Source of the DNA: Endomicrobiales bacterium | Lineage (GTDB): Bacteria > Elusimicrobiota > Endomicrobiia > Endomicrobiales > CAWCFT01 | Reading direction: 5' to 3' | NCBI GenBank assembly: GCA_963794945.1 | Contig: CAWCFT010000002.1 | Location: forward strand, 64,001 to 128,000 | DNA length: 64,000 nucleotides | Shown here: positions 1 to 64,000 of the stretch, piece after piece | Numbering within the stretch: position 1 is the first letter of the stretch | Layout of the letters: each line of letters opens with the position of its first letter | Notes under the pieces: model-generated | What the model saw: only the letters and a program-made list of their open reading frames with translations | Told to the model about the DNA's origin: nothing | The model's database searches: none | Translations under genes and position numbers: made by a program

Positions 1-877
1 CTTTACAAGAAATATGTATCCATAAACGATATACTGCAAACACTTTTCAAACTCCCGAGAAAAATTAAAAATACTATAAACTCTTCCTATGACACAGAAA
101 AACTCGCTAAACTTACTTTCGAAAAATTCGGCGAGAAAGAAGAGTTGGATGAGTACTCAAGAAAAGCGCTCAGTGACGGCCTTGGCTTTGAAGAAAAATT
201 CCTGATGGAACACGTTAAACAACAGAGTAAAACGCTGATTGCAGGCTGCGGGGCGGGCAGGGAAGCTATTGAGCTCTCAAAGAAAGGTTTTAATGCCACT
301 GGAGTGGATTTTCAACCGAAAATGCTTGAGCTGGCAAAACAGAACTCCGAGAAGCTCGGCCTGAAGATAGAACTTGCGCAGATGAACGCTACAAATCTTG
401 AGTTCAAAGAAAAAACTTTCGATGCTGTAGTGATGTTCGGTTCTATACTAGCCTACATTCCCGGAGCGGATAACAGGCTGAAGGCCCTGACCGAAGCTAA
501 AAGAGTGCTAAAAGGGGGAGGCTATATATTCATTTCAGTCCCGTCGAAACACAGCTCTTTAAAACATAACCTGTATTACCTTGCGATGGACAACATAAGA
601 AGTTTAGCGAATAGATTCGGCTTTAAAACCCTGGAAGCTGGCGACAGGATAGTTAAAAGGGTCAGCGGCAGCCTGCGTCTCAAGAGGAAAGTGCTTCTTC
701 CACATGTTCTCGCTTTCAGAAATGAAAGACAACCTCAAGGCCGCGGGATTCGAGTTTGTGGAGGCGCGGTCAAGAGAGGAGATCATAAGCGGAAACAATG
801 ACCCCTCTTCTACAGAGAAGGATTATTTTATGTATATTTGCGGGAGAAAACCGGGTGTTCTGAAAAGAAGAAACTGA
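1..877 (+). CDS. Class I SAM-dependent methyltransferase (5' end outside window; frameshift near 670-690)
   Basis: Frame 1 is open from base 1; motif IAGCGAGRE...GVDFQPKML, FDAVV, RVLKGGG. The plausible C-terminus (CFFHMFS...LKAAGFEFVE) continues in another frame to TGA 875-877. Confidence 0.75.
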
Positions 878-2049
878 TACACGTCATAACCAGGCTTGAT
901 AAAGGCGGTTCGGCGGAGTTAGCGCTTCTGGTTTGCCGCAGTATTAACCGCAGTAAATTTGACCCTGTGCTTGCATATGGGCAAAACCCTTCCGCCGATT
1001 ACAACACCTGCGATATACCCTGCGTGTATGTCCCGAGCCTCAAGCGTGAAATATCTCCGTTTAACGATTTCCTTTCTTTGATAAACCTTTACAAACTTTT
1101 CAAGAAAGAAAAGCCCGACATAATACAGACAAATTCGTCCAAAGCCGGCTTTCTGGGAAGGTGGGCAGCGTGGCTTTACAACCTGTCGCTTAGAATATCG
1201 GGCCGCGGCGCTGGGGCTGCCGCCGTTATCCACATGCCGCACGGGCATGTATTTTACGGCTATGGTTTCAGCAAAGCCAAAACAATGCTGTTCCTGGCCC
1301 TTGAGAGGATAAGTACCGCGATCACAGACAAACTTATTGCCATAACAGAAGGCGAAAAAAAGGAATCGCTAGCTTATGGTATAGGAGAACCTGGCCAGTG
1401 GGTAATAATCAACCCGGGGGTCAAATGCGAAGAGTTCGACCCATCTGAACGCAAAGAAAAAATACGTGCCAACCTCGGAATATCAAATGATGCCATAGTG
1501 GTAGGCACAGTTGCAAGGCACGAACCGGTGAAAGGCGTCGGTTATTTGATAGAAGCTGCCGGCCTTATCAAAAAACGTTCGGACAAAGATATCGTGTTTC
1601 TGATAGTAGGCGACGGCGCTTTAAGGAAGGAGCTCGAATCAAAAGCATCTGAGCTTGGCATCAAAGACAAAACTATTTTTACCGGCATGAGAGAAGACGT
1701 CCCTGACATGATGAGCGCTATGGATATTTTTGTTCAGCCTTCCCTTAACGAAGGCATGGGAAAGACCCTCGTGCAGGCGCATTCACTGGGGCTTCCGATA
1801 GTTGCGACCAGGGTGCAGGGCATTCCGGACGTAGTTGTTGACGGTATAACCGGCTTCCTTGTGCCGCCGGCTGACCCAAAGGCGCTCGCGGATAAGATAC
1901 TTGAACTGATAAACAACACCGCGCTGATAGAAAAAATGGGAAAAGCCGGGAAACAACGGGTCACAAGAAAAGAAGATGGCCTGTCTTGTTTCAGTGAAGA
2001 GAGGACAGTCCACCTGCTGGAAAAACTCTATGAAATCGTGTCAAAATAA
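838..2049 (+). CDS. GT4 glycosyltransferase
   Basis: HVITRLDKGGS, KGVGYLIEAA, FVQPSLNEGMGKTLVQA, GLPIVATRVQGIPDVV motifs; exact start uncertain. Confidence 0.9.
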   Translation: MREKTGCSEKKKLIHVITRLDKGGSAELALLVCRSINRSKFDPVLAYGQNPSADYNTCDIPCVYVPSLKREISPFNDFLSLINLYKLFKKEKPDIIQTNSSKAGFLGRWAAWLYNLSLRISGRGAGAAAVIHMPHGHVFYGYGFSKAKTMLFLALERISTAITDKLIAITEGEKKESLAYGIGEPGQWVIINPGVKCEEFDPSERKEKIRANLGISNDAIVVGTVARHEPVKGVGYLIEAAGLIKKRSDKDIVFLIVGDGALRKELESKASELGIKDKTIFTGMREDVPDMMSAMDIFVQPSLNEGMGKTLVQAHSLGLPIVATRVQGIPDVVVDGITGFLVPPADPKALADKILELINNTALIEKMGKAGKQRVTRKEDGLSCFSEERTVHLLEKLYEIVSK

Positions 2050-3445
2050 AATATTCATAGCTCTTGCGGCATTACTTATCTCCTGCTCGCCAGTGATATC
2101 CGAAGCCCGCGAAAGCCTTCAAACACTTTCTTGTATCATGCACATTCACTCGTCATACAGCGGCGGGAAGAACGGGAAATCTATCACTGAAATAGTCAGC
2201 GAAGCCAGATCAAAGGGCATTGACGCGGTTATACTGACCGATAAGGATGTTTTAAAGTGGGAATACGGCATATGGCCGCTTTCAAACCTTCTAAAATTCT
2301 CTTATTCACTACCTTCAGTGCTGTCGGTCGGCCCTCAAAAATATTTTGACAACGTGCGTTCGGTGGAAAAAGCATTTCCGGGAATGATAGTCATCCCGGG
2401 CGTTGAATCCGCGCCTTTCTACTACTGGAAAGGCAGCCCGTTCAACGGCACGCTTGAAATGATCGGGTGGCACAAACACATGCTGGTGTTCGGCATGGAT
2501 AAAGCTGATGATTACATCAACCTTCCAGTTGTAGAAAACCACAGCGCCGGAAGTTTCAACATTTTACTGCTCTGGCCGGTATTGCTGTTAGTAGCCGCGC
2601 TTACAGTAAATATGAAGAAAGCGGCAAGGATTGTCATAGCCGTCGCAGCATTGGTATTCCTGATCAACAATTACCCATTCCGCCATTTCGAATTCAACAT
2701 TTATTCAGGAGACCAGGGTGAAAAACCTTATCAGAAACTCATCGACTATGTGAACTCCAGAGGCGGGCTTATTTTCTGGGCGCATCCTGAAGCGCGCAAC
2801 AGGGAGCTGCCGCAAAAATACGGCCGTGTCAGCATTTCAACGTCGCGCTACGCGAAAAGTATTTTAGATACCATAGACTACACGGGGTTCGCTATTTTCA
2901 CGGAAGGCTGGCGGGAAACCGGAGGAGTAGGCGGATACTGGGACAAGGCGCTTGTCGAGTACTGCCAGGGCAAAAGATCGCGTCCGGTTTGGGCGGAAGG
3001 CGAGCTGGATTATGGCGAGAATTCTCTGCCGATGGAAAGTGTCCAGAACATCCTTTGGGTAAAAGAACGGTCTGAGCGGGGTATCTTTGAAGCGTTAAAG
3101 AAAGGTAATTTCTACGTAAAACAGGGTGTGAGCAAATGGAGCTTGCTTCTGGACGAATTTTATGTTTCCAGCGGCGGACAGGAAGCAATATGCGGCCAGG
3201 AGATTACTCATAACGGGCCGGTTCATATTCACATGCGTATATCCGCAACCGATAAATCTTCTCACAATGTAAAAGTCTCTATTGTCCGCAATGGAGCGAT
3301 CGTAAATATATTGGAAGCCGCGACACCAGCGGAACTAGTGTACCAGGACGCTGCCTCATGGCCCGGCACTTCATATTACAGGATCTATGCTGAAAGCGGC
3401 CCCCAAACCATCGCGACTAACCCCGTGTTTGTAATAAAGATGTGA
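2030..3445 (+). CDS. Exported/membrane PHP-like metallohydrolase
   Basis: Signal-like N-terminus, MHIHSSYS, VILTDKD, IPGVE, FWAHP motifs, internal TM hairpin, C-terminal Ig-like region ending TNPVFV. Confidence 0.65.
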   Translation: MKSCQNKIFIALAALLISCSPVISEARESLQTLSCIMHIHSSYSGGKNGKSITEIVSEARSKGIDAVILTDKDVLKWEYGIWPLSNLLKFSYSLPSVLSVGPQKYFDNVRSVEKAFPGMIVIPGVESAPFYYWKGSPFNGTLEMIGWHKHMLVFGMDKADDYINLPVVENHSAGSFNILLLWPVLLLVAALTVNMKKAARIVIAVAALVFLINNYPFRHFEFNIYSGDQGEKPYQKLIDYVNSRGGLIFWAHPEARNRELPQKYGRVSISTSRYAKSILDTIDYTGFAIFTEGWRETGGVGGYWDKALVEYCQGKRSRPVWAEGELDYGENSLPMESVQNILWVKERSERGIFEALKKGNFYVKQGVSKWSLLLDEFYVSSGGQEAICGQEITHNGPVHIHMRISATDKSSHNVKVSIVRNGAIVNILEAATPAELVYQDAASWPGTSYYRIYAESGPQTIATNPVFVIKM

Positions 3446-3476
3446 CATTACAAGTATTTTTTGTTATAATTACACT

Positions 3477-4178
3477 ATGATCCTAGCTGTGCATCAACCG
3501 CAGTACCTACCTTGGCTCGGTTACTTCCATAAGATCGCCAATTGCGATCTATTTCTCTTTCTTGATGACGTTCAATACAAAAAGCGTGAGTTCCAAAACA
3601 GGAACAAGATCAAGACCCCGAACGGCCCGTTGTGGCTGAGCGTCCCAGTGGTTACTAAGGGTCAATACACCCAGAACATACGCGACGTTAAGATCCTTCC
3701 TCAAGACGGCTGGGCGCAGGAACACCTCAAAAGCATAGAACACAACTATGCGAGAGCCGCTTTCTTCAATGAACACAAAGACTTTTTGCACAGCTTTTAC
3801 GCCGCCCCTCATGACACCCTTATTGAAGCTTCCATGTCTATGATAAACTACATCATGTCTTACCTAAAGATAAATACTCCTTTCAAAATGTCGTCAGAAT
3901 ACGGGGTCTCAACAACCTCTTCGGAAAGGATAGTTGACCTCTGCAAGAAGACCGGCGCCGACACCTATCTCTCCGGTGCAGGCGGGCGGGATTACATGGA
4001 CGAAGAACTTTTCCGCAGAAACAATATTAAGGTTATCTATCAGGAGTACAAGCACCCGGAGTATCCTCAGCTGCACGGAGCGTTCGAGCCTTATCTTACG
4101 GTGATGGACCTGATGTTGAACTGCGGGCCGCAAAGCCGCGAAATATTGTTAGGACAAAAACAGGATAAATCTCAATGA
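3477..4178 (+). CDS. WbqC-like family protein
   Basis: HQPQYLPWLGYFHKI...DDVQY...NRNKI and YLSGAGGRDY, YPQ signatures. Confidence 0.9.
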   Translation: MILAVHQPQYLPWLGYFHKIANCDLFLFLDDVQYKKREFQNRNKIKTPNGPLWLSVPVVTKGQYTQNIRDVKILPQDGWAQEHLKSIEHNYARAAFFNEHKDFLHSFYAAPHDTLIEASMSMINYIMSYLKINTPFKMSSEYGVSTTSSERIVDLCKKTGADTYLSGAGGRDYMDEELFRRNNIKVIYQEYKHPEYPQLHGAFEPYLTVMDLMLNCGPQSREILLGQKQDKSQ

Positions 4179-4255
4179 CCAAATCCCAATCAACAACATG
4201 TTCGGCCTTTGATGTTTTGGGATTTTGGATTTATCTTATTGGGATTTAACAAAAT

Positions 4256-5052
4256 ATGTACGAACAATACTGGAACCTTAAAATCAAGCCCTTCGAGAAC
4301 ACTCCTGACCCGAAGTTCTTATATAACTCTCCCCAGCACGAAGAGGGCCTCAACAGGATGCTCTATGTGGTCAAGGAAAAAAAAGGCGCGGGGCTTCTTA
4401 CAGGCGTGTACGGCTGCGGCAAAACCCTGTTTGCAAGGTCGCTGATGAAAGAGCTTGAAAGTTCCGTTTATAAAGTGGCCATCCTTACGAACCCAAGGCT
4501 TGACGATGTCGAGATGCTCCGCATGATAGCTTACAATTTAGGTATCGCGAGCCGCCCACCCGCAAAGCGGATATTCTTATAACCCTTGAAAGAGTCCTCC
4601 AGAACAATATAAACGACGGAAAAAAGACAGTCGTTGTAATAGACGAAGCTCACACAATTGAAGATAAAAATATATTTGAAGAACTGCGGCTTCTTATTGA
4701 ATTATCAGTCTGACGACAAATTTCTTCTGACTTTACTTATACTTGGCCAGCCGGAACTCAAGGAGAAAATAGAGACCAACAAACAACTCAACCAGCGTAT
4801 AGCGATGAGGTTTTTTCTTGAAGCTCTTAACCACTCCGAAACCGAACTATATCCAGCACCGCATGGATGTGGCCGGGGGAAGTACATCGCTTTTTGATCA
4901 GATGCCCTGGCACCATACATGAACGTTCCGGCGGGATACCCAGAAGGATAAACCAGCTGTGCGATTCGGCGCTTCTGACGGGTACGGAAAGAACTCAAAA
5001 ATTATAGACAGCGAACTTGTGCAGGAAACTATAAAGAGTCTTGTCATTATAA
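4256..5052 (+). CDS. ExeA/GspA-like AAA ATPase (split by several frameshifts; 3' end approximate)
   Basis: MYEQYWNLKIKPFENTPDPKF, Walker A GVYGCGKT, VVVIDEAH, LILGQPEL, SGGIPRRINQLCD read across frames. Confidence 0.8.
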
Positions 5053-5073
5053 GCTCCAAAAGTGAGGTGAAAA

Positions 5074-5712
5074 ATGAAGATACTTGCGATCGGGGCTCAT
5101 CCGGATGATCTAATGAGTACGGCTCGCGGTGGAGACGCTTTAACAAGCTCGCGTATAAGCGTCCAAAGCGGGCAAGATAAACCTCCTGATAATGACGCGA
5201 GGCGACATTGGCGGCAAACCTGACATGCGCCAGAAAGAACAGGAGCGCTCGGGCAAAATATTGGACGCCAAGCTCTACTGGGGCAGGTTTTCCGATACAC
5301 AGATCCCGCTGCAGAAAGAGACAATTAACACGATCGAGTTCTTTATTAAGAAGATACAGCCGGACATTATATTCACGCCTATTACAATGACACTCACCAG
5401 GACCACAGGGTTGTTTCCCAGGCCACGGTGACAGCGGCCAGGTACGTTCACAACGTACTTTTTTATGAGACACCAAGCACGATCGAATTTACGCCGGCGA
5501 GCGTTTTTGTTGATATCGAACAGGTGCTTAAAAATAAATTAGAACTTTTGAAAGCGCATAAATCTCAGGTCTTCTCCACAAGGATAGCCAACCTGTCTAT
5601 CCTCGAAGCTTCACAGTCAACAGCTTTATTCCGGGGCGTTCAGAACCGCGTAAAATACGCGGAAAGCTTCGTACCGCTGCGGCTTTCAATGGACAATCTA
5701 AATGGATTCTAA
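5074..5712 (+). CDS. PIG-L/LmbE family de-N-acetylase (frameshifted)
   Basis: MKILAIGAHPDD at 5074 after GAGG RBS; TRGDIGG..R.KE; DTHQDHRVV in alternate frame; YETPS, HKSQ, YAESF. Confidence 0.8.
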
Positions 5713-6853
5713 CACATCCTGGCGTAAAGCCTACTATATACTGCTAGTCATCCTTCTTGTAACGCTCCTGCAGATAAAAGGAGGAACGTGGGCCTGGGCT
5801 TTTAACATTTGGGATACTACCTGGAACATACGCTGGATATATGTGTTCCTGGTATCGTTCATAGTGGCGCAATTGGCAACACCGATCGTGATAAAGCTGG
5901 CCTGGCATTTCAAGGTGCTGGACTACCCCGACGCCAGGAAGCTTCACGGACAACCGATTCCCAGGATGGGCGGCCTCGCTATTTTCGCTTCCATAATAAT
6001 CGCGACTTTGAGAAATTATCAGTTCTCAGCCCAGCTGATGTGGCTCGTGATAGGCGGCTCAATAATTTACATACTCGGGTTCATCGATGACATCCATCCT
6101 TTGCCGGCAGTATTGCGCCTTGCCATCCAGCTGATCGCCTGCCTTGCCGTGATCAACGGAGGTGTGTTTATCACGTCAATACCTTATTACTGGCCGATGG
6201 CTCATCTTATAAGAATAATACTGACCATCCTGTGGCTCATGGGTATGGCGAACGCTATAAATTTTCTCGACGGGGTTGACGGCCTGGTCTCGGGGATGGT
6301 AACGATAAGCGCGCTGCTGTTCTTTATAATCGCCTGGCCCACAAGGCAGAGCTACCTTGCCTACCTGGTCATCGCGATAGCCGGCGCGTGCCTTGGATTT
6401 TTGCCTTACAACTGGAAGCCGGCCAAGACTTTCATGGGTGACGCAAGCGCAACGTTCCTGGGGTTTATGATAGCCGGAACCGCTGTTATGGGTTCATGGA
6501 CGTACCATAACGTAATGATCTCCATAGCCACGCCTCTTTTGATACTCGGCATACCTATTTTCGATATGATCTATACTACTATTTCCAGGTTTTATTACGG
6601 GAAAGTGCACACATTCAAAGAATGGCTCGAATACACCGGCAGGGACCATTTCCATCATCGGTTGATGAACATTAATTTGTCCGAGAAACATACCGTGATC
6701 TTTATATGGATGCTGAATATCTGCCTGGGCATTGGAGCCGTGGTCATCAGGGACACGGGCACTATACACTCAGTGCTTGTGCTTATTCAGTCTACCATGA
6801 TACTGCTTATTATCACAGTGATCATGATAGCGGGAAGGAATTCAAAACAATAA
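5702..6853 (+). CDS. MraY/WecA family polyprenyl-phosphate sugar-1-phosphate transferase
   Basis: RKLHGQPIPRMGGLAI, GFIDD, NAINFLDGVDGL, FMGDAS, DHFHHRL; many TM helices. Confidence 0.9.
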   Translation: MDSNTSWRKAYYILLVILLVTLLQIKGGTWAWAFNIWDTTWNIRWIYVFLVSFIVAQLATPIVIKLAWHFKVLDYPDARKLHGQPIPRMGGLAIFASIIIATLRNYQFSAQLMWLVIGGSIIYILGFIDDIHPLPAVLRLAIQLIACLAVINGGVFITSIPYYWPMAHLIRIILTILWLMGMANAINFLDGVDGLVSGMVTISALLFFIIAWPTRQSYLAYLVIAIAGACLGFLPYNWKPAKTFMGDASATFLGFMIAGTAVMGSWTYHNVMISIATPLLILGIPIFDMIYTTISRFYYGKVHTFKEWLEYTGRDHFHHRLMNINLSEKHTVIFIWMLNICLGIGAVVIRDTGTIHSVLVLIQSTMILLIITVIMIAGRNSKQ

Positions 6854-6861
6854 ATTACGTA

Positions 6862-7025
6862 AAGATAATTTCGAATATCTAAATCCGAATTTCGAAACAA
6901 TAGGCAAAAATCAAACTGCAAAACGACAATATCTAACAAGGCATGCATAAATTGAATTTCTTTGGTTATTGAAACATTTTCTGTTTGTAATTTTTTTCGA
7001 AATTCGTGCTTCGGATTTAGGATTT
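6862..7025. repeat. Palindromic intergenic repeat, TTCGAA family, copy 1
   Basis: AAGATAATTTCGAA...AAATCCGAA / TTCGGATTTAGGATTT arms; homologous copy at 13029-13192. Confidence 0.75.
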
Positions 7026-7119
7026 AAAGGTACCTAGCCAAAGGTAAGGCACGACACAATCAAGTAAGAAATAATGTTTGGGTTATTACATCAAGATTAA
7101 AATTTGGAGGAAAGTGTAA

Positions 7120-7875
7120 ATGAATAAGTTGTCAGCGTTGTTGTCTTGTTGTATTTTTTTTGTTCTGGCCGCAAACTGTGAAGCAAGGATAAACGTCCTT
7201 GAACTCTGGCACCCGGGAGTTGACGCCTCTATCGGCTTGCCGTCAAGCTACATGTTACGGGCGGCTTTTCTATCAGGTGACCATTTTTTTGAGATCCCGG
7301 CGGAATTCACATATGTAACATCCCAGAATATTGAAGTCGGCGGAAGGTGGGGAGTAAAATCCAACAGCGGCAGCAACGGTATAGACGACCTGATGATCGG
7401 AGGCAAATACGTGTTCGCTAAAGAAACAGGCCAGGCTCCGGGGATCCTTGGCGAGGCCGCCGTATCTCTGCCGACCGGCAGTTTTTCAGACGGCACCGGC
7501 ACCGGCTCAACAGATTTTCTGCTTCACTGGGCAGCCGTAAAACAGATCTCTAAATACGAAGGCACGTTCGGCTTAGGCGTAAGGCTAAACGGAGAGAACA
7601 GCGATAATTTGACAGCGGGCAACGTTTTCTTCTACCACGTTGGAGCGTCCTATCCTTTGCAGAGCGACACCACTGTATATGGAGAACTGAAAGGTTATTC
7701 TCACGGGAAATCGGCGCTTAATGGAGTAACGCTAAATGACGATTACAGGGAACTGTACCTCGCGCCCGGAGTCGATTATTCACTGGACAGCGCCTGGAAA
7801 TTCAGCTGTTCGCTGCTTATTGGGCTGACTTCTCAGTCTAACGACCTTGGTCTTATCGTGAGCACCAAATTTTAA
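7120..7875 (+). CDS. Putative outer-membrane beta-barrel (transporter-like)
   Basis: GGAGG RBS, signal peptide, SLPTG motif, alternating beta pattern, C-terminal Phe. Confidence 0.6.
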   Translation: MNKLSALLSCCIFFVLAANCEARINVLELWHPGVDASIGLPSSYMLRAAFLSGDHFFEIPAEFTYVTSQNIEVGGRWGVKSNSGSNGIDDLMIGGKYVFAKETGQAPGILGEAAVSLPTGSFSDGTGTGSTDFLLHWAAVKQISKYEGTFGLGVRLNGENSDNLTAGNVFFYHVGASYPLQSDTTVYGELKGYSHGKSALNGVTLNDDYRELYLAPGVDYSLDSAWKFSCSLLIGLTSQSNDLGLIVSTKF

Positions 7876-7921
7876 AGAATTATTTAAACTTGGAATTCAA
7901 AACTAAAACACAGGAGAGCTA

Positions 7922-9220
7922 ATGAAAACTTTTGTTCTTGACACAAACGTTTTACTGCACGACCCGGAAGCGATGTTCGCGTTCGGCGACAACCGCGTAA
8001 TAATACCGATGACCGTCATCGAAGAACTCGACAGCTTTAAAAGGCTCAACGATGAAAGGGGAAGAGGGGCCAGGCTCATCTCCCGCAGGCTCGACGGCCT
8101 TCGCACGCAGGGAAAACTTTCAAACGGCGTAAAGCTTAAGAACGGCGGCACACTGGTCATAGCGCTGGATATGCAGGTAAAATTGCCTGACGAGCTGATC
8201 CTTTCTAAGGCTGACCACCACATCCTTGGCGCGGCTATCCAGCTGCAGCAGAAAGGCGAAAAAGTCTTTTTTATCACGAAAGACATAAACCTGAGAATTA
8301 AAGCTGAAGCGCTGGGACTGGAAGCCCAGGATTATGAGAAGGAAAAGGTAAAAGTTGAGGAACTGTACTCCGGCTGGAGGGAGATCAATGTCTCGTCCGC
8401 CAAGATAGACCTTTTTTATAAAGAGGGCAAGCTCGTTATAAAAAACGATTTCTACCCGAATGAAGGCATAATCTTAAAAGATGAGAACGGCTCTTCAAAG
8501 AGCGCGATAACAAAATACAGTTCGCAAAAGAAAGCGCTTATCCCGCTTTTCCATCTCAATTCCAACCCGTGGGGCCTCAAGGCGTTAAATATCGAGCAGC
8601 GTTTCGCGATCGAACTTCTCTTGTGCAACGACGTAAACCTTGTGACATTGATAGGGATACCAGGCGCGGGAAAAACATTATTGTCCCTTGCCTGCGGCCT
8701 CCAGAAAACTGTTGAGGAAAAACAGTTCAGGCGCTTGTTCGTGGCCAGGCCCATTATGCCCGTGGGAAGGGATATAGGGTTCCTTCCGGGTTCAAAAGAA
8801 GAGAAACTGACATCCTGGATGGGAGCAATATATGATAACCTTGAGTTCCTGGTAGACCGCACACGCCCGGAAGAAAGCAGCGAAGACAAAATCCAGTACT
8901 TCTTTACTACCGGACAGATAGAGATAGAGGCTCTGACATATATCAGGGGCCGTTCGCTGCCCAACCAGTATATAATAATAGACGACGCGCAAAACCTTAC
9001 ACCTCACGAGGTTAAAACGATAATCTCAAGGGCCGGTACGGGCACTAAAATAGTTATGACCGGCGACCCATACCAGATAGATAACCCCTACCTGGACGCG
9101 TCATCCAACGGGCTGACTTATCTCGTGGAACGCTTTAAAGGTCAGGAAATGTTCGGCCACCTGAATTTCACAAAAAGCGAACGCAGCAACCTCGCGGCCC
9201 TGGCGGCGGAACTGTTGTAA
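7922..9220 (+). CDS. phoH: PIN-PhoH (PhoH2) protein
   Basis: FVLDTNVLLHDP PIN domain; GIPGAGKT, IGFLPG, YIRGRS, DDAQNLT, MTGDPYQID. Confidence 0.92.
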   Translation: MKTFVLDTNVLLHDPEAMFAFGDNRVIIPMTVIEELDSFKRLNDERGRGARLISRRLDGLRTQGKLSNGVKLKNGGTLVIALDMQVKLPDELILSKADHHILGAAIQLQQKGEKVFFITKDINLRIKAEALGLEAQDYEKEKVKVEELYSGWREINVSSAKIDLFYKEGKLVIKNDFYPNEGIILKDENGSSKSAITKYSSQKKALIPLFHLNSNPWGLKALNIEQRFAIELLLCNDVNLVTLIGIPGAGKTLLSLACGLQKTVEEKQFRRLFVARPIMPVGRDIGFLPGSKEEKLTSWMGAIYDNLEFLVDRTRPEESSEDKIQYFFTTGQIEIEALTYIRGRSLPNQYIIIDDAQNLTPHEVKTIISRAGTGTKIVMTGDPYQIDNPYLDASSNGLTYLVERFKGQEMFGHLNFTKSERSNLAALAAELL

Positions 9221-9225
9221 TCAAG

Positions 9226-9592
9226 TCAAAGATCAAATATTAAATATCAAAATTTAGGTTAACAACTTTGATAAAATGAACCTCCGCGCAGCAAGCAGCG
9301 CGGTATCAGATGAATTTTATCTTTCTTCCTCGCCCTAGATGGGAGAGGATTGAGGTGAGGGTGAGCTTTCAAGTGCAGCTTTTTATTTAGCCCCCTCATC
9401 CTAACCTTCTTCCTTATCGGGCCCTTTGGGTTGGCCCTCAAGGCCCAAAGTCTTACCCGCCAGCGGAAGAAGATATATTCGGTAACCCCGCAGAAAGTCG
9501 AAGATCCGCCGGGGCGGGCTGCGGGGAATAGTCAAGTTTAAATAGTTTTGAATATTGATCTGTATTTTTGACATTTGATTTTTGATATTTAA
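9226..9592. repeat. Nested composite palindromic repeat, copy 1
   Basis: Outer TCAAA(T/G)A heptamer arms around a ~260-bp core (GGGAGAGGATTGAGGTGAGGGTGA...CCCCTCATCCTAACCTTCT) also found at 10555-10812. Confidence 0.85.
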
Positions 9593-9606
9593 TTTTTAGT
9601 ATAACT

Positions 9607-10485
9607 ATGACAACCAACAAATACGTTGACCTTCATATACACACGAATTACTCGGATGGGGTACTGACACCGCAGGAAGTTGTGCGCCGCGCGAAAGAGG
9701 TGGGGCTTGCCGCAATAAGCATTACCGACCACGATTGCGCCGACGGTATAGACGCCGCGATCGAAGAGGGGCTGAAAATCGGCGTAGAGATTATTCCGGG
9801 CGTCGAGCTTTCCACCGAAGTTGAGTGCGTTGAACGAAGCGAGATGCACATACTCGGCTACTACATCAACTGGAAGAACGAACAGTTCAAGGACTCTCTT
9901 TCTCTCTTCCGTAAAAGCCGCCAAAAACGCGCCTGCCTTATCCTTGAAAAACTTTCTAAACTGGGTGTATATCTCACGGACGAAAAACTCACGGGCGGGC
10001 CGGAATCATTTGCGATAGGCAGGCTGCATTTCGCAAAAGCGCTGATCAATGATGGTTATGTTTCAACAATAAACGAGGCGTTCCAGAAATACCTCTCTTT
10101 CGGTAAACCCGCCTACGTCCCAAAATTCCATTTGACGCCGGAAGACGCCATAAAAATGATACTCAAAACCGGCGGCATACCTGTTTTGGCGCACCCTTAT
10201 TACGGACATTACTCAAACAAGAACCTTATCAAGGGGCTTGTGCGCGACGGCCTGGCAGGCATGGAAGTCTGGCACACAAAGCACCCGGCTTCGACTATTA
10301 GCCATTTCACTGCTTTGGCCAATGAGTTCGGGCTTCTTGCAACCGGCGGTTCGGACTGCCACGGAGGGTTCAACGGTGAGCCGCCTATAATAGGTTCAAT
10401 TAAAATACCCTACAGTGTTGTTGAAAATCTAAAAAAGTTTAAAGAGAACAAAGACAAACTCAACAGCACAATATTAGACCAATAA
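9607..10485 (+). CDS. PHP domain protein (TrpH/YciV-like)
   Basis: DLHIHTNYSDG, ITDHD, PGVELST, HILGY, VLAHP, TGGSDCHG. Confidence 0.9.
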   Translation: MTTNKYVDLHIHTNYSDGVLTPQEVVRRAKEVGLAAISITDHDCADGIDAAIEEGLKIGVEIIPGVELSTEVECVERSEMHILGYYINWKNEQFKDSLSLFRKSRQKRACLILEKLSKLGVYLTDEKLTGGPESFAIGRLHFAKALINDGYVSTINEAFQKYLSFGKPAYVPKFHLTPEDAIKMILKTGGIPVLAHPYYGHYSNKNLIKGLVRDGLAGMEVWHTKHPASTISHFTALANEFGLLATGGSDCHGGFNGEPPIIGSIKIPYSVVENLKKFKENKDKLNSTILDQ

Positions 10486-10852
10486 CAATATCAAAAATTA
10501 AAGATCAAATATCAAAAATACAGGTCAAAACTTAAAAATATAGACTATTTATAGAACCACCGCACAGTCAAGCAAGGCGGGATGCGATATCAAATATATT
10601 TTGTCTGTTCTTCCTCTCCATTGATGGGAGAGGATTGAGGTGAGGGTGAGTTGTCAAATGTAACTTATATTTAGACCCCTCATCCCAACCTTCTTCCTTA
10701 TCGGCCCCTTTGGGCTGGCCCTCAAGGCCCAAAGTCTTACCCACAAGGGGAGAAGATAAATTCGGTAACCCCCGCCGTCCCGCCATGGCGGGATGGGGAA
10801 TTGTCAAGTTAAAGCCGTAGCCTTAATTTTGACATTTGATTTTTGATTTTTT
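10486..10852. repeat. Nested composite palindromic repeat, copy 2
   Basis: Direct-orientation homologue of 9226-9592 with the same outer heptamer arms. Confidence 0.85.
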
Positions 10853-10876
10853 ATCTCTTCGTTAGCTGGAGGCGTC

Positions 10877-11752
10877 ATGAAAACATTAGCTCCCATTATC
10901 CAGAGCCTTCGCGTTAAACAGTGGACAAAGAACCTGCTTATTTTCGCGGGTATACTATTTTCTCAGAACATTTTCGTCCCGCAGATGTTCTTGAGCGTTC
11001 TTTGCGGCTTTTTGGTATTTTGCCTGCTTTCAGGCGCGGTTTACATATTAAATGACATAGCGGACGCTGACCGCGACAGGAAACACCCCGTTAAATGCTC
11101 CCGGCCGATAGCTTCAGGCGCGCTCAGCGTTAAAACAGCCGTCTACGCTTTCATAGTTATAGTAGTCGCGTGCCTGGCCGCGTCATTCTATCTGGGGCCC
11201 TATTTCTTTGCTGCGGCGGTCACATACCTTTTCCTTCAGGTGGCTTACAGCTTTCTACTTAAACACGTTGTCATACTTGACGTGTTCACCATAGCGGCCG
11301 GTTTCGTGCTCAGGGTAATCGCGGGAGCGGTGGTGATAGAAGTCGAGATATCTTCCTGGCTTATCATATGCACGATCCTGCTTTCCCTGTTCCTTGGCTT
11401 TTCAAAAAGGCGGCACGAGCTTGCTTCGATGGAAAATGGCGCCCACGAGCACAGAAAAGTACTTGAGGATTATTCTGTCTACCTCATCGACCAGATGATA
11501 TCGGTCGTTACTGCGTCCACAGTTATATGCTACGCGCTGTACACAATGGCGGATGAAACCATAGCCAAATTCGGCACTTCCAACCTGATATTCACCGTCC
11601 CTTTTGTCCTTTACGGCATATTCAGATACCTGTACCTGATCCACAAGAAAGGCGAGGGCGGCAATCCCGAAAATATTCTGGTCACTGATGTCCCGCTTAT
11701 CATCGATATCGTACTCTGGGCCGTGACGTCGGGCCTGATACTATATTTATAA
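10877..11752 (+). CDS. UbiA-family polyprenyl-phosphate phosphoribosyltransferase (DPPR synthase-like)
   Basis: RVKQWTKNLLIF, YILNDIADADRDRKHPVK..RPIASG, LKHVVILDV, GFVLRV, KRRHE. Confidence 0.88.
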   Translation: MKTLAPIIQSLRVKQWTKNLLIFAGILFSQNIFVPQMFLSVLCGFLVFCLLSGAVYILNDIADADRDRKHPVKCSRPIASGALSVKTAVYAFIVIVVACLAASFYLGPYFFAAAVTYLFLQVAYSFLLKHVVILDVFTIAAGFVLRVIAGAVVIEVEISSWLIICTILLSLFLGFSKRRHELASMENGAHEHRKVLEDYSVYLIDQMISVVTASTVICYALYTMADETIAKFGTSNLIFTVPFVLYGIFRYLYLIHKKGEGGNPENILVTDVPLIIDIVLWAVTSGLILYL

Positions 11753-11763
11753 ACACATATACT

Positions 11764-11914
11764 AAAATTCAAATATCAAAAATCAAAAGTCAAAATTATA
11801 TATCAAAATATAAAAATATACACTATAGAATAGTCTGAAAATATTAATGATTGTCTATAGCCTGTTAAAGCCGTTAACATTATTTTTGATATTTAATATT
11901 TGATTCTTGATATT
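11764..11914. repeat. AT-rich heptamer (TCAAAAA/TCAAATA) inverted repeat
   Basis: TCAAATATCAAAAATCAAAAGTCAAAA ... TTTTTGATATTTAATATTTGATTCTTGATA. Confidence 0.7.
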
Positions 11915-11935
11915 AACAATTAAGGAGTTATCATA

Positions 11936-12977
11936 ATGTCATCTTATCTTATCACCGGCGGAGCCGGATTTCTGGGCATCAACCTTGTGAGGTACCTTCT
12001 TGCGAGGGGCCATTCCGTAGTTACTCTTGATATCGCGGCGTTCGACTACCCCGACGTCAAAGACAAAATTAAGATCATCACCGGGGACATAAGGGACAAG
12101 GCGGCGGTAGAGGCCGCGATGCAGGGCGTCGATATCGTGATCCACACGGCCGCGGCGCTGCCGCTTTACACAAAAGAAGATATTTACACGACAGACGTCG
12201 TGGGCACAAAGAACGTGATAGACTCGGCTTTTGACCATAAAGTTCAGCGGTTCATACAGATATCGTCTACCGCGGTTTACGGCATACCCGACCACCACCC
12301 CCTGCTTGAAGACGACAAGCTTGAAGGCGTCGGCCCTTACGGGCAGGCGAAGATAGACGCGGAAGCGGTGTGCCTAGAGTACAGGAAAAAAGGCATGTGC
12401 GTACCGATAATCCGCCCAAAATCGTTCATCGGGCCGGAAAGGCTCGGCGTTTTTGCCCTGTTTTATGACTGGGCTAAAGACGGCAGGGGCTTTCCTATGA
12501 TAGGAAGCGGCAACAACCGCTACCAGCTTCTTGATGTTGAAGACCTGTGCGATGCTATTTATCTCACCGCCACGCTTGACAAACAGAACCGTCAACGATA
12601 CGTTCAACATAGGCGCCACGGATTTCACGACCATGAAAGAGGATTATCAGGCCGTACTTGACGAGGCCGGCTTCGGAAAGAAAGTAACCGGCTTTCCGGC
12701 CGCTCCCCTTATAATTACGCTGAGGATCCTAGAATTCTTCAAACTTTCGCCTCTTTACAAATGGGTTTACGAAACGGCCTCAAAAGATTCATTTGTTTCA
12801 ACGCAAAAAGCTGAAAAGCTTCTTGGCTTCAAGCCGAAATTCTCGAACAAGGACGCTTTGGTCCGCAACTTCAAATGGTACATTAAAAATTTGGCCCATT
12901 TTAAAAATACCAGCGGAGTATCCCACAGGGTGCCGTGGAAACAGGGGATACTGGGTCTGGCGAAGGTATTCTTTTAA
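11936..12977 (+). CDS. NAD-dependent epimerase/dehydratase (frameshift near 12590)
   Basis: ITGGAGFLG, GDIRD, SSTAVYG, YGQAK; C-terminal half in ORF 12531-12977. Confidence 0.85.
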
Positions 12978-13028
12978 CTCCCGCGATTAATGCTTTATAA
13001 TTTCTTCAAAGATATTTGGTAGGGCGGG

Positions 13029-13192
13029 AAGATAATTTCGAAATCCCAATATCGAAATCCTAAACAATATCAAATAACCAAAACTGCAAAACAACAAATA
13101 GAGGCCAGGCGCGAATAAGTTGAATTTCTTTGATCATTAGAGTTTTTCTATTTGCAGTTTTTTTCGATATTCGTGTTTCGGATTTCGGATTT
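13029..13192. repeat. Palindromic intergenic repeat, TTCGAA family, copy 2
   Basis: Shares ends and inner blocks (AAACTGCAAAAC, TTGAATTTCTTTG) with 6862-7025. Confidence 0.75.
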
Positions 13193-13283
13193 ATTATAAG
13201 CAGCGAATAAAGTCAAATAAATGCTCATTTAATAGAATACAGGTACAGTTTAATATTGCCGATTAATCAATAAGGAGGGGCAG

Positions 13284-14714
13284 ATGATATCTTTGACAAA
13301 GTATCAGATGCTGGATGCGGAGCTTTCGCAAATTGAGGGAGAAGACAGGCAGTTCCAGTGCAGGCAGGTCAGCGACGCCGATGTCAAGGCAATGGCTGAA
13401 ACGCTTAAAAAAGAGAAGCAGAAGGTGCCGATTTACCTGCTGCGGCGCAGGAACGGCAAATTGCAAATATTGTGCGGGTTTACCAGATATCTTGCGGCAA
13501 AACTGTTGGGCTGGGCAACAATAGTCGCTATAATTATCCCTGAAGAAGACTTTGAGAACGAAAATGAGATATATAAGTTCGGGGTAATAGAGAACGGCAA
13601 GCGCAAGCCGTTAAGTAATGCGGACAAGGGGAATATTTGCAAAAGTATGAGCGCAAGGGGCATGAACAACGTTGAAATTGGGGAATGTTTAGGCATAAGC
13701 GAAAAACAGGTGCGCAGGTATTTAAAGATAGCCAATGCCCCGGCTGAAGTGCAAAAAGGCATGAGCGACAATAGTGTTCCGCTTAGGGCAATAGACAATA
13801 TTGACCCGGCAACCGGCCAGCTCGGCACGCGTGCCGAGCAAATTGTGGATAACCCCAATTCACGCGTAAAATCAGTGAAAAACGGGTTTGACGCAACCCT
13901 GAAATTCCGGCTTGGGCGCGATGGGGCGGATTTGATCAAGAAGTTTAAGGCCAATATAGATGAGGCGTTTAAAGAAGCGCAAAAACCACAACCAGTGTCT
14001 CGGGCCAGCCATGGCGGGCTTGACCCGGCGGCTGTAAAGGCCGCAAAGGCCACGCTCAAGGCCGACAAGATTGAGGCAGACGGGATTGAAGCGGAGATCA
14101 AGCTCGGGCAGGCCGCGGTCAAGAATGCTGAAAAGGGTAAGCTCGATTCGTCCGCCATGAAACAGCAGTTACAGGAAAAGATAGATAAGCTTAAAGCGCT
14201 GAAACTCAAGATCAAAGAAGCAGAGAAGTTTTTGAAACCCGCCTCTGCTAAACCCAAAAAACCCACTATTCAACAAGCCCCAGGCCGATCATCCCAACCC
14301 CAAGTGTCATCCCAGTCCAATGTGTCATCTCCATCAAATATGTCATCTCGACCGCAGGGAGAGATCTTACCATTAGGCAATAACTCCGCTGTCGGTTTTG
14401 ACCTGATAGAATTGAAGCTGTCTTTCGACCCGTCAAAACCGCCCGCGGAAAAGCTAACCGAAATAAGCCTCACACTTAATGAATCCAAACCAATATATGC
14501 AACGGCGCAGGTTATGGGAAACCCAGTTCCGCTGGACAAAAGCAATAAAGAAATAAAGTGGCATGGCGACGGCGTTGAAGTAACGCCAAACTGGGGCCCG
14601 GAGGTAACCATAAAACTGCCCGCGCCGCTTGCCCAGCCCGGCAAGCTGACAGTCTCCTGCCGGATGCCAAACGGCAAAGACATTGAAGCAAGCGCGGTTG
14701 TAAAACAATCCTGA
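13284..14714 (+). CDS. ParB/Srx-like N-terminal domain + HTH protein, paralogue 1
   Basis: AGGAGG RBS; MAETLKKEKQKVPIYL..QILCGFTRYLAAKLLGWATI..IENGKRKPLS, HTH EIGECLGISEKQVRRYL; coiled coil, low-complexity linker, unique beta-rich C-terminus. Confidence 0.8.
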   Translation: MISLTKYQMLDAELSQIEGEDRQFQCRQVSDADVKAMAETLKKEKQKVPIYLLRRRNGKLQILCGFTRYLAAKLLGWATIVAIIIPEEDFENENEIYKFGVIENGKRKPLSNADKGNICKSMSARGMNNVEIGECLGISEKQVRRYLKIANAPAEVQKGMSDNSVPLRAIDNIDPATGQLGTRAEQIVDNPNSRVKSVKNGFDATLKFRLGRDGADLIKKFKANIDEAFKEAQKPQPVSRASHGGLDPAAVKAAKATLKADKIEADGIEAEIKLGQAAVKNAEKGKLDSSAMKQQLQEKIDKLKALKLKIKEAEKFLKPASAKPKKPTIQQAPGRSSQPQVSSQSNVSSPSNMSSRPQGEILPLGNNSAVGFDLIELKLSFDPSKPPAEKLTEISLTLNESKPIYATAQVMGNPVPLDKSNKEIKWHGDGVEVTPNWGPEVTIKLPAPLAQPGKLTVSCRMPNGKDIEASAVVKQS

Positions 14715-14871
14715 GCCCGTGGTCCCTAAGCAGGCAAAGGCCGTAATAGCATGGGATTGTGACAATTGATACAATATGAGTCAAAAAGTTAGAAAAGGGT
14801 GTGGTATGAATCAATAGGTGACCCCATTGAATGCTGGGAGCCTATCTGAGAATCAAGGTTTTGGGATGTAT

Positions 14872-14900
14872 TTGACTTACATTTATTAGCAAAGTATAAT
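14872..14900 (+). promoter_or_regulatory. Sigma70 promoter of the AAA/DUF3226 cassette
   Basis: TTGACT-17 bp-TATAAT, near consensus. Confidence 0.7.
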
Positions 14901-15018
14901 AATATCCATTAATACTTGTCAGGTTGTTTATTTTCATAAAGACTGATGCTAAGAAAAAAGCTTATAAACAGTATTTTTTAATGATATTTTATATTTAGAA
15001 AAACAAGAGAGGTGCGAA

Positions 15019-16125
15019 ATGCTTAAATCTTTTAAGGTGGAAAATTTCAAATGTTTTAAAAATCTTGCGCTTGATGATTTTAGTCGTTTTAATATTATTG
15101 TGGGGAAAAATGCTGCGGGCAAAACTACTTTGCTCGAAGCGATCAAGATAATGCTTGATGGAGCTCCAGGATCTCTACCCTGGCTGAATAGTTTTCGCAA
15201 TATTCCCATTTTTATTCCACAAAATCCTACAGCAGAACAATTCCGGCAACAATTTACCGGATTCTTTCACGGATTCCACCATGAGATACCAATAAAAATG
15301 CATACCGTGGACTTCAACAACAGAAATGCGGCATTATCTATTTATTTTGACCCTAAGAAAGCTATTAGCATTCAGCCGAAAATTGGTTTTCAACAGTCAG
15401 CATCAGTTCCACAGCCAGACACATCATCGGTTTCACCGACAACAGTGGTGCCATTAGCATTTGATAGAATGGATTTTGAAGGTCATAGGGATATACCTCT
15501 TATCACTATCCAACCTGGCGGTCAAGTATTCTATCAACAAGGAAAATCAATGGGAATTTCTTCTGGTTTTATAACAGGCACATATATTGGATATCCCTCT
15601 GAAAATGCTACTTGGCTATCAACATTGAGCGTGCAAAAACGCAGCAAAGATGTCATAGAGGCATTACGTCAACATTTTTCATTTATAGAAAATGTAACGG
15701 TAGAAGCACCGTTTCAAGGACTCCCTCCACTTGTATACGCTGATATAAAAAATATTCCCGAGAAACTACCACTGTTTGCAGTTTCAGCAGGAATTAGCAG
15801 AATTTTTACGTTTATAGTAGCAGTAGTTACGTATGGCAAAGGAGTTTTACTAATAGATGAAATTGAAAATGGAATTTTTAACGATCAATATCAGCTTGTT
15901 TGGAAAAGCTTAATTGACCTCGCCCGGCAAAATAACACTCAATTATTTGTTAGTACGCATAGTAATGAATGTTTGCGAGCCATACTTCCCATAATGAAGG
16001 ACAACGAGGATGATTTTACGTTTCTTCGCGCTGAACATCAAAACGGAAATTCAAGTATTTCCCGATTTGACGGAAAGGAGATGGAAGCAGCTTTAGCCAA
16101 TGGAGCAGAGATACGATCGGCTTAG
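15019..16125 (+). CDS. AAA_15/AAA_21 (AbiEii-like) ABC-type ATPase
   Basis: VENFKCF, GKNAAGKTTLLEAI, signature-like VSAGISR, LLIDEIENG, FVSTHS; AT-rich relative to neighbours. Confidence 0.85.
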   Translation: MLKSFKVENFKCFKNLALDDFSRFNIIVGKNAAGKTTLLEAIKIMLDGAPGSLPWLNSFRNIPIFIPQNPTAEQFRQQFTGFFHGFHHEIPIKMHTVDFNNRNAALSIYFDPKKAISIQPKIGFQQSASVPQPDTSSVSPTTVVPLAFDRMDFEGHRDIPLITIQPGGQVFYQQGKSMGISSGFITGTYIGYPSENATWLSTLSVQKRSKDVIEALRQHFSFIENVTVEAPFQGLPPLVYADIKNIPEKLPLFAVSAGISRIFTFIVAVVTYGKGVLLIDEIENGIFNDQYQLVWKSLIDLARQNNTQLFVSTHSNECLRAILPIMKDNEDDFTFLRAEHQNGNSSISRFDGKEMEAALANGAEIRSA

Positions 16126-16137
16126 AGGTGTGTAATA

Positions 16138-16791
16138 ATGGACAATTTTGAGTTTACTAAATCACACTTTTTAATGTGCGAAGGCGATGACGATAAGGGA
16201 TTTCTGGAGACTCTCATTAAAGAGCGTGGCTTACCTGATTTCCAAGTTTGTCATGCAGCGGAATGTAATGATAAAAATACGGGGGGAAGACCTGGTTTTG
16301 AACATTCTCTTGCCGGTTTCTCGATCATTAAAGGTTTCGCATATGTAAAAGCAATACTTATTGTTTCGGATAATGACACGCCTGCTTCATTCAACGAAGT
16401 CTGTAGTGCACTGACTAATAATAACTATACTGCACCAAGCACACCTAATTCAGTTGGATCAATTAAAACAAAACCAGTGGCAATTCTTATGATTCCACGT
16501 AATAAGAATGGAGATTTAGAAACGCTGTGTCTTCCGTCAATTCATGAAAAGTGGCCAAAGTCATCAGAATGCGTCACGTCCTTTCTTAGATGTACAGGAG
16601 CCGATCAGTGGCAAAAATCTTCTAGTGTTAATAAGGCTCGCGCAAGAGCTGCGACAGTCGGATTCAATGAAGAAGACCCATTTAGAGGAATAGGCCATCT
16701 GTTCAGGCGCGGCACGCTTTCTAGTAAAAATGCCTGCTTTGATGAAGTTGCAGAATTTCTCAAAAATTTCGATAAAATGTGTAATATATAG
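16138..16791 (+). CDS. DUF3226-like TOPRIM-fold protein (putative nuclease partner)
   Basis: MCEGDDD (TOPRIM EGxxD), IVSDND (DxD), GDLETLCL; 12 bp downstream of the ATPase. Confidence 0.65.
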   Translation: MDNFEFTKSHFLMCEGDDDKGFLETLIKERGLPDFQVCHAAECNDKNTGGRPGFEHSLAGFSIIKGFAYVKAILIVSDNDTPASFNEVCSALTNNNYTAPSTPNSVGSIKTKPVAILMIPRNKNGDLETLCLPSIHEKWPKSSECVTSFLRCTGADQWQKSSSVNKARARAATVGFNEEDPFRGIGHLFRRGTLSSKNACFDEVAEFLKNFDKMCNI

Positions 16792-16937
16792 TTTATAAAT
16801 CCCACAGAAAAACCTATTTATAAATACCTTCTAAGATATATTTTATATTCACAACGCATAAATAAACAGAAAATGTTGTTCAGTGTTCTGTAACTAAACA
16901 AATGGTGTCACCTATGAAAGAAAAAGTCAAGGTGACA

Positions 16938-17150
16938 AAAAGTATCTCCGCAGTAGTTTCTAACTACTGATCTGTTCTGTTAAACAAGTTCTTTGGCCGT
17001 TCGCCCGCTTTGTATCGTAAGAAGCTCCGAAAATATCCGGACTTCAGTCACCTATTGGCAGCTCTGCACTTGGCGGACTGCATGATAGAATCGGGCGACG
17101 CCCCTCCGCTAATCAGACTTGTTGAAGCTGTCAGCCTTGCGGCGGACACT
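16938..17150 (-). ncRNA. Candidate bridge RNA/seekRNA in the IS right (3') non-coding end
   Basis: ~210-nt non-coding segment after the transposase stop; contains TCACCTAT (17048-17055, equal to the donor end 16908-16915) and TCAGACTTG / GTCAGCCTTG (17113-17121, 17130-17139) resembling target GTCAGGCTTG. Confidence 0.6.
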
Positions 17151-18177
17151 TCAGGCACCATTGAGCGCGAGGGACGCCGTAGTCCGTATATAATATGGCC
17201 GCTTATCTTTCAAAACTCGATACACAATTTTCAATAAATCTCTGGCAAGAGCCACTCGCGCCACGTTGGGCGCTTTCCGTTTGGCTATAGCTTCATACTT
17301 TTCTGTTCGTTCAACGCTGCTCTTTGAAAAATGGTGAACTGCCTCAATCAATATCCACTGTAGGTGTTTACGCCGATTCTTATTTAAAGAACCGTGATAT
17401 TCTTTGTCGGCGCTCTGGAATGTTCTCGGTGCAAGGCCTGCGTACGCGCAGAGGCGGTTAAATGTTGTAAAACGGCTAATATCGCCTATCTCGCTTTTAA
17501 TAAGCAATGCACTAAAACTGCCGATCCCAGGAATACTTTCAAGATTCCGTGCGTCGGGATCACTTTCGGCTATTGCATGTAGTTGCCACCCGATACGGTT
17601 TTCACGCGCATTCAAAGCGCCTATTTGCTCAATCCAGTTTTCTGCGGCAATCCGGCACGGTTCAGATAATTTGTTCACCGCAATACCGTTCAATTGCTTC
17701 ATTGAAGTATAGTCACCCGTTGACATCTGTCCATGGCGATCAAGAAGTGACTTTAACCGTGCTGTGTTCCGCGTTCGTTCACTGACAATGCTCATCCGGC
17801 AATGCAACAGTTCTTTAATAGCTCGTATCTTCTTGTCTGGCAGCTCTACTGTAGGTAAATAGCCCTTACGGAGCACATCGGCTATAAGCCGGGCATCTAT
17901 CTTGTTCTGTTTTCTTGTTTCGTTTTGCAAATGCTTTCAGCTCGTACGAATTCGCAAGATACACCTTGTAAGCATATTCTTCGGCGAGATCAACGAAATA
18001 GTACCAATTGTAAGTCGTTTCAACTGCAAGTGTAAATGGTCGTGGGAGCGTTTTATAATATGATCGCAACACTTCTGGCAAATTTGCTATACTCTGGCTG
18101 TCAATCCGTTTGCCCTGCTCGTTCGTCACGTAAAACCAAGAACGCTCTTTGTGCAAGTCTACACCAACATAATTCAT
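17151..18177 (-). CDS. IS110 transposase/recombinase (one-base frameshift near 17905-17910)
   Basis: MNYVGVDLHK, LAVETT, KT(D)KIDA across the frameshift, LESIPGIG, AYAGLAPRTFQSA, ARVALARDLL; GAGGAGG RBS. Confidence 0.9.
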
Positions 18178-18436
18178 GGCAACCTCCTCGTTTTGTCTTA
18201 TTGCTCGATACAATAAGTTTAACAAAACTAGATGGAGGTTGCTTTCATATTATCAGGCTTGACTTATTGAACTAAAAAGATTTTGACAAAATCTATAAAT
18301 TGACTCAATGAATAAAAACAGCGGCGATCCTGACTAAGTGATTTAAAGGACGTAAAGGATAATAGTTAGTGAAGCCGAGACAGCATTTTATAATGTCTAT
18401 AAATGAATGGTTTGATTCCGTAATCTCAAGGATACA

Positions 18437-18916
18437 ATGTTTAACTCAATTAAAAGCATCATGGGTTTTTTGGCTGGTGTTGCTATAACAGTAGGATTGT
18501 TGACTAGCCGCCACCTTATCCCGGGAGGTATCGGGTACGGCGCCGGTTACTTGTTAATGCCGTTTCAGATCATTTTTCTGATCATAGGCGGGCTGATAGT
18601 ACTGTCGGCTACATTATGGGCAGCCGGAAAATTGCTCAACGGCGCGGTTACCTGGAAAGAACCGCGCGTCATTATAGCGGCCCTTTCAATCGCGTTCATT
18701 GCGAACGCCCTCTTTATCGCCCTGGTTGATCTGTTCGCCTTAAAAAGCGGGCCGAGGTCATTGATAGCCTTGCTTGGGGTGCCGGTCATTTACGGCAACC
18801 TTTCAGCTGTCCTTTGTAAAACAAGCCTTAAAACCGCCATGCTCAACATCTTCGCCGGCGCGCTTGCCACGATGGGCGCAGGTTTCATTATAACCGCGAT
18901 TATTCGCGGCTGGTAG
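18437..18916 (+). CDS. Hypothetical membrane protein
   Basis: AAGGA RBS; about five hydrophobic segments. Confidence 0.7.
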   Translation: MFNSIKSIMGFLAGVAITVGLLTSRHLIPGGIGYGAGYLLMPFQIIFLIIGGLIVLSATLWAAGKLLNGAVTWKEPRVIIAALSIAFIANALFIALVDLFALKSGPRSLIALLGVPVIYGNLSAVLCKTSLKTAMLNIFAGALATMGAGFIITAIIRGW

Positions 18917-18948
18917 AAAATAGGCTAAAAGGCATAAAGGATAATGTT

Positions 18949-19383
18949 ATGAAAACATTTTATGCTATGGTATTGATGGTGTCGTTGGCAGCTGCGGGGG
19001 TTGCGCCTTTGGCGGGCGAGTCGGATGAAACGGATAAAGGCAAAACGGAGGAACAGAGCGCGGTTCCGGACAGCGCTGCCATTAGTTCACTGCTCAATAA
19101 CCTCGATAAGATCACGTATTCCAACGGCCAGGTTTTAGTTGACGGGAAGCCTCTCAATATAGGTTCGATCGGCGGCCTTTCAGACATTAAGATAACGGAA
19201 TCAGCAAACGGGCAAACTCTCGCGAACGGGCAGCCTCTCTCATACTATGTCAATATACTGCAGGCTAATTCCAGTTTGCTCGCGGCGTTTGTAAATAATT
19301 CTACCAGGGACGCGTATAACGCCTTGATGGCCCTTATCAGTTCAAAGAAGCAAAATGATAACAGCGCCGCCCAGCCTAAATGA
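18949..19383 (+). CDS. Hypothetical secreted protein
   Basis: AAGGA RBS, signal peptide MKTFYAMVLMVSLAAAGVAPLA. Confidence 0.65.
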   Translation: MKTFYAMVLMVSLAAAGVAPLAGESDETDKGKTEEQSAVPDSAAISSLLNNLDKITYSNGQVLVDGKPLNIGSIGGLSDIKITESANGQTLANGQPLSYYVNILQANSSLLAAFVNNSTRDAYNALMALISSKKQNDNSAAQPK

Positions 19384-19439
19384 ATTTATTAATATAAGTG
19401 GGGCGGTTGCAATTAATTATATGGAGAAGGAGCTTATAA

Positions 19440-19946
19440 ATGAATCAAACCCCGGCAGAAGAAAATGTAAAACTCGCAAAGATATTTAACATTAAGGCAA
19501 CGTGGGCAGGCTTTTTGAAAGCCGGCGCGCTTGGGCCGGGTTCACCGGAAATGCCGACAAGCGGGACTTATGACAGTAAAACGATCGCGGACCGGTTCTG
19601 GTATGTTTGCGACATGGATATTGCATTTGGAGCCGGCAATAACAGCTTGCATTGGAAAGGGCATATGGCCGTTGGCTGGAACGAGATGAACAAAACTTAT
19701 AGCGCGGTTTTAGTTGATAATTTAGGGATATACCTGCCAATGACAGGTGAAATGAAAGGCGAGATTTTTATTCTTACTTCCACAATAGGCAACACTCTTA
19801 ACGGAAAAAAGACAAAGGCGCGTTTTACCTGGGATTTCTCTCAACAGGACAATATCCAGTTCACAAATGAGCACCAGGCCGATGACGGCCCCTGGCAGCT
19901 GTTCGAAGTGGAAACAATTAAACCCGTTTGGGAGTCAAAACTCTAA
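19440..19946 (+). CDS. Hypothetical protein (DUF1579-like)
   Basis: AAGGAG RBS; beta-rich with WKGHMAVGWN..KTY..VLVDNLG pattern. Confidence 0.55.
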   Translation: MNQTPAEENVKLAKIFNIKATWAGFLKAGALGPGSPEMPTSGTYDSKTIADRFWYVCDMDIAFGAGNNSLHWKGHMAVGWNEMNKTYSAVLVDNLGIYLPMTGEMKGEIFILTSTIGNTLNGKKTKARFTWDFSQQDNIQFTNEHQADDGPWQLFEVETIKPVWESKL

Positions 19947-19951
19947 TGTTT

Positions 19952-20644
19952 ATGAAAACAATATTATTTATTGTCACGGTTGTTATATTTATATCCGGCT
20001 GTACGACGCTCAGGCGGCCTGTCACGGTGCCGAACGCATCAGGGATCGAACAGGACTTGAGGTATCAGGCAGTTGAAAAGGCGTGCGACCTTATCACGAA
20101 CAAGCACTCGAGACTCGAAGAAATTACAAAACTGATAATAATGAAAGAAAAAGAGATAGATAATTTCACCAAAAAGGACGCCAGCAATCACAGCAGCGGC
20201 CACAAATACATAATTGAAGTGCTTAGGGAATCGATAAGTGAGTTGACGAACGAAATGGAAATGAAAGCCCGCGTAACCCAAAACATTGAAAGCCTGGTGC
20301 AGAGGTTAAAACCCAACAAACTGTGCGTTGAGATACTGGGCGATTATGACAGGCAGTATATTTACCGTTATATAATAGAAAAGGAGCTCCGGAAGAATGA
20401 ATTGACCAATCTATCCGAAGAAAGAGATGCTGACTACAAACTGCGGGTGGTCTTAAAAAAAGACGGTGTAGACGCGCGGGATTATAATTGTTTGTGGCTG
20501 TACACAACCCACACACTGCAAGCGGAAGCGGACGTTGTATTTGAATTTATTGATATTAAGACTAACACAGTTATATTTACCGAAACAAATCACGGCTATG
20601 CCTCTTACAAGGAGAGCTATTTTGTCGGTATCGGGCCATTGTAA
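19952..20644 (+). CDS. Hypothetical lipoprotein
   Basis: Signal peptide with lipobox FISGC. Confidence 0.65.
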   Translation: MKTILFIVTVVIFISGCTTLRRPVTVPNASGIEQDLRYQAVEKACDLITNKHSRLEEITKLIIMKEKEIDNFTKKDASNHSSGHKYIIEVLRESISELTNEMEMKARVTQNIESLVQRLKPNKLCVEILGDYDRQYIYRYIIEKELRKNELTNLSEERDADYKLRVVLKKDGVDARDYNCLWLYTTHTLQAEADVVFEFIDIKTNTVIFTETNHGYASYKESYFVGIGPL

Positions 20645-20735
20645 GAACCGTTAAAAATTGTTATTCTGAATTATACTGTCAAATTGGACGACATGTCACG
20701 ACGTAACAGTATGCAATAGATTTATTATAATGAAC

Positions 20736-20817
20736 CGCCCCTCACCTCCCGCCACTAAACCATCGGCGGGCAGGCTTTTCCTCTCCCTCGAGGGGAGAGG
20801 ATGAAAGGTGAGGGTGA
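20736..20817. repeat. CCCTCACC...CTCTCCCTCGAGGGGAGAGG...GGTGAGGGTG palindromic element
   Basis: Related to the inner element of the 9.3 kb and 10.6 kb repeats; carries a small CCCGCC...GGCGGG hairpin insert. Confidence 0.7.
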
Positions 20818-21044
20818 TAAATGGCTAATTTTGACAGCTATAATATTCTTACAATAATATTTCACCCGAGATTTTGCAACAGGAATCGGATTCTTTGAAT
20901 AATGCCGGTTTTGTCCTGTTTGTAGCTGCGAAGCTTGCTTCGCCCGTTTGGCTTTGTGGTTTTACAGCAACATCAGCAGAGCAAGCTCTGCGGCTACAAC
21001 AGCTTTTATGTCTATTGTAAAATCTGGGTTTTAAGGAGGCACAA

Positions 21045-21239
21045 ATGCCTATTGTACATGTTGAATTGTGGAAAGGAAGGACCAAAGAAGTGAAACAGAA
21101 GATCGCGGAAGATATAACCGGTTCTCTTGTTAAGAACGCGGGATGCCCGGAGGAGTCCGTTATAGTAGTTTTCAACGAAACGCCCGCGGAAGACTGGATG
21201 ATTTCCGGCAAAATGTGCACGGCGCCGGTAAAGAAATAG
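21045..21239 (+). CDS. 4-oxalocrotonate tautomerase family protein
   Basis: Pro-1 (MPIVHVE), GRTKEVK, W..SG; AAGGAGG RBS. Confidence 0.9.
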   Translation: MPIVHVELWKGRTKEVKQKIAEDITGSLVKNAGCPEESVIVVFNETPAEDWMISGKMCTAPVKK

Positions 21240-21297
21240 AACTTGCCGCTGAGATATTCCGCTATAGATGGCGTGTAGAAATTATCAGGAGCTAAAA

Positions 21298-21870
21298 ATG
21301 GACAAGTTATCGATCGATAAACTGAGGACAGCCCTGGTTGTTATTGACCTTCAAAAAGGTGTTGTTGAGCGCAAAACTGTTCCTTACTCTACAAAGGTCG
21401 TTGTAAACAATGCTTCAAGGCTTGCCGAGACTTTCAGGATCAGCAATATGCCGGTATTCTTAGTGCGTGTAAATTTCTCCCCTGACGGCAGGAACCGGCT
21501 GAACCTGATCACGGACGCGGCAATGCCGGTACAAACCCCTCCGCAGGAGTGGTCGGAAATCGTCCCCGAGCTTGGGCCCAAGAAAAACGATATCGTGATA
21601 ACAAAGCACCAGTGGGGCGCTTTCTACGGCACTGACCTTGAACTCGAGCTCAGGAGGCGCGGGATAACTACCATAGTCCTGTGCGGCATACACGCTAACG
21701 CCGGCGTTGAGAGCACGGCCAGGTTCGCCTATGAATACGGGTATAACCAGATATTCGCGGAAGATGCGATATCTGCGATGTCTGAAGAGGAATATACTTT
21801 CCCAATAACCAAAATATTCCCGCGCATGGGGCTTGTGAGAAAGACCGAAGCAATACTGGCTGCCTTGTAA
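21298..21870 (+). CDS. Isochorismatase-family hydrolase
   Basis: TALVVIDLQ, KHQWGAFYGTDLELELRRRG, GVESTAR, EDA. Confidence 0.9.
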   Translation: MDKLSIDKLRTALVVIDLQKGVVERKTVPYSTKVVVNNASRLAETFRISNMPVFLVRVNFSPDGRNRLNLITDAAMPVQTPPQEWSEIVPELGPKKNDIVITKHQWGAFYGTDLELELRRRGITTIVLCGIHANAGVESTARFAYEYGYNQIFAEDAISAMSEEEYTFPITKIFPRMGLVRKTEAILAAL

Positions 21871-22089
21871 CACAAGCTTGCCATAACAATAATGCTTAAT
21901 TATTCATTTATAAACTGCAACTTTATAATCACGTTAAGTGTCTAAAGGTCTGAACGTAAACACAATTTGCTGCAATAACTTTACAAACCTGTATATAAGA
22001 TGTAAAATAGATGCACTAAAACCACGGGCATACTCGTGGTTTTAAATCAATATATAACAAACAGCCAGAGGATAAGTTAAGAGGAATAA

Positions 22090-23529
22090 ATGAGAAATGC
22101 AAAGTATTATGTATTTATATTCATAGCTCTGTCAACAATTCTTATAGCGCGGTCAATGGCGCTTGCCAAATGGAGTATTTTTGATATCGGCAAGGCCAAT
22201 TATACGCTGTACGGCATGGCCATGGGCGCCGCCAGGAATGACGGGATCAACAGGATATATGCTACATCCACGGACACAAATATTTATGAATACACATACA
22301 CCGGCAACACCTGGACACATGATTATATCGGGCAAGCCTGGGGAATAATGAACAGCCTCGCTATAGGCAACGGCAGAAATGACGGAATAAACAGGATATA
22401 CGTGGCGGCCGTGAACTCACATATGTATGAATTAACTTATTCAACATCTGTGGCAGGGTCATGGGGCCTGGTTGATTTAGGCTCCGGGTTAGGCCTGCTA
22501 AATGGCGCTCCCATGAACGGAATGAATGGAGTTGCTTTAGGCAACGGAAGAAATGACGGCATAATAAGGGTCTATGGCGCCTGCGACGACGCCCACATGT
22601 ACGAATTTACATATACGGCAGGTGCATGGTACAAAGTTGACATGGGCTCAGCGACCGCGGCTTCAGGTATGACAAAAGTAACGCTGGCTGCCGGCAGGAA
22701 CGATGGAATGATCAGAGTGTACGCGTCGAACGATGATACCCATATGTACGAATTTACATATTCTGGCGGAGCCTGGACCAGCCTTGATATGGGTAGCGAC
22801 GCGTCCCAGATGAGGGGTATAGCCTCGGGCAACGGAAGGAACGACGTTCCTAGTTATGTAAGGATCTATGGCGCTAACGCCGATGGGCGCATGTTCGAAA
22901 ATTCGTATTCGAACGTTAACAGCTCATGGACATTTTCTTGTATGGATAACAGCACACTTTCAAACGCGAATAGCTGGATGGAAGCCGTTATATTAGAAAA
23001 TGGCGAGAACGATGGCGTTTTGAGACTATATGGCGCGGACCACGATACGCATCTGTATGAGTTTACCTATAATACCAGTGTCAGTACGTTCACCAAAGTG
23101 GATATGGGTATGAGCGGCTCCTATATGAACTCTATCACATCCGGGTTCGGCAGAAACGACGGCATAGTGCGCATCTACGCGACAAACGCTAATGACCATA
23201 TTTATGAGTATACGTTCAGCACCAGCACGCTGATCTCAGAAAACCAGAGCAATAACGCGATCGTCAACGCTGTTGTTTACCCGACATTCGCTAATCTTTC
23301 AAAAGGCGATAAGATAAATTTCGCTAACTTCACTCCGGGCGCGAAACTGGTAATTTTCACGCTTGCCGGGCATGTAATCAAATCTATTCAGGCGGATGCG
23401 AATGGCCTCATTCCCTCATGGGACGGCACTATAGACAACGGCGGCAAGGCGGCATCTGGCACATATATAATCCACTCTTCAGACAATGTCGGCAGCTATA
23501 AAACATTTAAGATAATGCTGATCAAATAA
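22090..23529 (+). CDS. Secreted seven-repeat (probable beta-propeller) protein with FlgD/T9SS-like C-terminal domain
   Basis: Seven G-x-G-R-N-D-G-x-x-R-(I/V)-Y...YE(F/Y)TY repeats; C-terminal VYP...IFTLAGHVI...WDG....G..AASGTYI. Confidence 0.75.
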   Translation: MRNAKYYVFIFIALSTILIARSMALAKWSIFDIGKANYTLYGMAMGAARNDGINRIYATSTDTNIYEYTYTGNTWTHDYIGQAWGIMNSLAIGNGRNDGINRIYVAAVNSHMYELTYSTSVAGSWGLVDLGSGLGLLNGAPMNGMNGVALGNGRNDGIIRVYGACDDAHMYEFTYTAGAWYKVDMGSATAASGMTKVTLAAGRNDGMIRVYASNDDTHMYEFTYSGGAWTSLDMGSDASQMRGIASGNGRNDVPSYVRIYGANADGRMFENSYSNVNSSWTFSCMDNSTLSNANSWMEAVILENGENDGVLRLYGADHDTHLYEFTYNTSVSTFTKVDMGMSGSYMNSITSGFGRNDGIVRIYATNANDHIYEYTFSTSTLISENQSNNAIVNAVVYPTFANLSKGDKINFANFTPGAKLVIFTLAGHVIKSIQADANGLIPSWDGTIDNGGKAASGTYIIHSSDNVGSYKTFKIMLIK

Positions 23530-23550
23530 AATACCGCACGGGAGATTTGC

Positions 23551-24517
23551 TTGGAATTTAACTATAAATTAGACAAAAATATTCCGCTTCTATTAAAATT
23601 CATATTGATACTAATGCTGGTAGTTGTGACCAATGCGCGTGCCGACATGCCTACTTCTCAGTTCCTGCTAGTCGGACAGGGCGCGCGCGCGGAAGCGATG
23701 GGCGAGGCCGTAGTCGCTGATTGTTACGACCAGAACGGCAACTTTCTGGAACCCGGCAGGGATGTCATTCGCCCACAATCCCGAGATAGGGTTAAACAGC
23801 GTGCCGCTGGTTGGCAACATAATGGTCAACAACCTCAGCCTCATATACCCGGGAAAGAAGTTCAGTTTTGGTTTGAGAGTGATAACGATGTCCAGCGCGA
23901 TGGACAATGTCGATTCAAACGGGGTAATACAGGCGCAGGGCCTGAGCGAAAACGACAACAATACCGATATTTTCGTGTCTTACAAACTGCTCGATTATTT
24001 TTCCATCGGAATAGGCGCAGGGTCTACATCGATGCAATTCGTGACCCCGGGCATGACGTACAGCGCATCGACCACAAACGAGAATTTAGGCGTAGTCTAT
24101 AACAAGAATTTCCTGTCCCTTGCCGCTTCCATCGACAACGTTGGAGATAATGTAAAATTGACCAGCGACAGCCCGGGCGAACCCCAGCCTGAAGTTATCA
24201 GGGTCGGCGCCGCCTATAAAACCCTGGACGCGAACAATCTTACCCTTGCGGCGGCAATAGAAGACTCCGTATTCGATAAGACCGCGAGCGGGTTCAGGTT
24301 CGGTTCAGAGTACGCGTTCAGCCAGTATTTCGCCGTGCGCGGCGGGTTAATAGTTGAAAACAGCGGCGACACGAAACCCACTGTGGGGTTTGGCGCATAT
24401 TACGCCGGTTTCGGCCTGGATTTTTCCACAACCCTGTCACCTTCAAGCATGAGCGATATTAATATTTTCAGGTTCGGCCTTTCATATAAATTCACTGTAA
24501 GTGAACCTGAACAATAA
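23551..24517 (+). CDS. PorV/PorQ-like (UPF0164) outer-membrane barrel (frameshift near 23740)
   Basis: FLLVGQGARAEAMGEA then FWNPAGMS in the next frame; GSEY..AVRGG; RFGLSYKF. Confidence 0.75.
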
Positions 24518-24621
24518 TAACGCGCCGTGCGTATCCAACCCTTCCTGAATTATTTCATCTGAATTGATTTCTCTTTAAAAAAATTATACCTTATATCCAT
24601 ACTTTTGATAACTGCATCAAA

Positions 24622-25497
24622 ATGGAGTCAGCCATGCGCGGTATATTGTTATCGTTCGTATTCCTGATATTTGGGACTGCATCATCCCTATTGGCAGAAC
24701 CCCTTGTTCTTGAACAGGCGGGGAATGTATTGAAGCAGGGGACTCTTGAGGCAGGAATGGCAGACCTCGCCTACCAGATAGGGTCATCAAACGTCACGGA
24801 TGTTTCAGGCAATGTCACCAACAAAATAACCAATACCGCTTTTATCTTCCCGTTATACGCTCGTTATGCCTTCAGTCCCGTAATAGAAGCCTCGTTAGAG
24901 GCCCCGTATTCATCGGTAAGCCTGAAGGAAGAGCCGGCTGGAGGCATGTCACAGATCTTTTCTGATTCAGGGCTCGGCGACCCCACCCTCACAGGCAAAT
25001 ATAGTTTTGTGCTCAAGGGCTGGGACCTTGCAGCCGCGGCCGCGTTCAGGATCCCCGAAGGGAAACAAAGCTCAACCCTTCCTTCGAGCTTCCGCCAGGG
25101 TTTCAACGTTAAACCACTTGTAGCCGCTCGTAAGGTTTATGGATTTACAACTTTAAACTTAAATGTTTCTTATGACCTGGCGGGCGCTTACACTGATGAG
25201 AACAACGTAAGGCAGGAACCCGCGGACGTTCTCAGCGGGGGGATAGGCGCAGAAATTGATTCGCCGGATGTCGACCTTATAGCCGAGTTCATCTATAACA
25301 GTATTTCAAGGTCGTCAACTACCGGTATAAATGCGACTAACAACCCGGGCAGCCAGATGGACTTCGTGTTCGGCTGGCGGCACATTATCGGCAACATCAA
25401 AACAAAATTCGGAGTTGACATCGCGCTTGGCGACCAAATATACCGCACTTATGATTACAGGGTTCTGATAGGGATAACTTATCTTTGGAAGATATAA
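24622..25497 (+). CDS. Putative outer-membrane beta-barrel protein
   Basis: Signal peptide, SGLGDPTLTGKY motif, C-terminal aromatic strand; true start may be 24634. Confidence 0.6.
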   Translation: MESAMRGILLSFVFLIFGTASSLLAEPLVLEQAGNVLKQGTLEAGMADLAYQIGSSNVTDVSGNVTNKITNTAFIFPLYARYAFSPVIEASLEAPYSSVSLKEEPAGGMSQIFSDSGLGDPTLTGKYSFVLKGWDLAAAAAFRIPEGKQSSTLPSSFRQGFNVKPLVAARKVYGFTTLNLNVSYDLAGAYTDENNVRQEPADVLSGGIGAEIDSPDVDLIAEFIYNSISRSSTTGINATNNPGSQMDFVFGWRHIIGNIKTKFGVDIALGDQIYRTYDYRVLIGITYLWKI

Positions 25498-25515
25498 CCA
25501 GTTAAAACTTCAGCA

Positions 25516-25767
25516 TCACTTATGCTGAAGGGCCGGGTCATCAAATAACGTTTTCTTGAACATCGACGATGAGTTTTGGTCTTTTTGTGATTTTTTCTGC
25601 CGTTGTTTCTTAGCGGATGATTTGTTTTTTCCGGAGTGTTTTTTTGAAGGTTCTGTTGTGGAAGCGGCTGAACCATCATCTGACTTCTTTTTCTTCGCTT
25701 CAACTACAGGCGCTGCTGCGAACGCCAAACAAAAGAAAACTGCAAAAATTGCTGCCAACCTCTTCAT
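25516..25767 (-). CDS. Small secreted Lys/Ser-rich protein
   Basis: GAGGAGGA RBS, signal peptide MKRLAAIFAVFFCLAFAA, basic low-complexity body. Confidence 0.65.
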   Translation of the reverse strand: MKRLAAIFAVFFCLAFAAAPVVEAKKKKSDDGSAASTTEPSKKHSGKNKSSAKKQRQKKSQKDQNSSSMFKKTLFDDPALQHK

Positions 25768-25798
25768 GATCTCCTCCTCATAAATACATATTTCAATA

Positions 25799-27316
25799 CT
25801 ACTTAAAATATTTTTCGAAGAAAAAGCCATTAGGGGAATACGGCAGCCAAGAAGGTATGTTGTAATACTTTTCTTTGATATCCTTAAGCACTACGCCGCG
25901 GTAATTCTGGTAATTGAATTTGTAACCCTGCACAAAATAGAACTGAGCGCCGTCGATCATCACCCTTTCGACCTCCATATTCTGAAAAAAAGTAGAATAT
26001 TCGTTAACCTGCGGCTCTGAGCTTCTTACTATAAGTATGTCCTTGCCGTCTATTAGCCTGAAATCGGTCAGAATATCGTCCTGCCTGCCGTGTTGAGAGC
26101 CTCCTCCGAAAACAATAAAATATTCTCCCAGATGGTAAGTGAGCAGCGCCGATTCCGCGTAGCTTGGCGTGGCAAGCACGTACTTGCCCTCGTATTTCTC
26201 GATATATTTGTGCACCTGCTCCGGTTTGGTACCAATTATTATAGTGCCGTAATCCTTGCTCCTGGCAAACCACTTAACCGGCACCGAAAGCACTGCGCCG
26301 ATTATGAACAGGTGGATTATCGTAAACACAGCCGTATATTTCACGGTTTTAACCAGTTCCTCGTCTGTAAAAATAAAGAACAACAGTATGTACATAAAAG
26401 AATAAAAACCCAGTACCCAGTGCAGGCCTATGACCTTTTTTATAGACAGAACCGCGAAAAGAGCGAGCGACGCGGCAAAAACAAATGCGAACACGGCGAA
26501 CCCGGTGCCGAACATGCGGTTCTTTATGGAAGGAAGGCGAACGGACAGTTCCTTATACCTGCGGTAAATGAAATACACTACAGCCGGCGTCATAAGATAA
26601 ACCTGGCTTACAACAAACAGCAATACTTTCAGAATCGAGAAACTCTCGCGCTTGTTACGGTTGAAAACATTGAACATTATGTTGGTCCAGCAGTGCGTGT
26701 AGTTCCAGCCAATATTAAACGCGGCGAAGGGGATAACAGAGGCGAACAGCAGTATGAACCCTTTAGTCCGCTTACTGTCTCTTGGCAGTGAAAAGAAATA
26801 GACAACGTAGGCGAGGCCCAGAAAAACAGCGAAATATTTTGAGAGAAACGCCAAGCCCAGGGCCATGCCGCTAGAAATATAAAAAAGATAACTTTCGGTT
26901 TTTAACGCGTAATAGAGGAAGAATGCGGAAGCGAACGAGAAAAAAATCAACGGTGTATCTGTCGTTATGATAACGTTGAGTACGTTCAGGGGAGAGACCA
27001 GCAGGAAAACCGAAACGAGAGCCGCTTTTGCCTCGTCTAACGGTTTAAGTAAAAAATAGATCCCAAGAGCGATAAGTACGGTAGACAATATCGCGGGCAG
27101 CCTTATTAGAACGACCGAATGGCCAATAAAAGAGAGCAGGTACAATATCCAGCCAACCATTGGGGGGTGGTCGTAATAACCCATATCCACAAAACGGCCC
27201 CAAAGAGTAAAGTAAGCCTCATCGCTGGTTAAAGGAATCGCCACCGCCAGCATGACCTTTACTACAAGAGTTACCAGTACTGCCGGCCAGAGAAGTCTTG
27301 ATATCTTGTTTTCCAT
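25799..27316 (-). CDS. GT39/ArnT-like (GT-C) glycosyltransferase
   Basis: DEAYF, GYYDHPPMVGW, TTDTPL, GLAFLSKY; multiple TM helices. Confidence 0.85.
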   Translation of the reverse strand: MENKISRLLWPAVLVTLVVKVMLAVAIPLTSDEAYFTLWGRFVDMGYYDHPPMVGWILYLLSFIGHSVVLIRLPAILSTVLIALGIYFLLKPLDEAKAALVSVFLLVSPLNVLNVIITTDTPLIFFSFASAFFLYYALKTESYLFYISSGMALGLAFLSKYFAVFLGLAYVVYFFSLPRDSKRTKGFILLFASVIPFAAFNIGWNYTHCWTNIMFNVFNRNKRESFSILKVLLFVVSQVYLMTPAVVYFIYRRYKELSVRLPSIKNRMFGTGFAVFAFVFAASLALFAVLSIKKVIGLHWVLGFYSFMYILLFFIFTDEELVKTVKYTAVFTIIHLFIIGAVLSVPVKWFARSKDYGTIIIGTKPEQVHKYIEKYEGKYVLATPSYAESALLTYHLGEYFIVFGGGSQHGRQDDILTDFRLIDGKDILIVRSSEPQVNEYSTFFQNMEVERVMIDGAQFYFVQGYKFNYQNYRGVVLKDIKEKYYNIPSWLPYSPNGFFFEKYFK

Positions 27317-27392
27317 TAACAAAGCTCCATAATTTTCAAAATTCTTGTTTAGATTATAGTAAAAATTTACATTTATTAAAAGCTCAAAATTA

Positions 27393-27530
27393 AGACTGTT
27401 GAAAAAGTCCTCAACAGTTTTGATTACGGTGATTATTAACTGCGATTACAGCGATTAAAAGCTTTAAATCACCGTAATCTCCGTTTGTTTGTCGCTGTAA
27501 TCTGAGATTTTTAGTGTTTTCAACTGTCTC
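27393..27530. repeat. GATTAC/GTAATC palindromic repeat family, copy 1
   Basis: GACTGTTGAAAA...GATTAC units...GTAATC units...TTTTCAACTGTC; relatives at 48307-48448 and 52047-52108. Confidence 0.7.
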
Positions 27531-27614
27531 ATAATTCAACAAAGAATTATTTTTGCGATACGGAAATATCCAATTGATTTTTGCCTCATGTTTTAGTAAC
27601 ATCAATGATACCTT

Positions 27615-29066
27615 ATGAAGACTAATGCTTTGTTTTTCATGTTAATATGCACTTTGGTTCTCGTACCGGCAAAGCTTATCGCTCAAGACGCAGTGGCGGA
27701 GAGCTCTGCCAGTGTAAAGGCCGCGCAACCCGCGGGCGAGGAGGAAATCCCGCCCTATCACTGAAGAGACACCTGAAACAAACCCTGAAAAAGAAAAGAT
27801 AAAGCTCCCCGAATCTGAAGCTGCGGTAACCATTGACACGCAAAAAAAACATCAAAAAATGCTGGCGCGCCAGAAGGCAAGGGAAGCCGAAGCGCTTTTT
27901 GAGCAGGCTGTAAAAAGTTACGAGCAAGGCTCACTTCCTAAAGCTCAGGACAGTTTCAACAGTTCCCTTTTAACCCTTTCATCTTCAGGCATCGACGCGG
28001 GCACTCTTTACTCCATCAGGGACGACTATAAGAATATATTCTCAAAGATCCAGAGAGCCCTAACCGACAACACCACAAGTTACGAAAGGTCCGGCAAAAA
28101 GTACACTATAAAAATGGAATTGGACAATGAGCTGGTGCAGAAATATCTCAAACTGTATTCGGAAGGCAACGCCAAGCCTATAATTAGAAAAGCCCTTGAG
28201 CATTCCGGCAGGTACCGCCGGATGATTCTGGGCATACTGAAGGAATACGACCTGCCCGAAGAGCTGGTCTACCTGCCCGTAGTCGAAAGCCTTTACAATG
28301 TGAACGACTACTCCCGCGCCGGAGCCATGGGCCTTTGGCAGATAATGCCGGAAAAAGCGAGGGACCTCAACCTTAAAGTGAACTACTGGATTGACGAGAG
28401 GAAAGACCCTGAAAAATCCACCCGAGCGGCTGCAAGGTACCTTAAAGAGCTCTACATCATGTTCGATGACTGGCACCTGGCGCTTGCCGCCTACGACCGC
28501 GGAGAGTTCGGGCTGGGAAGGGACCTCAAATTCTCGAAGGCCACCAATATCACAGAGATGAAAACCCGCAGAGCCGTTCCCGCCGAAACACAGTCGTATG
28601 TACCTCAGTTCATAGCATCGACTGTTATTGGAGACGACCCACCGCGTACGGGTTCGACCTGAAATACGATAAACCGGTCGCCTATGATAAGGTGCAGCTG
28701 GGAAAGATAGTTGACTTGAAGATTGCCGCCGAATGCGCAGGAACCAGCCTTGAGACTATAAGGGACCTAAACCCGGCCCTTAAGGCCTGGTGCACCCCGC
28801 ACGGTTATCCGGATTACGAACTCAATATACCGGCCGGGACAAAAGAGAGCTTCCTTGCCAACCTTGCGAATGTCAAGGAACTTAACCCCTCAAGCGGCTA
28901 TATTAAATACAAGATCGTCAAGGGCGATTGCCTCAGCAAGATCGCTAAGAAATTCGGCACAACGGTGAAATCTGTAAAAGAAGACAACCATATAAAGAAC
29001 CAGAACACGCTGAGGATAAACCAGGTTCTTATGATCCGCCCCGGCCGAAAGTATATGGTTAACTAG
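27615..29066 (+). CDS. mltD: MltD-like lytic transglycosylase with LysM (two frameshifts)
   Basis: Signal peptide at 27615; YLPVVES, AGAMGLWQIMP, DERKDPEKSTRAAARYLKEL, LAAYDRG; LNPAL; LysM YKIVKGDCLSKIAKKFG. Confidence 0.85.
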
Positions 29067-29080
29067 ACGAACCCCTTAGC

Positions 29081-29109
29081 TTGACAAACAGCACCCTTTG
29101 TAGTAATAT
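29081..29109 (+). promoter_or_regulatory. Sigma70 promoter of the cob operon
   Basis: TTGACA-17 bp-TAATAT, 20 bp before the riboswitch. Confidence 0.65.
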
Positions 29110-29128
29110 TAATCATCTTTGAAATATG

Positions 29129-29299
29129 AATAAACCGAGGAAGTCCCGTAATGCCGAAAGAGATTTAGGCTGATCCGGGCGCTGCCCCGCAACGGTAATT
29201 CTGCAGTAATAAGCAGTAAGCTATAAGTGACAAGAAAAGACACTTAGGGCTTAATACTTAAAGCTTATAGCTGTTAGAGAGCCCGGTCGACGGTTTATT
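29129..29299 (+). ncRNA. Cobalamin riboswitch (with inserted hairpins)
   Basis: AGGAAGTCCCG...TCCGGGCGCTGCCCCGCAACGGTAA...GAGCCCGGTCGAC; closing stem AATAAACCG/CGGTTTATT; upstream of cobU. Confidence 0.75.
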
Positions 29300-29417
29300 T
29301 TCACAAAGCTTGAAAACTGCGGTGCCCGTCATCTCTTTGCCGGGACCAATGTATTTTGAGCGTCCTTTCGCGGGAAAGGTTATACTCTCCTAAGCAAACA
29401 CCGGAGGAGAGTGTATC

Positions 29418-29456
29418 AAACCTCATTTTATCGCGAAATGGGGTTTTTTTTATTTT
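29418..29456 (+). terminator. Intrinsic terminator (probable riboswitch expression platform)
   Basis: AAACCTCATTT-loop-AAATGGGGTTT followed by a T-run. Confidence 0.75.
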
Positions 29457-29576
29457 GCGGTTCAAACTATTAGAACCGCATAATAACCCTCCGTAGCTGT
29501 GTATCAATGCGGCGAATAGCCGCGGCTATTGATAACACGTCCAGCGCAGGAGCGTAATTAATCTTTTGAGGAAGAC

Positions 29577-30062
29577 ATGATACTTATAACAGGCGGAATT
29601 AAATCGGGAAAAAGCACCCTGGCGCTGGAACTCGCACGCAAGTCGAAAAGCCCCAGAGCTTTCATCGCGACGTGCGAGGCCTTTGACTACGAGATGAAAG
29701 AAAGGATAAAACACCACCAGAAGGAAAGAGGCGGAGGCTTTATCCTGTTTGAGGAACCCACCGACATATTCAAGCCGTTAAGAAAAACGAAGGCGAACAC
29801 AGTCGTCATAGACTGTGTTACCACGTGGGTATCAAACCTTATTTATTATAAAAAGGATCTAAACAAATTTTTCAAGGACTTCCTTGAGGCGCTAAAGGGC
29901 AACGAGATAATCGTGACTAACGAAGTGGGCTGTGGAATAATCCCGGATAACAAGCTCTCAAGGGAGTACCTCAACCGAATAGGCGAGATAAACAAACTGC
30001 TGGCTCAGCGTGCCGATGAGGTGTATTTGATGGTTTCCGGCATAAAGGTGAGGATCAAATGA
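29577..30062 (+). CDS. cobU: Adenosylcobinamide kinase/cobinamide-phosphate guanylyltransferase
   Basis: ITGGIKSGKS, EMKERIKHHQKER, IDCVTTW, VTNEVGCGIIP. Confidence 0.95.
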   Translation: MILITGGIKSGKSTLALELARKSKSPRAFIATCEAFDYEMKERIKHHQKERGGGFILFEEPTDIFKPLRKTKANTVVIDCVTTWVSNLIYYKKDLNKFFKDFLEALKGNEIIVTNEVGCGIIPDNKLSREYLNRIGEINKLLAQRADEVYLMVSGIKVRIK

Positions 30063-30700
30063 AGATCGGTTCGGCTTCCTGGATAAAGAGAGGCTCTTAC
30101 CACGATAACTCGCTTGCTCTTGAAGGCCGCGTTGATTTTGTCGAGCTGCTGGTTTATACGTGGGACCGCGATCTCAAGGAATTGCTGACAAAAGAGCTCC
30201 CGAGCCTTAAAGAACTTTCTCTTTTCTACACGGTGCATCTTCCGCTGGACACGTTGGGAAACTGCAGGGATGCTTATTCTTTCTTCAAAGACGCCCGGTT
30301 CCCGGTTAAAAGTTTTACACTTCATCCGCACAAAGGCTGGGAGAAATTCATCTCGGGCAAGCCCGATGTAATACTTGAGAACCTTATAGACATCTGCGAG
30401 CCGTACGAAAGGATGTGCCTCGATATAGGCCACCTAATGCTCTCGAAAAAAGAGGATTTCCTGTTAAGGAACAAGTCATTAAAGACCATCAAGGAGTTCC
30501 ATCTGCACGGCGTAGTAAGGCAAAAAGACCATTGTGTCCTGAACCCATCAACTTTGAAATATTTAAGCGAGCTCAAGAGCCGCTACCCGCTGGTCAAAAC
30601 AGCTCTTGGCAGCAGGGAAACGCTAATGAACTTTGAAATATTCGACTTAAAAAGATTGTTGATATCATTGAGACGTTTACAAAACGGAAAGGTTCAGTAA
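30059..30700 (+). CDS. cbiR: CbiR-like cobamide-remodelling phosphodiesterase (AP endonuclease 2 fold)
   Basis: IGSASW, VELL, YTVHLPLD, LENL, CLDIGHL, HLHG..DH, FEIF; lies between cobU and cobT. Confidence 0.7.
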   Translation: MKIGSASWIKRGSYHDNSLALEGRVDFVELLVYTWDRDLKELLTKELPSLKELSLFYTVHLPLDTLGNCRDAYSFFKDARFPVKSFTLHPHKGWEKFISGKPDVILENLIDICEPYERMCLDIGHLMLSKKEDFLLRNKSLKTIKEFHLHGVVRQKDHCVLNPSTLKYLSELKSRYPLVKTALGSRETLMNFEIFDLKRLLISLRRLQNGKVQ

Positions 30701-30865
30701 GGCTGGGAAGTTCATCTTCCCAAGCCGAACGCGGAAGGAAAACTACGTTTTCCTCCGGGAGCGTTCCGGCGAGCTGTTCCTTCAATTCGAGCCGGAACAA
30801 CCCCGAGCGAATGCGAGGGTAAGTTTCGCTATAGCGAAACGCGACATAAGGGAGGTTAAAAGCAC

Positions 30866-31921
30866 ATGCAATTTCCAGAAGTTAAACCTGCAGGCAAGGC
30901 TCTAGAAGCAAGTATCAGTAAGAAGATCGATTTCCTCACAAAACCCGTGGGCAGCCTGGGTATGCTCGAGAGAATAGCGAAACAGCTTTCTCTGGTTCAG
31001 AACACGCTTAAACCCGCGATAACCAAGAAACGCGTCTACGTTTTCGCCTCTGACCACGGCGTGGCCTTGGAAGGCGTCTCGGCCTATCCTCAGGAAGTGA
31101 CCGGCCAGATGGTGCTTAACTTCCTTGGCGGTGGAGCGGCGGTGAACGTTTTTTCGCGCCATACCGGAACCGAAGTATTTGTTGTAGACGCCGGAGTTAA
31201 GTCGGACATAAACGCGACGCACAAGAACCTCATTGTCAAGAAAGTCGGCCGCTCAACAAAGAATTTTTTAAAAGAGCCCGCCATGACCAGAAGCGAAGCA
31301 GAAGCCTGCATAAAGCACGGTTTTGAGCTGGCCGAGGACGCCCTGCGCGATAAGGTTGACATCCTTGTGCTCGGCGACATGGGCATAGGCAACACAACCG
31401 TCACCGCCGCTATTGCCGCCGCGGCCGGGATCGAATTGGACAAGGTGATAGATATCGGCACCGTTATAGACGACAAAACGCTTAACCACAAAAGAGACAC
31501 GGTAATGAAGGCTCTCAAACTTCACAAACCGGATCCCAAAGACGCCATAGACATTCTTTCAAAAGTCGGCGGTTTTTGCATCGCCGAGATGACCGGACTT
31601 ATAGTAAAAGCCGCCTCCCTGCGGATACCGGTCGTGCTCGACGGCTTCCCCGTGACATCAGCCGGCCTGCTCGCCTGCCTCATCAACCCGAACGTAAAAG
31701 ATTACCTGTTCGCCGGCCACCTGTCTTTTGTCAAAGGCCATGGCGAACTGCTTAAACACCTGAAACTCGAGCCCATCCTGAAACTTGAGATGCGCCTCGG
31801 CGAAGGAACGGGCGGAGTGCTCTCTCTTTCCATGATAGAGGCTGCCATAAAGATGATGAACGAGATGGCAACATTTGACACGGCCGGCGTTTCAACCGGT
31901 GAAGAGGTAAAACCTGCTTGA
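30866..31921 (+). CDS. cobT: Nicotinate-nucleotide-dimethylbenzimidazole phosphoribosyltransferase
   Basis: LTKPVGSLGMLE, SDHGV..EGVSAYPQEVT, GDMGIGNTT, LEMRLGEGTG. Confidence 0.95.
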   Translation: MQFPEVKPAGKALEASISKKIDFLTKPVGSLGMLERIAKQLSLVQNTLKPAITKKRVYVFASDHGVALEGVSAYPQEVTGQMVLNFLGGGAAVNVFSRHTGTEVFVVDAGVKSDINATHKNLIVKKVGRSTKNFLKEPAMTRSEAEACIKHGFELAEDALRDKVDILVLGDMGIGNTTVTAAIAAAAGIELDKVIDIGTVIDDKTLNHKRDTVMKALKLHKPDPKDAIDILSKVGGFCIAEMTGLIVKAASLRIPVVLDGFPVTSAGLLACLINPNVKDYLFAGHLSFVKGHGELLKHLKLEPILKLEMRLGEGTGGVLSLSMIEAAIKMMNEMATFDTAGVSTGEEVKPA

Positions 31922-32640
31922 TCAAAGACATTGTGGCTTCACTGACACTTATTACAAAGCTCCCGCTCGGGTTCCTGCACGGCAAGTGCGGAGACTTCGA
32001 GCGGGCGGTAATGCACTTTCCGCTGGCCGGATATTTGTCTTTCGCCGTCTGGTTCGTTGTGTATAAGCTTTCGTATAACGTTTTCAGCGACAGCTTCATA
32101 CCTGTTTGCCTGGCCATGGTTGCCGTCTATTATTTTTTCAACATATTCCATTTTGACGGGTTCCTCGACAGCGTTGACGGGCTTCTGTCCCAGAAACCTA
32201 AGGAAGAGGTCTTAAGGATAATGAAGCTGGGCAACATCGGCCCGACGGCCCTTTTCGCGGGCGCGATATACCTGATCCTGAAAGTATATTTGGCCGTAAA
32301 ACTAAATATCTACGTTCTTTTGCCCGTCTTTGTGATATCACGGTGGGGCATGTCTTTTGCGGCTTGTATTTCCAGGCCCGCGAACGAGACCGGGCTCGGC
32401 AGCACCATCACTTACGGCAAACCCCTGTACCTGGCCATGGCAACGGTTTACCTCGTTTTCTTTATTTTCGTTCACAAGGTTCAGATCATAGGCGCCATGA
32501 TAGCTGGGGTGATAGTGCTTGACCTCATACTCGTAAAAGCCATCGAACGCAGGATCGGCGGTCTTACAGGTGACAATTTTGGGCTTATTAACGAGTTAAA
32601 TGAGCTGCTGCTGATGCTTACGGCTTTCGCACTGAGCTAG
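31918..32640 (+). CDS. cobS: Adenosylcobinamide-GDP ribazoletransferase
   Basis: HFDGFLDSVDG, LRIMK, IGGLTGD; membrane protein. Confidence 0.92.
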   Translation: MIKDIVASLTLITKLPLGFLHGKCGDFERAVMHFPLAGYLSFAVWFVVYKLSYNVFSDSFIPVCLAMVAVYYFFNIFHFDGFLDSVDGLLSQKPKEEVLRIMKLGNIGPTALFAGAIYLILKVYLAVKLNIYVLLPVFVISRWGMSFAACISRPANETGLGSTITYGKPLYLAMATVYLVFFIFVHKVQIIGAMIAGVIVLDLILVKAIERRIGGLTGDNFGLINELNELLLMLTAFALS

Positions 32641-32650
32641 AGAGGGAAAA

Positions 32651-33166
32651 ATGATCATAGTAAACACTGGTAACGGAAAGGGAAAAACTACTGCCGCGAT
32701 CGGCCAGATCATCAGGTCGCTTGGCAGGGGATGGAAGGTTTGCCTAATCCAGCTATTCAAAGGCAAAGAGTTCTATGGCGAGCAGAAGGTATTGAAAAAA
32801 CTAAAGAACCTGAAATTCTACTCTTTCGCGCCAAAACACCCGGGGTGTTTTAGCGGCATTTCACAGGCATCCCTAAAGTCGGAGTGCGGAAAGGCCCTAA
32901 AGAAGTTCAAAGAATCTATCGCACCGGAAAAAGGTTATGATCTGATCGTTCTTGACGAGTTCAACATAGCCGTCAGGGACGGCATAATGGATGTTAAAGC
33001 GCTTCTTGACATATTAAAAGATATTGATTCAAAAACCAACGTGTTGATAACAGGAAGAAGCGCTCACAAGAGCCTGCTTAAAGTCGCGGACCTTATCACT
33101 GAAATGAAGGAAGTCAGGCACCCTTTCAATAAGGGTATTTTGGCAAAAAAGGGCCTTGAATTTTGA
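32651..33166 (+). CDS. cobO: Cob(I)alamin adenosyltransferase (CobO/BtuR type)
   Basis: TGNGKGKTTAA, LIVLDE, LITGR, ADLITEMKEVRHPF. Confidence 0.93.
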   Translation: MIIVNTGNGKGKTTAAIGQIIRSLGRGWKVCLIQLFKGKEFYGEQKVLKKLKNLKFYSFAPKHPGCFSGISQASLKSECGKALKKFKESIAPEKGYDLIVLDEFNIAVRDGIMDVKALLDILKDIDSKTNVLITGRSAHKSLLKVADLITEMKEVRHPFNKGILAKKGLEF

Positions 33167-34014
33167 AGATATCGGCATTCACCGCAGGCATATTATTGTT
33201 GTTTTCCGTGATTTCAGCGCCTGAGGTTCAGGCAGATGGGCCAAGGCGTATCATTTCGCTTATTCCTTTGGTCACAAGAAGCCTCTATTTGCTGGGTTTA
33301 AAGGATGAGATAGTTGCCGTAACTATCTATTGCCCTGCTGAAGCCAGGGACAAGATAAAGATAGGCAGCATCCTTGAGCCGAACATTGAAAAGATAGTAT
33401 CCCTCAAACCCGATATAGTGATAGCCTCAAAAGAGGGCAACAGGCAGGTTACTGTTGATAAACTTAGATCCCTCGGCATTAGCGTATATGTAACAGGTGA
33501 CGTGAACAGCTTTGAGGATATCTATAGTGATTTTATAAAACTTGCGGAGTTCCTAAGGCGTGGTGACAAGGCGCGCGGCATTGTAGATGACTCCAAAAGA
33601 AGGATATCTGCGCTCAGGAACAAACTTAAAGATGTCAAACCGGTGAAAATATTTTATGAAGTAGGGGCTCAACCGCTGTTCACTGCCGGAAAGAAAAGTT
33701 TCGCGAACGATATAATAGAATCAGCCGGAGCAGTAAATATATTTTCGGATGTCGGTTCGCGTTTCCCGCAGGTAAGCCGCGAAGAAGTCATCAGGCGCGA
33801 CCCCGAAGCTATTATCCTTGTGGCCATGGGCAACGTCAACTTAAAAGAAAAGGCCGCCTGGAACAATTTTAAGGCCATTCAAGCCGTAAAGAACAACAGG
33901 GTCTATTTTACTGACGACAATTCGTTTACCGACCCGACACCCAAGTCCACAGTAGACGCTTCAGAGAAGCTGGCCGAAATACTTTTTCCTGACGAAACCA
34001 AATTAACTCCATGA
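33163..34014 (+). CDS. btuF: Cobalamin ABC transporter substrate-binding protein
   Basis: PRRIISLIP, PNIEKIVSLKPD, VSREEVIRRDPEAI. Confidence 0.85.
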   Translation: MKISAFTAGILLLFSVISAPEVQADGPRRIISLIPLVTRSLYLLGLKDEIVAVTIYCPAEARDKIKIGSILEPNIEKIVSLKPDIVIASKEGNRQVTVDKLRSLGISVYVTGDVNSFEDIYSDFIKLAEFLRRGDKARGIVDDSKRRISALRNKLKDVKPVKIFYEVGAQPLFTAGKKSFANDIIESAGAVNIFSDVGSRFPQVSREEVIRRDPEAIILVAMGNVNLKEKAAWNNFKAIQAVKNNRVYFTDDNSFTDPTPKSTVDASEKLAEILFPDETKLTP

Positions 34015-35010
34015 AAAATAAATACGCGGTTTTATTGATCCTGTTTGTGATACTGATCCTCACATCGCTGTTCTCGCTTTCGGTGGGCGGAAGCAATATA
34101 CAACTTTCAGAAATTGTCCGAACATTATTCTCAAAAGGCTCTTCGGACACGATGTCTATGATAATCTGGAATATACGCCTGCCGCGTGTGGTACTGGGAG
34201 TTTTCACAGGCATGGGCCTTGCGGCTGTGGGATGTGTTTTCCAGGGGCTCTTAAGGAATCCGCTTGCCGACCCCTACACGCTCGGAATTTCCGGCGGCGC
34301 TGGCGTTTGGAGCCACGCTTGCCACTGTAACGGGCATCGCCGGTGTATCGGTATTCTCGCTCCCTCTTTGCGCGTTCCTCGGGTCGCTTGCTTGCTTTTA
34401 TGCCGTGTACTTCATTGCTTCACGGAAGAATTTCTCGGTTACTTCGCTTATACTCACCGGCATAATATTCGGCTTCATATTCTCATCTGCAGTTTTGCTA
34501 ATACTGGCGCTGGCGAGCCCCGATAAGGTCCAGTCGTCGCTCATCTGGCTCACGGGTGACCTCTCCTCTCCGGATGTCCACCTTATTTTCATCGTATCAG
34601 CTATCGTGCTTTGCGGCATAACGGTACTGTTTGTATTCTCCAGGGAACTTAACATTCTGGTTCTTGGCGAGGAAAAAGCGTTCACTCTCGGCGTCAATAC
34701 CGAAACCACCAAAAAGATAGTATTCATAACCGCCTCACTTATTACCGGAGCCTGCGTGTCGGCTTGCGGCATAATTGGTTTTGTCGGGCTCGTTATACCT
34801 CACCTGATGAGAAAGCTCACCGGGCCCGACCACAGGTTCCTGCTGCCGGCGTCGGCGCTGGCGGGAGGGATATTCCTGCCTTTGTGCGACTCGTTCGCGA
34901 GGTCTATAATAGCGCCAATGGAGCTGCCGGTCGGCGTCATAACCGGGCTTGCCGGAGGGGTATTCTTTCTATTCTTCCTGTTAAAGCCCGGCGATAACAG
35001 GACTTTTTAA
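34011..35010 (+). CDS. btuC: Cobalamin ABC transporter permease (frameshift near 34300)
   Basis: IRLPRV, FQGLLRNPLADPYTLGISGGA; GEEKAFTLGV, IGFVGLVIPH, ELPVGVIT. Confidence 0.88.
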
Positions 35011-35012
35011 CT

Positions 35013-35816
35013 ATGCTCGAACTTCGTTCAGTGTCTTCAGGATATTCTTCACAACCCGTCATCTCTGACATATCGTTCAAGGTGGAGAGCGGCTCGTTCT
35101 GGGGAATAATAGGGCCCAACGGCGCCGGCAAGACCACGCTTTTCCGCACCGTCAGCCGCATAATCAGCCCGCTTTCGGGGCAGATATTCTATGACGGCGA
35201 GAATGTCGCCCATATCCAGAGGCAAGAGCTCGCGAAGAACGTCACCACCATGCTGCAGTTGTACGATATACCGTTCTCGTACACCGTAGAAGAGTTCGTC
35301 ATGATGGGCAGGTTCCCCCACCAGAAACGTTTCGAAAAACCTTCAGCGACCGATCTCGAAATAATCGAACAAAACCTCAAGTTCACGGACATACTGCACC
35401 TAAAAGACCGCAGACTGCAGGAATTGTCCGGCGGCGAGAGGCAAAGGGCGGTGCTGGCGCAGGCGCTCGCGCAAAAGCCAAAGCTCCTGCTGATGGACGA
35501 ACCGACGGCGTACCTTGATATCGGCCACCAGATAGCCATGCTCGACCTTGTAAAGAAACTTAACAGGACGGAAGGCCTCACCGTAGTCATGATACTTCAC
35601 GACTTGAACCTCGCCAGCGAATACTGCGAGAACCTCGTGCTCATGGACAAAGGAAAGATACATAAAATAGGCGCGCCTAAAGAAGTCCTTACGTATGAGA
35701 ACATTGAGCAGGTCTACAAGACCGTTGTAGTCGTAAAAGAGAACCCATTCTCCCATAAGCCTTACGTAATAGCGGTTTCGGAAGACTACCTGCATGACAG
35801 GATAAATATTTCATGA
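35013..35816 (+). CDS. btuD: Cobalamin ABC transporter ATPase
   Basis: [30 protein letters not shown]. Confidence 0.88.
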
Positions 35817-37333
35817 GCATAGCCAAAACAATAATGATACAGGGGACAGGCTCAGGGGTCGGTAAAAGCGTTTTAACCTCAGCCCTGTGCCGGATATTCG
35901 TACAGGACGGTTATAAAGTAGCTCCATATAAAGCGCAGAACATGGCGCTCAACTCTTTCGTGACGGCTTCCGGCGGCGAGATTCGGCCGCGCTCAGGCCG
36001 TTCAGGCCCAGGCTTCTAGGATCATCCCTACAGTTGATATGAACCCGGTACTTATTAAACCGTCTTCTGATATGATGGCCCAGATAATCGTGCTTGGAAA
36101 ACCCATAGGTAACAGGTCAGCCATGGGTTATATGAACAATACCGGAAAACTTTTCGGAACTGTAAAGACCTCTCTTGATAAGCTGCGGCATGAATACGAC
36201 GTTGTTGTCATGGAAGGCGCTGGGAGCCCTGCTGAGGTAAACTTAAGGAAAAACGACATAGTTAATATGCGGATAGCTTTGGCGTCCCATACACCTGTGA
36301 TACTCGTGGGCGACATAGACAAAGGGGGCGTACTAGCTTCCATCGTAGGCACACTTTCCTTGCTCAATAAGCACGAGCGAAAACTCGTCAAGGGAGTGAT
36401 AATTAATAAATTCCGCGGCGACCTGAGATTGTTCGAAGACGGTGTGCATTTCATCGAGGAACGTACCGGCATAAAGGTGCTTGGTGTTATCCCGTATTAC
36501 AGGAACATAGATATCCCTGAAGAAGACGCCATCCCCTGGGAGAAAAGGGCCGCGGCCTCTAAAAACATACGTCCTATAAATATCTCCGTCATCAGCCTTC
36601 CACACTTATCTAATTTTACCGATTTCGACGCGCTTGAGCGCGAGCCGGATGTGAAGCTGTCATACGTAAGAAAACCGGATGAACTGGGTAACGCGGACGC
36701 TGTCATACTGCCGGGCACAAAGAACACAATTTCAGATGCGGCGTGGCTCAAGAGTTCGGGAATGTCAGACAGGATACTTTTATACGCCTCCAAAAACAAA
36801 GGAACTGTCGTCGGGATTTGCGGCGGTACCAGATGCTGGGAGAAAATATTTATGACCCCGGGCATATTGAATCAAAGAAGGGCGCGGCACCGGGGCTTTC
36901 ACTGCTTCCCGTAAACACCGAACTGAAAGCGCAGAAACAATTGAGGCAGGTTTCGGGCCATGATATATCCAGCGGTGCAGCGGTTAAGGGTTACGAGATA
37001 CACCACGGTCATACCGCCGTTGGAAAAGCATGCAAACCGGCTTTTAAAATAGACGGCACTAATACTATGGATGGAGCTGTCAGCCGTGACGGGCGGGTTT
37101 GGGGAACATACGTGCACGGCATATTCGACAGCTCTTCTTTTCGAAGGAATTTCCTTAACGGATTGCGCAAAAGAAAAGGGCTTAAACCTCTCCCCGCGTC
37201 TAAGTATAACAACGATACCGAGTTCGACAAGCTCGCTGACTTAGTAAGGAACAATATAGATATAAAAGCAGTTTACAAGATACTAAACGGCACAAAAACT
37301 ACCGGTAAATCCCGGGAACCGCAATTGGTATGA
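35813..37333 (+). CDS. cobQ: Cobyric acid synthase (two frameshifts)
   Basis: [48 protein letters not shown](Y), [14 protein letters not shown]. Confidence 0.92.
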
Positions 37334-37459
37334 GAACCGAGACGAAAAAGGTCAAAACTTTTGCTACCAAAAAGTCGAGGGCATACTTTTTAGTATGTTC
37401 TCAACCTTTTTGGACGCAAAAGTGAAGACATTTTTTTGTCGAATTCCATAACAATCGCG

Positions 37460-37608
37460 GCTTCCCGGGATATAGGAAACCCGTTAGAATCGGGTGCAGC
37501 CCCGCTACTGTAAAGCGCCTCTAATCGCCGTAAACCACTGCCCGCCTGAGGCGGATGGGAAGGTTTACAGCAGCTCAAAGCGCTTAAGCCAGGAGACTGA
37601 CCGGTAAG
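37460..37608 (+). ncRNA. Cobalamin riboswitch
   Basis: AGGAAACCCGTTAGAATCGGGTGCAGCCCCGCTACTGTAA...CCACTG...GGGAAGG...AAGCCAGGAGAC; directly upstream of btuB. Confidence 0.9.
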
Positions 37609-37737
37609 AACATCTCGAGGGAGGCACGCATGATAGTGAACGGCATGTAGTGATCATATCTGCGCACGGCAAAATATGTTCGATTTATTTTACAAAGGCA
37701 ATACCTTGCGGAAGCAGCATTAAATCAAGGAGAAATA

Positions 37738-39651
37738 ATGAAACAATATATTTGCATTCTAACCTCGTTTATATTTATCTGTTTAAATGCCGCTTTAGTT
37801 GCGGCTGACAGCAACAACGACGTTTTTCTTAACCTCACCAAAAGATGCGAGAACATAAAAGACCTTCCGACCGATGTTTCTGTTATAGACTCGCCGCAGA
37901 TAACCCGCAGCGGTTCAAAGACGGTCGGCGAGATACTGGACAACGAGCTTGGCTTCTCAATAGGAGCCTACGGGTCTTTCGGCGCAGAAAATACGGCAAG
38001 CATCCGCGGTTCAACATCCGAGCAGGTCCTCGTGCTTATAGACGGCGTCAGCGTGAACGGCATAGCCAGCGGCGAGGCCGAGCTCAACGAAATACCGCTC
38101 GATAACGTCGAACGGATAGAGATAATACGCGGCGGCGTGTCCGCGATTTACGGCACAAGCGCTGTAGGCGGCGTGATAAACATCATCACGAAGAAGTATT
38201 CCGCTTCCGCGCCCATACTGGATTTCAAGGCCTCTGCGGGAAGCTACAACACTGATGATTTCTCGATAGGCTTAAACGCCAAAAATGACATAACGTCGGC
38301 TGTGGTAACGGCCTCAAAACAGCTTAGCAACGGTTACCGCGACAATTCCGATTACGACGCGCATAATCTTTCAGCCAGGTTCGGCTTTGACCTCGGCAAT
38401 AAAGGCAAGCTTGACCTCTCAGGTTCCGCATTTACGAATGACCAGGGAGTTCCGGGCCAGGCTGTAGACTCAAAAGGCAATTATCTGAACACCGGCGAGT
38501 ATAATGGATCCCTTGAACTCAAAGGCCTGACGCCTAACGGAAGGCAGACAGACGCCTCTAACCTTGGGCGGCTCGAATACAGCAACAACGCTGGCCCGGG
38601 GAATATAGTTGCCACGGTGTATTCAACAGTCGACACAGTTAAATATTCCGAACCCATCTCCGCGACTGACGCGCGGTATGATTCCCTTGTGTTCGGCGGC
38701 GAGGTCAAATACCTTTTTGACTCGGGGCTTACCTGTGGAGCCGAATGGTCTGAACAAAAATACAAGCAAACCGACCTCATCGCTGACGCGACGCAAATGG
38801 ACCGTTCAAGGGTCAATTCATCTGCATATGTGTTCTATAAACTGTGTCTAAACAAATTGATAGTCACTCCGAGCGTAAGGTTCGACAACAACTCATCTTT
38901 CGGCAGTGTTTTTACGCCTAATATCTCTGCTGTTTATAAACTAGACGACGCGCTAAAGCTGTCGCTCAACGCGGGGCAGTCATGGAGAGCGCCAACGTTC
39001 AACGAACTATACTGGCCCACCGAGACCAATGTCTATCCCGGATACGGCACCTATGTGACTGCCGGCAACAGCTCCCTTAAACCGGAGAAAGGAACGACGG
39101 CGGATATCGGTGTTGAATACGACAAAGACAAATATGCCGCGTCTTTCACTGTTTTTGACTCCCGCATAAACGACATGATACTGTGGCAAAACACATACAA
39201 CCCGGCGACTAACACCTACTATTATATGACCAACAACATACTTAATACCGAAAAGTTCGGCGTGGAGGCTAAACTTAAGCATAAGATAAACGCTTACTTC
39301 TCCCATGAACTTTCTTATTACTACCTCTGGGCGAAGGACACCGACCTAGACATCCTCCTTGACTACATGCCCAGGAATTCAGCTTCTTATGCCGTAAAAT
39401 ACGTTTCAGTATCGGGTTTCAGGGCAAGCGTGGGTTTTGATTACATAAGCTCGCAGTTGACCGGCGACCTCAATACGGCTGAATTACCAGAATACCTTCT
39501 TTTAAACCTTAAGGCCTCAAAGAAGATAAAGGACACGGAACTCTGGGCAAAAGTGGACAACGCCGCGGACAAAAAGTACCAGACAAGGCTCGGCTATCCA
39601 CTGCCCGGAATAATGTGTTATGCCGGCGTTACGGTTAAGTTTTGGGACTAA
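37738..39651 (+). CDS. btuB: TonB-dependent cobalamin receptor
   Basis: Plug motifs SIRGSTSEQVLVLIDG, IERIEIIRG-like, YGTSAVGGVINIIT; RAPTFNELY, LKPEK; riboswitch upstream. Confidence 0.85.
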   Translation: MKQYICILTSFIFICLNAALVAADSNNDVFLNLTKRCENIKDLPTDVSVIDSPQITRSGSKTVGEILDNELGFSIGAYGSFGAENTASIRGSTSEQVLVLIDGVSVNGIASGEAELNEIPLDNVERIEIIRGGVSAIYGTSAVGGVINIITKKYSASAPILDFKASAGSYNTDDFSIGLNAKNDITSAVVTASKQLSNGYRDNSDYDAHNLSARFGFDLGNKGKLDLSGSAFTNDQGVPGQAVDSKGNYLNTGEYNGSLELKGLTPNGRQTDASNLGRLEYSNNAGPGNIVATVYSTVDTVKYSEPISATDARYDSLVFGGEVKYLFDSGLTCGAEWSEQKYKQTDLIADATQMDRSRVNSSAYVFYKLCLNKLIVTPSVRFDNNSSFGSVFTPNISAVYKLDDALKLSLNAGQSWRAPTFNELYWPTETNVYPGYGTYVTAGNSSLKPEKGTTADIGVEYDKDKYAASFTVFDSRINDMILWQNTYNPATNTYYYMTNNILNTEKFGVEAKLKHKINAYFSHELSYYYLWAKDTDLDILLDYMPRNSASYAVKYVSVSGFRASVGFDYISSQLTGDLNTAELPEYLLLNLKASKKIKDTELWAKVDNAADKKYQTRLGYPLPGIMCYAGVTVKFWD

Positions 39652-39746
39652 CATTTCGATTGAAGTACTTGAACATTGATCGAGGTATTTATTTCGTATT
39701 TCGGTATTAGGATTTCGAATTGCATTTAAATCAGGAGGTGATACAA

Positions 39747-39851
39747 GTGAAGAAGATCAAAGCTGTAAAGAAAAGCGTTATAGCGACGCGCAGGAAATGC
39801 GCGGCGAAAGGCACGGGTTTGTCGCACTACGTGCTGTTGGACAAGAAATAG
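39747..39851 (+). CDS. cbpA: Modified-peptide precursor CbpA (34 aa; absent from the ORF track)
   Basis: CAGGAGGTG RBS, GTG start; MKKIKAVKKSVIATRRKCAAKGTGLSHYVLLDKK with the GTGLSHY motif; immediately upstream of the radical SAM gene. Confidence 0.85.
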   Translation: MKKIKAVKKSVIATRRKCAAKGTGLSHYVLLDKK

Positions 39852-39861
39852 AGATCGAAAG

Positions 39862-39894
39862 CGGGGAAAGCTCTTAGATGGAGAGCTTTCCCCG
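39862..39894 (+). terminator. Strong hairpin between cbpA and cbpB (attenuator or mRNA stabiliser)
   Basis: CGGGGAAAGCTCT / AGAGCTTTCCCCG perfect 13-bp stem; weak T tail. Confidence 0.6.
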
Positions 39895-39918
39895 TATTCT
39901 TACACCCAAGGATCACAA

Positions 39919-41322
39919 ATGAAAACAACTAAAACAAATATAAAAGGCGCATCATCGAGAGGCATTTATTTTAACACCGGCAACGGGTTCCCGCTCCAAG
40001 TCATAGATATCGGGCACAAAGAATACGCCGGAGTAGTTTCGGCCGACAGTGCTTTCTGGGCGCTGGTAAAAAAAGATGCGCTGGGCCGGATATTTTCAAA
40101 TGCTTCTTTTCTGTCTAAATTCCGCAGGAAGGAAGATGCTTTCAATAAAGAGATAAACGACCTCAGGTTCAACCTGAAGCCTTCTGCTGTGTATTTCAAC
40201 GCCACGGACCGCTGCAACCTCAACTGTTCCTACTGCTACATCCCCGAACGGCTGCGCAAGAGCGGCAGCACGATGTCGTACAAAACACTTTCGAACGCCC
40301 TTAAAAAGCTTGAAGCATTTTTCCGGTCGACCCTCTCTAAGGGCCAAAGGCCCCAGATAGTTTTCCACGGCGCGGAACCGCTTATGGCCCGCGAAGCGAT
40401 ATTTAAGGCTATCGACAACTTCGGTGATTACTTCCGTTTCGGCATACAAACTAACGGCACGCTGCTCGATGAATCCGCCGTAGAATTCCTTACGTCGCGC
40501 GGCATCAGCATCGGCCTTTCACTGGACGGCCCCACGCCGAAAATAGCCGACCGCATGCGCAGGACGTGGGACGGCCGCGGTGTTTCTCAGACTGTGGTGG
40601 ACATCATCAAACGCCTGAAAGGTTACGAGAATTATTCTGTGATATGCACGGTAACTAAAGAGAACATGTGCTCGCTTAATGAGACCGTTGACCTCCTGCA
40701 CAAGCTTGAAGTGCCCACCTGCATGTTAAACCAGGTGCGCTGCACCCTGCCAGGCGGAAAGGAGGCAAAACCTCTTGACCACGAGATGTCCAAATACTAT
40801 CTCGCCGCGCTGGACCGCACCTACGAGCTTTACCGCAAAACCGGCAGGAAGCTGGTAGTGGCGAATTTCGCCAACATCGTGTTAAGCATACTCGCGCCAA
40901 GCTCCCGCAAATTAATGTGCGATATTTCGCCCTGCGGCGGCGGCAGGTGCTTTTTCGCCGTGTCTGCCAACGGAGACGTCTTCCCGTGCAGCGAGTTCAT
41001 CGGCTTAAAGGATTTTCGCGGCGGAAACCTTTTCAAAAATGATATCAAGGCGATACTTAAATCAAAGCCCTTTAACCTCGTCACCGGCCGCAAGGTGGAG
41101 GATATCGACCCCTGCAGCCGCTGCGCGATACGCCATTTCTGCGGTTCACCCTGCCCGGCCGAGGCCCACGAGATGAACGGTTCAATGCAAAAGACCGGCG
41201 CCTTCTGCGAGCTTTACGAAGAACAGGTCCGTTACGCTTTCCGTTTGATCGCCGACGGCAAGGAAGACGCGTTCCTCTGGAAGAACTGGAAAAAAGGCAT
41301 GCCTGTAGCTTTTCAAAGCTGA
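39919..41322 (+). CDS. cbpB: Peptide-modifying radical SAM/SPASM enzyme CbpB
   Basis: CNLNCSYCY, FHGAEPL, QTNG, SLDG; SPASM CDISPCGGGRC..FPC..CSRC.IRHFCGSPC. Confidence 0.88.
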   Translation: MKTTKTNIKGASSRGIYFNTGNGFPLQVIDIGHKEYAGVVSADSAFWALVKKDALGRIFSNASFLSKFRRKEDAFNKEINDLRFNLKPSAVYFNATDRCNLNCSYCYIPERLRKSGSTMSYKTLSNALKKLEAFFRSTLSKGQRPQIVFHGAEPLMAREAIFKAIDNFGDYFRFGIQTNGTLLDESAVEFLTSRGISIGLSLDGPTPKIADRMRRTWDGRGVSQTVVDIIKRLKGYENYSVICTVTKENMCSLNETVDLLHKLEVPTCMLNQVRCTLPGGKEAKPLDHEMSKYYLAALDRTYELYRKTGRKLVVANFANIVLSILAPSSRKLMCDISPCGGGRCFFAVSANGDVFPCSEFIGLKDFRGGNLFKNDIKAILKSKPFNLVTGRKVEDIDPCSRCAIRHFCGSPCPAEAHEMNGSMQKTGAFCELYEEQVRYAFRLIADGKEDAFLWKNWKKGMPVAFQS

Positions 41323-41342
41323 AGAAAAGTGCGGCACTGTGA

Positions 41343-41972
41343 TTACTGAAGGAATTTGTTGGGGTACTGCTTGACTACGCCTGTGGAGAAGATCTTTGCT
41401 ACTTCGAGGCTCTTGTCGCGGGTCCGCGAGAAAATATTGGCGTTGGGTTTACCGTAGGTCTGGTTCTGTATCTCTATCTCCTGGACGATAAGGTCGGCGT
41501 AGTCCTTCAGGGCGTATGACAAACCGCTGTCCTGCCATACGGGGCTTAAATTATTAAGGAAGTCGGCAATCTCGTCGGATTTATCCATCATTTCGCTTAA
41601 GATGCTTGTTGTATCGCCGTGCTGCCTCTCGAAATCCGCGTAATCCTCGGGCATTTGAAAATACTGCTTTAAAAGCCTGGCTATCTGCCCGCCTATCGTT
41701 TCACCATAGTAGGCCTTGAAGACATCGCCTATATCTTCCGTGCACTCGGCAAGATCTATCATGGCGTCATCCGTGTTATCGTTTCCGGCCAGGGTCTGTG
41801 TGTCAAGGGCCCTCTGCTTGTCCAGGCACTGCGTGAAAAAGCCGGCCATATTAGCCCTGAACTGCACCTCTTTAGCGCTCATATCGGTATTCATTCCGTC
41901 GACAGCCTGCGCAGGCAGGCCCAAAAGGAAAAACAAAGAACAAACTGATAACAGTGCCGAGTATCTTTTCAT
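41343..41972 (-). CDS. Hypothetical secreted helical protein
   Basis: CAGGAG RBS, signal peptide, IGDVFKAYYG, DEIADFL, GVVKQYP.KF. Confidence 0.7.
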   Translation of the reverse strand: MKRYSALLSVCSLFFLLGLPAQAVDGMNTDMSAKEVQFRANMAGFFTQCLDKQRALDTQTLAGNDNTDDAMIDLAECTEDIGDVFKAYYGETIGGQIARLLKQYFQMPEDYADFERQHGDTTSILSEMMDKSDEIADFLNNLSPVWQDSGLSYALKDYADLIVQEIEIQNQTYGKPNANIFSRTRDKSLEVAKIFSTGVVKQYPNKFLQ

Positions 41973-42176
41973 TTGCGTCTCCTGGTTTTGGGCCTGGTCT
42001 TAACCGCGTTATACGGTTGATTATAGCAAAAATAACGTTCACAAAACACCCGCCTCACGCCAACTTACCGATAGTATCCTCATTATTGACTCGTTAAATG
42101 CAAAGAGTTAAAATTGACTCATCAGCTCGCGGGGCCGGATCTAACGCCCTGAATAACGAATAACGGGGAGGGTAAC

Positions 42177-43010
42177 GTGAAAATATTTATAACCGGTATT
42201 TTCGTTTTGTTTATAACGGCAGCGTCCTGCTCGGCGGACACTATTTTCCTGAACGACGGGCAGGCTATCAGGGGAGATATAACATCTGAAAGCGCGGACT
42301 CCGTAATGATCCAAACTTATAACGGCGGGGAAGAAAGGATCGAAAGGAATTACATAGCGAGAATAGTGAGAGAAGAAAATTTCTTCAGTTACAGGCGCAT
42401 GATGAGGAACGGCTACGTGAGCGGCGGGCAGTGGTTCAGCGATGAGTGGATATTCCAGATCGGCGTCGATTTTGACGGCACGCACGAAGTATCCAACGGC
42501 AGCCTGTCTGTCGCTGGTTCGCCCACCCAATCCACTAACAGCTCGCAGCACGTCAACTCCGGGATGTCCATAGGGTGGCAATACGTGTCTTATCTCGACA
42601 AGAACTTCGGTATCGGCGGCGGGGTGGATATACAGTCGCTCAGGAGCCTTTCCGACGGGTCGGGAAGTTTCGGGTTCACGCCGATCTACGGGCTTATAAA
42701 AGCGCGCACGAATCCCGGAAAAAGGAATTCTTTTGAATATCTGATCGGCGAGATAGGCTACAACTTCCTCGACGGTGATGTGAACTATGCCGGAAGGAAC
42801 GGTTCGCTGGACGGGGGGCTGTATTTCGGGGTTGGCGCGGGAGTAAGCATTAACAGGGTCAAGGTCGAACTGCTTTATACCGAAGACAGGGGCAAGGTAA
42901 GCGATTCCGGCTACATGTTCAACTCTGCTACTAACACGTACAACTATTTTACCGAATCGGGCGATATCAAATATTCCAAGCTCGGGCTTAATATAGGTTT
43001 TATATTTTAG
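42177..43010 (+). CDS. Outer-membrane beta-barrel protein
   Basis: Signal peptide, DTIFLNDG..IRGDI N-domain, GGLYFGVGAG, ends GFIF. Confidence 0.7.
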   Translation: MKIFITGIFVLFITAASCSADTIFLNDGQAIRGDITSESADSVMIQTYNGGEERIERNYIARIVREENFFSYRRMMRNGYVSGGQWFSDEWIFQIGVDFDGTHEVSNGSLSVAGSPTQSTNSSQHVNSGMSIGWQYVSYLDKNFGIGGGVDIQSLRSLSDGSGSFGFTPIYGLIKARTNPGKRNSFEYLIGEIGYNFLDGDVNYAGRNGSLDGGLYFGVGAGVSINRVKVELLYTEDRGKVSDSGYMFNSATNTYNYFTESGDIKYSKLGLNIGFIF

Positions 43011-43014
43011 AGCG

Positions 43015-45135
43015 TTAGCCGCGCTGATCTATCTTTACAAGCTTGATCATTATTAGCGCTACCAGCGTCCCTACTATCGCGCCCGCCAGCACGTCCAGCG
43101 GGAAATGCACGCCGATATATATCCTCGATAGCCCCATGCAAACGGCTCCGCAATAGAACAGCCACCAGTATTTTTTGAACCTTGAAGTGAGATAAGTAGC
43201 CACGCTGAACGCTATCTGGCTGTGGCCCGACGGGAATGAACCCCTTTCCAGCAGTTCGTTGAACACGCGCACCTTGCTGCCGAATATCACAAGGGGCCTC
43301 ATCCTGCCAAAATATTCTTTCAGAAAATGCACCAGTATCCCGCCTAATCCTATTATTCCTATGAATAGTATGAATTCCGCGAGGAATTTTTCACGCTTGG
43401 TAAACCAGAGCAGTATGCCCACCACCGCCACAAGTATCACAAGCCCCGAATTAAAACCGTAGTCCGTGTCGAACTTTGTGAATTTCCACATCATGTAATT
43501 GGCCGCGTTTATGTCTATCTGCCTGTTGAAGAGCCAGAACAGCCTGTAGTCAAGCTTCCTGGCACCTTCCATTATCGTTAGCTTTTTTCCGGCGGCCTCG
43601 GACGTGTATTCCGCTGGAAGGTCCTTGAGCCTGAACTTCCTGCCGACGGTTATCCAGAACACGCGCACCTTTTTGCCCGAACGGTATATGTCCACCGTCA
43701 CCGGCTTTTCCCAGGACTCGAAAGGATAAACCTTTGAAGGGTCAACATAAAAATAATCATTCGTAACGAACACGCCGTCCTTGCCGTCCAGCGCGCTCAG
43801 GTCCCTCTGCCAGAAGTCGTAGGCGTCTATCCTGTCGCTGAGCGAGTAAACGCGCGGGTGGCCTGGGATATAGAAACTCAGCTGGCTCGCTATGTAGTGC
43901 CTGTGCGTGAAAATAAACGGCTTCGCGCCGGTTTGTCGGGCTATTATCTCGTTGATCTTATTTCCGGCTTCTTTCCAGCCGTAAAGCTCGTTGGTGACGT
44001 CTATCTTCTCGGCTTTTGTGATGCCGTCCTCGATCTTGGAGGCCTCGGCCTTTGGAAGAAGAATCTCGGGAGGTATCACCTTGAACATCGCCTGCAGCGG
44101 TATAAGAACGCATAGCAGCAGCCCGACAAGCGCACCGGTAATTGCCGTTGCCCTGAACCATTTTTTGCCCCAGTAATTTACACCCAGTTCCGCCGCGGCT
44201 GGCGTCAGTATAAGGTAGCCCATCGCCGGCCAGTGAGGCAGTATCTCGTTGAAGCTCGCTATAAGGTTGAACAGGAACAGCGTGGGGAAAGAGAACGCGA
44301 ATATAAGCAGAGCCTTGTCATCTTTGTCTTTGAACGTTCTTACAGCGCTTAGCGCCAGAGCCCACCAGAGGCCGAAAAATATTACCGGAGAAACGTACCC
44401 GGCCTGGGTGCCGAGGCACTTGCCCAAAAGGGCGATCGAAAAATGCGGAGCGCTCTTGCCCATGCCGTGCCTCAGCTGGAAGCCGAACGACGCGAACGAG
44501 TTCTGGAGGTTCCAAATTATCACCGGCAGGAAAATTACCAGCGCTATCCCAAGCGCGATGTAAGGCTCTTTCCTCTCTAAGTGGTGCCTGTGTTCTTTTG
44601 AGCATAATAGATAGAGCCCGGCCGATACCGGCAGAAGTACGGCGTTGTATTTGCTTAGGAGCGCAAAACCCAGTGTTACTCCCAGGACATACCAGTAGGC
44701 CGGTTTATTGTCCCTGACCATCCTGTAGAACACATGCAAAAATATCATCCAGAACAACGACAGAGGCGTGTCCGGTATAGTGACCACCGCGCCCAGAAAA
44801 GAAAAAACCGGTATGACGTTTAGAAGCACGGTAGCCCAGAAAGCTGTTTTTTCTCCGTAAAGGTCTTTAGCGAGCTTGTATATCAGGCAGGATACCGCTA
44901 CGAATATAAGTACAGCCGGCAAACGCACCGCGAATTCCGTGTTGCCGAAAACCGAAGTGAACGCCTTTATAAGCCATGCGACGAACGGCGGGTGGTCAAA
45001 ATACGAAAGCTGGGGATATCTCGTGTAGGTCCAGTAATGGGCCTCGTCGCCGGTAAGCCCGATGCGGCCAATTATCAACAGGCGCAGCAGCGCGGTAAAG
45101 ACAGTTATTATCCAGAATAGTGTTTGATAGGCCAT
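43015..45135 (-). CDS. GT39/ArnT-like glycosyltransferase fused to a PAP2 phosphatase
   Basis: DEAHYW, SYFDHPP, ALLSKY; C-terminal KEYFGRMRP, SFPSGHS, SRIYIGVHFPLDV. Confidence 0.88.
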   Translation of the reverse strand: MAYQTLFWIITVFTALLRLLIIGRIGLTGDEAHYWTYTRYPQLSYFDHPPFVAWLIKAFTSVFGNTEFAVRLPAVLIFVAVSCLIYKLAKDLYGEKTAFWATVLLNVIPVFSFLGAVVTIPDTPLSLFWMIFLHVFYRMVRDNKPAYWYVLGVTLGFALLSKYNAVLLPVSAGLYLLCSKEHRHHLERKEPYIALGIALVIFLPVIIWNLQNSFASFGFQLRHGMGKSAPHFSIALLGKCLGTQAGYVSPVIFFGLWWALALSAVRTFKDKDDKALLIFAFSFPTLFLFNLIASFNEILPHWPAMGYLILTPAAAELGVNYWGKKWFRATAITGALVGLLLCVLIPLQAMFKVIPPEILLPKAEASKIEDGITKAEKIDVTNELYGWKEAGNKINEIIARQTGAKPFIFTHRHYIASQLSFYIPGHPRVYSLSDRIDAYDFWQRDLSALDGKDGVFVTNDYFYVDPSKVYPFESWEKPVTVDIYRSGKKVRVFWITVGRKFRLKDLPAEYTSEAAGKKLTIMEGARKLDYRLFWLFNRQIDINAANYMMWKFTKFDTDYGFNSGLVILVAVVGILLWFTKREKFLAEFILFIGIIGLGGILVHFLKEYFGRMRPLVIFGSKVRVFNELLERGSFPSGHSQIAFSVATYLTSRFKKYWWLFYCGAVCMGLSRIYIGVHFPLDVLAGAIVGTLVALIMIKLVKIDQRG

Positions 45136-45147
45136 ATTATTTTAAAA

Positions 45148-45260
45148 TAAAAAATCAAATATCAAAAATCAAATTTAACGTACCGCGTGGGGCTTATTTA
45201 AAATTGTTTTATGAGCAAAACTCCTAAATTTTGATCTTTGATTTTTAACATTTGACATTT
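45148..45260. repeat. AT-rich heptamer inverted repeat
   Basis: AAATCAAATATCAAAAATCAAA ... TTTTGATCTTTGATTTTTAACATTTGACATTT. Confidence 0.7.
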
Positions 45261-45281
45261 AGTAGTTATCGGCATGATCAG

Positions 45282-45992
45282 TTATTTTAACTTTAGCAGC
45301 CACACCCTTAAGAGGTATTTGAGGAGCGTTAACGGTTTTAATTTGGATTCGCCGGCTATCCTCGGCAGAAATTCGATGGGTATCTCGCTGATCTTTATTG
45401 AATTCTTTTTGGCATAAAAAAGCACTTCGGTCACTATGAAGGGGTCTCTCGCTGAAAGCCTGGGAAGTATTTTCTCCAGCGCGCCTCTTTCAAAAAGCCT
45501 GAAACCCGAGCTCGGGTCTTTGACCTTTATTCCCAGCACGAAAGAGAGGTACCTGCGGGCAAAGCCGCTTATCGTTTTGCGGAGCGCTGTGCGCGCCTCG
45601 TCTTTGCCTCCGGCCACGTAGCGTGACCCTATCACTATCCCGCCGCCTGCGGCGTTGGCGAAAAGCGTGGGGATATAGGCCGGGGAATGCGAGCCGTCGC
45701 CGTCCATCTCCACGACGTACTTGGCGCCCATCTCTAAAGCTTTTTTAAAACCGTCTATTCCGGCCCACCCCCTGCCGCGGTTCTCTTTTCTTAACAGGAG
45801 GTGCACACGCTTGTCGGTCCTTGCCATTTCTTCAACAAGCTTGTAAGTCCCGTCCGGTGAGAAATCGTCAACTACCAGCACCTCAATGTTCAGTGGAAGC
45901 GCGAGTATCTCGGAAACCACCTGCTTTATATTACCAGCTTCGTTGTAGGTAGGGATGACTGCAATAATGTCCACTTTAAGATCCTTATCCAA
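45282..45992 (-). CDS. GT2 polyprenol-phosphate glycosyltransferase (DPM1-like)
   Basis: VIPTYNE, VVDDFSPDGT, EMDGDGSH, IGSRYV, GESK. Confidence 0.88.
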   Translation of the reverse strand: MDKDLKVDIIAVIPTYNEAGNIKQVVSEILALPLNIEVLVVDDFSPDGTYKLVEEMARTDKRVHLLLRKENRGRGWAGIDGFKKALEMGAKYVVEMDGDGSHSPAYIPTLFANAAGGGIVIGSRYVAGGKDEARTALRKTISGFARRYLSFVLGIKVKDPSSGFRLFERGALEKILPRLSARDPFIVTEVLFYAKKNSIKISEIPIEFLPRIAGESKLKPLTLLKYLLRVWLLKLK

Positions 45993-46045
45993 AAATCAAA
46001 TATTAAATATCAAAATTATGGTTAACAACTGATAAGATAATATTC

Positions 46046-47212
46046 TCAAGTTTTGATATGCAATTTTGATCTTTGATTCTTGATATTTGATATCTCTTCC
46101 ATGTGTTTGCTCACGGCATTTAATACTTCGGCCGGGCTTATCAGTTTCATGCAGTCGGGGCGCACATCGCAGTCGGGCAGGTAACAGCACGCGCACTTGG
46201 CCGGGCTCACTATCTTTGTCCCGCGGCCGTACATCTCAATCTCAGCTGATGACGTCGGGCCGAACAGCGCGACCGCTTTCTTTTTAAGGCCCAGCGCGGC
46301 GTGCAGGGCCAGCGTGTCTCCGGAAACCATGATGTCGCTCAGGTCAAGCAGAGCGAAAAAATCAAGGAGTGAATTGTCCGTCCCGGCGCTTACGGCTTTG
46401 CCTTTGGAAGCCTTTACGAGTTTGGTTATGAGGTCCTTTTCTTCTTTGCCGCCGTAAAGCACGGCTTTCGCGCCGAGGCCGTGCACGGCGTTTATCAGTT
46501 TGACATAACCCGCGTCGGTCCATTTCTTGAACCTCCAGCGGCCGCCGGCGCCGGGGTTTATTCCAACCACAGTCTCGCCTGTAAGCTTGTTGCGGCGGGC
46601 AAACTCCATCGCCTTCCGCACGGACTTTTTATCGAGGGGGGTATATATCTCGTAATCGCCTCTATCGAGGCCGGTGATCTTCGACATCCACCACTGGTAG
46701 GTTCCCCTGTTCTTCTTTTTAATGTCGTCGAACGCGCTCATCGAGAGCCACTTGCGCGCGTAGGGCCCCGAACACTCCACCCTGCGTCCGTGGCCCAGCC
46801 AGAAACCCAGTTTCCTGCCGGCCGAGGCAAGCGTCGCCAGCCCCAGGCTTTCGGGAGCGAGGTCGAGGTTTATGCGAACATCGAACCTTTCTTTTGTTAT
46901 CTTGCCGAATATATCGCAGTCGAAATTCCACACACGGCTCACGCTGGGGTTTTTTTCGAGTATCACCGCGGAATGCGGCGCCACTATCCAGGTTACTTCG
47001 GGGTTATTGTATTTTTTCTTGAGGCCTTCAAGCAGGAATGTTGTGCGCAGGACGTCGCCCATCGCGCCGATCTTCACGATAAGGACCTTCTTCCTTTTCG
47101 CCTGGGCGTTAACGGAAACGTATTTACCGCACGAAACGCATTTGATGCCGCTCTTCTTGTGAAAAGCGCAGGGCCTGTCCAGCGGGAAATGTACGCAGTC
47201 AGTTCTTACCAT
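46046..47212 (-). CDS. GT9 (heptosyltransferase-like) glycosyltransferase
   Basis: KIGAMGDVLRT, GINPGAG..W..KKW, SGDTLALH, LFGPTS; Cys clusters at both ends; tail runs into a heptamer repeat at 45993-46092. Confidence 0.85.
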   Translation of the reverse strand: MVRTDCVHFPLDRPCAFHKKSGIKCVSCGKYVSVNAQAKRKKVLIVKIGAMGDVLRTTFLLEGLKKKYNNPEVTWIVAPHSAVILEKNPSVSRVWNFDCDIFGKITKERFDVRINLDLAPESLGLATLASAGRKLGFWLGHGRRVECSGPYARKWLSMSAFDDIKKKNRGTYQWWMSKITGLDRGDYEIYTPLDKKSVRKAMEFARRNKLTGETVVGINPGAGGRWRFKKWTDAGYVKLINAVHGLGAKAVLYGGKEEKDLITKLVKASKGKAVSAGTDNSLLDFFALLDLSDIMVSGDTLALHAALGLKKKAVALFGPTSSAEIEMYGRGTKIVSPAKCACCYLPDCDVRPDCMKLISPAEVLNAVSKHMEEISNIKNQRSKLHIKT

Positions 47213-47371
47213 ATAGAGAGTAAGAATACCAAATTTTTGTTTCTCCGTCAAATATGGTATAATTCCAAAAGCTAATTAAAAATTGAAAATTAGAAAATTT
47301 AAGATTTCAAATATACCGATAATTTTTAATCTTCAATCTTGAATCTTAAATTTCGAATGCTTAAAAACAAT

Positions 47372-48163
47372 ATGAACACCAAACTTCATAAGTTAACTAA
47401 ACTCCTCAAATCATATCGCAGGGTGCTCATCGCCTATTCCGGCGGGGTGGATTCTACATTCCTGCTCGCGTTCGCGGTTAAAGCGCTGGGAAAGGGCAAC
47501 GTTCTGGCGGTTACAGCGGTCAGCGAGACATACCCGGCAAACGAGCTTAAGAACGCGAAGCGGTTCGGGAAACTCATCGGCGCCGGCCAGATATTTATCA
47601 AGTCGGCGGAGCTAAAGAACAAAAACTTCCGCGCCAACCCGCTCAACCGCTGTTTTTACTGCAAGATGGAGCTCTTCAAAAAACTTTCGGCTATGGCCAA
47701 AAAGAGGGGCATGGTTCTCCTCGACGCCACCAATTATTCCGACCGCTCGGATTTCCGGCCCGGAAGGCTTGCGGCCAAAAAACTCAAGGTCAAGTCTCCC
47801 CTGCTGGACGCCCGCATAACAAAAGATGAGCTGAGAGGTTTCAGCCGCGCCATGCATCTTCCCAACTGGGACGCTCCTGCCCAGGCCTGCCTCGCCTCGC
47901 GCCTGCCTTACGGCACCGGCATTTCGGAAGACATATTAAGAAGGATAGAAAAAGGGGAATCGTACCTCAAAAAGGCCGGGTTCAGGGTTTTCAGGCTGAG
48001 GCACCACGGGGACATCGCGCGGATAGAAGTCGCAAAGAATGAGCTGCGCGGATTGCTCGGCGCTGACATAAGTCGCCTTTCGGCGTACCTCAAAAAACTC
48101 GGCTGGCGCTACGTGACCGTCGACCTCGAAGGCTACCGCACCGGCAGCCTAAATCCGAGATAG
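47372..48163 (+). CDS. larE: ATP-dependent sulfur transferase LarE
   Basis: AYSGGVDS PP-loop, NRCFYCK, RPG..A, ACLASRLPYG, RLRHHG.IARIEV, DLEGYRTGSLN. Confidence 0.92.
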   Translation: MNTKLHKLTKLLKSYRRVLIAYSGGVDSTFLLAFAVKALGKGNVLAVTAVSETYPANELKNAKRFGKLIGAGQIFIKSAELKNKNFRANPLNRCFYCKMELFKKLSAMAKKRGMVLLDATNYSDRSDFRPGRLAAKKLKVKSPLLDARITKDELRGFSRAMHLPNWDAPAQACLASRLPYGTGISEDILRRIEKGESYLKKAGFRVFRLRHHGDIARIEVAKNELRGLLGADISRLSAYLKKLGWRYVTVDLEGYRTGSLNPR

Positions 48164-48306
48164 GACAATTCAAGATTTTGAAAATTGAAGATTTAAAATT
48201 ATGGAGCCTTTAATCTTCAAAATCTTCTAATCTTTAATTTTTAATCGTTTTCGCGGGCTTGACACGCACCTAATTAATTTATATAAGTTACAGCACAAAA
48301 CAAATA

Positions 48307-48448
48307 GAGATTATTGAAAAATCTAATAACCTCTGATTTCGCAGATTTTCAGAGATTACACAGATTACGTCAGGTTTTGCCGGGAATCTATGTAATCTAT
48401 TTCAGTAATCTGTGTAATCAAGGCAGTTGATAGATTATCAACTTTCTG
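48307..48448. repeat. GATTAC/GTAATC palindromic repeat family, copy 2
   Basis: GATTTCGCAGATTTTCAGAGATTACACAGATTAC ... AATCTATGTAATC...AATCTGTGTAATC. Confidence 0.7.
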
Positions 48449-48534
48449 AGTTGAAAATATTTTTATTTAAGGCTTGAATTACAAGGCAATAAGCGTAGAC
48501 TATACGTATAGTAATTTAACCGCGGAAAATATAA

Positions 48535-49990
48535 ATGAAAAAGCAGCACAAGGCTCCATTATTCGACACGCTTCTTGCCCACGCAAAGCGGAAAGTCACA
48601 TCTTTCCACACCCCCGGGCACAAGAACGGCCGCGGCATAGACCAGAAACTTAAATCATTCACGGGCGACGGCGGCTATTATTTCGACGTCACCGTGTTCC
48701 CTGAAGTCGATTCCCTGCACGACCCGCTCGGCCCCATAAAGAGAGCCGAGGAGCTTATGGCGAGGGCCTACGGCGTCGAGCACTCGTTCTTCCTTGTCAA
48801 CGGCTCCACGGTCGGCAACATCGCGATGATACTTTCCGCCTGCAAGCCGGGCAACTCGATAATAGTTTCAAGGAGTTCGCATAAATCTATAATGGCGGGC
48901 ATAATACTCGCTGGCGTGTGGCCCATCTGGATACAGCCGAAGATAGACCAGAACCTCGACATAATTTTCAATTCTTCAGCCGACGAGATAGAAGAAGCGC
49001 TCAACAGGTACCCGGAAGCGAAGGCCGTGTTCATCACGAGCCCTACTTACAACGGCATAACTACCGACCTTTTCAAGATAGCCGAGCTCTGCCATCTGCG
49101 CGGAAAGATACTTTTGGTTGACGAGGCCCACGGCGCGCACCTGAAGTTCCACAAGGACCTCCCGGTCTCGGCCGTGGAAGCGGGCGCCGATCTCTGCGTG
49201 CAGTCCACTCACAAGATCCTTTCTGCCCTTTCACAGGGTTCGGCCCTGCATTTTAACTCGAGCCTGCTGGAAGCACACAGGGTAAAGAACATAGTCTCCA
49301 TGCTTCAGACCACGAGCCCCAACTATTTGATACTCGCGAGCCTCGACCTCGCTCGCCGCCAGGCGGCTGTCCAGGGCGAGGCGATGCTCGACAAAGTCAT
49401 GCAGGCGGCCGATTTCGGCAGGAAGCAGATAAACAGGCTCGCCAAGTTCTCGTGCTTTTCGCGCCAGCACATAAACAGCCTAGGCTACGACCTTGACCCC
49501 ACAAAACTAACTATAAATGTAACCCGCACCGGTTACTCCGGCTACCAGATTGAAGACATACTGGCAAAAGAGTATAATGTCCAGGTTGATTGCGCCGACA
49601 TATTCAACCTTATAGCCATAATGGGTATCGGTTCCGACAAAAGCGACGTCCAGCAGCTCGTTGACGCGCTTGAGGACATCGAGGCCAAGTACCACGGCCA
49701 GCAGCAGAACTGGATACTCCAGATACCGTCGCTTTCCACAGAAATGGTCATGATGCCGCGCGACGTGTTCCTTATGTCGAAGACAAAAAGGGTGCCGCTG
49801 TCGAAAGCGGCCGGGTTTATCTCGGCGCAAACGCTTACGCCGTACCCTCCAGGCATACCGGTGCTGATACCCGGCGAGCGCGTTACAAAAGAGATAGTCG
49901 ATTACCTCATGGACCTTTCGGCCAAGGACATCAGGATAAGCGGCCAGGAAACGAAACAAGTTGAAGACGGTAAAAGTAGTGGCAAGTTAG
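48535..49990 (+). CDS. PLP-dependent Orn/Lys/Arg decarboxylase
   Basis: FHTPGHKNG, VNGST, SPTYNG, VDEAHGAH, QSTHKIL, TTSPNY, PYPPGIP; a terminal frameshift suggests the true end is ...KTVKVVAS* at 49990. Confidence 0.9.
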
Positions 49991-50117
49991 AAAAATTCAA
50001 AAATCAAAAATATGTATCCACTTTTGGAGTATAATTTAAATATACCGCAAAGCGGCGCATGAATTTTGATATTTAATGTTTGATATTTGATATTAAGACT
50101 AAAATAAGAGGTGACCA

Positions 50118-50462
50118 ATGAACAAGAAAGACATGCTCCAGTTCAAGAAAACATTGATCGCGAAACGGGACGACCTGCTCGCGGTGGTAAAATCGAAAAA
50201 GGAGCACGACCTCACCGACGTCGAGATAGGCGACGAGATAGACAGCGCCTCGCAGAACGTGGAGAAGGAAATGCTTTTCGAGCTTAACGATAACGAGAAA
50301 CAGATATTGGATTCCATCGAATCGGCCCTGCGCCGCATCGAAAAGGGGAGCTTCGGGCTCTGCGAGTCCTGCCGCCAGAAAATAGCGGATAAACGCCTCA
50401 CCGCCATCCCCTGGGTGCGCTACTGCATAGACTGCCAGTCCAGTTCCGAAAAACCCAAATAG
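50118..50462 (+). CDS. DksA/TraR C4 zinc-finger protein
   Basis: DEIDSA (DxxDxA), FGLCESC..I...RL.AIPW..YCIDC. Confidence 0.9.
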   Translation: MNKKDMLQFKKTLIAKRDDLLAVVKSKKEHDLTDVEIGDEIDSASQNVEKEMLFELNDNEKQILDSIESALRRIEKGSFGLCESCRQKIADKRLTAIPWVRYCIDCQSSSEKPK

Positions 50463-50465
50463 AAT

Positions 50466-51520
50466 ATGCTGGGAATAATTCCGGGATTTAACGACGATAT
50501 CTTGAGGTACGTTCAGGCGCTTTTGGTGCTGCTGCTTTTTACCCTCTGGGCCTGATAATAAGGAAAGTCGTTTTTTTCTATTTCAAGCAGTGGTCGGAAA
50601 GGGCCGGCAGCAGGTACGGCGGCCTTATAGCGGAGCGGAGCAGGTTCCACGTCCTTTTCTGGACATACCTCGTCGGCGCCTACATCGCGGTAAAGATAGC
50701 GCCCTTAAGCGGCGACACGCTTATCCTCGCCCACAAGGGTTTGTTCTCTCTCTTAATAGTTTCGCTGACGTTCCTCGGCTCAAACATCATCTCTGACATC
50801 GCCAAAGTCTACAGCCGCAAAGCATCGTTTAGCATACCTCTCACAAGCCTTACAGAAAACCTCATAAAGATATCGGTGGTAACAGTCGGCGGCCTCATTC
50901 TGCTGTCGCACCTCGGCATATCCATAGCGCCTCTGCTCACTGCCCTCGGCGTAGGCTCGCTGGCCGTGGCGCTCGCATTGCAGGACACGCTGACAAACCT
51001 TTTCTCCGGGTTCTACATAATAGCCAACAAACAAACCCGCCCGGGCGACTACATAAAGCTTGATACCGGCCAGGAAGGCTACGTGGTTGATATCGGCTGG
51101 CGCGCGACAAGGATAAAACAGTTTTCCGACAACATAATACTTGTGCCGAACGCAAAGCTCGGTTCCGCGATAGTAACCAATTTCAGCCTTCCGGATAAAG
51201 AACTGACCGTAACGTTGCAGGCCGGCGTTGCGTACTCAAGCGACCTTGAAAAAGTGGAGAAGGTAACTTTAGACGTTGCAAAAGATACTTTGAAGTCAAC
51301 CGAGGGGGGAGTGGCCGATTTTCCGCCCGCGGTGCGTTTCCACACCTTCGGCGATTCGGCCATACTGTTCAACGTAAGTTTAAGGGTTAAGGATTTCGCC
51401 GCGCAGAGCATTGTCACGCACGAGTTCATAAAGAGGCTTCAAAAGAGGTACGCGCAGGAATGTATAGATATGCCGTTCCCCCAGCGCGCGGTTCACCTTA
51501 TCACGCCGGAAAAGAAGTAG
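50466..51520 (+). CDS. MscS mechanosensitive channel (frameshifted N-terminus)
   Basis: LGVGSLAVALALQDTLTNLFSG, GDYI, IGWRAT, VPNAKL, PFPQ. Confidence 0.85.
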
Positions 51521-52020
51521 CCCTCAGCCCACCGGATCAGCATACCCCCGGACAAGAACAAAACGTAAGGAAGATATTTCGCCTGCCCTGCGTCCAGTTT
51601 TATGCCGGCCGGGCTTTTTGGCGTAACGTGCATTATCAGGGAATTTAAAATATTTTTTACCGCGCTGACGAGCCTTTTTTCGTACAGCATAACCGCTGCC
51701 GCCGCTATACCGCCAATAATCGCGCCGTAAAATCCGCCGAACAAAACAAAGTTAGCGCCCTTGAGACAGCCCACCGCCGCCATGAATTTTACATCGCCCG
51801 CGCCTATCCCGCCCATGGCGTAAAAAAGTATTAGCAGAAGGAAGCCCGTAAAAAGCCCGAACAAAGCGCTCTCAAGCCCGCGCGCTCCGCCGTAAAAGAA
51901 GTTCAGCCCGAACCCGAGTATCACAGCCGCGGCAACCGCGGCGTTGTAAACCTTCCGGTATTTCAGGTCGGTAAACGAACACACTACGAGAAAGATGAAC
52001 AAAACAATATCAATTGTCAT
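51493..52020 (-). CDS. A24 prepilin peptidase (CpaA/TadV-like)
   Basis: TDLKYRKVYN, GGIGAGDVKFMAAVG, LPY. Confidence 0.85.
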   Translation of the reverse strand: MTIDIVLFIFLVVCSFTDLKYRKVYNAAVAAAVILGFGLNFFYGGARGLESALFGLFTGFLLLILFYAMGGIGAGDVKFMAAVGCLKGANFVLFGGFYGAIIGGIAAAAVMLYEKRLVSAVKNILNSLIMHVTPKSPAGIKLDAGQAKYLPYVLFLSGGMLIRWAEGYFFSGVIR

Positions 52021-52046
52021 ATAGCCCTTTTGTTTTCGTTTACGTA

Positions 52047-52108
52047 TCTGTGTAATCTACTTTCGAATCTGCGTAATCAAGACCGTTGATGGTATTTTCA
52101 ACGGTCTC
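52047..52108. repeat. GATTAC/GTAATC family, half copy
   Basis: TCTGTGTAATC...AATCTGCGTAATCAAGACCGTTGA..TTTTCAACGGTCT. Confidence 0.6.
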
Positions 52109-52152
52109 AATTTAGCAAAAACATACAGGCAAGTCAAAGTGCGCCGAAGCAT

Positions 52153-52204
52153 TTGACAAGAATATTAAATAATGATATATATATGTAAGTAAACAGTCAC
52201 TTAC
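52153..52204 (+). promoter_or_regulatory. Promoter and probable TetR operator
   Basis: TTGACA-17 bp-TATATA with extended TG; inverted repeat GTAAGT-N8-ACTTAC (52185-52204) over the expected start site. Confidence 0.65.
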
Positions 52205-52236
52205 TTAGCGATCAGCCGTAAATGGAGGGTAATTAA

Positions 52237-52851
52237 ATGGCCAGGCACAAATCTGCTATCCGTAAAGGCAAGATCGTCCAGTCCGCGAGAGAATTAATAA
52301 TCAGCAGGGGCGTCAATGCCGTGACCATAAGGAACATCGCCAAGAAGAACAAAATTACGGAAGGCGCGATATACAGGCATTTCAAAAGCAAACGCGCTAT
52401 ACTCCAGCTCTTGATAGAAGATTTCGAAAAGAACCTAATGAAGGCAATAGACTCTACCATACAAAATGACAAGAGCCCGATAGCATTGCTTAAGGACATA
52501 ATGCACGTCCACCTGAAATATACCGAAGACCGCAAATCGGAGCTGTTCGCCATAACCGCGGCATCGGTGCATTTTGACGACAAAGTGCTGCGCCAGAGCA
52601 TATTGGATGTGATAGAAAGGTATAAAAGCCGCATCAAGGCCATCCTGCGCAAAGCCCAATCCAGAAGTTTAATCCGCAAAAAAATAGACCTAGATTCAGT
52701 GAGCCTTACTTTTTTCGGCCTAGTGCAGATAACGGCTATTCAATACGCGCTTACTAACTATACCGTCGCGCCCATGACAAAATTCAACACCCTGTGGGAG
52801 ATATTTCTTAAAGGCATCGTAAGCGGAGACGGCGAGAAGGATCTGAAATAA
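52237..52851 (+). CDS. TetR/AcrR transcriptional regulator
   Basis: TIRNIAKKNKITEGAIYRHFKSK HTH. Confidence 0.9.
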   Translation: MARHKSAIRKGKIVQSARELIISRGVNAVTIRNIAKKNKITEGAIYRHFKSKRAILQLLIEDFEKNLMKAIDSTIQNDKSPIALLKDIMHVHLKYTEDRKSELFAITAASVHFDDKVLRQSILDVIERYKSRIKAILRKAQSRSLIRKKIDLDSVSLTFFGLVQITAIQYALTNYTVAPMTKFNTLWEIFLKGIVSGDGEKDLK

Positions 52852-52862
52852 GGATATTTAAT

Positions 52863-54507
52863 ATGCTAACAACAAGGCTCACTATTTGTTTGCTGATCAT
52901 TGCCATATTCAGCCTGCGGGTAAACGCCGCCACCAAGAACGTCATGATATTGTTTGACAAGGGCGAAGATAAAACGCAGCCGGCGTTGGCGGAAGCAAGG
53001 TACATCGCCAACCTGCTGGGCCATTTTGACACGCGCGTCGGTTTTTGTCCGGTGGCAGAATACCAGCGCGGCATGACAGACTCGTTCGACATAATCTTTT
53101 ACATAAACTATGAATCGGAATACGATCTGCCTGAAGCCTTCAAAGCCGATGTTATTAAATCTAAAAACACCTTTTGCTGGATAAACCTGCAGCTGGGCGA
53201 GCTTGACCAGGAAGCCCTGAAAAATACATTCGGATTCCATTTCGCCCGCTACGTCGAAGATTCCGGCTTTAACAAAGTTTCCTACCATGGCGTTGTCTTC
53301 CCAAAGGGCGGCAACGATATCAACATGGTCTCTATAGACAACCCGTCTCTCGCGAAAGTCAAAGCTTACGCGCTAAATAATAACGGGGCCAAAGCGCCAT
53401 ATATAATCAATTCGCGCAAATTCTGGTTCGTCGCGGACTCGCCGTTCTCGTATGTGTTTGAAAGGGACAGGTACCTTGTTTTCGCGGACATCCTGCACGA
53501 TATAACGGGCGAACACCACAAGAAGGAACATACCGCGCTCGTAAGGCTTGAAGACGTAAGCCCAGACAGCGACCCTAAACAGCTCCTCGATGCCGCTAAA
53601 TACCTCCATTCTCAAAGGGTCCCTTTTGCCGTCGCCCTGGTACCGGTCTATATCGATCCCGTCAATAAGATAGAACTCCATCTGACCGACAGGCCCGAGC
53701 TACTAGCTGCGCTGAGGGAAATACCGGAACTTGGAGGTTCTTTTGTCCTGCACGGATACACGCACCAGTACAAAGGTATAAGCACGGAAGATTATGAGTT
53801 CTGGGACATATCGTCCGACAAACCCGTCGATGGGGATTCTATCGAGAACGCGTCCTTAAGGATCGACAAGGGCATCAAAGAGTGCCTGCTGAACGGCATT
53901 TACCCTTTAGCCTGGGAAACGCCGCATTACGTCGCGTCTAACAACACGTTCCTCGCCGTAAAACAATATTTCAGTGTTACTTACGAAAGAAGGAACACAA
54001 TGGAATACGCTGGCAGCGATCGAATTCTTCCCGTACCCGGTAACAGATATTTACGGCCAGCGGGTGATCCCTGAAGATCTCGGTTACGTGCACGGGGACA
54101 AACCCGGCGCCGAAGATATTTTGGAAGGCGCGAAGCTCGACCTTGCCGTTCGCGACGGGTACGCCAGCTTTTTCTTCCATCCGTTCCTGAGCGCTGATTA
54201 CCTGAAAACTATAGTAAAAGGGCTGAGAGCAATGGGGTACAAGTTCGGCGACATAAGGGATTTCTCGCCTGTTGTCGAAGACAGGGAGGCTGTGGTCCTG
54301 ACACCGGGCGACCACCACATACGTATCCAGACGCACGACAACTGCATCACAATGAAGGAGATCGATTTCAAAGGGAACATATTAAAAAACAGCGTTTTGC
54401 CTATCGCCAAAAACCCGTACGAAGCGAATATAGAGTGCCCGAGGTCCACTTATCTTGTGATCACGGGGCAGGGCGCAAACAACGGGAACAATATCTCACG
54501 TAACTAA
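52863..54507 (+). CDS. DUF2334-like polysaccharide deacetylase (frameshift near 54020)
   Basis: Signal peptide; LVRLEDV, VLHGYTHQ, WETPHY; FFPY..IPEDLGYV, SFFFHPF in the next frame. Confidence 0.75.
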
Positions 54508-54528
54508 TAATATAATAGGAGGAAACAT

Positions 54529-54882
54529 ATGAAAGACAATAGACCGCACTTGCAATTTACAGTATTTGCAACGCTTAGATACATCATCCTCGGTTCACTA
54601 TTTCTGCCGCTGGTTCTAGCGGCCGGCTGCGCTACCATAGGCCGCGATTTTGCAACCGCCAGCGTGCCTACCATACAGATAGGAAAAACCACGCAGAACG
54701 ATATTCTGTCTACCTTCGGCTCGCCCTGGAGGACCGGCATAGAAGACGGCAAACAGGTATGGACTTACGGCAAATACCACTACAGTGTATTTAAACAACC
54801 CAGCGCCCAGGACCTGGTTGTCAGGTTCGATAGCAAAGGTGTCGTATCTTCATATACTTACAGCACGACCGAACAAAAGTAA
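54529..54882 (+). CDS. SmpA/BamE-like lipoprotein
   Basis: LAAGC lipobox, GKTTQNDILSTFGSP, WTY, LVVRFD..GVV. Confidence 0.7.
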   Translation: MKDNRPHLQFTVFATLRYIILGSLFLPLVLAAGCATIGRDFATASVPTIQIGKTTQNDILSTFGSPWRTGIEDGKQVWTYGKYHYSVFKQPSAQDLVVRFDSKGVVSSYTYSTTEQK

Positions 54883-54928
54883 TGCGCCGGATTTATAAAA
54901 TGAAAAGAATTCACCAGGAGGATGTATC

Positions 54929-55474
54929 ATGAAAAAGATGTTAATGCTGTTGTTGTTCGGGTTATTGGCTGCGGGATGCGCGAAAAAGCAGATGGTCAAG
55001 TCGGACCAGAACTCAATGGTTGCTCCGGCAGCGCCTGCCCAAACCGCGAGCGCGCCCGCTGAAGAGCAGTCAAGCAGGTTCTCGGACTGGCAAAATGTTC
55101 CGGAACTGGCGGCTGTCTACTTTGATTACGACAAAAGCGAACTGCTCGCCTCTTCGCGCGAGATGTTGAAAAAGAACGCCGAATACTTAAAGGCTAACGA
55201 AAATCTCAAGGTCCTTATAGAAGGCCACTGCGACGAACGCGGCACGGTAGCGTACAATTTGGCCCTTGGAGACCGCCGCGCGGCCGCTGTGCGCGCGTAT
55301 TACGCTTTGCTTGGAGTTCCCAAAGAACGCATCGCCATAATCTCTTACGGCAGCGAGAAACCCGCCGACCCCGGCCACACAGAAGCAGCATGGCAAAAGA
55401 ACAGGAGAGCCGAAACAAAAATCAGGGGCACGAAAGTAGCAAGCGCCTCTTCCGATGATACGCAAAAGCAGTAA
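54929..55474 (+). CDS. pal: Peptidoglycan-associated lipoprotein Pal, copy 1
   Basis: LAAGC, VYFDYDK, IEGHCDERGT..YNLALGDRRA, SYGSEKP, NRRAE. Confidence 0.88.
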   Translation: MKKMLMLLLFGLLAAGCAKKQMVKSDQNSMVAPAAPAQTASAPAEEQSSRFSDWQNVPELAAVYFDYDKSELLASSREMLKKNAEYLKANENLKVLIEGHCDERGTVAYNLALGDRRAAAVRAYYALLGVPKERIAIISYGSEKPADPGHTEAAWQKNRRAETKIRGTKVASASSDDTQKQ

Positions 55475-55523
55475 GATCCGTTAAATACTAAATTTTCCGG
55501 GCTTAAATGGAGGGCGATGTGTT

Positions 55524-56048
55524 ATGATCAAGAAGATATTCCTGCTGTTGATGTTTGGAATTATGGTTGTTGGATGCGCCAAGAGGCAAACAGTTAAACC
55601 TGTTGAAAGCGCGCCGCCTGCCGCCCAGGAACCGATAAGCGCAGGGCAGTCGAGCAGGCACACGGACTGGCAAAGCGCGCAGGAACTGGCAACGGTCTAT
55701 TTTGACTACGACAAAAGCAGCCTGCTGTCCGACGCTCGCAAAACGCTGAAAACGAACGCGCAGTATTTAAAGGCGCATACCGACCTCAATGTCCTGGTGG
55801 AAGGGAACTGCGACGAGCGCGGCACTATTGAATACAATTTAGCTTTGGGTGACCGGCGCGCTTCCACCGTGCTTAAATATTACACTAAACTGGGCATATC
55901 GAAAAAACGTATCGCCGTGATATCTTACGGGAAAGAAAAACCCGTTGACCCGGGGCACGATGAAGCGGCCTGGCAAAAGAACAGAAGGGTCGAAACAAAG
56001 GTCAGGAACGCTAACGTCGAAAACAGCATTCCTGTCGAGACGCACTGA
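55524..56048 (+). CDS. pal: Peptidoglycan-associated lipoprotein Pal, copy 2
   Basis: VVGC, VYFDYDK, VEGNCDERGTIEYNLALGDRRA, SYGKEKP, NRRVE. Confidence 0.88.
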   Translation: MIKKIFLLLMFGIMVVGCAKRQTVKPVESAPPAAQEPISAGQSSRHTDWQSAQELATVYFDYDKSSLLSDARKTLKTNAQYLKAHTDLNVLVEGNCDERGTIEYNLALGDRRASTVLKYYTKLGISKKRIAVISYGKEKPVDPGHDEAAWQKNRRVETKVRNANVENSIPVETH

Positions 56049-56107
56049 TAACCCGCCGCCACGGTTTAGTTTGGCGGGCGGACGAATAACAACACTGTGA
56101 GGTTAAC

Positions 56108-56791
56108 ATGAACAAATTCATTACACGCTTTAGTTTACTTATGATGCCGCTGCTTTTATTGGGATGCGCAAGCCTTTCCAACAACTCCGGACAACTGACC
56201 CAGCTTCAAAAAGAAAACGCCGACCTGAAAGCCGAGAACCAATCACTGAAGACAGGCGTTGAAGAAAGCGCCCGGCAGTCAAAGGCGCAGCTTGACGCGC
56301 TATCCGATATGTTCCAAACCGAGATCAAGCATGGAGAACTTACCGTAACGCAGTATAAGAATATACTTAAGGTAGAGGTAGCGGAAAGGATATTCTTTAA
56401 ACCGGGGAGCACAAAATTGAAAGACAGCGGGAAAGAAGTGCTTAAGAAACTTGGCGAAACAATTAATGCCATGCCCGATACCGTCGCGCGCGTTATAGCC
56501 CGCACCGACAATGTGCCTCTGAAGGCGAGACAGCAAACCCTTATGGCCAACAACTGGGACCTGTCTGCCTTACGCGCGGCGGCAGTTGCCAAGTACCTTC
56601 AGGAAGCCGGCGTAAATGATGACAGGCTTGTCGCTATAGGCCGCGGGGAGAATGACCCCATCGCTTTAAACGACACCGAGCCCGGCCGCAAGCAGAACAG
56701 GCGCATCGAAATAGGTATTGTCAGCAGGGAGATAGAAACCGGGCTGGGCGAGATCGAAAGCGCGAAATCTACCGATCAACACCCTCAGTGA
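56108..56791 (+). CDS. OmpA/MotB-domain lipoprotein
   Basis: LLGC, coiled coil, TDNVP, NWDLSALRA, NRRIEI. Confidence 0.85.
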   Translation: MNKFITRFSLLMMPLLLLGCASLSNNSGQLTQLQKENADLKAENQSLKTGVEESARQSKAQLDALSDMFQTEIKHGELTVTQYKNILKVEVAERIFFKPGSTKLKDSGKEVLKKLGETINAMPDTVARVIARTDNVPLKARQQTLMANNWDLSALRAAAVAKYLQEAGVNDDRLVAIGRGENDPIALNDTEPGRKQNRRIEIGIVSREIETGLGEIESAKSTDQHPQ

Positions 56792-56833
56792 TCTAAGGCG
56801 GGCCCGATAATCTTTTAATTCCGGGGCGATCAT

Positions 56834-57355
56834 ATGAACTATTCCATTATGCAGTCGGATGAGTCAAACAGGTTTAAAATAACAGGTTCGCGCACATTGA
56901 AGTTAGCCGGTTGCGTGTTATCATGCCTGGCCGCTGGGCTTATCGGCTCGATATACGTGCAGATGTCGGTTAACACCTGGTATAAAGCCCTTGCCAAACC
57001 CTGGTTCAATCCGCCCGCAAGTGTTTTTGCGCCGGTTTGGACTATCCTGTTCGTCCTCATGGGCATCTCCGTTTTTATTGTGTGGGACCGCAAAACAACA
57101 TACAAAAAAAGCGAAGCGCTGCTTGTGTTTTACATTCAGCTGGCCGCCAATATCTGCTGGTCTATCGCTTTCTTCGGCATATGTTCCACGCTGGGAGGGC
57201 TTATAATGATAATATACCTTCTCGCTTCGATATTGTGGACGATACACAAATTTTATGCGCTATCAAAAACAGCGGCGTTCCTTCTTGTGCCTTACCTGCT
57301 ATGGGTGTGTTTCGCCGCTATACTCAACATAAGTATTTACTACTTGAACTTATAG
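56834..57355 (+). CDS. tspO: TspO/MBR family protein
   Basis: WY..LAKPWFNPP..VFAPVWTILF, LLVPYLLWVCFA..LN. Confidence 0.9.
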   Translation: MNYSIMQSDESNRFKITGSRTLKLAGCVLSCLAAGLIGSIYVQMSVNTWYKALAKPWFNPPASVFAPVWTILFVLMGISVFIVWDRKTTYKKSEALLVFYIQLAANICWSIAFFGICSTLGGLIMIIYLLASILWTIHKFYALSKTAAFLLVPYLLWVCFAAILNISIYYLNL

Positions 57356-57410
57356 TTGTTTAAATTAGCTCTTTGTGGTCTACCCTAAAGGGTAAAATTA
57401 ATTAAACTAG

Positions 57411-57587
57411 AGGTTTGTCATACCCGAGTTTTTCTGTCGGGTATCCATTTCCAAATATGATTCTTATATGTCGTCAATATACCCTCAAGGGTATTTCCTG
57501 ATGATAAAAGTCAATTGTTGGTCATCTAAGGCATTAATATTGATTTGGTTCTGGATTGCCGATAGAGAATTTCGGCAATGACAACCT
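57411..57587. repeat. GTCAT...ATGAC REP-like doublet
   Basis: GTCATACCCGAG..TCGGGTATCCA and TGGATTGCCGA..TCGGCAATGAC inverted arms. Confidence 0.7.
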
Positions 57588-57685
57588 GCCTTGAATTTCA
57601 AATTTAAAATACAGTTTCCGTAATTTAATGCTATCCAGATCAGAACACGTTTGACTTGAACTAACGCGAGGTTAATTTAACTATC

Positions 57686-59026
57686 ATGCCAAGAAAACAC
57701 ATCACGGAAAGCTTTCTGATATTCGTCAGTATTTTTAAATGGCTCGTGCTCGCCATAGGAACAGGTGTGCTTGTCGGCGCTTCAACGGCGCTGTTCCTTA
57801 AGACTCTCGATTGGAGCATTCACTTCGCTTCCGGATACACTTATTACTTTTTACTGCTCCCGCTGGCTTTCCTCTTGTGCGCGGTGCTGGTCAACTACCT
57901 CGCGCCGGACGCCAAAGGGCACGGCACCGAAAAAGTCATAGAAGCCGTCCACAAACACACCGGGCGGATAAAACCCATAGTCGTGCCGATAAAGTTCATC
58001 GCAACGGTTATCACCATCGCTCTTGGCGGCTCCGCCGGAAAAGAAGGCCCATCGGCGCAGATAGGCGCCGGCACAGCGTCCATATTGGCCGATCTGCTCC
58101 GGTTAAATGATAATGAAAGAAAAAAGCTGGTCATCTGCGGCATCAGCGCCGGGTTCGCGTCCGTTTTCGGCACGCCCATCGCGGGCGCTATTTTCGGCGT
58201 TGAAGTGCTTTTCGCGGGCAGGCTTTTGTACGATGTGCTTCTGCCGTCGTTCATCGCGGGGCTGGTAAGCTATCAGATGACATCACATCTTGGGGTTACT
58301 TACTTTTATCATCCCATCAACTTTGTTCCCGTGTTCAGCAGGGCGTTCTTTATCGACGTTATAATCGGCGGGATATTGTTCGGCATATGCGCGATAATCT
58401 TTATAGAGATAGTGAAGGCGATAGAAAAATATTCGGATAAGCTCAGCCCGAACAAGCTCATTAAGGCCGTTCTCGGCGGGACAATACTTGTCATCCTCGC
58501 GTTCGTTTTCTCAAAAGAATACCTGGGGCTCGGCCTGGACGGCATAAAAAGCATGCTGGAAGGCAACGGAACGCATTGGTATTCATTTATACTTAAGCCT
58601 GTGTTCACCGGCGTGACACTCGGTTTTGGCGGCAGCGGAGGAATGATAACACCGGTACTGTTCACGGGTGCGGCCTCGGGCACGCTTGTGGCATCACTCC
58701 TGCACCTCGATACCGCCACCTTCGCCGCCATCGGGCTTGTAAGCGTTCTGGCGGGCGCCACCAACACGCCAATAGCCTCAAGCATTATGGCGATAGAGCT
58801 CTTCGGCCCGCTCATCGCGCCGTACGCCGCCATGTCCTGCGTTATCAGCTACTTTATGACGGGCCACAGGAGCGTGTACCCGTCGCAGGTATTTATAATT
58901 AAAAAATCGCAATTCATCAATTTCGACGCCGGCACTGAAGTCGGCGAGATAAAGACAGAGATATCCCAGAACAGCAGGGTTGTCAGGTTTTTGAACTACA
59001 TAGCCGAAAAACTGCATATCAAATAA
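57686..59026 (+). CDS. CLC family chloride channel/antiporter
   Basis: GGSAGKEGP, FGTPIAGAIF, GSGGMITP, GATNTP. Confidence 0.88.
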   Translation: MPRKHITESFLIFVSIFKWLVLAIGTGVLVGASTALFLKTLDWSIHFASGYTYYFLLLPLAFLLCAVLVNYLAPDAKGHGTEKVIEAVHKHTGRIKPIVVPIKFIATVITIALGGSAGKEGPSAQIGAGTASILADLLRLNDNERKKLVICGISAGFASVFGTPIAGAIFGVEVLFAGRLLYDVLLPSFIAGLVSYQMTSHLGVTYFYHPINFVPVFSRAFFIDVIIGGILFGICAIIFIEIVKAIEKYSDKLSPNKLIKAVLGGTILVILAFVFSKEYLGLGLDGIKSMLEGNGTHWYSFILKPVFTGVTLGFGGSGGMITPVLFTGAASGTLVASLLHLDTATFAAIGLVSVLAGATNTPIASSIMAIELFGPLIAPYAAMSCVISYFMTGHRSVYPSQVFIIKKSQFINFDAGTEVGEIKTEISQNSRVVRFLNYIAEKLHIK

Positions 59027-59058
59027 TAGTAAGGCAAAGGCCAAAAGTGGAGGGTGTC

Positions 59059-59307
59059 ATGCTTAAGTTAAACGCAAAGGCATTGGGGCTGTCGTTAGGT
59101 ATCGTTTGGGGGGCGGCGATGTTGATACTGGGGCTGGTAAATATGCACAGCATGTTCGGCAGCGGAATAATGCACGGAATGTCAACGCTGTACATAGGCT
59201 ACAAACCCACGATACCGGGCAGCATAATAGGCGGAATATGGGGCTTATTCGACGCAGGCATAGGCGGAGTTATCATTGCCTGGCTTTATAATATGTTCTC
59301 TAAATAG
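59059..59307 (+). CDS. Small membrane protein
   Basis: GGAGG RBS; KALGLSLGIVWG...YIGY.PT..GSIIG..WG..D. Confidence 0.7.
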   Translation: MLKLNAKALGLSLGIVWGAAMLILGLVNMHSMFGSGIMHGMSTLYIGYKPTIPGSIIGGIWGLFDAGIGGVIIAWLYNMFSK

Positions 59308-59369
59308 CGGATCCTGTATACCTAATATATTAGCGGCATGGACGGCTTGTTTATGACAAGGAGGAGAAC

Positions 59370-59459
59370 ATGCTTCCCGCGCATCTCCATAGCTGGATAA
59401 TCTTAGCTTTAATTGTAATATGCGTCATCGCTGAAATATTCCACCGCTATCAAAAATAA
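59370..59459 (+). CDS. Putative 29-aa single-TM peptide (absent from the ORF track)
   Basis: AAGGAGGAG RBS; MLPAHLHSWIILALIVICVIAEIFHRYQK. Confidence 0.5.
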   Translation: MLPAHLHSWIILALIVICVIAEIFHRYQK

Positions 59460-59573
59460 TACCTTCACTTGAATATTCTAAAATAAATTTATAGAATCTC
59501 GTTATCATGGCATTTGCATTAACTGGGAGAGAAATGCTGCCTAAACTGTAAACCATATTGCGCCCCCGTGCGG

Positions 59574-59608
59574 CCGTGCCCGCCGGAGAGGCGGGTGTGG
59601 TTTTTTTG
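59574..59608 (+). terminator. Intrinsic terminator
   Basis: CCGTGCCCGCC-GGAGA-GGCGGGTGTGG followed by T7. Confidence 0.65.
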
Positions 59609-59650
59609 TTTCCCAAAATGTATCTTTGAGATTTGTAAGCCGTTTAAGCA

Positions 59651-59725
59651 CCCCTCTTTTGTATAAAGAGGGGCTGGGGGAGGGTATAACTCCCCTTGCG
59701 TCCCCTCTTCGTGAATGAAGAGGGG
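59651..59725. repeat. CCCCTCTT...AAGAGGGG double-hairpin REP-like element
   Basis: Two CCCCTCTT/AAGAGGGG palindromes joined by GGGGGAG...CTCCCC. Confidence 0.65.
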
Positions 59726-59758
59726 AAACAACTAGAACTTATATTAAGCGGAGGACTT

Positions 59759-61375
59759 ATGATCAGCCTTACCAAGTACCAGATGCAGGATGTGGAGCTC
59801 TCGCAAATTGACGGGGAAGACAGGCAGTTCCAGTGCAGGCAGGTCAGCGACGCCGATGTCAAGGCAATGGCTGAAACGCTTAAAAAAGAGAAACAGAAGG
59901 TTCCGATTTACCTGCTGCGGCGAAAGAACGGCAAACAGCAAATATTATGCGGGTTTACCAGGTACCTCGCGGCAAAGCTGCTGGGCTGGGCAACAATAGT
60001 TGCCATAATGATCCCTGAAGAAGACTTTGAGAACGAAAATGAGATATACAAGTTTGGCGTAATAGAGAACGGCAAGCGCAAGCCGTTAAGTAATGTGGAT
60101 AAGGGCAATATTTGCAAAAGCATGAGCGCAAAGGCCATGAACAACGTAGAAATTGGGGAATGTTTAGGAATAAGCGAAAAACAGGTGCGCAGGTATTTAA
60201 AGATAGCCAATGCCCCGGCTGAAGTGCAAAAAGGCATGAGCGACAATAGTGTTCCGCTCAGGGCAATAGACAATATAGACCCGGCAACCGGCCAGCTCGG
60301 CACGCGTGCCGAGCAAATTGTGGATAACCCCAACTGCTATGTAAAACCAGTTAAAAGTGGGTTTAAGGCTGTGCTGAACTACCGCGAAGGCAAGGATAAG
60401 GATGATGTAGTGAAGAGTTTCAAGGCCAAAATAGACGCGGAACTTGCGAAATTGCAGAAGGCGCGGGCAGAGGCCGACAAAGAGGCAGCCCAAAAGGCAG
60501 CTGAAGCCGATAAGAAGGCCAACGAGGCCAGGGCAACCAAGCTTGCCGAAGATATTAAGGTTCTTGAAAGCGCCGCCAAGACCATGGAGAAAGACAAGCA
60601 GGATTCGTCCGCTATAAGGCAGCAAATAGAAAACAAAAAGGCCGAGCTAAAGGCGCTGAAGGCTCGCCCCGTTAGAAATACATCAACAATAGTGCCCGGT
60701 AAAAGTAATGAAGGCCCGGCTGACCAAGGGCAGCCTATCTCTAACGGGGCAAGCGCCAAGCCGAACAAGAACCCCAGCCCGGAGCAGTTGGCACAGCTAA
60801 AGAAATTCAAAGAGGGCGGCCAGGCCGCGGTGGAAGCCGGGCTTGAAGCCCAGCTTGCCCAAATGAAGTTGGGCCTGAACAGCCCCAATATAACCGACGC
60901 CCAAAAAGCCGGCCTAAACATGTCCATCCAAATGCTCCAGTCCCAGCTAGACGCGCTAAAGAAAGGCAACCATCCCCAGCCTGGCAACAATACCCCACAA
61001 ACTCCTTCGCCCCATGTTCGGGGTGAGACCCTGGGCCTTGAGGGTCAGCCAAACGGACCCGAAAAGGAAGAAGGTGGGCCCGCCTCTTCGGCAGGCATGG
61101 ATGAGGGGGATACCGTTCAATCTGGTCAAAGGGCAGGTGAGCCTGTCCGCCAAAGTCCCAGTGGCGGAGGAGGTGTGCCTGCCGCTGAACAAAACACCGG
61201 CGGCCACACCACCCACGTCTTTGGCGATTTCAGCAAACTTGAAGCCAGGATAGCAGAACTCGAAAAAGAATCCGTAGACCCCGCAAAAACCGACGAGGAA
61301 CGCTCCGCCAAGAAAGCCGAGCTCGAAGAATCCAAAGCAAGCCTAGCAGACATCAAGAAATTCTTGGGTTCTTGA
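59759..61375 (+). CDS. ParB/Srx-like N-terminal domain + HTH protein, paralogue 2
   Basis: GGAGG RBS; first ~192 aa about 95% identical to 13284-14714; different C-terminal half. Confidence 0.8.
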   Translation: MISLTKYQMQDVELSQIDGEDRQFQCRQVSDADVKAMAETLKKEKQKVPIYLLRRKNGKQQILCGFTRYLAAKLLGWATIVAIMIPEEDFENENEIYKFGVIENGKRKPLSNVDKGNICKSMSAKAMNNVEIGECLGISEKQVRRYLKIANAPAEVQKGMSDNSVPLRAIDNIDPATGQLGTRAEQIVDNPNCYVKPVKSGFKAVLNYREGKDKDDVVKSFKAKIDAELAKLQKARAEADKEAAQKAAEADKKANEARATKLAEDIKVLESAAKTMEKDKQDSSAIRQQIENKKAELKALKARPVRNTSTIVPGKSNEGPADQGQPISNGASAKPNKNPSPEQLAQLKKFKEGGQAAVEAGLEAQLAQMKLGLNSPNITDAQKAGLNMSIQMLQSQLDALKKGNHPQPGNNTPQTPSPHVRGETLGLEGQPNGPEKEEGGPASSAGMDEGDTVQSGQRAGEPVRQSPSGGGGVPAAEQNTGGHTTHVFGDFSKLEARIAELEKESVDPAKTDEERSAKKAELEESKASLADIKKFLGS

Positions 61376-61513
61376 TCCACCATTGTTCCAGAGAATTGGG
61401 CTCTTTCGAAATTAGAAATTGTTTCATGGCATTGTGCCTTGCAAACATAGAATTAAAGAGGTAAGATTTTCATAATGTGAGTCTGAATATTCATATTGAG
61501 CAAACAGAAATAA

Positions 61514-61544
61514 TTAGTTCAATAAGTAAAGCCTGACACCATTT
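61514..61544 (-). repeat. Unoccupied copy of the IS110 target motif
   Basis: Reverse complement AAATGGTGTCAGGCTTTACTTATTGAACTAA vs rejoined IS flanks AAATGGTGTCAGGCTTGACTTATTGAACTAA. Confidence 0.85.
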
Positions 61545-61713
61545 TCTCTACAAACAAACTGGCAATGCCTTATTGCCAAATACGTGAGAAAATATATTTT
61601 TAAATAGTTTGTAATCCTGGTAAATATAAATGCTATTATGGTATTTAGACAAGGGTGTCCTATAAAGGATTCCATGTCTTTTTTTATATAACAGTTTATT
61701 TTACAATAAGCCT

Positions 61714-64000
61714 ATGAAAAGAAAAGTGGTCCCTATCGTAGGAGTAGGAGCATCAGCTGGCGGGCTTGAGGCCCTGACGGAATTTGTCAGCAACATTCCG
61801 CAGAATATCAACATGGCCTTTGTGATCGTCCAGCATCTTGAGCCTAAACACGCTAGCCTGATGGCCGATATACTCTCAAGGCACACAAAGCTCTGCGTTG
61901 CGCAGGTAAAAAATAAAACAGGCGTAGAAGCAAACCATATCTACGTTATCCCTCCAAACGCGAACCTCAGCATTTCAGAGAGCAAATTATACGTCACAAA
62001 ACGCGACAAAAAATTCTCGCTCAAACACCAGCCTATCAATCATTTTCTTGTCTCTCTGGCCGGCTCGGCAAAGAGAAATTCCATAGGCATAATCCTTTCG
62101 GGCACGGGAACGGACGGTTCTGAAGGCATAAAGGCCGTCAAAGCAGCAGGCGGGCTCACTTTCGCGCAGGACGAGGCAACGGCCAAATATTTTTCGATGC
62201 CTTATGCTTCCATCAGAACAGGGCTCGTGGATTTTGTGCTTTCGCCTAAAGATATGGCGAGGAAACTCGCAAATAATTACCCCTCAAAGCGCCCGGGAAA
62301 GGAACCGGCCGCGTCTTCCGAAGAAAGCCTTTCCAGCCCGCTGGAAAATATTTTCAGCCTTCTTAAAACCAGCCTGGGGGTTGATTTTACCCATTACAGA
62401 AGAACCACTATACTGCGCAGGATAGATAGGCGCATTTCGTTCAATAAGCTCAAAGGCTTCGGCGATTATTACAGGTTCCTTAAAAGTAATCCTTCCGAAC
62501 TCAACGCGCTGTATGAAAACCTGCTTATTTCCGTAACCACATTTTTCCGAGACCCGCCTTCTTTTGAGGTGTTAAAACGGAAGATATTGCCGGCCCTGCT
62601 GAAGGCGAAACCTGCCGGAGAGCCGGTAAGAATTTGGGTGCCGGGTTGTTCAGCCGGGCAGGAAGTCTATTCGATCGCGATCACTATTTTTGACTACCTG
62701 GAAAGAACGGGCGGCAAAGCCGCCGTTCAGGTTTTCGGCACAGACTTAAACGATACCCTTATAAGCATGGCGCGTTCCGGCGTGTATCCAAAAAGGTATG
62801 TAAATGATGTCCCGCGTTATTATCTCGACAAATATTTTGTAAAAGCAGGGGAAGACAATTACAGGATACACAAAAATATACGCGATATGTGCATTTTCGC
62901 GAGGCACAACGTAGTTAAAAACCGCCGGCTTTCAAAAATGGACATCATAAGTTTCAGGAACGTGATGATATACCTGGAACCACTTCTGCAGAAAAAAGTC
63001 GCGGACATGCTTTATTACGCGCTCAATAAGTCAGGGTATCTTATCCTGAGCGCGTCTGAATCGCTCGGCGCGTACCCGCACATGTTCAGCATACTGGAAA
63101 AAAAACATAGGATATACACCAAGATCGAGACAAAGAACCGCGTACCGCTCAATTTTGAAACGCCTTTTGTAAAACAGGAGCAAACTAAAAATAACTTTAT
63201 ACTGAACAGGCCCGCGACAACCGCGCCTGATTTTGACCGCGAAGTGGATAATGTTTTCATTTCAAGGTCCAAGCAGGGGGGGTCCTGTTTAACGAAGCGC
63301 TGGACATAGTGCAGTTCCGCGGCGACACCACGCCTTATGTTCAGGCAAGCCCGGGCAAAGCGAGCCTGAACATCATGAACCTGATCCACGAAGACCTTAA
63401 GGCGGGCCTTTACGAAGCCATACAGCAGGTTAAAAAAACAGGGCTCCCTTTAAAGAACAATAACGTGCGGTTCAGGCTGCAGGACAAATACCGCCTGGCG
63501 AGCTTTGAGGTGATACCTGTAGTCATAGACAAAGAGAATTATTTTCTCGCGCTTTTTGAAGAAACAGCCGCGGCCCCGCAAAAAACCAATGCGCAGGAAC
63601 GCAGGCCTGAACCAAAACAGGCTATAAAAGAAGCCTCCGGGTTAAGGCAGGAACTGTTTTCAACAAAAAAATTCCTGCAATCAGTTATTCTTGAAAAAGA
63701 GAACAGCAACGAAGAGCTGAAATCCGCGATGGAAGAACTGCAGTCCGGCAACGAGGAACTGCAGAGCATGAACGAGGAAATAGAGACCGCCAAGGAAGAG
63801 CTGGAGTCCTCCAACGAAGAGCTGGTCACGCTCAACGATGAACTGCAAAACAGGAACCTGGAACTTATCCAGGCCAATTCCGACCTCAATAACCTTATTA
63901 CAAGCACTAATATTCCAATTATCATCGTAGACGGCAAGCTGAAGATAAGGCGCATAACGCCGCTTTTGAAAAACCTGATGCACGTTGTTCCCGGGGACAT
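61714..64000 (+). CDS. CheB/CheR fusion signal-transduction protein (frameshift near 63280; truncated at window end)
   Basis: VGVGASAGGLEA, VQHL, LSGTGTDG; VTTFFRD, RIWVPGCSAGQEVYS; ELQSGNEELQSMNEE coiled coil in the next frame. Confidence 0.9.

Follow-up and report, generated by a model that had tools for sequence, protein, structure and literature searches.

A predicted bridge RNA that overlaps the recombinase gene of an IS1111-type element in an Endomicrobiales bacterium

RNA-guided recombination by insertion sequences of the IS110 family has been described for IS621 (Durrant et al. 2024, PMC11208160; Hiraizumi et al. 2024, PMC11208158) and for the IS1111-type elements ISEc11, ISPa11, ISKpn4 and ISPst6 (Siddiquee et al. 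2024, PMC11187229). According to the text passages on IS621, a single RNA combines a target-binding and a donor-binding module, the left target and left donor guides (LTG and LDG) address the bottom strand and the right ones (RTG and RDG) the top strand, the core is a dinucleotide, the recombinase carries DEDD and Tnp domains, and a promoter forms at the circle junction (PMC11208160, PMC11208158). The element described here has a predicted counterpart of each of these features. The two systems differ in the position of the RNA, which lies at the 5′ end of IS621 and at the 3′ end of our element, in the order of the guides, which is reversed within each module (right guide 5′, left guide 3′), and in the core, which is CT in IS621 and TG here (PMC11208160, PMC11208158).

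With the four IS1111-type elements the locus shares, as far as the text of that report describes them, a non-coding region downstream of the recombinase gene, subterminal inverted repeats (sTIRs), a junction promoter, a seekRNA that carries its top-strand match ahead (5′) of its bottom-strand match, the use of a repeat as target, and natural retargeting between relatives (PMC11187229). Unlike ISEc11-type elements, it encodes a distant recombinase with an SA serine motif in place of SG, TG or TA (PMC11187229), and it is known from sequence alone. The mechanism was already published in 2024, and the element is a further clear example of it, not a new mechanism.

The element was found in a 64,000-nt stretch (the window) of contig CAWCFT010000002.1, part of a 2.9-Mb genome in 19 contigs that holds five copies at 99–100% identity. 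Divergence of the flanks in the alignment of these copies gives sharp limits (Table 1), with the element proper, about 1.35 kb, at 16911–18253. A TG dinucleotide stands at both junctions in all five copies and singly in unoccupied sites; read in the sense of the recombinase, the junctions are ...GTCAAGCC-TG-ATAATATGAAAGC... and ...TTTCATAGG-TG-ACACCAT..., corresponding to window positions 18255 down to 16909. Insertion is thus site-specific, with a short core at each junction and no long target duplication, as is characteristic of the IS110 family. The non-coding ends measure 76 nt on the left (18253–18178) and 240 nt on the right (17150–16911), the longer one lying downstream of the recombinase gene as in the IS1111 group. 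By its ends, sTIRs, protein domains and guide RNA, the element belongs to the IS110 family and is of IS1111 type.

The recombinase gene of the window copy is divided into two fragments in different frames. Its C-terminal fragment matches the NCBIfam model NF033542 (“IS110 family RNA-guided transposase”) with 167.9 bits, and the intact 341-aa form (copy C1b) reaches 221.8 bits, the cut-off being 140. Matches in the PDB include ISCro4 (1.9e-16) and IS621 (8wt6; 3.7e-13); the alignment to ISCro4 retains D7, D91, D94 and the serine, as well as the motifs SIPGIG and GL-P----S. Across 34 homologues E53, D91, D94 and S255 are invariant and D7 is nearly so. The C-terminal motif, GLAPRTFQSA, contains the G, L, P and S of the IS1111-group motif GL-P----S(T)G, reported as SG, TG or occasionally TA in the published text (PMC11187229), and has an A after the S.

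The break in the window copy is a +1 frameshift, one extra A relative to copies C1b, C1c and C3, that disrupts the reading frame at the KKT-DKID motif, with the loss of D91 and D94. Metagenome contigs from DNA runs X1 and X3 carry an allele with one base fewer at 17905. An uninterrupted 341-aa ORF is present in two of the five copies, on contig 1 (142551–143930) and on contig 3, the window copy and two others being frameshifted. Because its own recombinase is interrupted, the RNA and ends of the window copy could act only with recombinase that the intact elements of contigs 1 and 3 supply.

Among plasmid-borne IS110-family proteins the closest match to the recombinase has 35.7% identity, and 60 genomes from its own order yielded nothing foreign above 30% identity, which was useless for comparison. 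Database searches returned 704 related proteins at E ≤ 1e-30, from environmental genomes of uncultured lineages spanning Omnitrophota, Scalindua, Elusimicrobiota and others. Judged by the 35.7% best plasmid-borne identity, the recombinase appears to belong to a distant new clade.

Both ends carry the 8-bp sTIR TATGAAAG, which is separated from the left core by 4 nt and from the right core by 2 nt and has a length within the range of IS1111-group sTIRs (about 7–17 bp). Among lineages the repeats differ in sequence yet stay inverted: over 30 loci, cognate ends share a mean of 7.17 nt and non-cognate ends 5.26 nt (0/5000 permutations). When the ends are joined, all 30 loci have TTGACN, exactly 17 nt, and TA[ACG]TAT, with the TG of an extended −10 in 28 of the 30. 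A promoter at the circle junction is a known feature of the family, according to text passages on both groups (PMC11187229, PMC11208160).

Table 1. Positions of the element, its recombinase fragments, ends, target halves and predicted RNA features in the window
Feature	Positions	Strand	Remarks
Whole insertion sequence	16909–18255	-	One TG core copy per end, 16909–16910 and 18254–18255
Left half of target, GTCAAGCC	18256–18263	-	Copy alignment; guide/flank table
Right half of target, ACACCATT	16901–16908	-	Copy alignment; guide/flank table
sTIR, left copy, TATGAAAG	18242–18249	-	Partner 16913–16920
sTIR, right copy, TATGAAAG (read on + strand)	16913–16920	.	Partner 18242–18249; 8-nt shared word
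−10 box TAATAT, left end	18247–18252	-	Core TG before the box gives an extended −10
−35 box TTGACT, right end	16925–16930	-	Part of a promoter only once the ends are joined
Recombinase, N-terminal fragment	17866–18177	-	ATG at 18177; ORF spans 17866–18225; Pfam PF01548 (DEDD_Tnp_IS110), 1.6e-07
Recombinase, C-terminal fragment, other frame	17151–17930	-	Stop UGA at 17153–17151; PF02371, 1.3e-19, and PF01548
Predicted bridge/seekRNA core (stems P1–P5, target loop, donor junction)	17002–17177	-	RNAalifold (36 sequences), pair counts, single-sequence fold
P1, 5′ strand, inside recombinase ORF	17164–17177	-	Pairs with 17098–17110; 13 pairs, 10 changed on both sides, 96.7% of cells paired
Right target guide (RTG), AUGGUGCC	17154–17161	-	Last sense codons of ORF; guide/flank table, permutations, register test
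P2, distal hairpin of target loop	17124–17152	-	10 pairs, 6 changed on both sides; stop codon in base; 3′ arm is GTCAGCCTTG
Left target guide and core (LTG), CAAGUC-UG	17114–17121	-	Variable columns 114–121 adjoin invariant UGAUU
P1, 3′ strand	17098–17110	-	Contains most of CGACGCC
P5, 5′ strand, CGCCCG	17092–17097	-	Pairs with 17002–17007 (CGGGCG); closes the donor junction
Right donor guide (RDG), UAUCA	17083–17087	-	Complementary to top strand TG-ATA of left end; invariant in 36/36 rows
P3, hairpin between donor guides	17058–17081	-	8 pairs, 7 changed on both sides, 99.0% of cells paired
Left donor guide (LDG), AAUAGG-UG-AC	17047–17056	-	Same sense as right end CATAGG-TG plus first two flank bases; holds TCACCTAT
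P4, third hairpin (UGAAG...CUUC, like P2)	17021–17045	-	9 pairs, 6 changed on both sides
Single strand UUACGAUACAAAG with near-invariant GAUA	17008–17020	-	Column conservation

In order to compare the region downstream of the gene across relatives, DNA was fetched for 38 genome loci and 14 metagenome loci; the region was present in 39 of them, 36 being distinct. Alignment of these 36 sequences shows a strongly conserved block reaching from about 25 nt before the stop codon to about 150 nt past it, shared by elements whose recombinases are only 52–61% identical. The predicted RNA of about 176 nt comprises the last ~25 nt of the recombinase ORF and the first ~150 nt beyond the stop. RNAalifold returned 47 pairs for the 36 sequences, 29 of them compensatory. 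The structure used for counting was trimmed to four helices with 40 pairs, in which the share of paired cells is 96.0%; column shuffles give 79.9% (0/500), and sliding the partners by one to three columns gives 34.9–49.3%; 29 of the 40 pairs have changed on both sides. Dropped from the counted structure were the UAUC/GAUA pairing and two 2-bp helices, also called by RNAalifold, which never covary.

The window sequence 17179–16999 on its own folds into P1–P5 at −73.2 kcal/mol (z = −3.54; 0/200 shuffles as good). A fold of the exact non-coding stretch 16909–17153 is weaker (z = −2.55, 2/200) and has a long-range stem unsupported by the comparison. The helix closing the donor junction, P5, has a cognate duplex energy of −7.42 kcal/mol against −5.89 kcal/mol for non-cognate pairs (0/10000). 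Only about 12 of 35 rows have a strong P5; the window lineage and about seven others combine strength with compensation, and elsewhere the stem is weak. An Rfam scan of 14000–21000 at E ≤ 1 found no bridge-RNA family, its sole match being snoZ267 (E = 0.23, under the gathering score). A range of 16938–17150 had been flagged for the RNA from the letters of the window; it does contain part of it and misses the 5′ ~27 nt, as the RNA begins inside the ORF at about 17177.

The five copies occupy AAGCC-TG-ACACC (three copies), AAGCC-TG-ACTCC and AAGTC-TG-GTACC. The first of these sites is part of a dispersed repeat of about 27 bp, TTAGTTCAAYAAGTMAAGCCTGACACC. Unoccupied exact copies of the 12-mer AAGCCTGACACC number five, against 0.30 expected, and the 23-mer with at most five changes has eight matches, two of them occupied. 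All target sites examined are intergenic, one lying in the window at 61518–61540.

The target loop is an internal loop between P1 and P2, and each of its strands resembles one flank of the element. The 3′ strand, A-ACAAGUC-UG-AUU, is invariant across the alignment except for its guide columns. The LTG it contains, CAAGUCUG(A), matches the left flank CAAGCC-TG in sense orientation and would therefore pair with the bottom strand. The 5′ strand, AAUGGUGCC, is complementary to the right flank (G)ACACCAUU, read in reverse, at all but one position (C:A); its RTG codons encode a Gly-Ala pair before the stop, and most relatives have GGGGUC (Gly-Val) opposite flanks that start with GACCCC. Relative to the commonest target, this mismatch in the RTG of the window copy adjoins the core, and the LTG contains one U:G wobble. 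The best guide match is the AAGTC-TG-GTACC site on contig 1, with 8/8 on the left and 6/6 with one wobble on the right, and the LTG match of copy C1c, CAAGTC-TG, is perfect. Together the LTG and RTG would read about 5 + 2 + 5 bp, AAGYC-TG-ACACC.

Agreement between guides and flanks was evaluated across homologues, whose flanks depend on element limits inferred by homology to the five copies. The LTG scores 4.73/7 with its cognate left flank and 3.13/7 with non-cognate ones (0/10000 permutations), and the RTG scores 4.94/7 with its cognate right flank and 4.34/7 with non-cognate ones (1/10000), the row with a truncated RTG (L071) being kept in the count and the permutation counts overstating independence, since the sequences are related. 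With one row per distinct guide the counts are 0/10000 for the LTG (n = 21) and 3/10000 for the RTG (n = 14). Sliding the guides along the flanks gives a peak only at shift 0 (LTG 5.67/7, RTG 5.78/7), and the five core-adjacent positions are compatible in 94–97% of cognate rows for the LTG and in 86–95% for the RTG. One locus, L047, matches its right flank poorly (2–3/7).

An RTG that ends in C and then U pairs with only one core base, the G, while LTG, LDG and RDG include UG or CA. All four guides of IS621 include the core; in the published text this is a feature of IS621, with no stated requirement for IS1111 seekRNAs (PMC11208160). The left guides also extend two invariant bases past the core, AU in the LTG and AC in the LDG, and these match the products of insertion, not the substrates. 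Set against the arrangement in IS621 (as given in the text of PMC11208160 and PMC11208158), the extensions resemble handshake guides that would sit on the opposite strands.

The same structure might instead be a cis-acting part of the recombinase mRNA, serving stability, termination or translational control, with the flank matches a side effect of shared targets. The fold lies partly in the ORF and holds its stop codon, no promoter-like site was called ahead of the RNA, and the targets of the family are similar, with non-cognate scores already at 4.5–5.0/7 when wobbles are allowed. A side effect of this kind is nevertheless hard to reconcile with cognate scores that exceed non-cognate ones (0 to 3/10000 permutations) in the correct register only, or with variable columns that are exactly the loop strands adjoining an invariant scaffold. 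A terminator role is also disfavoured by the terminator scan, which was empty for the minus strand beyond the RNA. We regard a cis-acting element as highly improbable, and guides that direct insertion to the flanking repeat as the better account of these strands.

The predicted donor module follows the same guide geometry as the target loop, in agreement with the strand rules published for IS621 (PMC11208160, PMC11208158), and differs from it in architecture. Beyond P1 and P5 the RNA continues as ...UCUAUCA-U, the P3 hairpin and C-AAUAGG-UG-AC, so that two single-stranded segments, UAUCA and AAUAGGUG, face the ends of the element within a three-way junction of P5, P3 and P4, in place of the simple internal loop described in the text for IS621 (PMC11208160, PMC11208158). 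The second segment matches the right end and core in sense orientation, the LDG reading AAUAGGUGA as RNA (TCACCTAT in DNA). Both segments and the ends they face are nearly invariant, and in the window lineage the pairing of the RDG stops after UAUCA (RNA UCUAUCA, DNA TGATAAT).

These properties would also suit a seekRNA that addresses only the target, with a recombinase that recognises the ends through the sTIRs and donor segments that are kept for folding or protein binding. Most of the agreement between donor segments and ends comes without covariation, as both are almost invariant; the RDG pairs over only 5 nt in the window lineage; RNAalifold can pair its UAUC with a downstream GAUA; and the sTIRs themselves covary here. 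In the published text on the IS1111 group, moreover, the short seekRNA holds only target matches and the sTIRs are stressed (PMC11187229). Where the ends do vary, however, the RNA follows them. The position beyond UAUCA is G only in L042, L045 and L046, the same three loci that have the left end TGATAC (3/3), and a right end ATGGG is accompanied by AUGGG in the RNA in 9/9 rows, with A opposite C in no row. Recognition of the target alone thus seems improbable to us, and the comparison favours donor guides that pair with the joined ends of the element, on thinner evidence than for the target. A donor module built around P4 (AAUAGGUGAC, P4, GAUA) was also considered and discarded: it would require bottom-strand pairing by its two strands alike, and GAUA ignores the left-end variant of L042 and L045.

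Several of these segments had been picked out by a sequence-only reading of the window, and all four of its motifs lie where it had placed them: TCACCTAT at 17048–17055 and 16908–16915, TCAGACTTG at 17113–17121, GTCAGCCTTG at 17130–17139 and CGACGCC at 17096–17102. The check it proposed, whether the matches fall in internal loops, comes out in favour of the first two and against the last two. TCACCTAT, read there as the left half of the circle junction, is single-stranded in the covariation-supported fold and tracks the element end in homologues, and TCAGACTTG (RNA CAAGUCUGA), one of its two candidates for the left target guide, is single-stranded and tracks the left flank. GTCAGCCTTG, the other candidate for the left target, is instead the 3′ arm of P2; over 32 rows P2 agrees with cognate targets at 4.16 and with non-cognate ones at 4.00 (1365/10000), and its resemblance to the target is confined to the window lineage and has no family-wide counterpart. 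CGACGCC, noted as a weaker likeness of the right target arm, is stem sequence of the P1 3′ strand and the start of P5. The right donor guide that was missing from that reading would be UAUCA, and the right target guide falls outside the range it had flagged (Table 1).

Chance would explain the window matches if a decayed copy made no functional RNA. The recombinase gene is broken in this copy, and the 8-mer TCACCTAT is not significantly repeated by itself: it occurs three times in the window where 1.22 occurrences are expected, a count reached by 12 of 100 shuffles. The repeat being weak alone, TCACCTAT owes its meaning to the comparison of homologues. That comparison already contradicts a chance origin: the fold and the guides are conserved where recombinases share only 52–61% identity, and the RNA region is the same in all five copies, including the two with intact genes, the alignment blocks that cover it showing no difference. 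Coincidence is accordingly a barely credible explanation. The proposal that loop and flank sequences covary among homologues held in register (0/10000 and 3/10000), and the broader proposal, an RNA-guided element aimed at a chromosomal repeat, is borne out by a conserved and compensated fold, by guides that follow flanks and ends, and by a dispersed repeat in the host genome. Taken together, the sequence comparisons make it very probable that the 3′ region of this IS1111-type element encodes a bridge/seekRNA with target and donor guides.

The limits, fold, guide positions, agreement of guides with flanks and ends, and junction-promoter geometry were all computed from the loci analysed here; transcription, processing, protein binding and chemistry of the guide RNA would, by analogy, resemble those of the described systems. 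A 194-nt contig identical to 16920–17112 was assembled from RNA-library (metatranscriptome) run X9, such a contig being blind to strand, ends and DNA contamination. Cover in this run is limited to 16920–17112 and 18099–18268, and the end of the contig beside the variable guide and the coverage gaps prove nothing. In four sequencing runs no circle-junction or empty-site joint was detected. The absence of an internal promoter-like site fits an RNA that shares its transcript with the recombinase, a proposal already made for ISEc11.

By analogy with IS621 and ISEc11, the element would leave its site as a circle, whose joined ends would form a sigma-70 promoter (TTGACT, 17 nt, TG-n-TAATAT) and place the recombinase and the RNA on one transcript. 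Within the RNA, the target loop closed by P1 and P2 would pair through the RTG with the top strand to the right of the core and through the LTG with the bottom strand to its left, while the junction built from P5, P3 and P4 would hold the donor. An RNA-loaded recombinase tetramer might then bring the circle junction to the target, with strand exchange at TG.

The element provides a natural bridge RNA, predicted and dissected in full, whose clade belongs to uncultured lineages and has hundreds of members in environmental genomes. With its four predicted guides, TG core, junction promoter and sTIRs resolved, its natural retargeting series could aid the choice or engineering of IS1111-type recombinases. 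A programmable guide that overlaps the last recombinase codons is a design constraint, and leaves the general understanding of such systems unchanged.

This overlap places the RTG and half of P1 inside the ORF. The text passages on ISEc11-type elements are silent on such an arrangement (PMC11187229), and those on IS1111 bridge RNAs, figures and supplements aside, hold no statement of a guide/ORF overlap or a three-way junction. If the overlap is functional, retargeting of the right half-site would rewrite the last residues of the protein, a ribosome finishing the ORF would have to melt the target loop, and excision of the guide RNA from the mRNA would remove the stop codon. One might imagine a dosage switch in which each transcript is committed to either recombinase or guide, an idea that we consider doubtful and for which the published text passages on bridge recombinases gave no description. 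In 25 of 36 rows the ORF stops with a UGA that forms the base of P2, and the RTG and the P1 5′ strand are recombinase codons. In five rows the ORF is shorter by 9–52 nt, which makes the tail of the protein dispensable and leaves the RNA as the reason for its conservation.

At the left end of the IS1111-type element, a leader stem is formed in which GCAACCUCC pairs with GGAGGUUGC, and the latter strand spans the ribosome-binding site immediately 5′ of the recombinase ATG. Seven of the eight base pairs show compensatory changes among 30 homologues, and the stem probably acts as a brake on translation of the recombinase.

Features at the left end, in the predicted bridge/seekRNA and beside the right end of the element
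Feature	Window position	Strand	Description
Leader stem	18234-18242 with 18179-18187	-	GCAACCUCC paired with GGAGGUUGC
P4	17021-17045	-	Third conserved hairpin; UGAAG...CUUC base as in P2
GAUA strand	17008-17020	-	Near-invariant; follows P4
Two-gene pair	15019-16791	+	Immediately adjoins the right end of the element

Within the predicted bridge/seekRNA, neither a partner nor a role was found for hairpin P4 and the GAUA strand. The sequence TTCAAYAAGTM, which makes up the upstream half of this element's target repeat, matches the RNA strand UUCAACAAGUC, both at window 18256-18275 (-) and in the target copies on contigs 1, 11 and 17 of the same genome. This match is offset by five bases from the register in actual use. 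All 11 positions agree in the contig-1 flank, 10 in the copy on contig 17 and 9 in that on contig 11; of 20,000 random 35-mers, 26 contained a match of at least 9. The window itself also holds a free copy of the target repeat at 61518-61540 (+), TTCAATAAGTAAAGCCTGACACC.

Further observations concern homologous element loci from other genomes and metagenomes. The right flank of L068, which starts at about 2474 and extends as far as the contig does, is a tandem array of the last ~19 nt of the right end (TATTATCTCAATAGGTGAC repeated); the array is due either to repeated capture of the end or to an artefact of assembly. L049 carries a second right-end-like sequence ~670 nt downstream, around 3103, and L065 retains an intact target-like site, GTCAAGTCTGACACCG, around 300-343, ~25 nt upstream of the occupied site. 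The RNA of L027 has lost the left-target-guide segment.

Outside the element, the Rfam snoRNA model snoZ267 matches window 14909-14977 (+) weakly (24.9 bits, where the gathering score is 43; E = 0.23), most likely by chance. The two-gene pair beside the right end looks like an AbiL-type anti-phage system: its first gene encodes an AbiLi-like ATPase (PADLOC AbiLi, 2e-48; Pfam AAA_15 and AAA_21), and its second a DUF3226 protein with weak matches to PDC-M38B.

Follow-up and report, generated by a model that had tools for sequence, protein, structure and literature searches.

The 31-mer repeat found behind a ParB-like gene in the DNA analysed here is very probably a terminal inverted repeat (TIR) of a TIRtron, the tip of which is the target of an insertion sequence (IS) of the IS110 family, and its intact copy would be a solo TIR that happens to lie behind the ParB-like gene. 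The window, that is the whole stretch of DNA under analysis, is 64,000 nucleotides long and covers positions 64,001 to 128,000 of contig CAWCFT010000002.1 in the Endomicrobiales assembly GCA_963794945.1. Its relevant features are collected in Table I, together with a transposase gene located on another contig of the same genome. A first-pass annotation of the window had described the repeat as a functional cis site linked to a family of ParB-like proteins, the two forming together a possible undescribed module. The tempting idea of a "ParB plus site" module is removed here from the candidates, and the motif is filed under the existing TIRtron class. Three small additions result: a natural case of an IS110-family element that has a TIRtron tip as its target and guide-like strings in its non-coding region, a TIR with two 9-nt direct repeats standing beside a transposase with a putative DnaA-like HTH, and a bias of TIR copies towards defence islands; they may be relevant to workers on HUH transposases and on bridge/seekRNA elements.

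Table I. Position of the features discussed in the text (window numbering, except for the last line)
Feature	Position	Strand	Evidence or remark
ParB-like paralogue 1	13284..14714	+	ParB_N match
Claimed short motif variant	14811..14828	+	without statistical support
AbiL-like / PDC-M38-like two-gene defence system (AAA_15/AAA_21 ATPase and DUF3226)	15019..16791	+	AbiLi 163.7 bits; between ParB-like gene 1 and the IS-hit TIR
TIR copy A, tip part: second TGA and last 8 nt (16900-16907), against IS right end	16900..16910	-	sequence match
IS110-family IS, IS1111-like layout, 1,342 bp	16911..18252	-	Pfam PF01548 and PF02371; one of 5 copies
Start of IS downstream non-coding region, predicted stem and internal loop	17100..17175	-	predicted fold
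TIR copy A, inner 23 nt, terminal TGA against IS left end	18253..18275	-	sequence match
Degenerate partner TIR, divergent with copy A, inner ends 87 bp apart	18363..18389	+	local alignment score 32, shuffle maximum 26, 0/500 shuffles
ParB-like paralogue 2: ParB_N and HTH, long low-complexity/coiled-coil tail, GxxRxxA	59759..61375	+	TIGR00180 56.5 bits; PF02195 22.6 bits, below cut-off
TGAGTC box of the first-pass annotation	61478..61483	+	common to copy A only, no family feature
TIR copy B, intact solo TIRtron TIR	61514..61544	+	nhmmer 25.5 bits
RAYT-like transposase gene, 294 aa	C15:88243-89124	-	Y1_Tnp, NF047646

Copies of the repeat in the window

Copy A of the repeat is split by the IS, with a TGA at both junctions, and when its two parts are joined across the element the resulting sequence is identical at 30 of 31 positions to the intact copy B, which begins 139 nt 3' of the stop codon of ParB-like gene 2; position 15 is the exception, being C and not A. 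The restoration of the 31-mer by removal of the IS, as first described, is therefore confirmed. In copy B, two 9-nt inner repeats precede the tip CCTGACACC(ATTT). The 26-mer reported in the earlier annotation has one occurrence in the window with up to 3 mismatches allowed, 0 being expected.

A shorter variant of the motif had also been claimed behind ParB-like gene 1, and this claim is not sustained. Unbiased local alignment of the 3' flanks of ParB-like genes 1 and 2 scored 19 where shuffles averaged 17.7 and was equalled by 141 of 500 of them, the score of the gene 1 flank against the natural TIR copies was equalled in 57 of 200 shuffles, and the variant is absent from the nhmmer output at E ≤ 200. 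A gapped pattern written for the short variant matches twice in the window versus 0 times in 100 shuffles, a pattern that was derived from the same data. The segment is at best a decayed relic of the motif. The TGAGTC box, which had been presented as shared by all copies, is found 5' of only 2 of the 20 strong copies in the genome, both of them in the window, and an alignment of 11 copies restricts the conserved part to about 32 columns. Nor does the motif follow both ParB paralogues in a comparable manner, since the copy hit by the IS lies 3.5 kb 3' of gene 1, in inverted orientation and beyond the AbiL-like two-gene system.

The degenerate partner of copy A listed in Table I leads us to regard copy A as one arm of a gene-less, MITE-like pair of TIRs. 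A search for a partner TIR 5' of copy B found none (score 9, with 498 of 500 shuffles equal or better). Two further candidates were rejected: a weak inverted copy 5' of ParB-like gene 2 (59051-59070, 9.9 bits), because it overlaps the ribosome-binding site and the initiation codon of an ORF for a small membrane protein, and a 43-kb element delimited by the two window copies, because the interval carries genes for cobalamin salvage, a TonB receptor, glycosyltransferase, DksA, MscS and OmpA.

Assignment of the motif to the TIRtron class

A profile built from the motif copies was run with nhmmer on the 2.9-Mb assembly, and copies reaching at least 12 bits were considered strong. Twenty hits were obtained, 17 of which lie outside ORFs of at least 150 aa, and the copies are dispersed as singles, as clusters (C1:137-145 kb; C2:130178-130276) and as a pair (window 18253-18389). 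Contig C15 carries a RAYT-like gene flanked by an inverted pair of copies, 88207-88238 (-) and 89163-89192 (+), which agree over 33 nt with 1 mismatch and have their CACCGTTT ends facing outward. The encoded protein matches Pfam Y1_Tnp with 66.3 bits and NCBIfam REP_Tyr_transpos (NF047646) with 88.2 bits for a cut-off of 80, and its translation shows the HUH motif (HFH; NHFHLL) as well as the catalytic tyrosine in RYIHLNP. Its C-terminal HTH scores 24.5 bits with Bac_DnaA_C, below the Pfam cut-off of 31.5, which is exceeded by the transposase homologue of genome G006 (33.2 bits). The motif scan and the alignment of 11 copies revealed no self-complementary stem or inverted repeat inside the motif. 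In this lineage the inner part of the TIR consists of two 9-nt direct repeats, perhaps read by the transposase HTH, and is followed by the tip GGTGTCAG, which agrees with 7 of the 8 positions of GGGGWSAS.

TIRtrons are described in passages of Di Nocera, De Gregorio & Rocco 2013 (PMC3733652) as RAYT-like genes flanked by non-palindromic TIRs, many of which, not all, have GGGGWSAS in common, and some of which constitute dispersed families of moderate abundance, with single, dimeric and clustered copies. According to passages of Quentin et al. 2018 (PMC6006769), most of the corresponding transposases (TIRYTs) belong to subclass 2.1 of TnpA-REP and have DnaA-like or other HTH tails (Bac_DnaA_C, HTH_23, HTH_28); the TIRtron/TIRYT class probably corresponds to this subclass. 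Since inverted copies flank a RAYT-like gene, the TIR is non-palindromic, its tip is near GGGGWSAS and its copies are dispersed, we identify the motif from these sequence features as the TIR of a TIRtron. The unit would measure about 1 kb and contain a single RAYT-like HUH tyrosine-transposase gene, the TIRYT with a DnaA-domain-IV-like HTH tail, between inverted repeats, and solo TIRs, pairs and clusters would presumably have been spread by the TIRYT in trans. Likeness to the described class extends to the HUH/Y1 gene with its putative HTH tail, the non-palindromic TIRs on both sides, a tip close to GGGGWSAS and the dispersed TIR family. Points of difference are the tip GGTGTCAG itself with its 7/8 agreement, the host, an Elusimicrobiota MAG, and the inner part of the TIR formed by two 9-nt direct repeats. 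Moreover, the TIRs concentrate here in defence islands and are an IS110-family target, neither of which is mentioned in the portions of PMC3733652 and PMC6006769 concerned with TIRtrons and TIRYTs. The tip that matches GGGGWSAS only at 7 of 8 positions and the HTH below its cut-off weigh against the TIRtron reading.

The arrangement also resembles that of REP/RAYT systems (REPtrons, REPINs), where a transposase gene is flanked by its cognate dispersed repeat and copies occur behind genes and in inverted pairs. Unlike REPs, the repeat analysed here does not form a palindromic stem-loop, nor are its copies consistently tagged with GTAG or CGTC; some of them, as on C15, do contain GTAG, which the window copies lack. 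It is hardly credible that the motif is a classical REP unrelated to the transposase, with an RNA-level role in termination or in mRNA stabilisation: the intergenic position of 17 of the 20 copies, many just behind genes, would agree with such a role, whereas the lack of a self-complementary stem, the occurrence of both orientations relative to the upstream gene, the conservation of the transposase bracket across genomes and the absence of an Rfam match (a search of the motif returned only sub-threshold snoRNA noise) argue against it. An integron attC site had also been considered and was dropped, nothing indicating attC.

The assignment as a TIRtron TIR was further examined in related genomes. 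Orthologous transposases are bracketed by TIRs on both sides in G003 (72% identical) and G001 (62%), and a transposase homologue on metagenome contig L132 likewise has a TIR on either side. A one-sided TIR accompanies the transposase in G016 and on contig G001:C115, and also at contig ends in L118, L120 and L129. Of the 41 genomes of the order that were searched, 11 contain the pattern AGTNAAGCCTGACACC with at most 1 mismatch, with 7 hits in G001, 7 in G002 and 18 in G003, and the reversed control gave 0 in all. In family f10 the transposase occurs in 0 of 26 genomes and a single pattern hit in only 2 of them. No TIRYT was found with the query used in G002, a genome 99% complete that has 7 motif copies, which weighs against the TIRtron reading. 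Transposase homologues in Binatia, in a Deltaproteobacterium and in G004 (L043, L044, G004) are flanked by TIRs that have the tip GGGGTCAG and a comparable inner part. In metagenomes, 42 distinct loci carry the exact 19-mer, 7 of them, L132 included, with a transposase homologue beside the motif; many of the 42 are without inner repeats and some are probably chance or coding look-alikes, tens of chance 19-mer hits being plausible by our own estimate from the size of the database.

Two further observations concern TIR variants. At G000:C1:143947-145043 (L002:11948-13044, -), a KilA-N gene lies between two direct copies of a variant TIR in which a 72-nt GC-rich insert stands between ...AAGTCAAG and GCCTGACACC. 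The junction ...TGGCGGGCCTGACACC of this insert-bearing variant recurs three times in G002, which makes it a conserved sub-family. In G003, TIR-like 25-mers are found within an ORF of 5,115 aa (L035, C13:43000-59453; at 4164-4191, 12756-12779 and 13245-13269), which represent either TIRs inserted in frame or a coding repeat of TIR-like sequence.

An IS110-family element inserted in the TIR tip

The genome contains five copies of the IS, which are 98.7-100% identical. An intact copy, of the C1:142567-143907 type, encodes a DEDD transposase of 357 aa, which matches the NCBIfam entry NF033542 (IS110 family RNA-guided transposase) with 221.6 bits, and the non-coding region of the element is situated 3' of the transposase gene, an IS1111-like layout. 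All five copies are preceded on the left by ...AAG(C/T)CTGA and followed on the right by TGA...; three of the five are located in full TIR tips at one position and in one orientation, and the two others in sites that have only a core of about 12 nt in common. The TIR tip is the preferred target of the IS, and the earlier suggestion that the motif is exploited by an RNA-guided IS is borne out by these three copies. Insertion into the tip would take place between AAGYCTGA and CACC in a single orientation, and the equivalent point in copy B would lie between AAGCCTGA and CACC.

The non-coding region of the IS folds better than shuffled sequences (z -2.3). In its predicted structure, AAUGGUG in the stem with the internal loop is the complement of the right target flank CACCATT, and AAGUCUGA, located 3' of AAUGGUG, has the same sense as the left target flank. 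For elements of the IS1111 type, passages of Siddiquee et al. 2024 (PMC11187229) place the non-coding region downstream and the complement of the top strand first in the seekRNA. The order of the two strings here agrees with this arrangement and was counted in favour of RNA guidance. To judge from these strings, the IS is probably guided by RNA that derives from the non-coding region behind its transposase gene, where a complement of the right flank precedes a copy of the left one.

The behaviour of the element is in line with repeat targeting by other IS110/IS1111 elements, with which it shares insertion at one position and in one orientation of a repeated element, a DEDD transposase and a short core duplicated at the junctions; a non-coding region with strings that match both target strands is a further likeness. 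It differs from them in its target, here the tip of a TIRtron TIR. Inverted repeats of transposons of the Tn21 type are known to receive IS4321 and IS5075. Insertion into REPs is documented for the IS110/IS1111 elements ISPa11, ISPpu9 and ISPpu10 in passages of PMC1525189 and PMC11187229. No report of TIRtron ends as targets of IS110-family elements was found in the literature on TIRYTs, the terms IS110 and IS1111 being absent from PMC3733652 and PMC6006769 being represented by its part on TIRYT and DnaA only.

Contigs with the IS sequence (16904-18272) and without the window flanks occur in four public runs, and in one run from another study a relative of the IS, about 91% identical, stands against a TIR-like left flank. 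In the window copy the transposase frame breaks near 17905, where three public runs have one base fewer, so that the frameshift is probably an assembly indel. Other genes in the window are also split by apparent frameshifts, namely at 63309 (CheB/CheR-PAS-kinase), 34011-35010, 36039-37333 and 53974-54074, with FecCD, CobQ and DUF2334 among those affected. On metagenome contig L127 (444-1777), the gene of a distant IS110-family transposase (29% identical) adjoins a full TIR copy; the association between TIRtron ends and IS110-family elements may be wider than this genome.

Position of the TIRs relative to ParB-like genes and defence islands

Eighteen ParB-like loci were counted in the genome, 17 as ParB_N loci from PF02195 and 1 by tblastn only; one of the 18 is the ordinary chromosomal ParB (112.7 bits). 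The paralogues are mosaics with respect to one another: identity is 87% between the N-termini of paralogues 1 and 2 and about 82-85% between the last 120 aa of paralogue 1 and C1:74877-75242, and matches to paralogues on C8 and C9 occur in other regions. Comparison of the ParB islands by tblastx limits the homology to the ParB genes, from ATG to stop. Of the 401 genomes of the phylum searched, 4 have members of the family of paralogue 1 (ParB1-like, E ≤ 1e-15): 7 in G000, 6 in G004, 3 in G012 and 1 in G006.

A strong TIR copy is present at most 6 kb downstream in 4 of the 18 ParB-like loci, versus 2.7% of 1,537 long ORFs (permutation p ~0.001); two of these four loci are those which gave rise to the hypothesis, and without them the count becomes 2 of 16 (binomial p ~0.07). 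Within 300 bp past the stop codon, a TIR or a fragment of its inner part is found in 3 of the 18 loci, and such fragments lie 43 and 274 nt after two ParB-like genes other than that preceding copy B. In G003 a TIR variant lies 20 nt past the stop of a ParB-like gene (L037:2946-4187, C29), and in G006 a TIRtron of another TIR type (tip GGGGACGT) stands about 9 nt past the stop of a ParB1-like gene that is 43% identical (L040:3424-5513, C14). Altogether, TIRs or TIRtrons located at most 300 bp behind ParB-like genes amount to 5 cases in 3 genomes, with differing types of TIR sequence.

These positions, from the 139 nt that separate copy B from gene 2 to the excess of strong copies within 6 kb downstream (2/16, p ~0.07, without the pair behind the hypothesis) and the two inner fragments, are arguments for regarding the motif as a site similar to parS or to KorB operators, on which the ParB-like paralogues would load, possibly as CTP-dependent clamps, site and protein travelling as a module. 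The GxxRxxA motif readable in the ParB-like proteins points in the same direction. Such a reading is nevertheless very unlikely. Copies of the motif stand on both sides of a transposase gene in 3 genomes and in one metagenome contig, the motif is non-palindromic, its distance and orientation relative to the ParB-like genes vary, and the homology between ParB islands is confined to the ParB genes. Moreover, motif and protein family dissociate in both directions. The three genomes G001, G002 and G003, with 7, 7 and 18 pattern hits, have no ParB1-like gene at E ≤ 1e-15, the only ParB_N locus in each of G001 and G002 being a canonical ParB (100-111 bits). Conversely, G004 and G012, with 6 and 3 ParB1-like genes, gave 0 pattern hits, and no TIR was found in the 9 ParB loci fetched from them. 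The TIR type proper to G004 is also missing from its six ParB1-like loci at up to 5 mismatches of 23, in contigs of 3-8 kb and one of 28 kb, of which a 13-kb stretch was examined. A profile of 15 ParB-like N-termini run on the 42 metagenome motif loci gave 1 marginal match (17.7 bits, positive controls reaching 66-174 bits), so that 0-1 of these loci carry a ParB-like protein versus 7 with the transposase. This double dissociation and the metagenome counts speak against the module proposed in the first-pass annotation.

The resemblance to parS/ParB and KorB operators therefore comes down to a short site near a parB-like gene and to ParB-like proteins that keep GxxRxxA, whereas the motif is non-palindromic, has a distribution among genomes that does not follow that of the protein family, and is part of another element. 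Among the kinds of cis site originally envisaged, the element end is retained, in the form of a TIRtron TIR, and the parS-like site is abandoned, because the motif brackets a transposase gene and its spread is independent of the ParB family. Likewise, the enrichment analysis that had been suggested does show the motif near ParB-like genes (4/18 versus 2.7%) and on both sides of a RAYT-like gene, and reveals no dependency on ParB across genomes. The link with ParB is a positional tendency, not a dependency. In G012, GC-rich REP dimers are present 0.8-1.3 kb 3' of 2 of the 3 ParB1-like genes; they were rejected as support for a ParB link, because housekeeping operons (Mla, TonB receptor) contain or precede them and they are clustered round the RAYT of that genome.

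The surroundings of the TIRs were compared with PADLOC models at E ≤ 1e-15 for 10 clear TIR loci and 10 random loci. Matches were obtained for 13 of 92 ORFs in the TIR loci (7 of 10 loci) versus 4 of 95 in the random ones (2 of 10), with Fisher p values of 0.022 for ORFs and 0.07 for loci. Those in the TIR loci include R-M systems, SoFic, AbiL-like, PDC-S05/RhuM, PDC-S22/KilA-N and PDC-M41A systems and an SspH-like protein, and those in the random loci resemble housekeeping ATPases and a RecQ-type helicase. In the relatives, TIR copies are found beside Fic, SLFN/AlbA_2, TdeIII R-M, AbiE, Mrr, Bro-N and ParB-like genes. Taken together, the PADLOC enrichment and the neighbours in relatives suggest that TIR copies gather in accessory or defence islands, and the closeness of ParB-like genes and TIRs probably stems from shared residence in such islands. 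Copy B would accordingly be near a ParB-like gene since the TIRs and several of the ParB-like paralogues occupy the same islands. In the 11 ParB-like loci without a TIR, however, PADLOC matches are not enriched (7 of 100 ORFs versus 4 of 95, p 0.54), so that island residence explains the pattern only in part, and the co-localisation with ParB is stronger than island residence alone clearly explains.

Several TIRs are arranged as convergent pairs. They bracket the CheB/CheR-PAS-kinase gene in this genome (C2:125515, +, and 130178-130276, -), a TdeIII-type R-M cluster with DUF2130 in G002 and two small ORFs in G005. In addition, behind each of three ParB-like genes, about 2-3 kb of differing cargo (AbiL-like; KAP NTPase; PDC-M41A and radical SAM) precedes an inverted TIR or fragment. 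Along with the enrichment of PADLOC matches in TIR loci, these brackets would suit TIR tips that are active recombination or landing sites, the pairs bracketing exchangeable cassettes of defence genes, at times with a ParB-like gene at their head, and the TIRYT being the enzyme. We consider this unlikely: the pairs are too few for an orientation test, the flanks between islands are non-homologous, no cassette was seen to be polymorphic for presence or absence in the public runs, which covered the IS only, and REP-type repeats are generally found behind operons (a passage of PMC3733652), so that the picture can be had with no cassette mechanism. A broader version, in which TIR ends would build the accessory islands of these Elusimicrobiota, with TIRtrons and TIRs landing behind ParB-like genes, these genes often heading the units so formed, tips bracketing defence cassettes and the TIRYT, its HTH perhaps reading the two 9-nt repeats, serving as recombinase, is also to be regarded as unlikely. 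The reading as TIRtron TIRs, with copy B a solo copy behind ParB-like gene 2, is kept.

Other repeated and mobile sequences were noticed in the same regions. At L003:5228-8015 (G000:C2:131228-134015), a TonB-dependent receptor gene is interrupted between its Plug and barrel parts by an IS200-type Y1 transposase of 149 aa, of which the genome has three identical copies. An AT-rich repeat family with units such as AAATATCAAAAATCAAAT (families D4, D5 and I1-I25) flanks several genes of the window in both orientations, at 9225-11925, 45140-46110 and 50058-50103. An 87-nt intergenic repeat is present at 9381-9467 and 10665-10751, and the segment 61021-61078 inside ParB-like gene 2 is 83-84% complementary over 55-58 nt to parts of it (9404-9458, 10685-10742); as far as this similarity indicates, the intergenic repeat family seems to have a copy within ParB-like gene 2.
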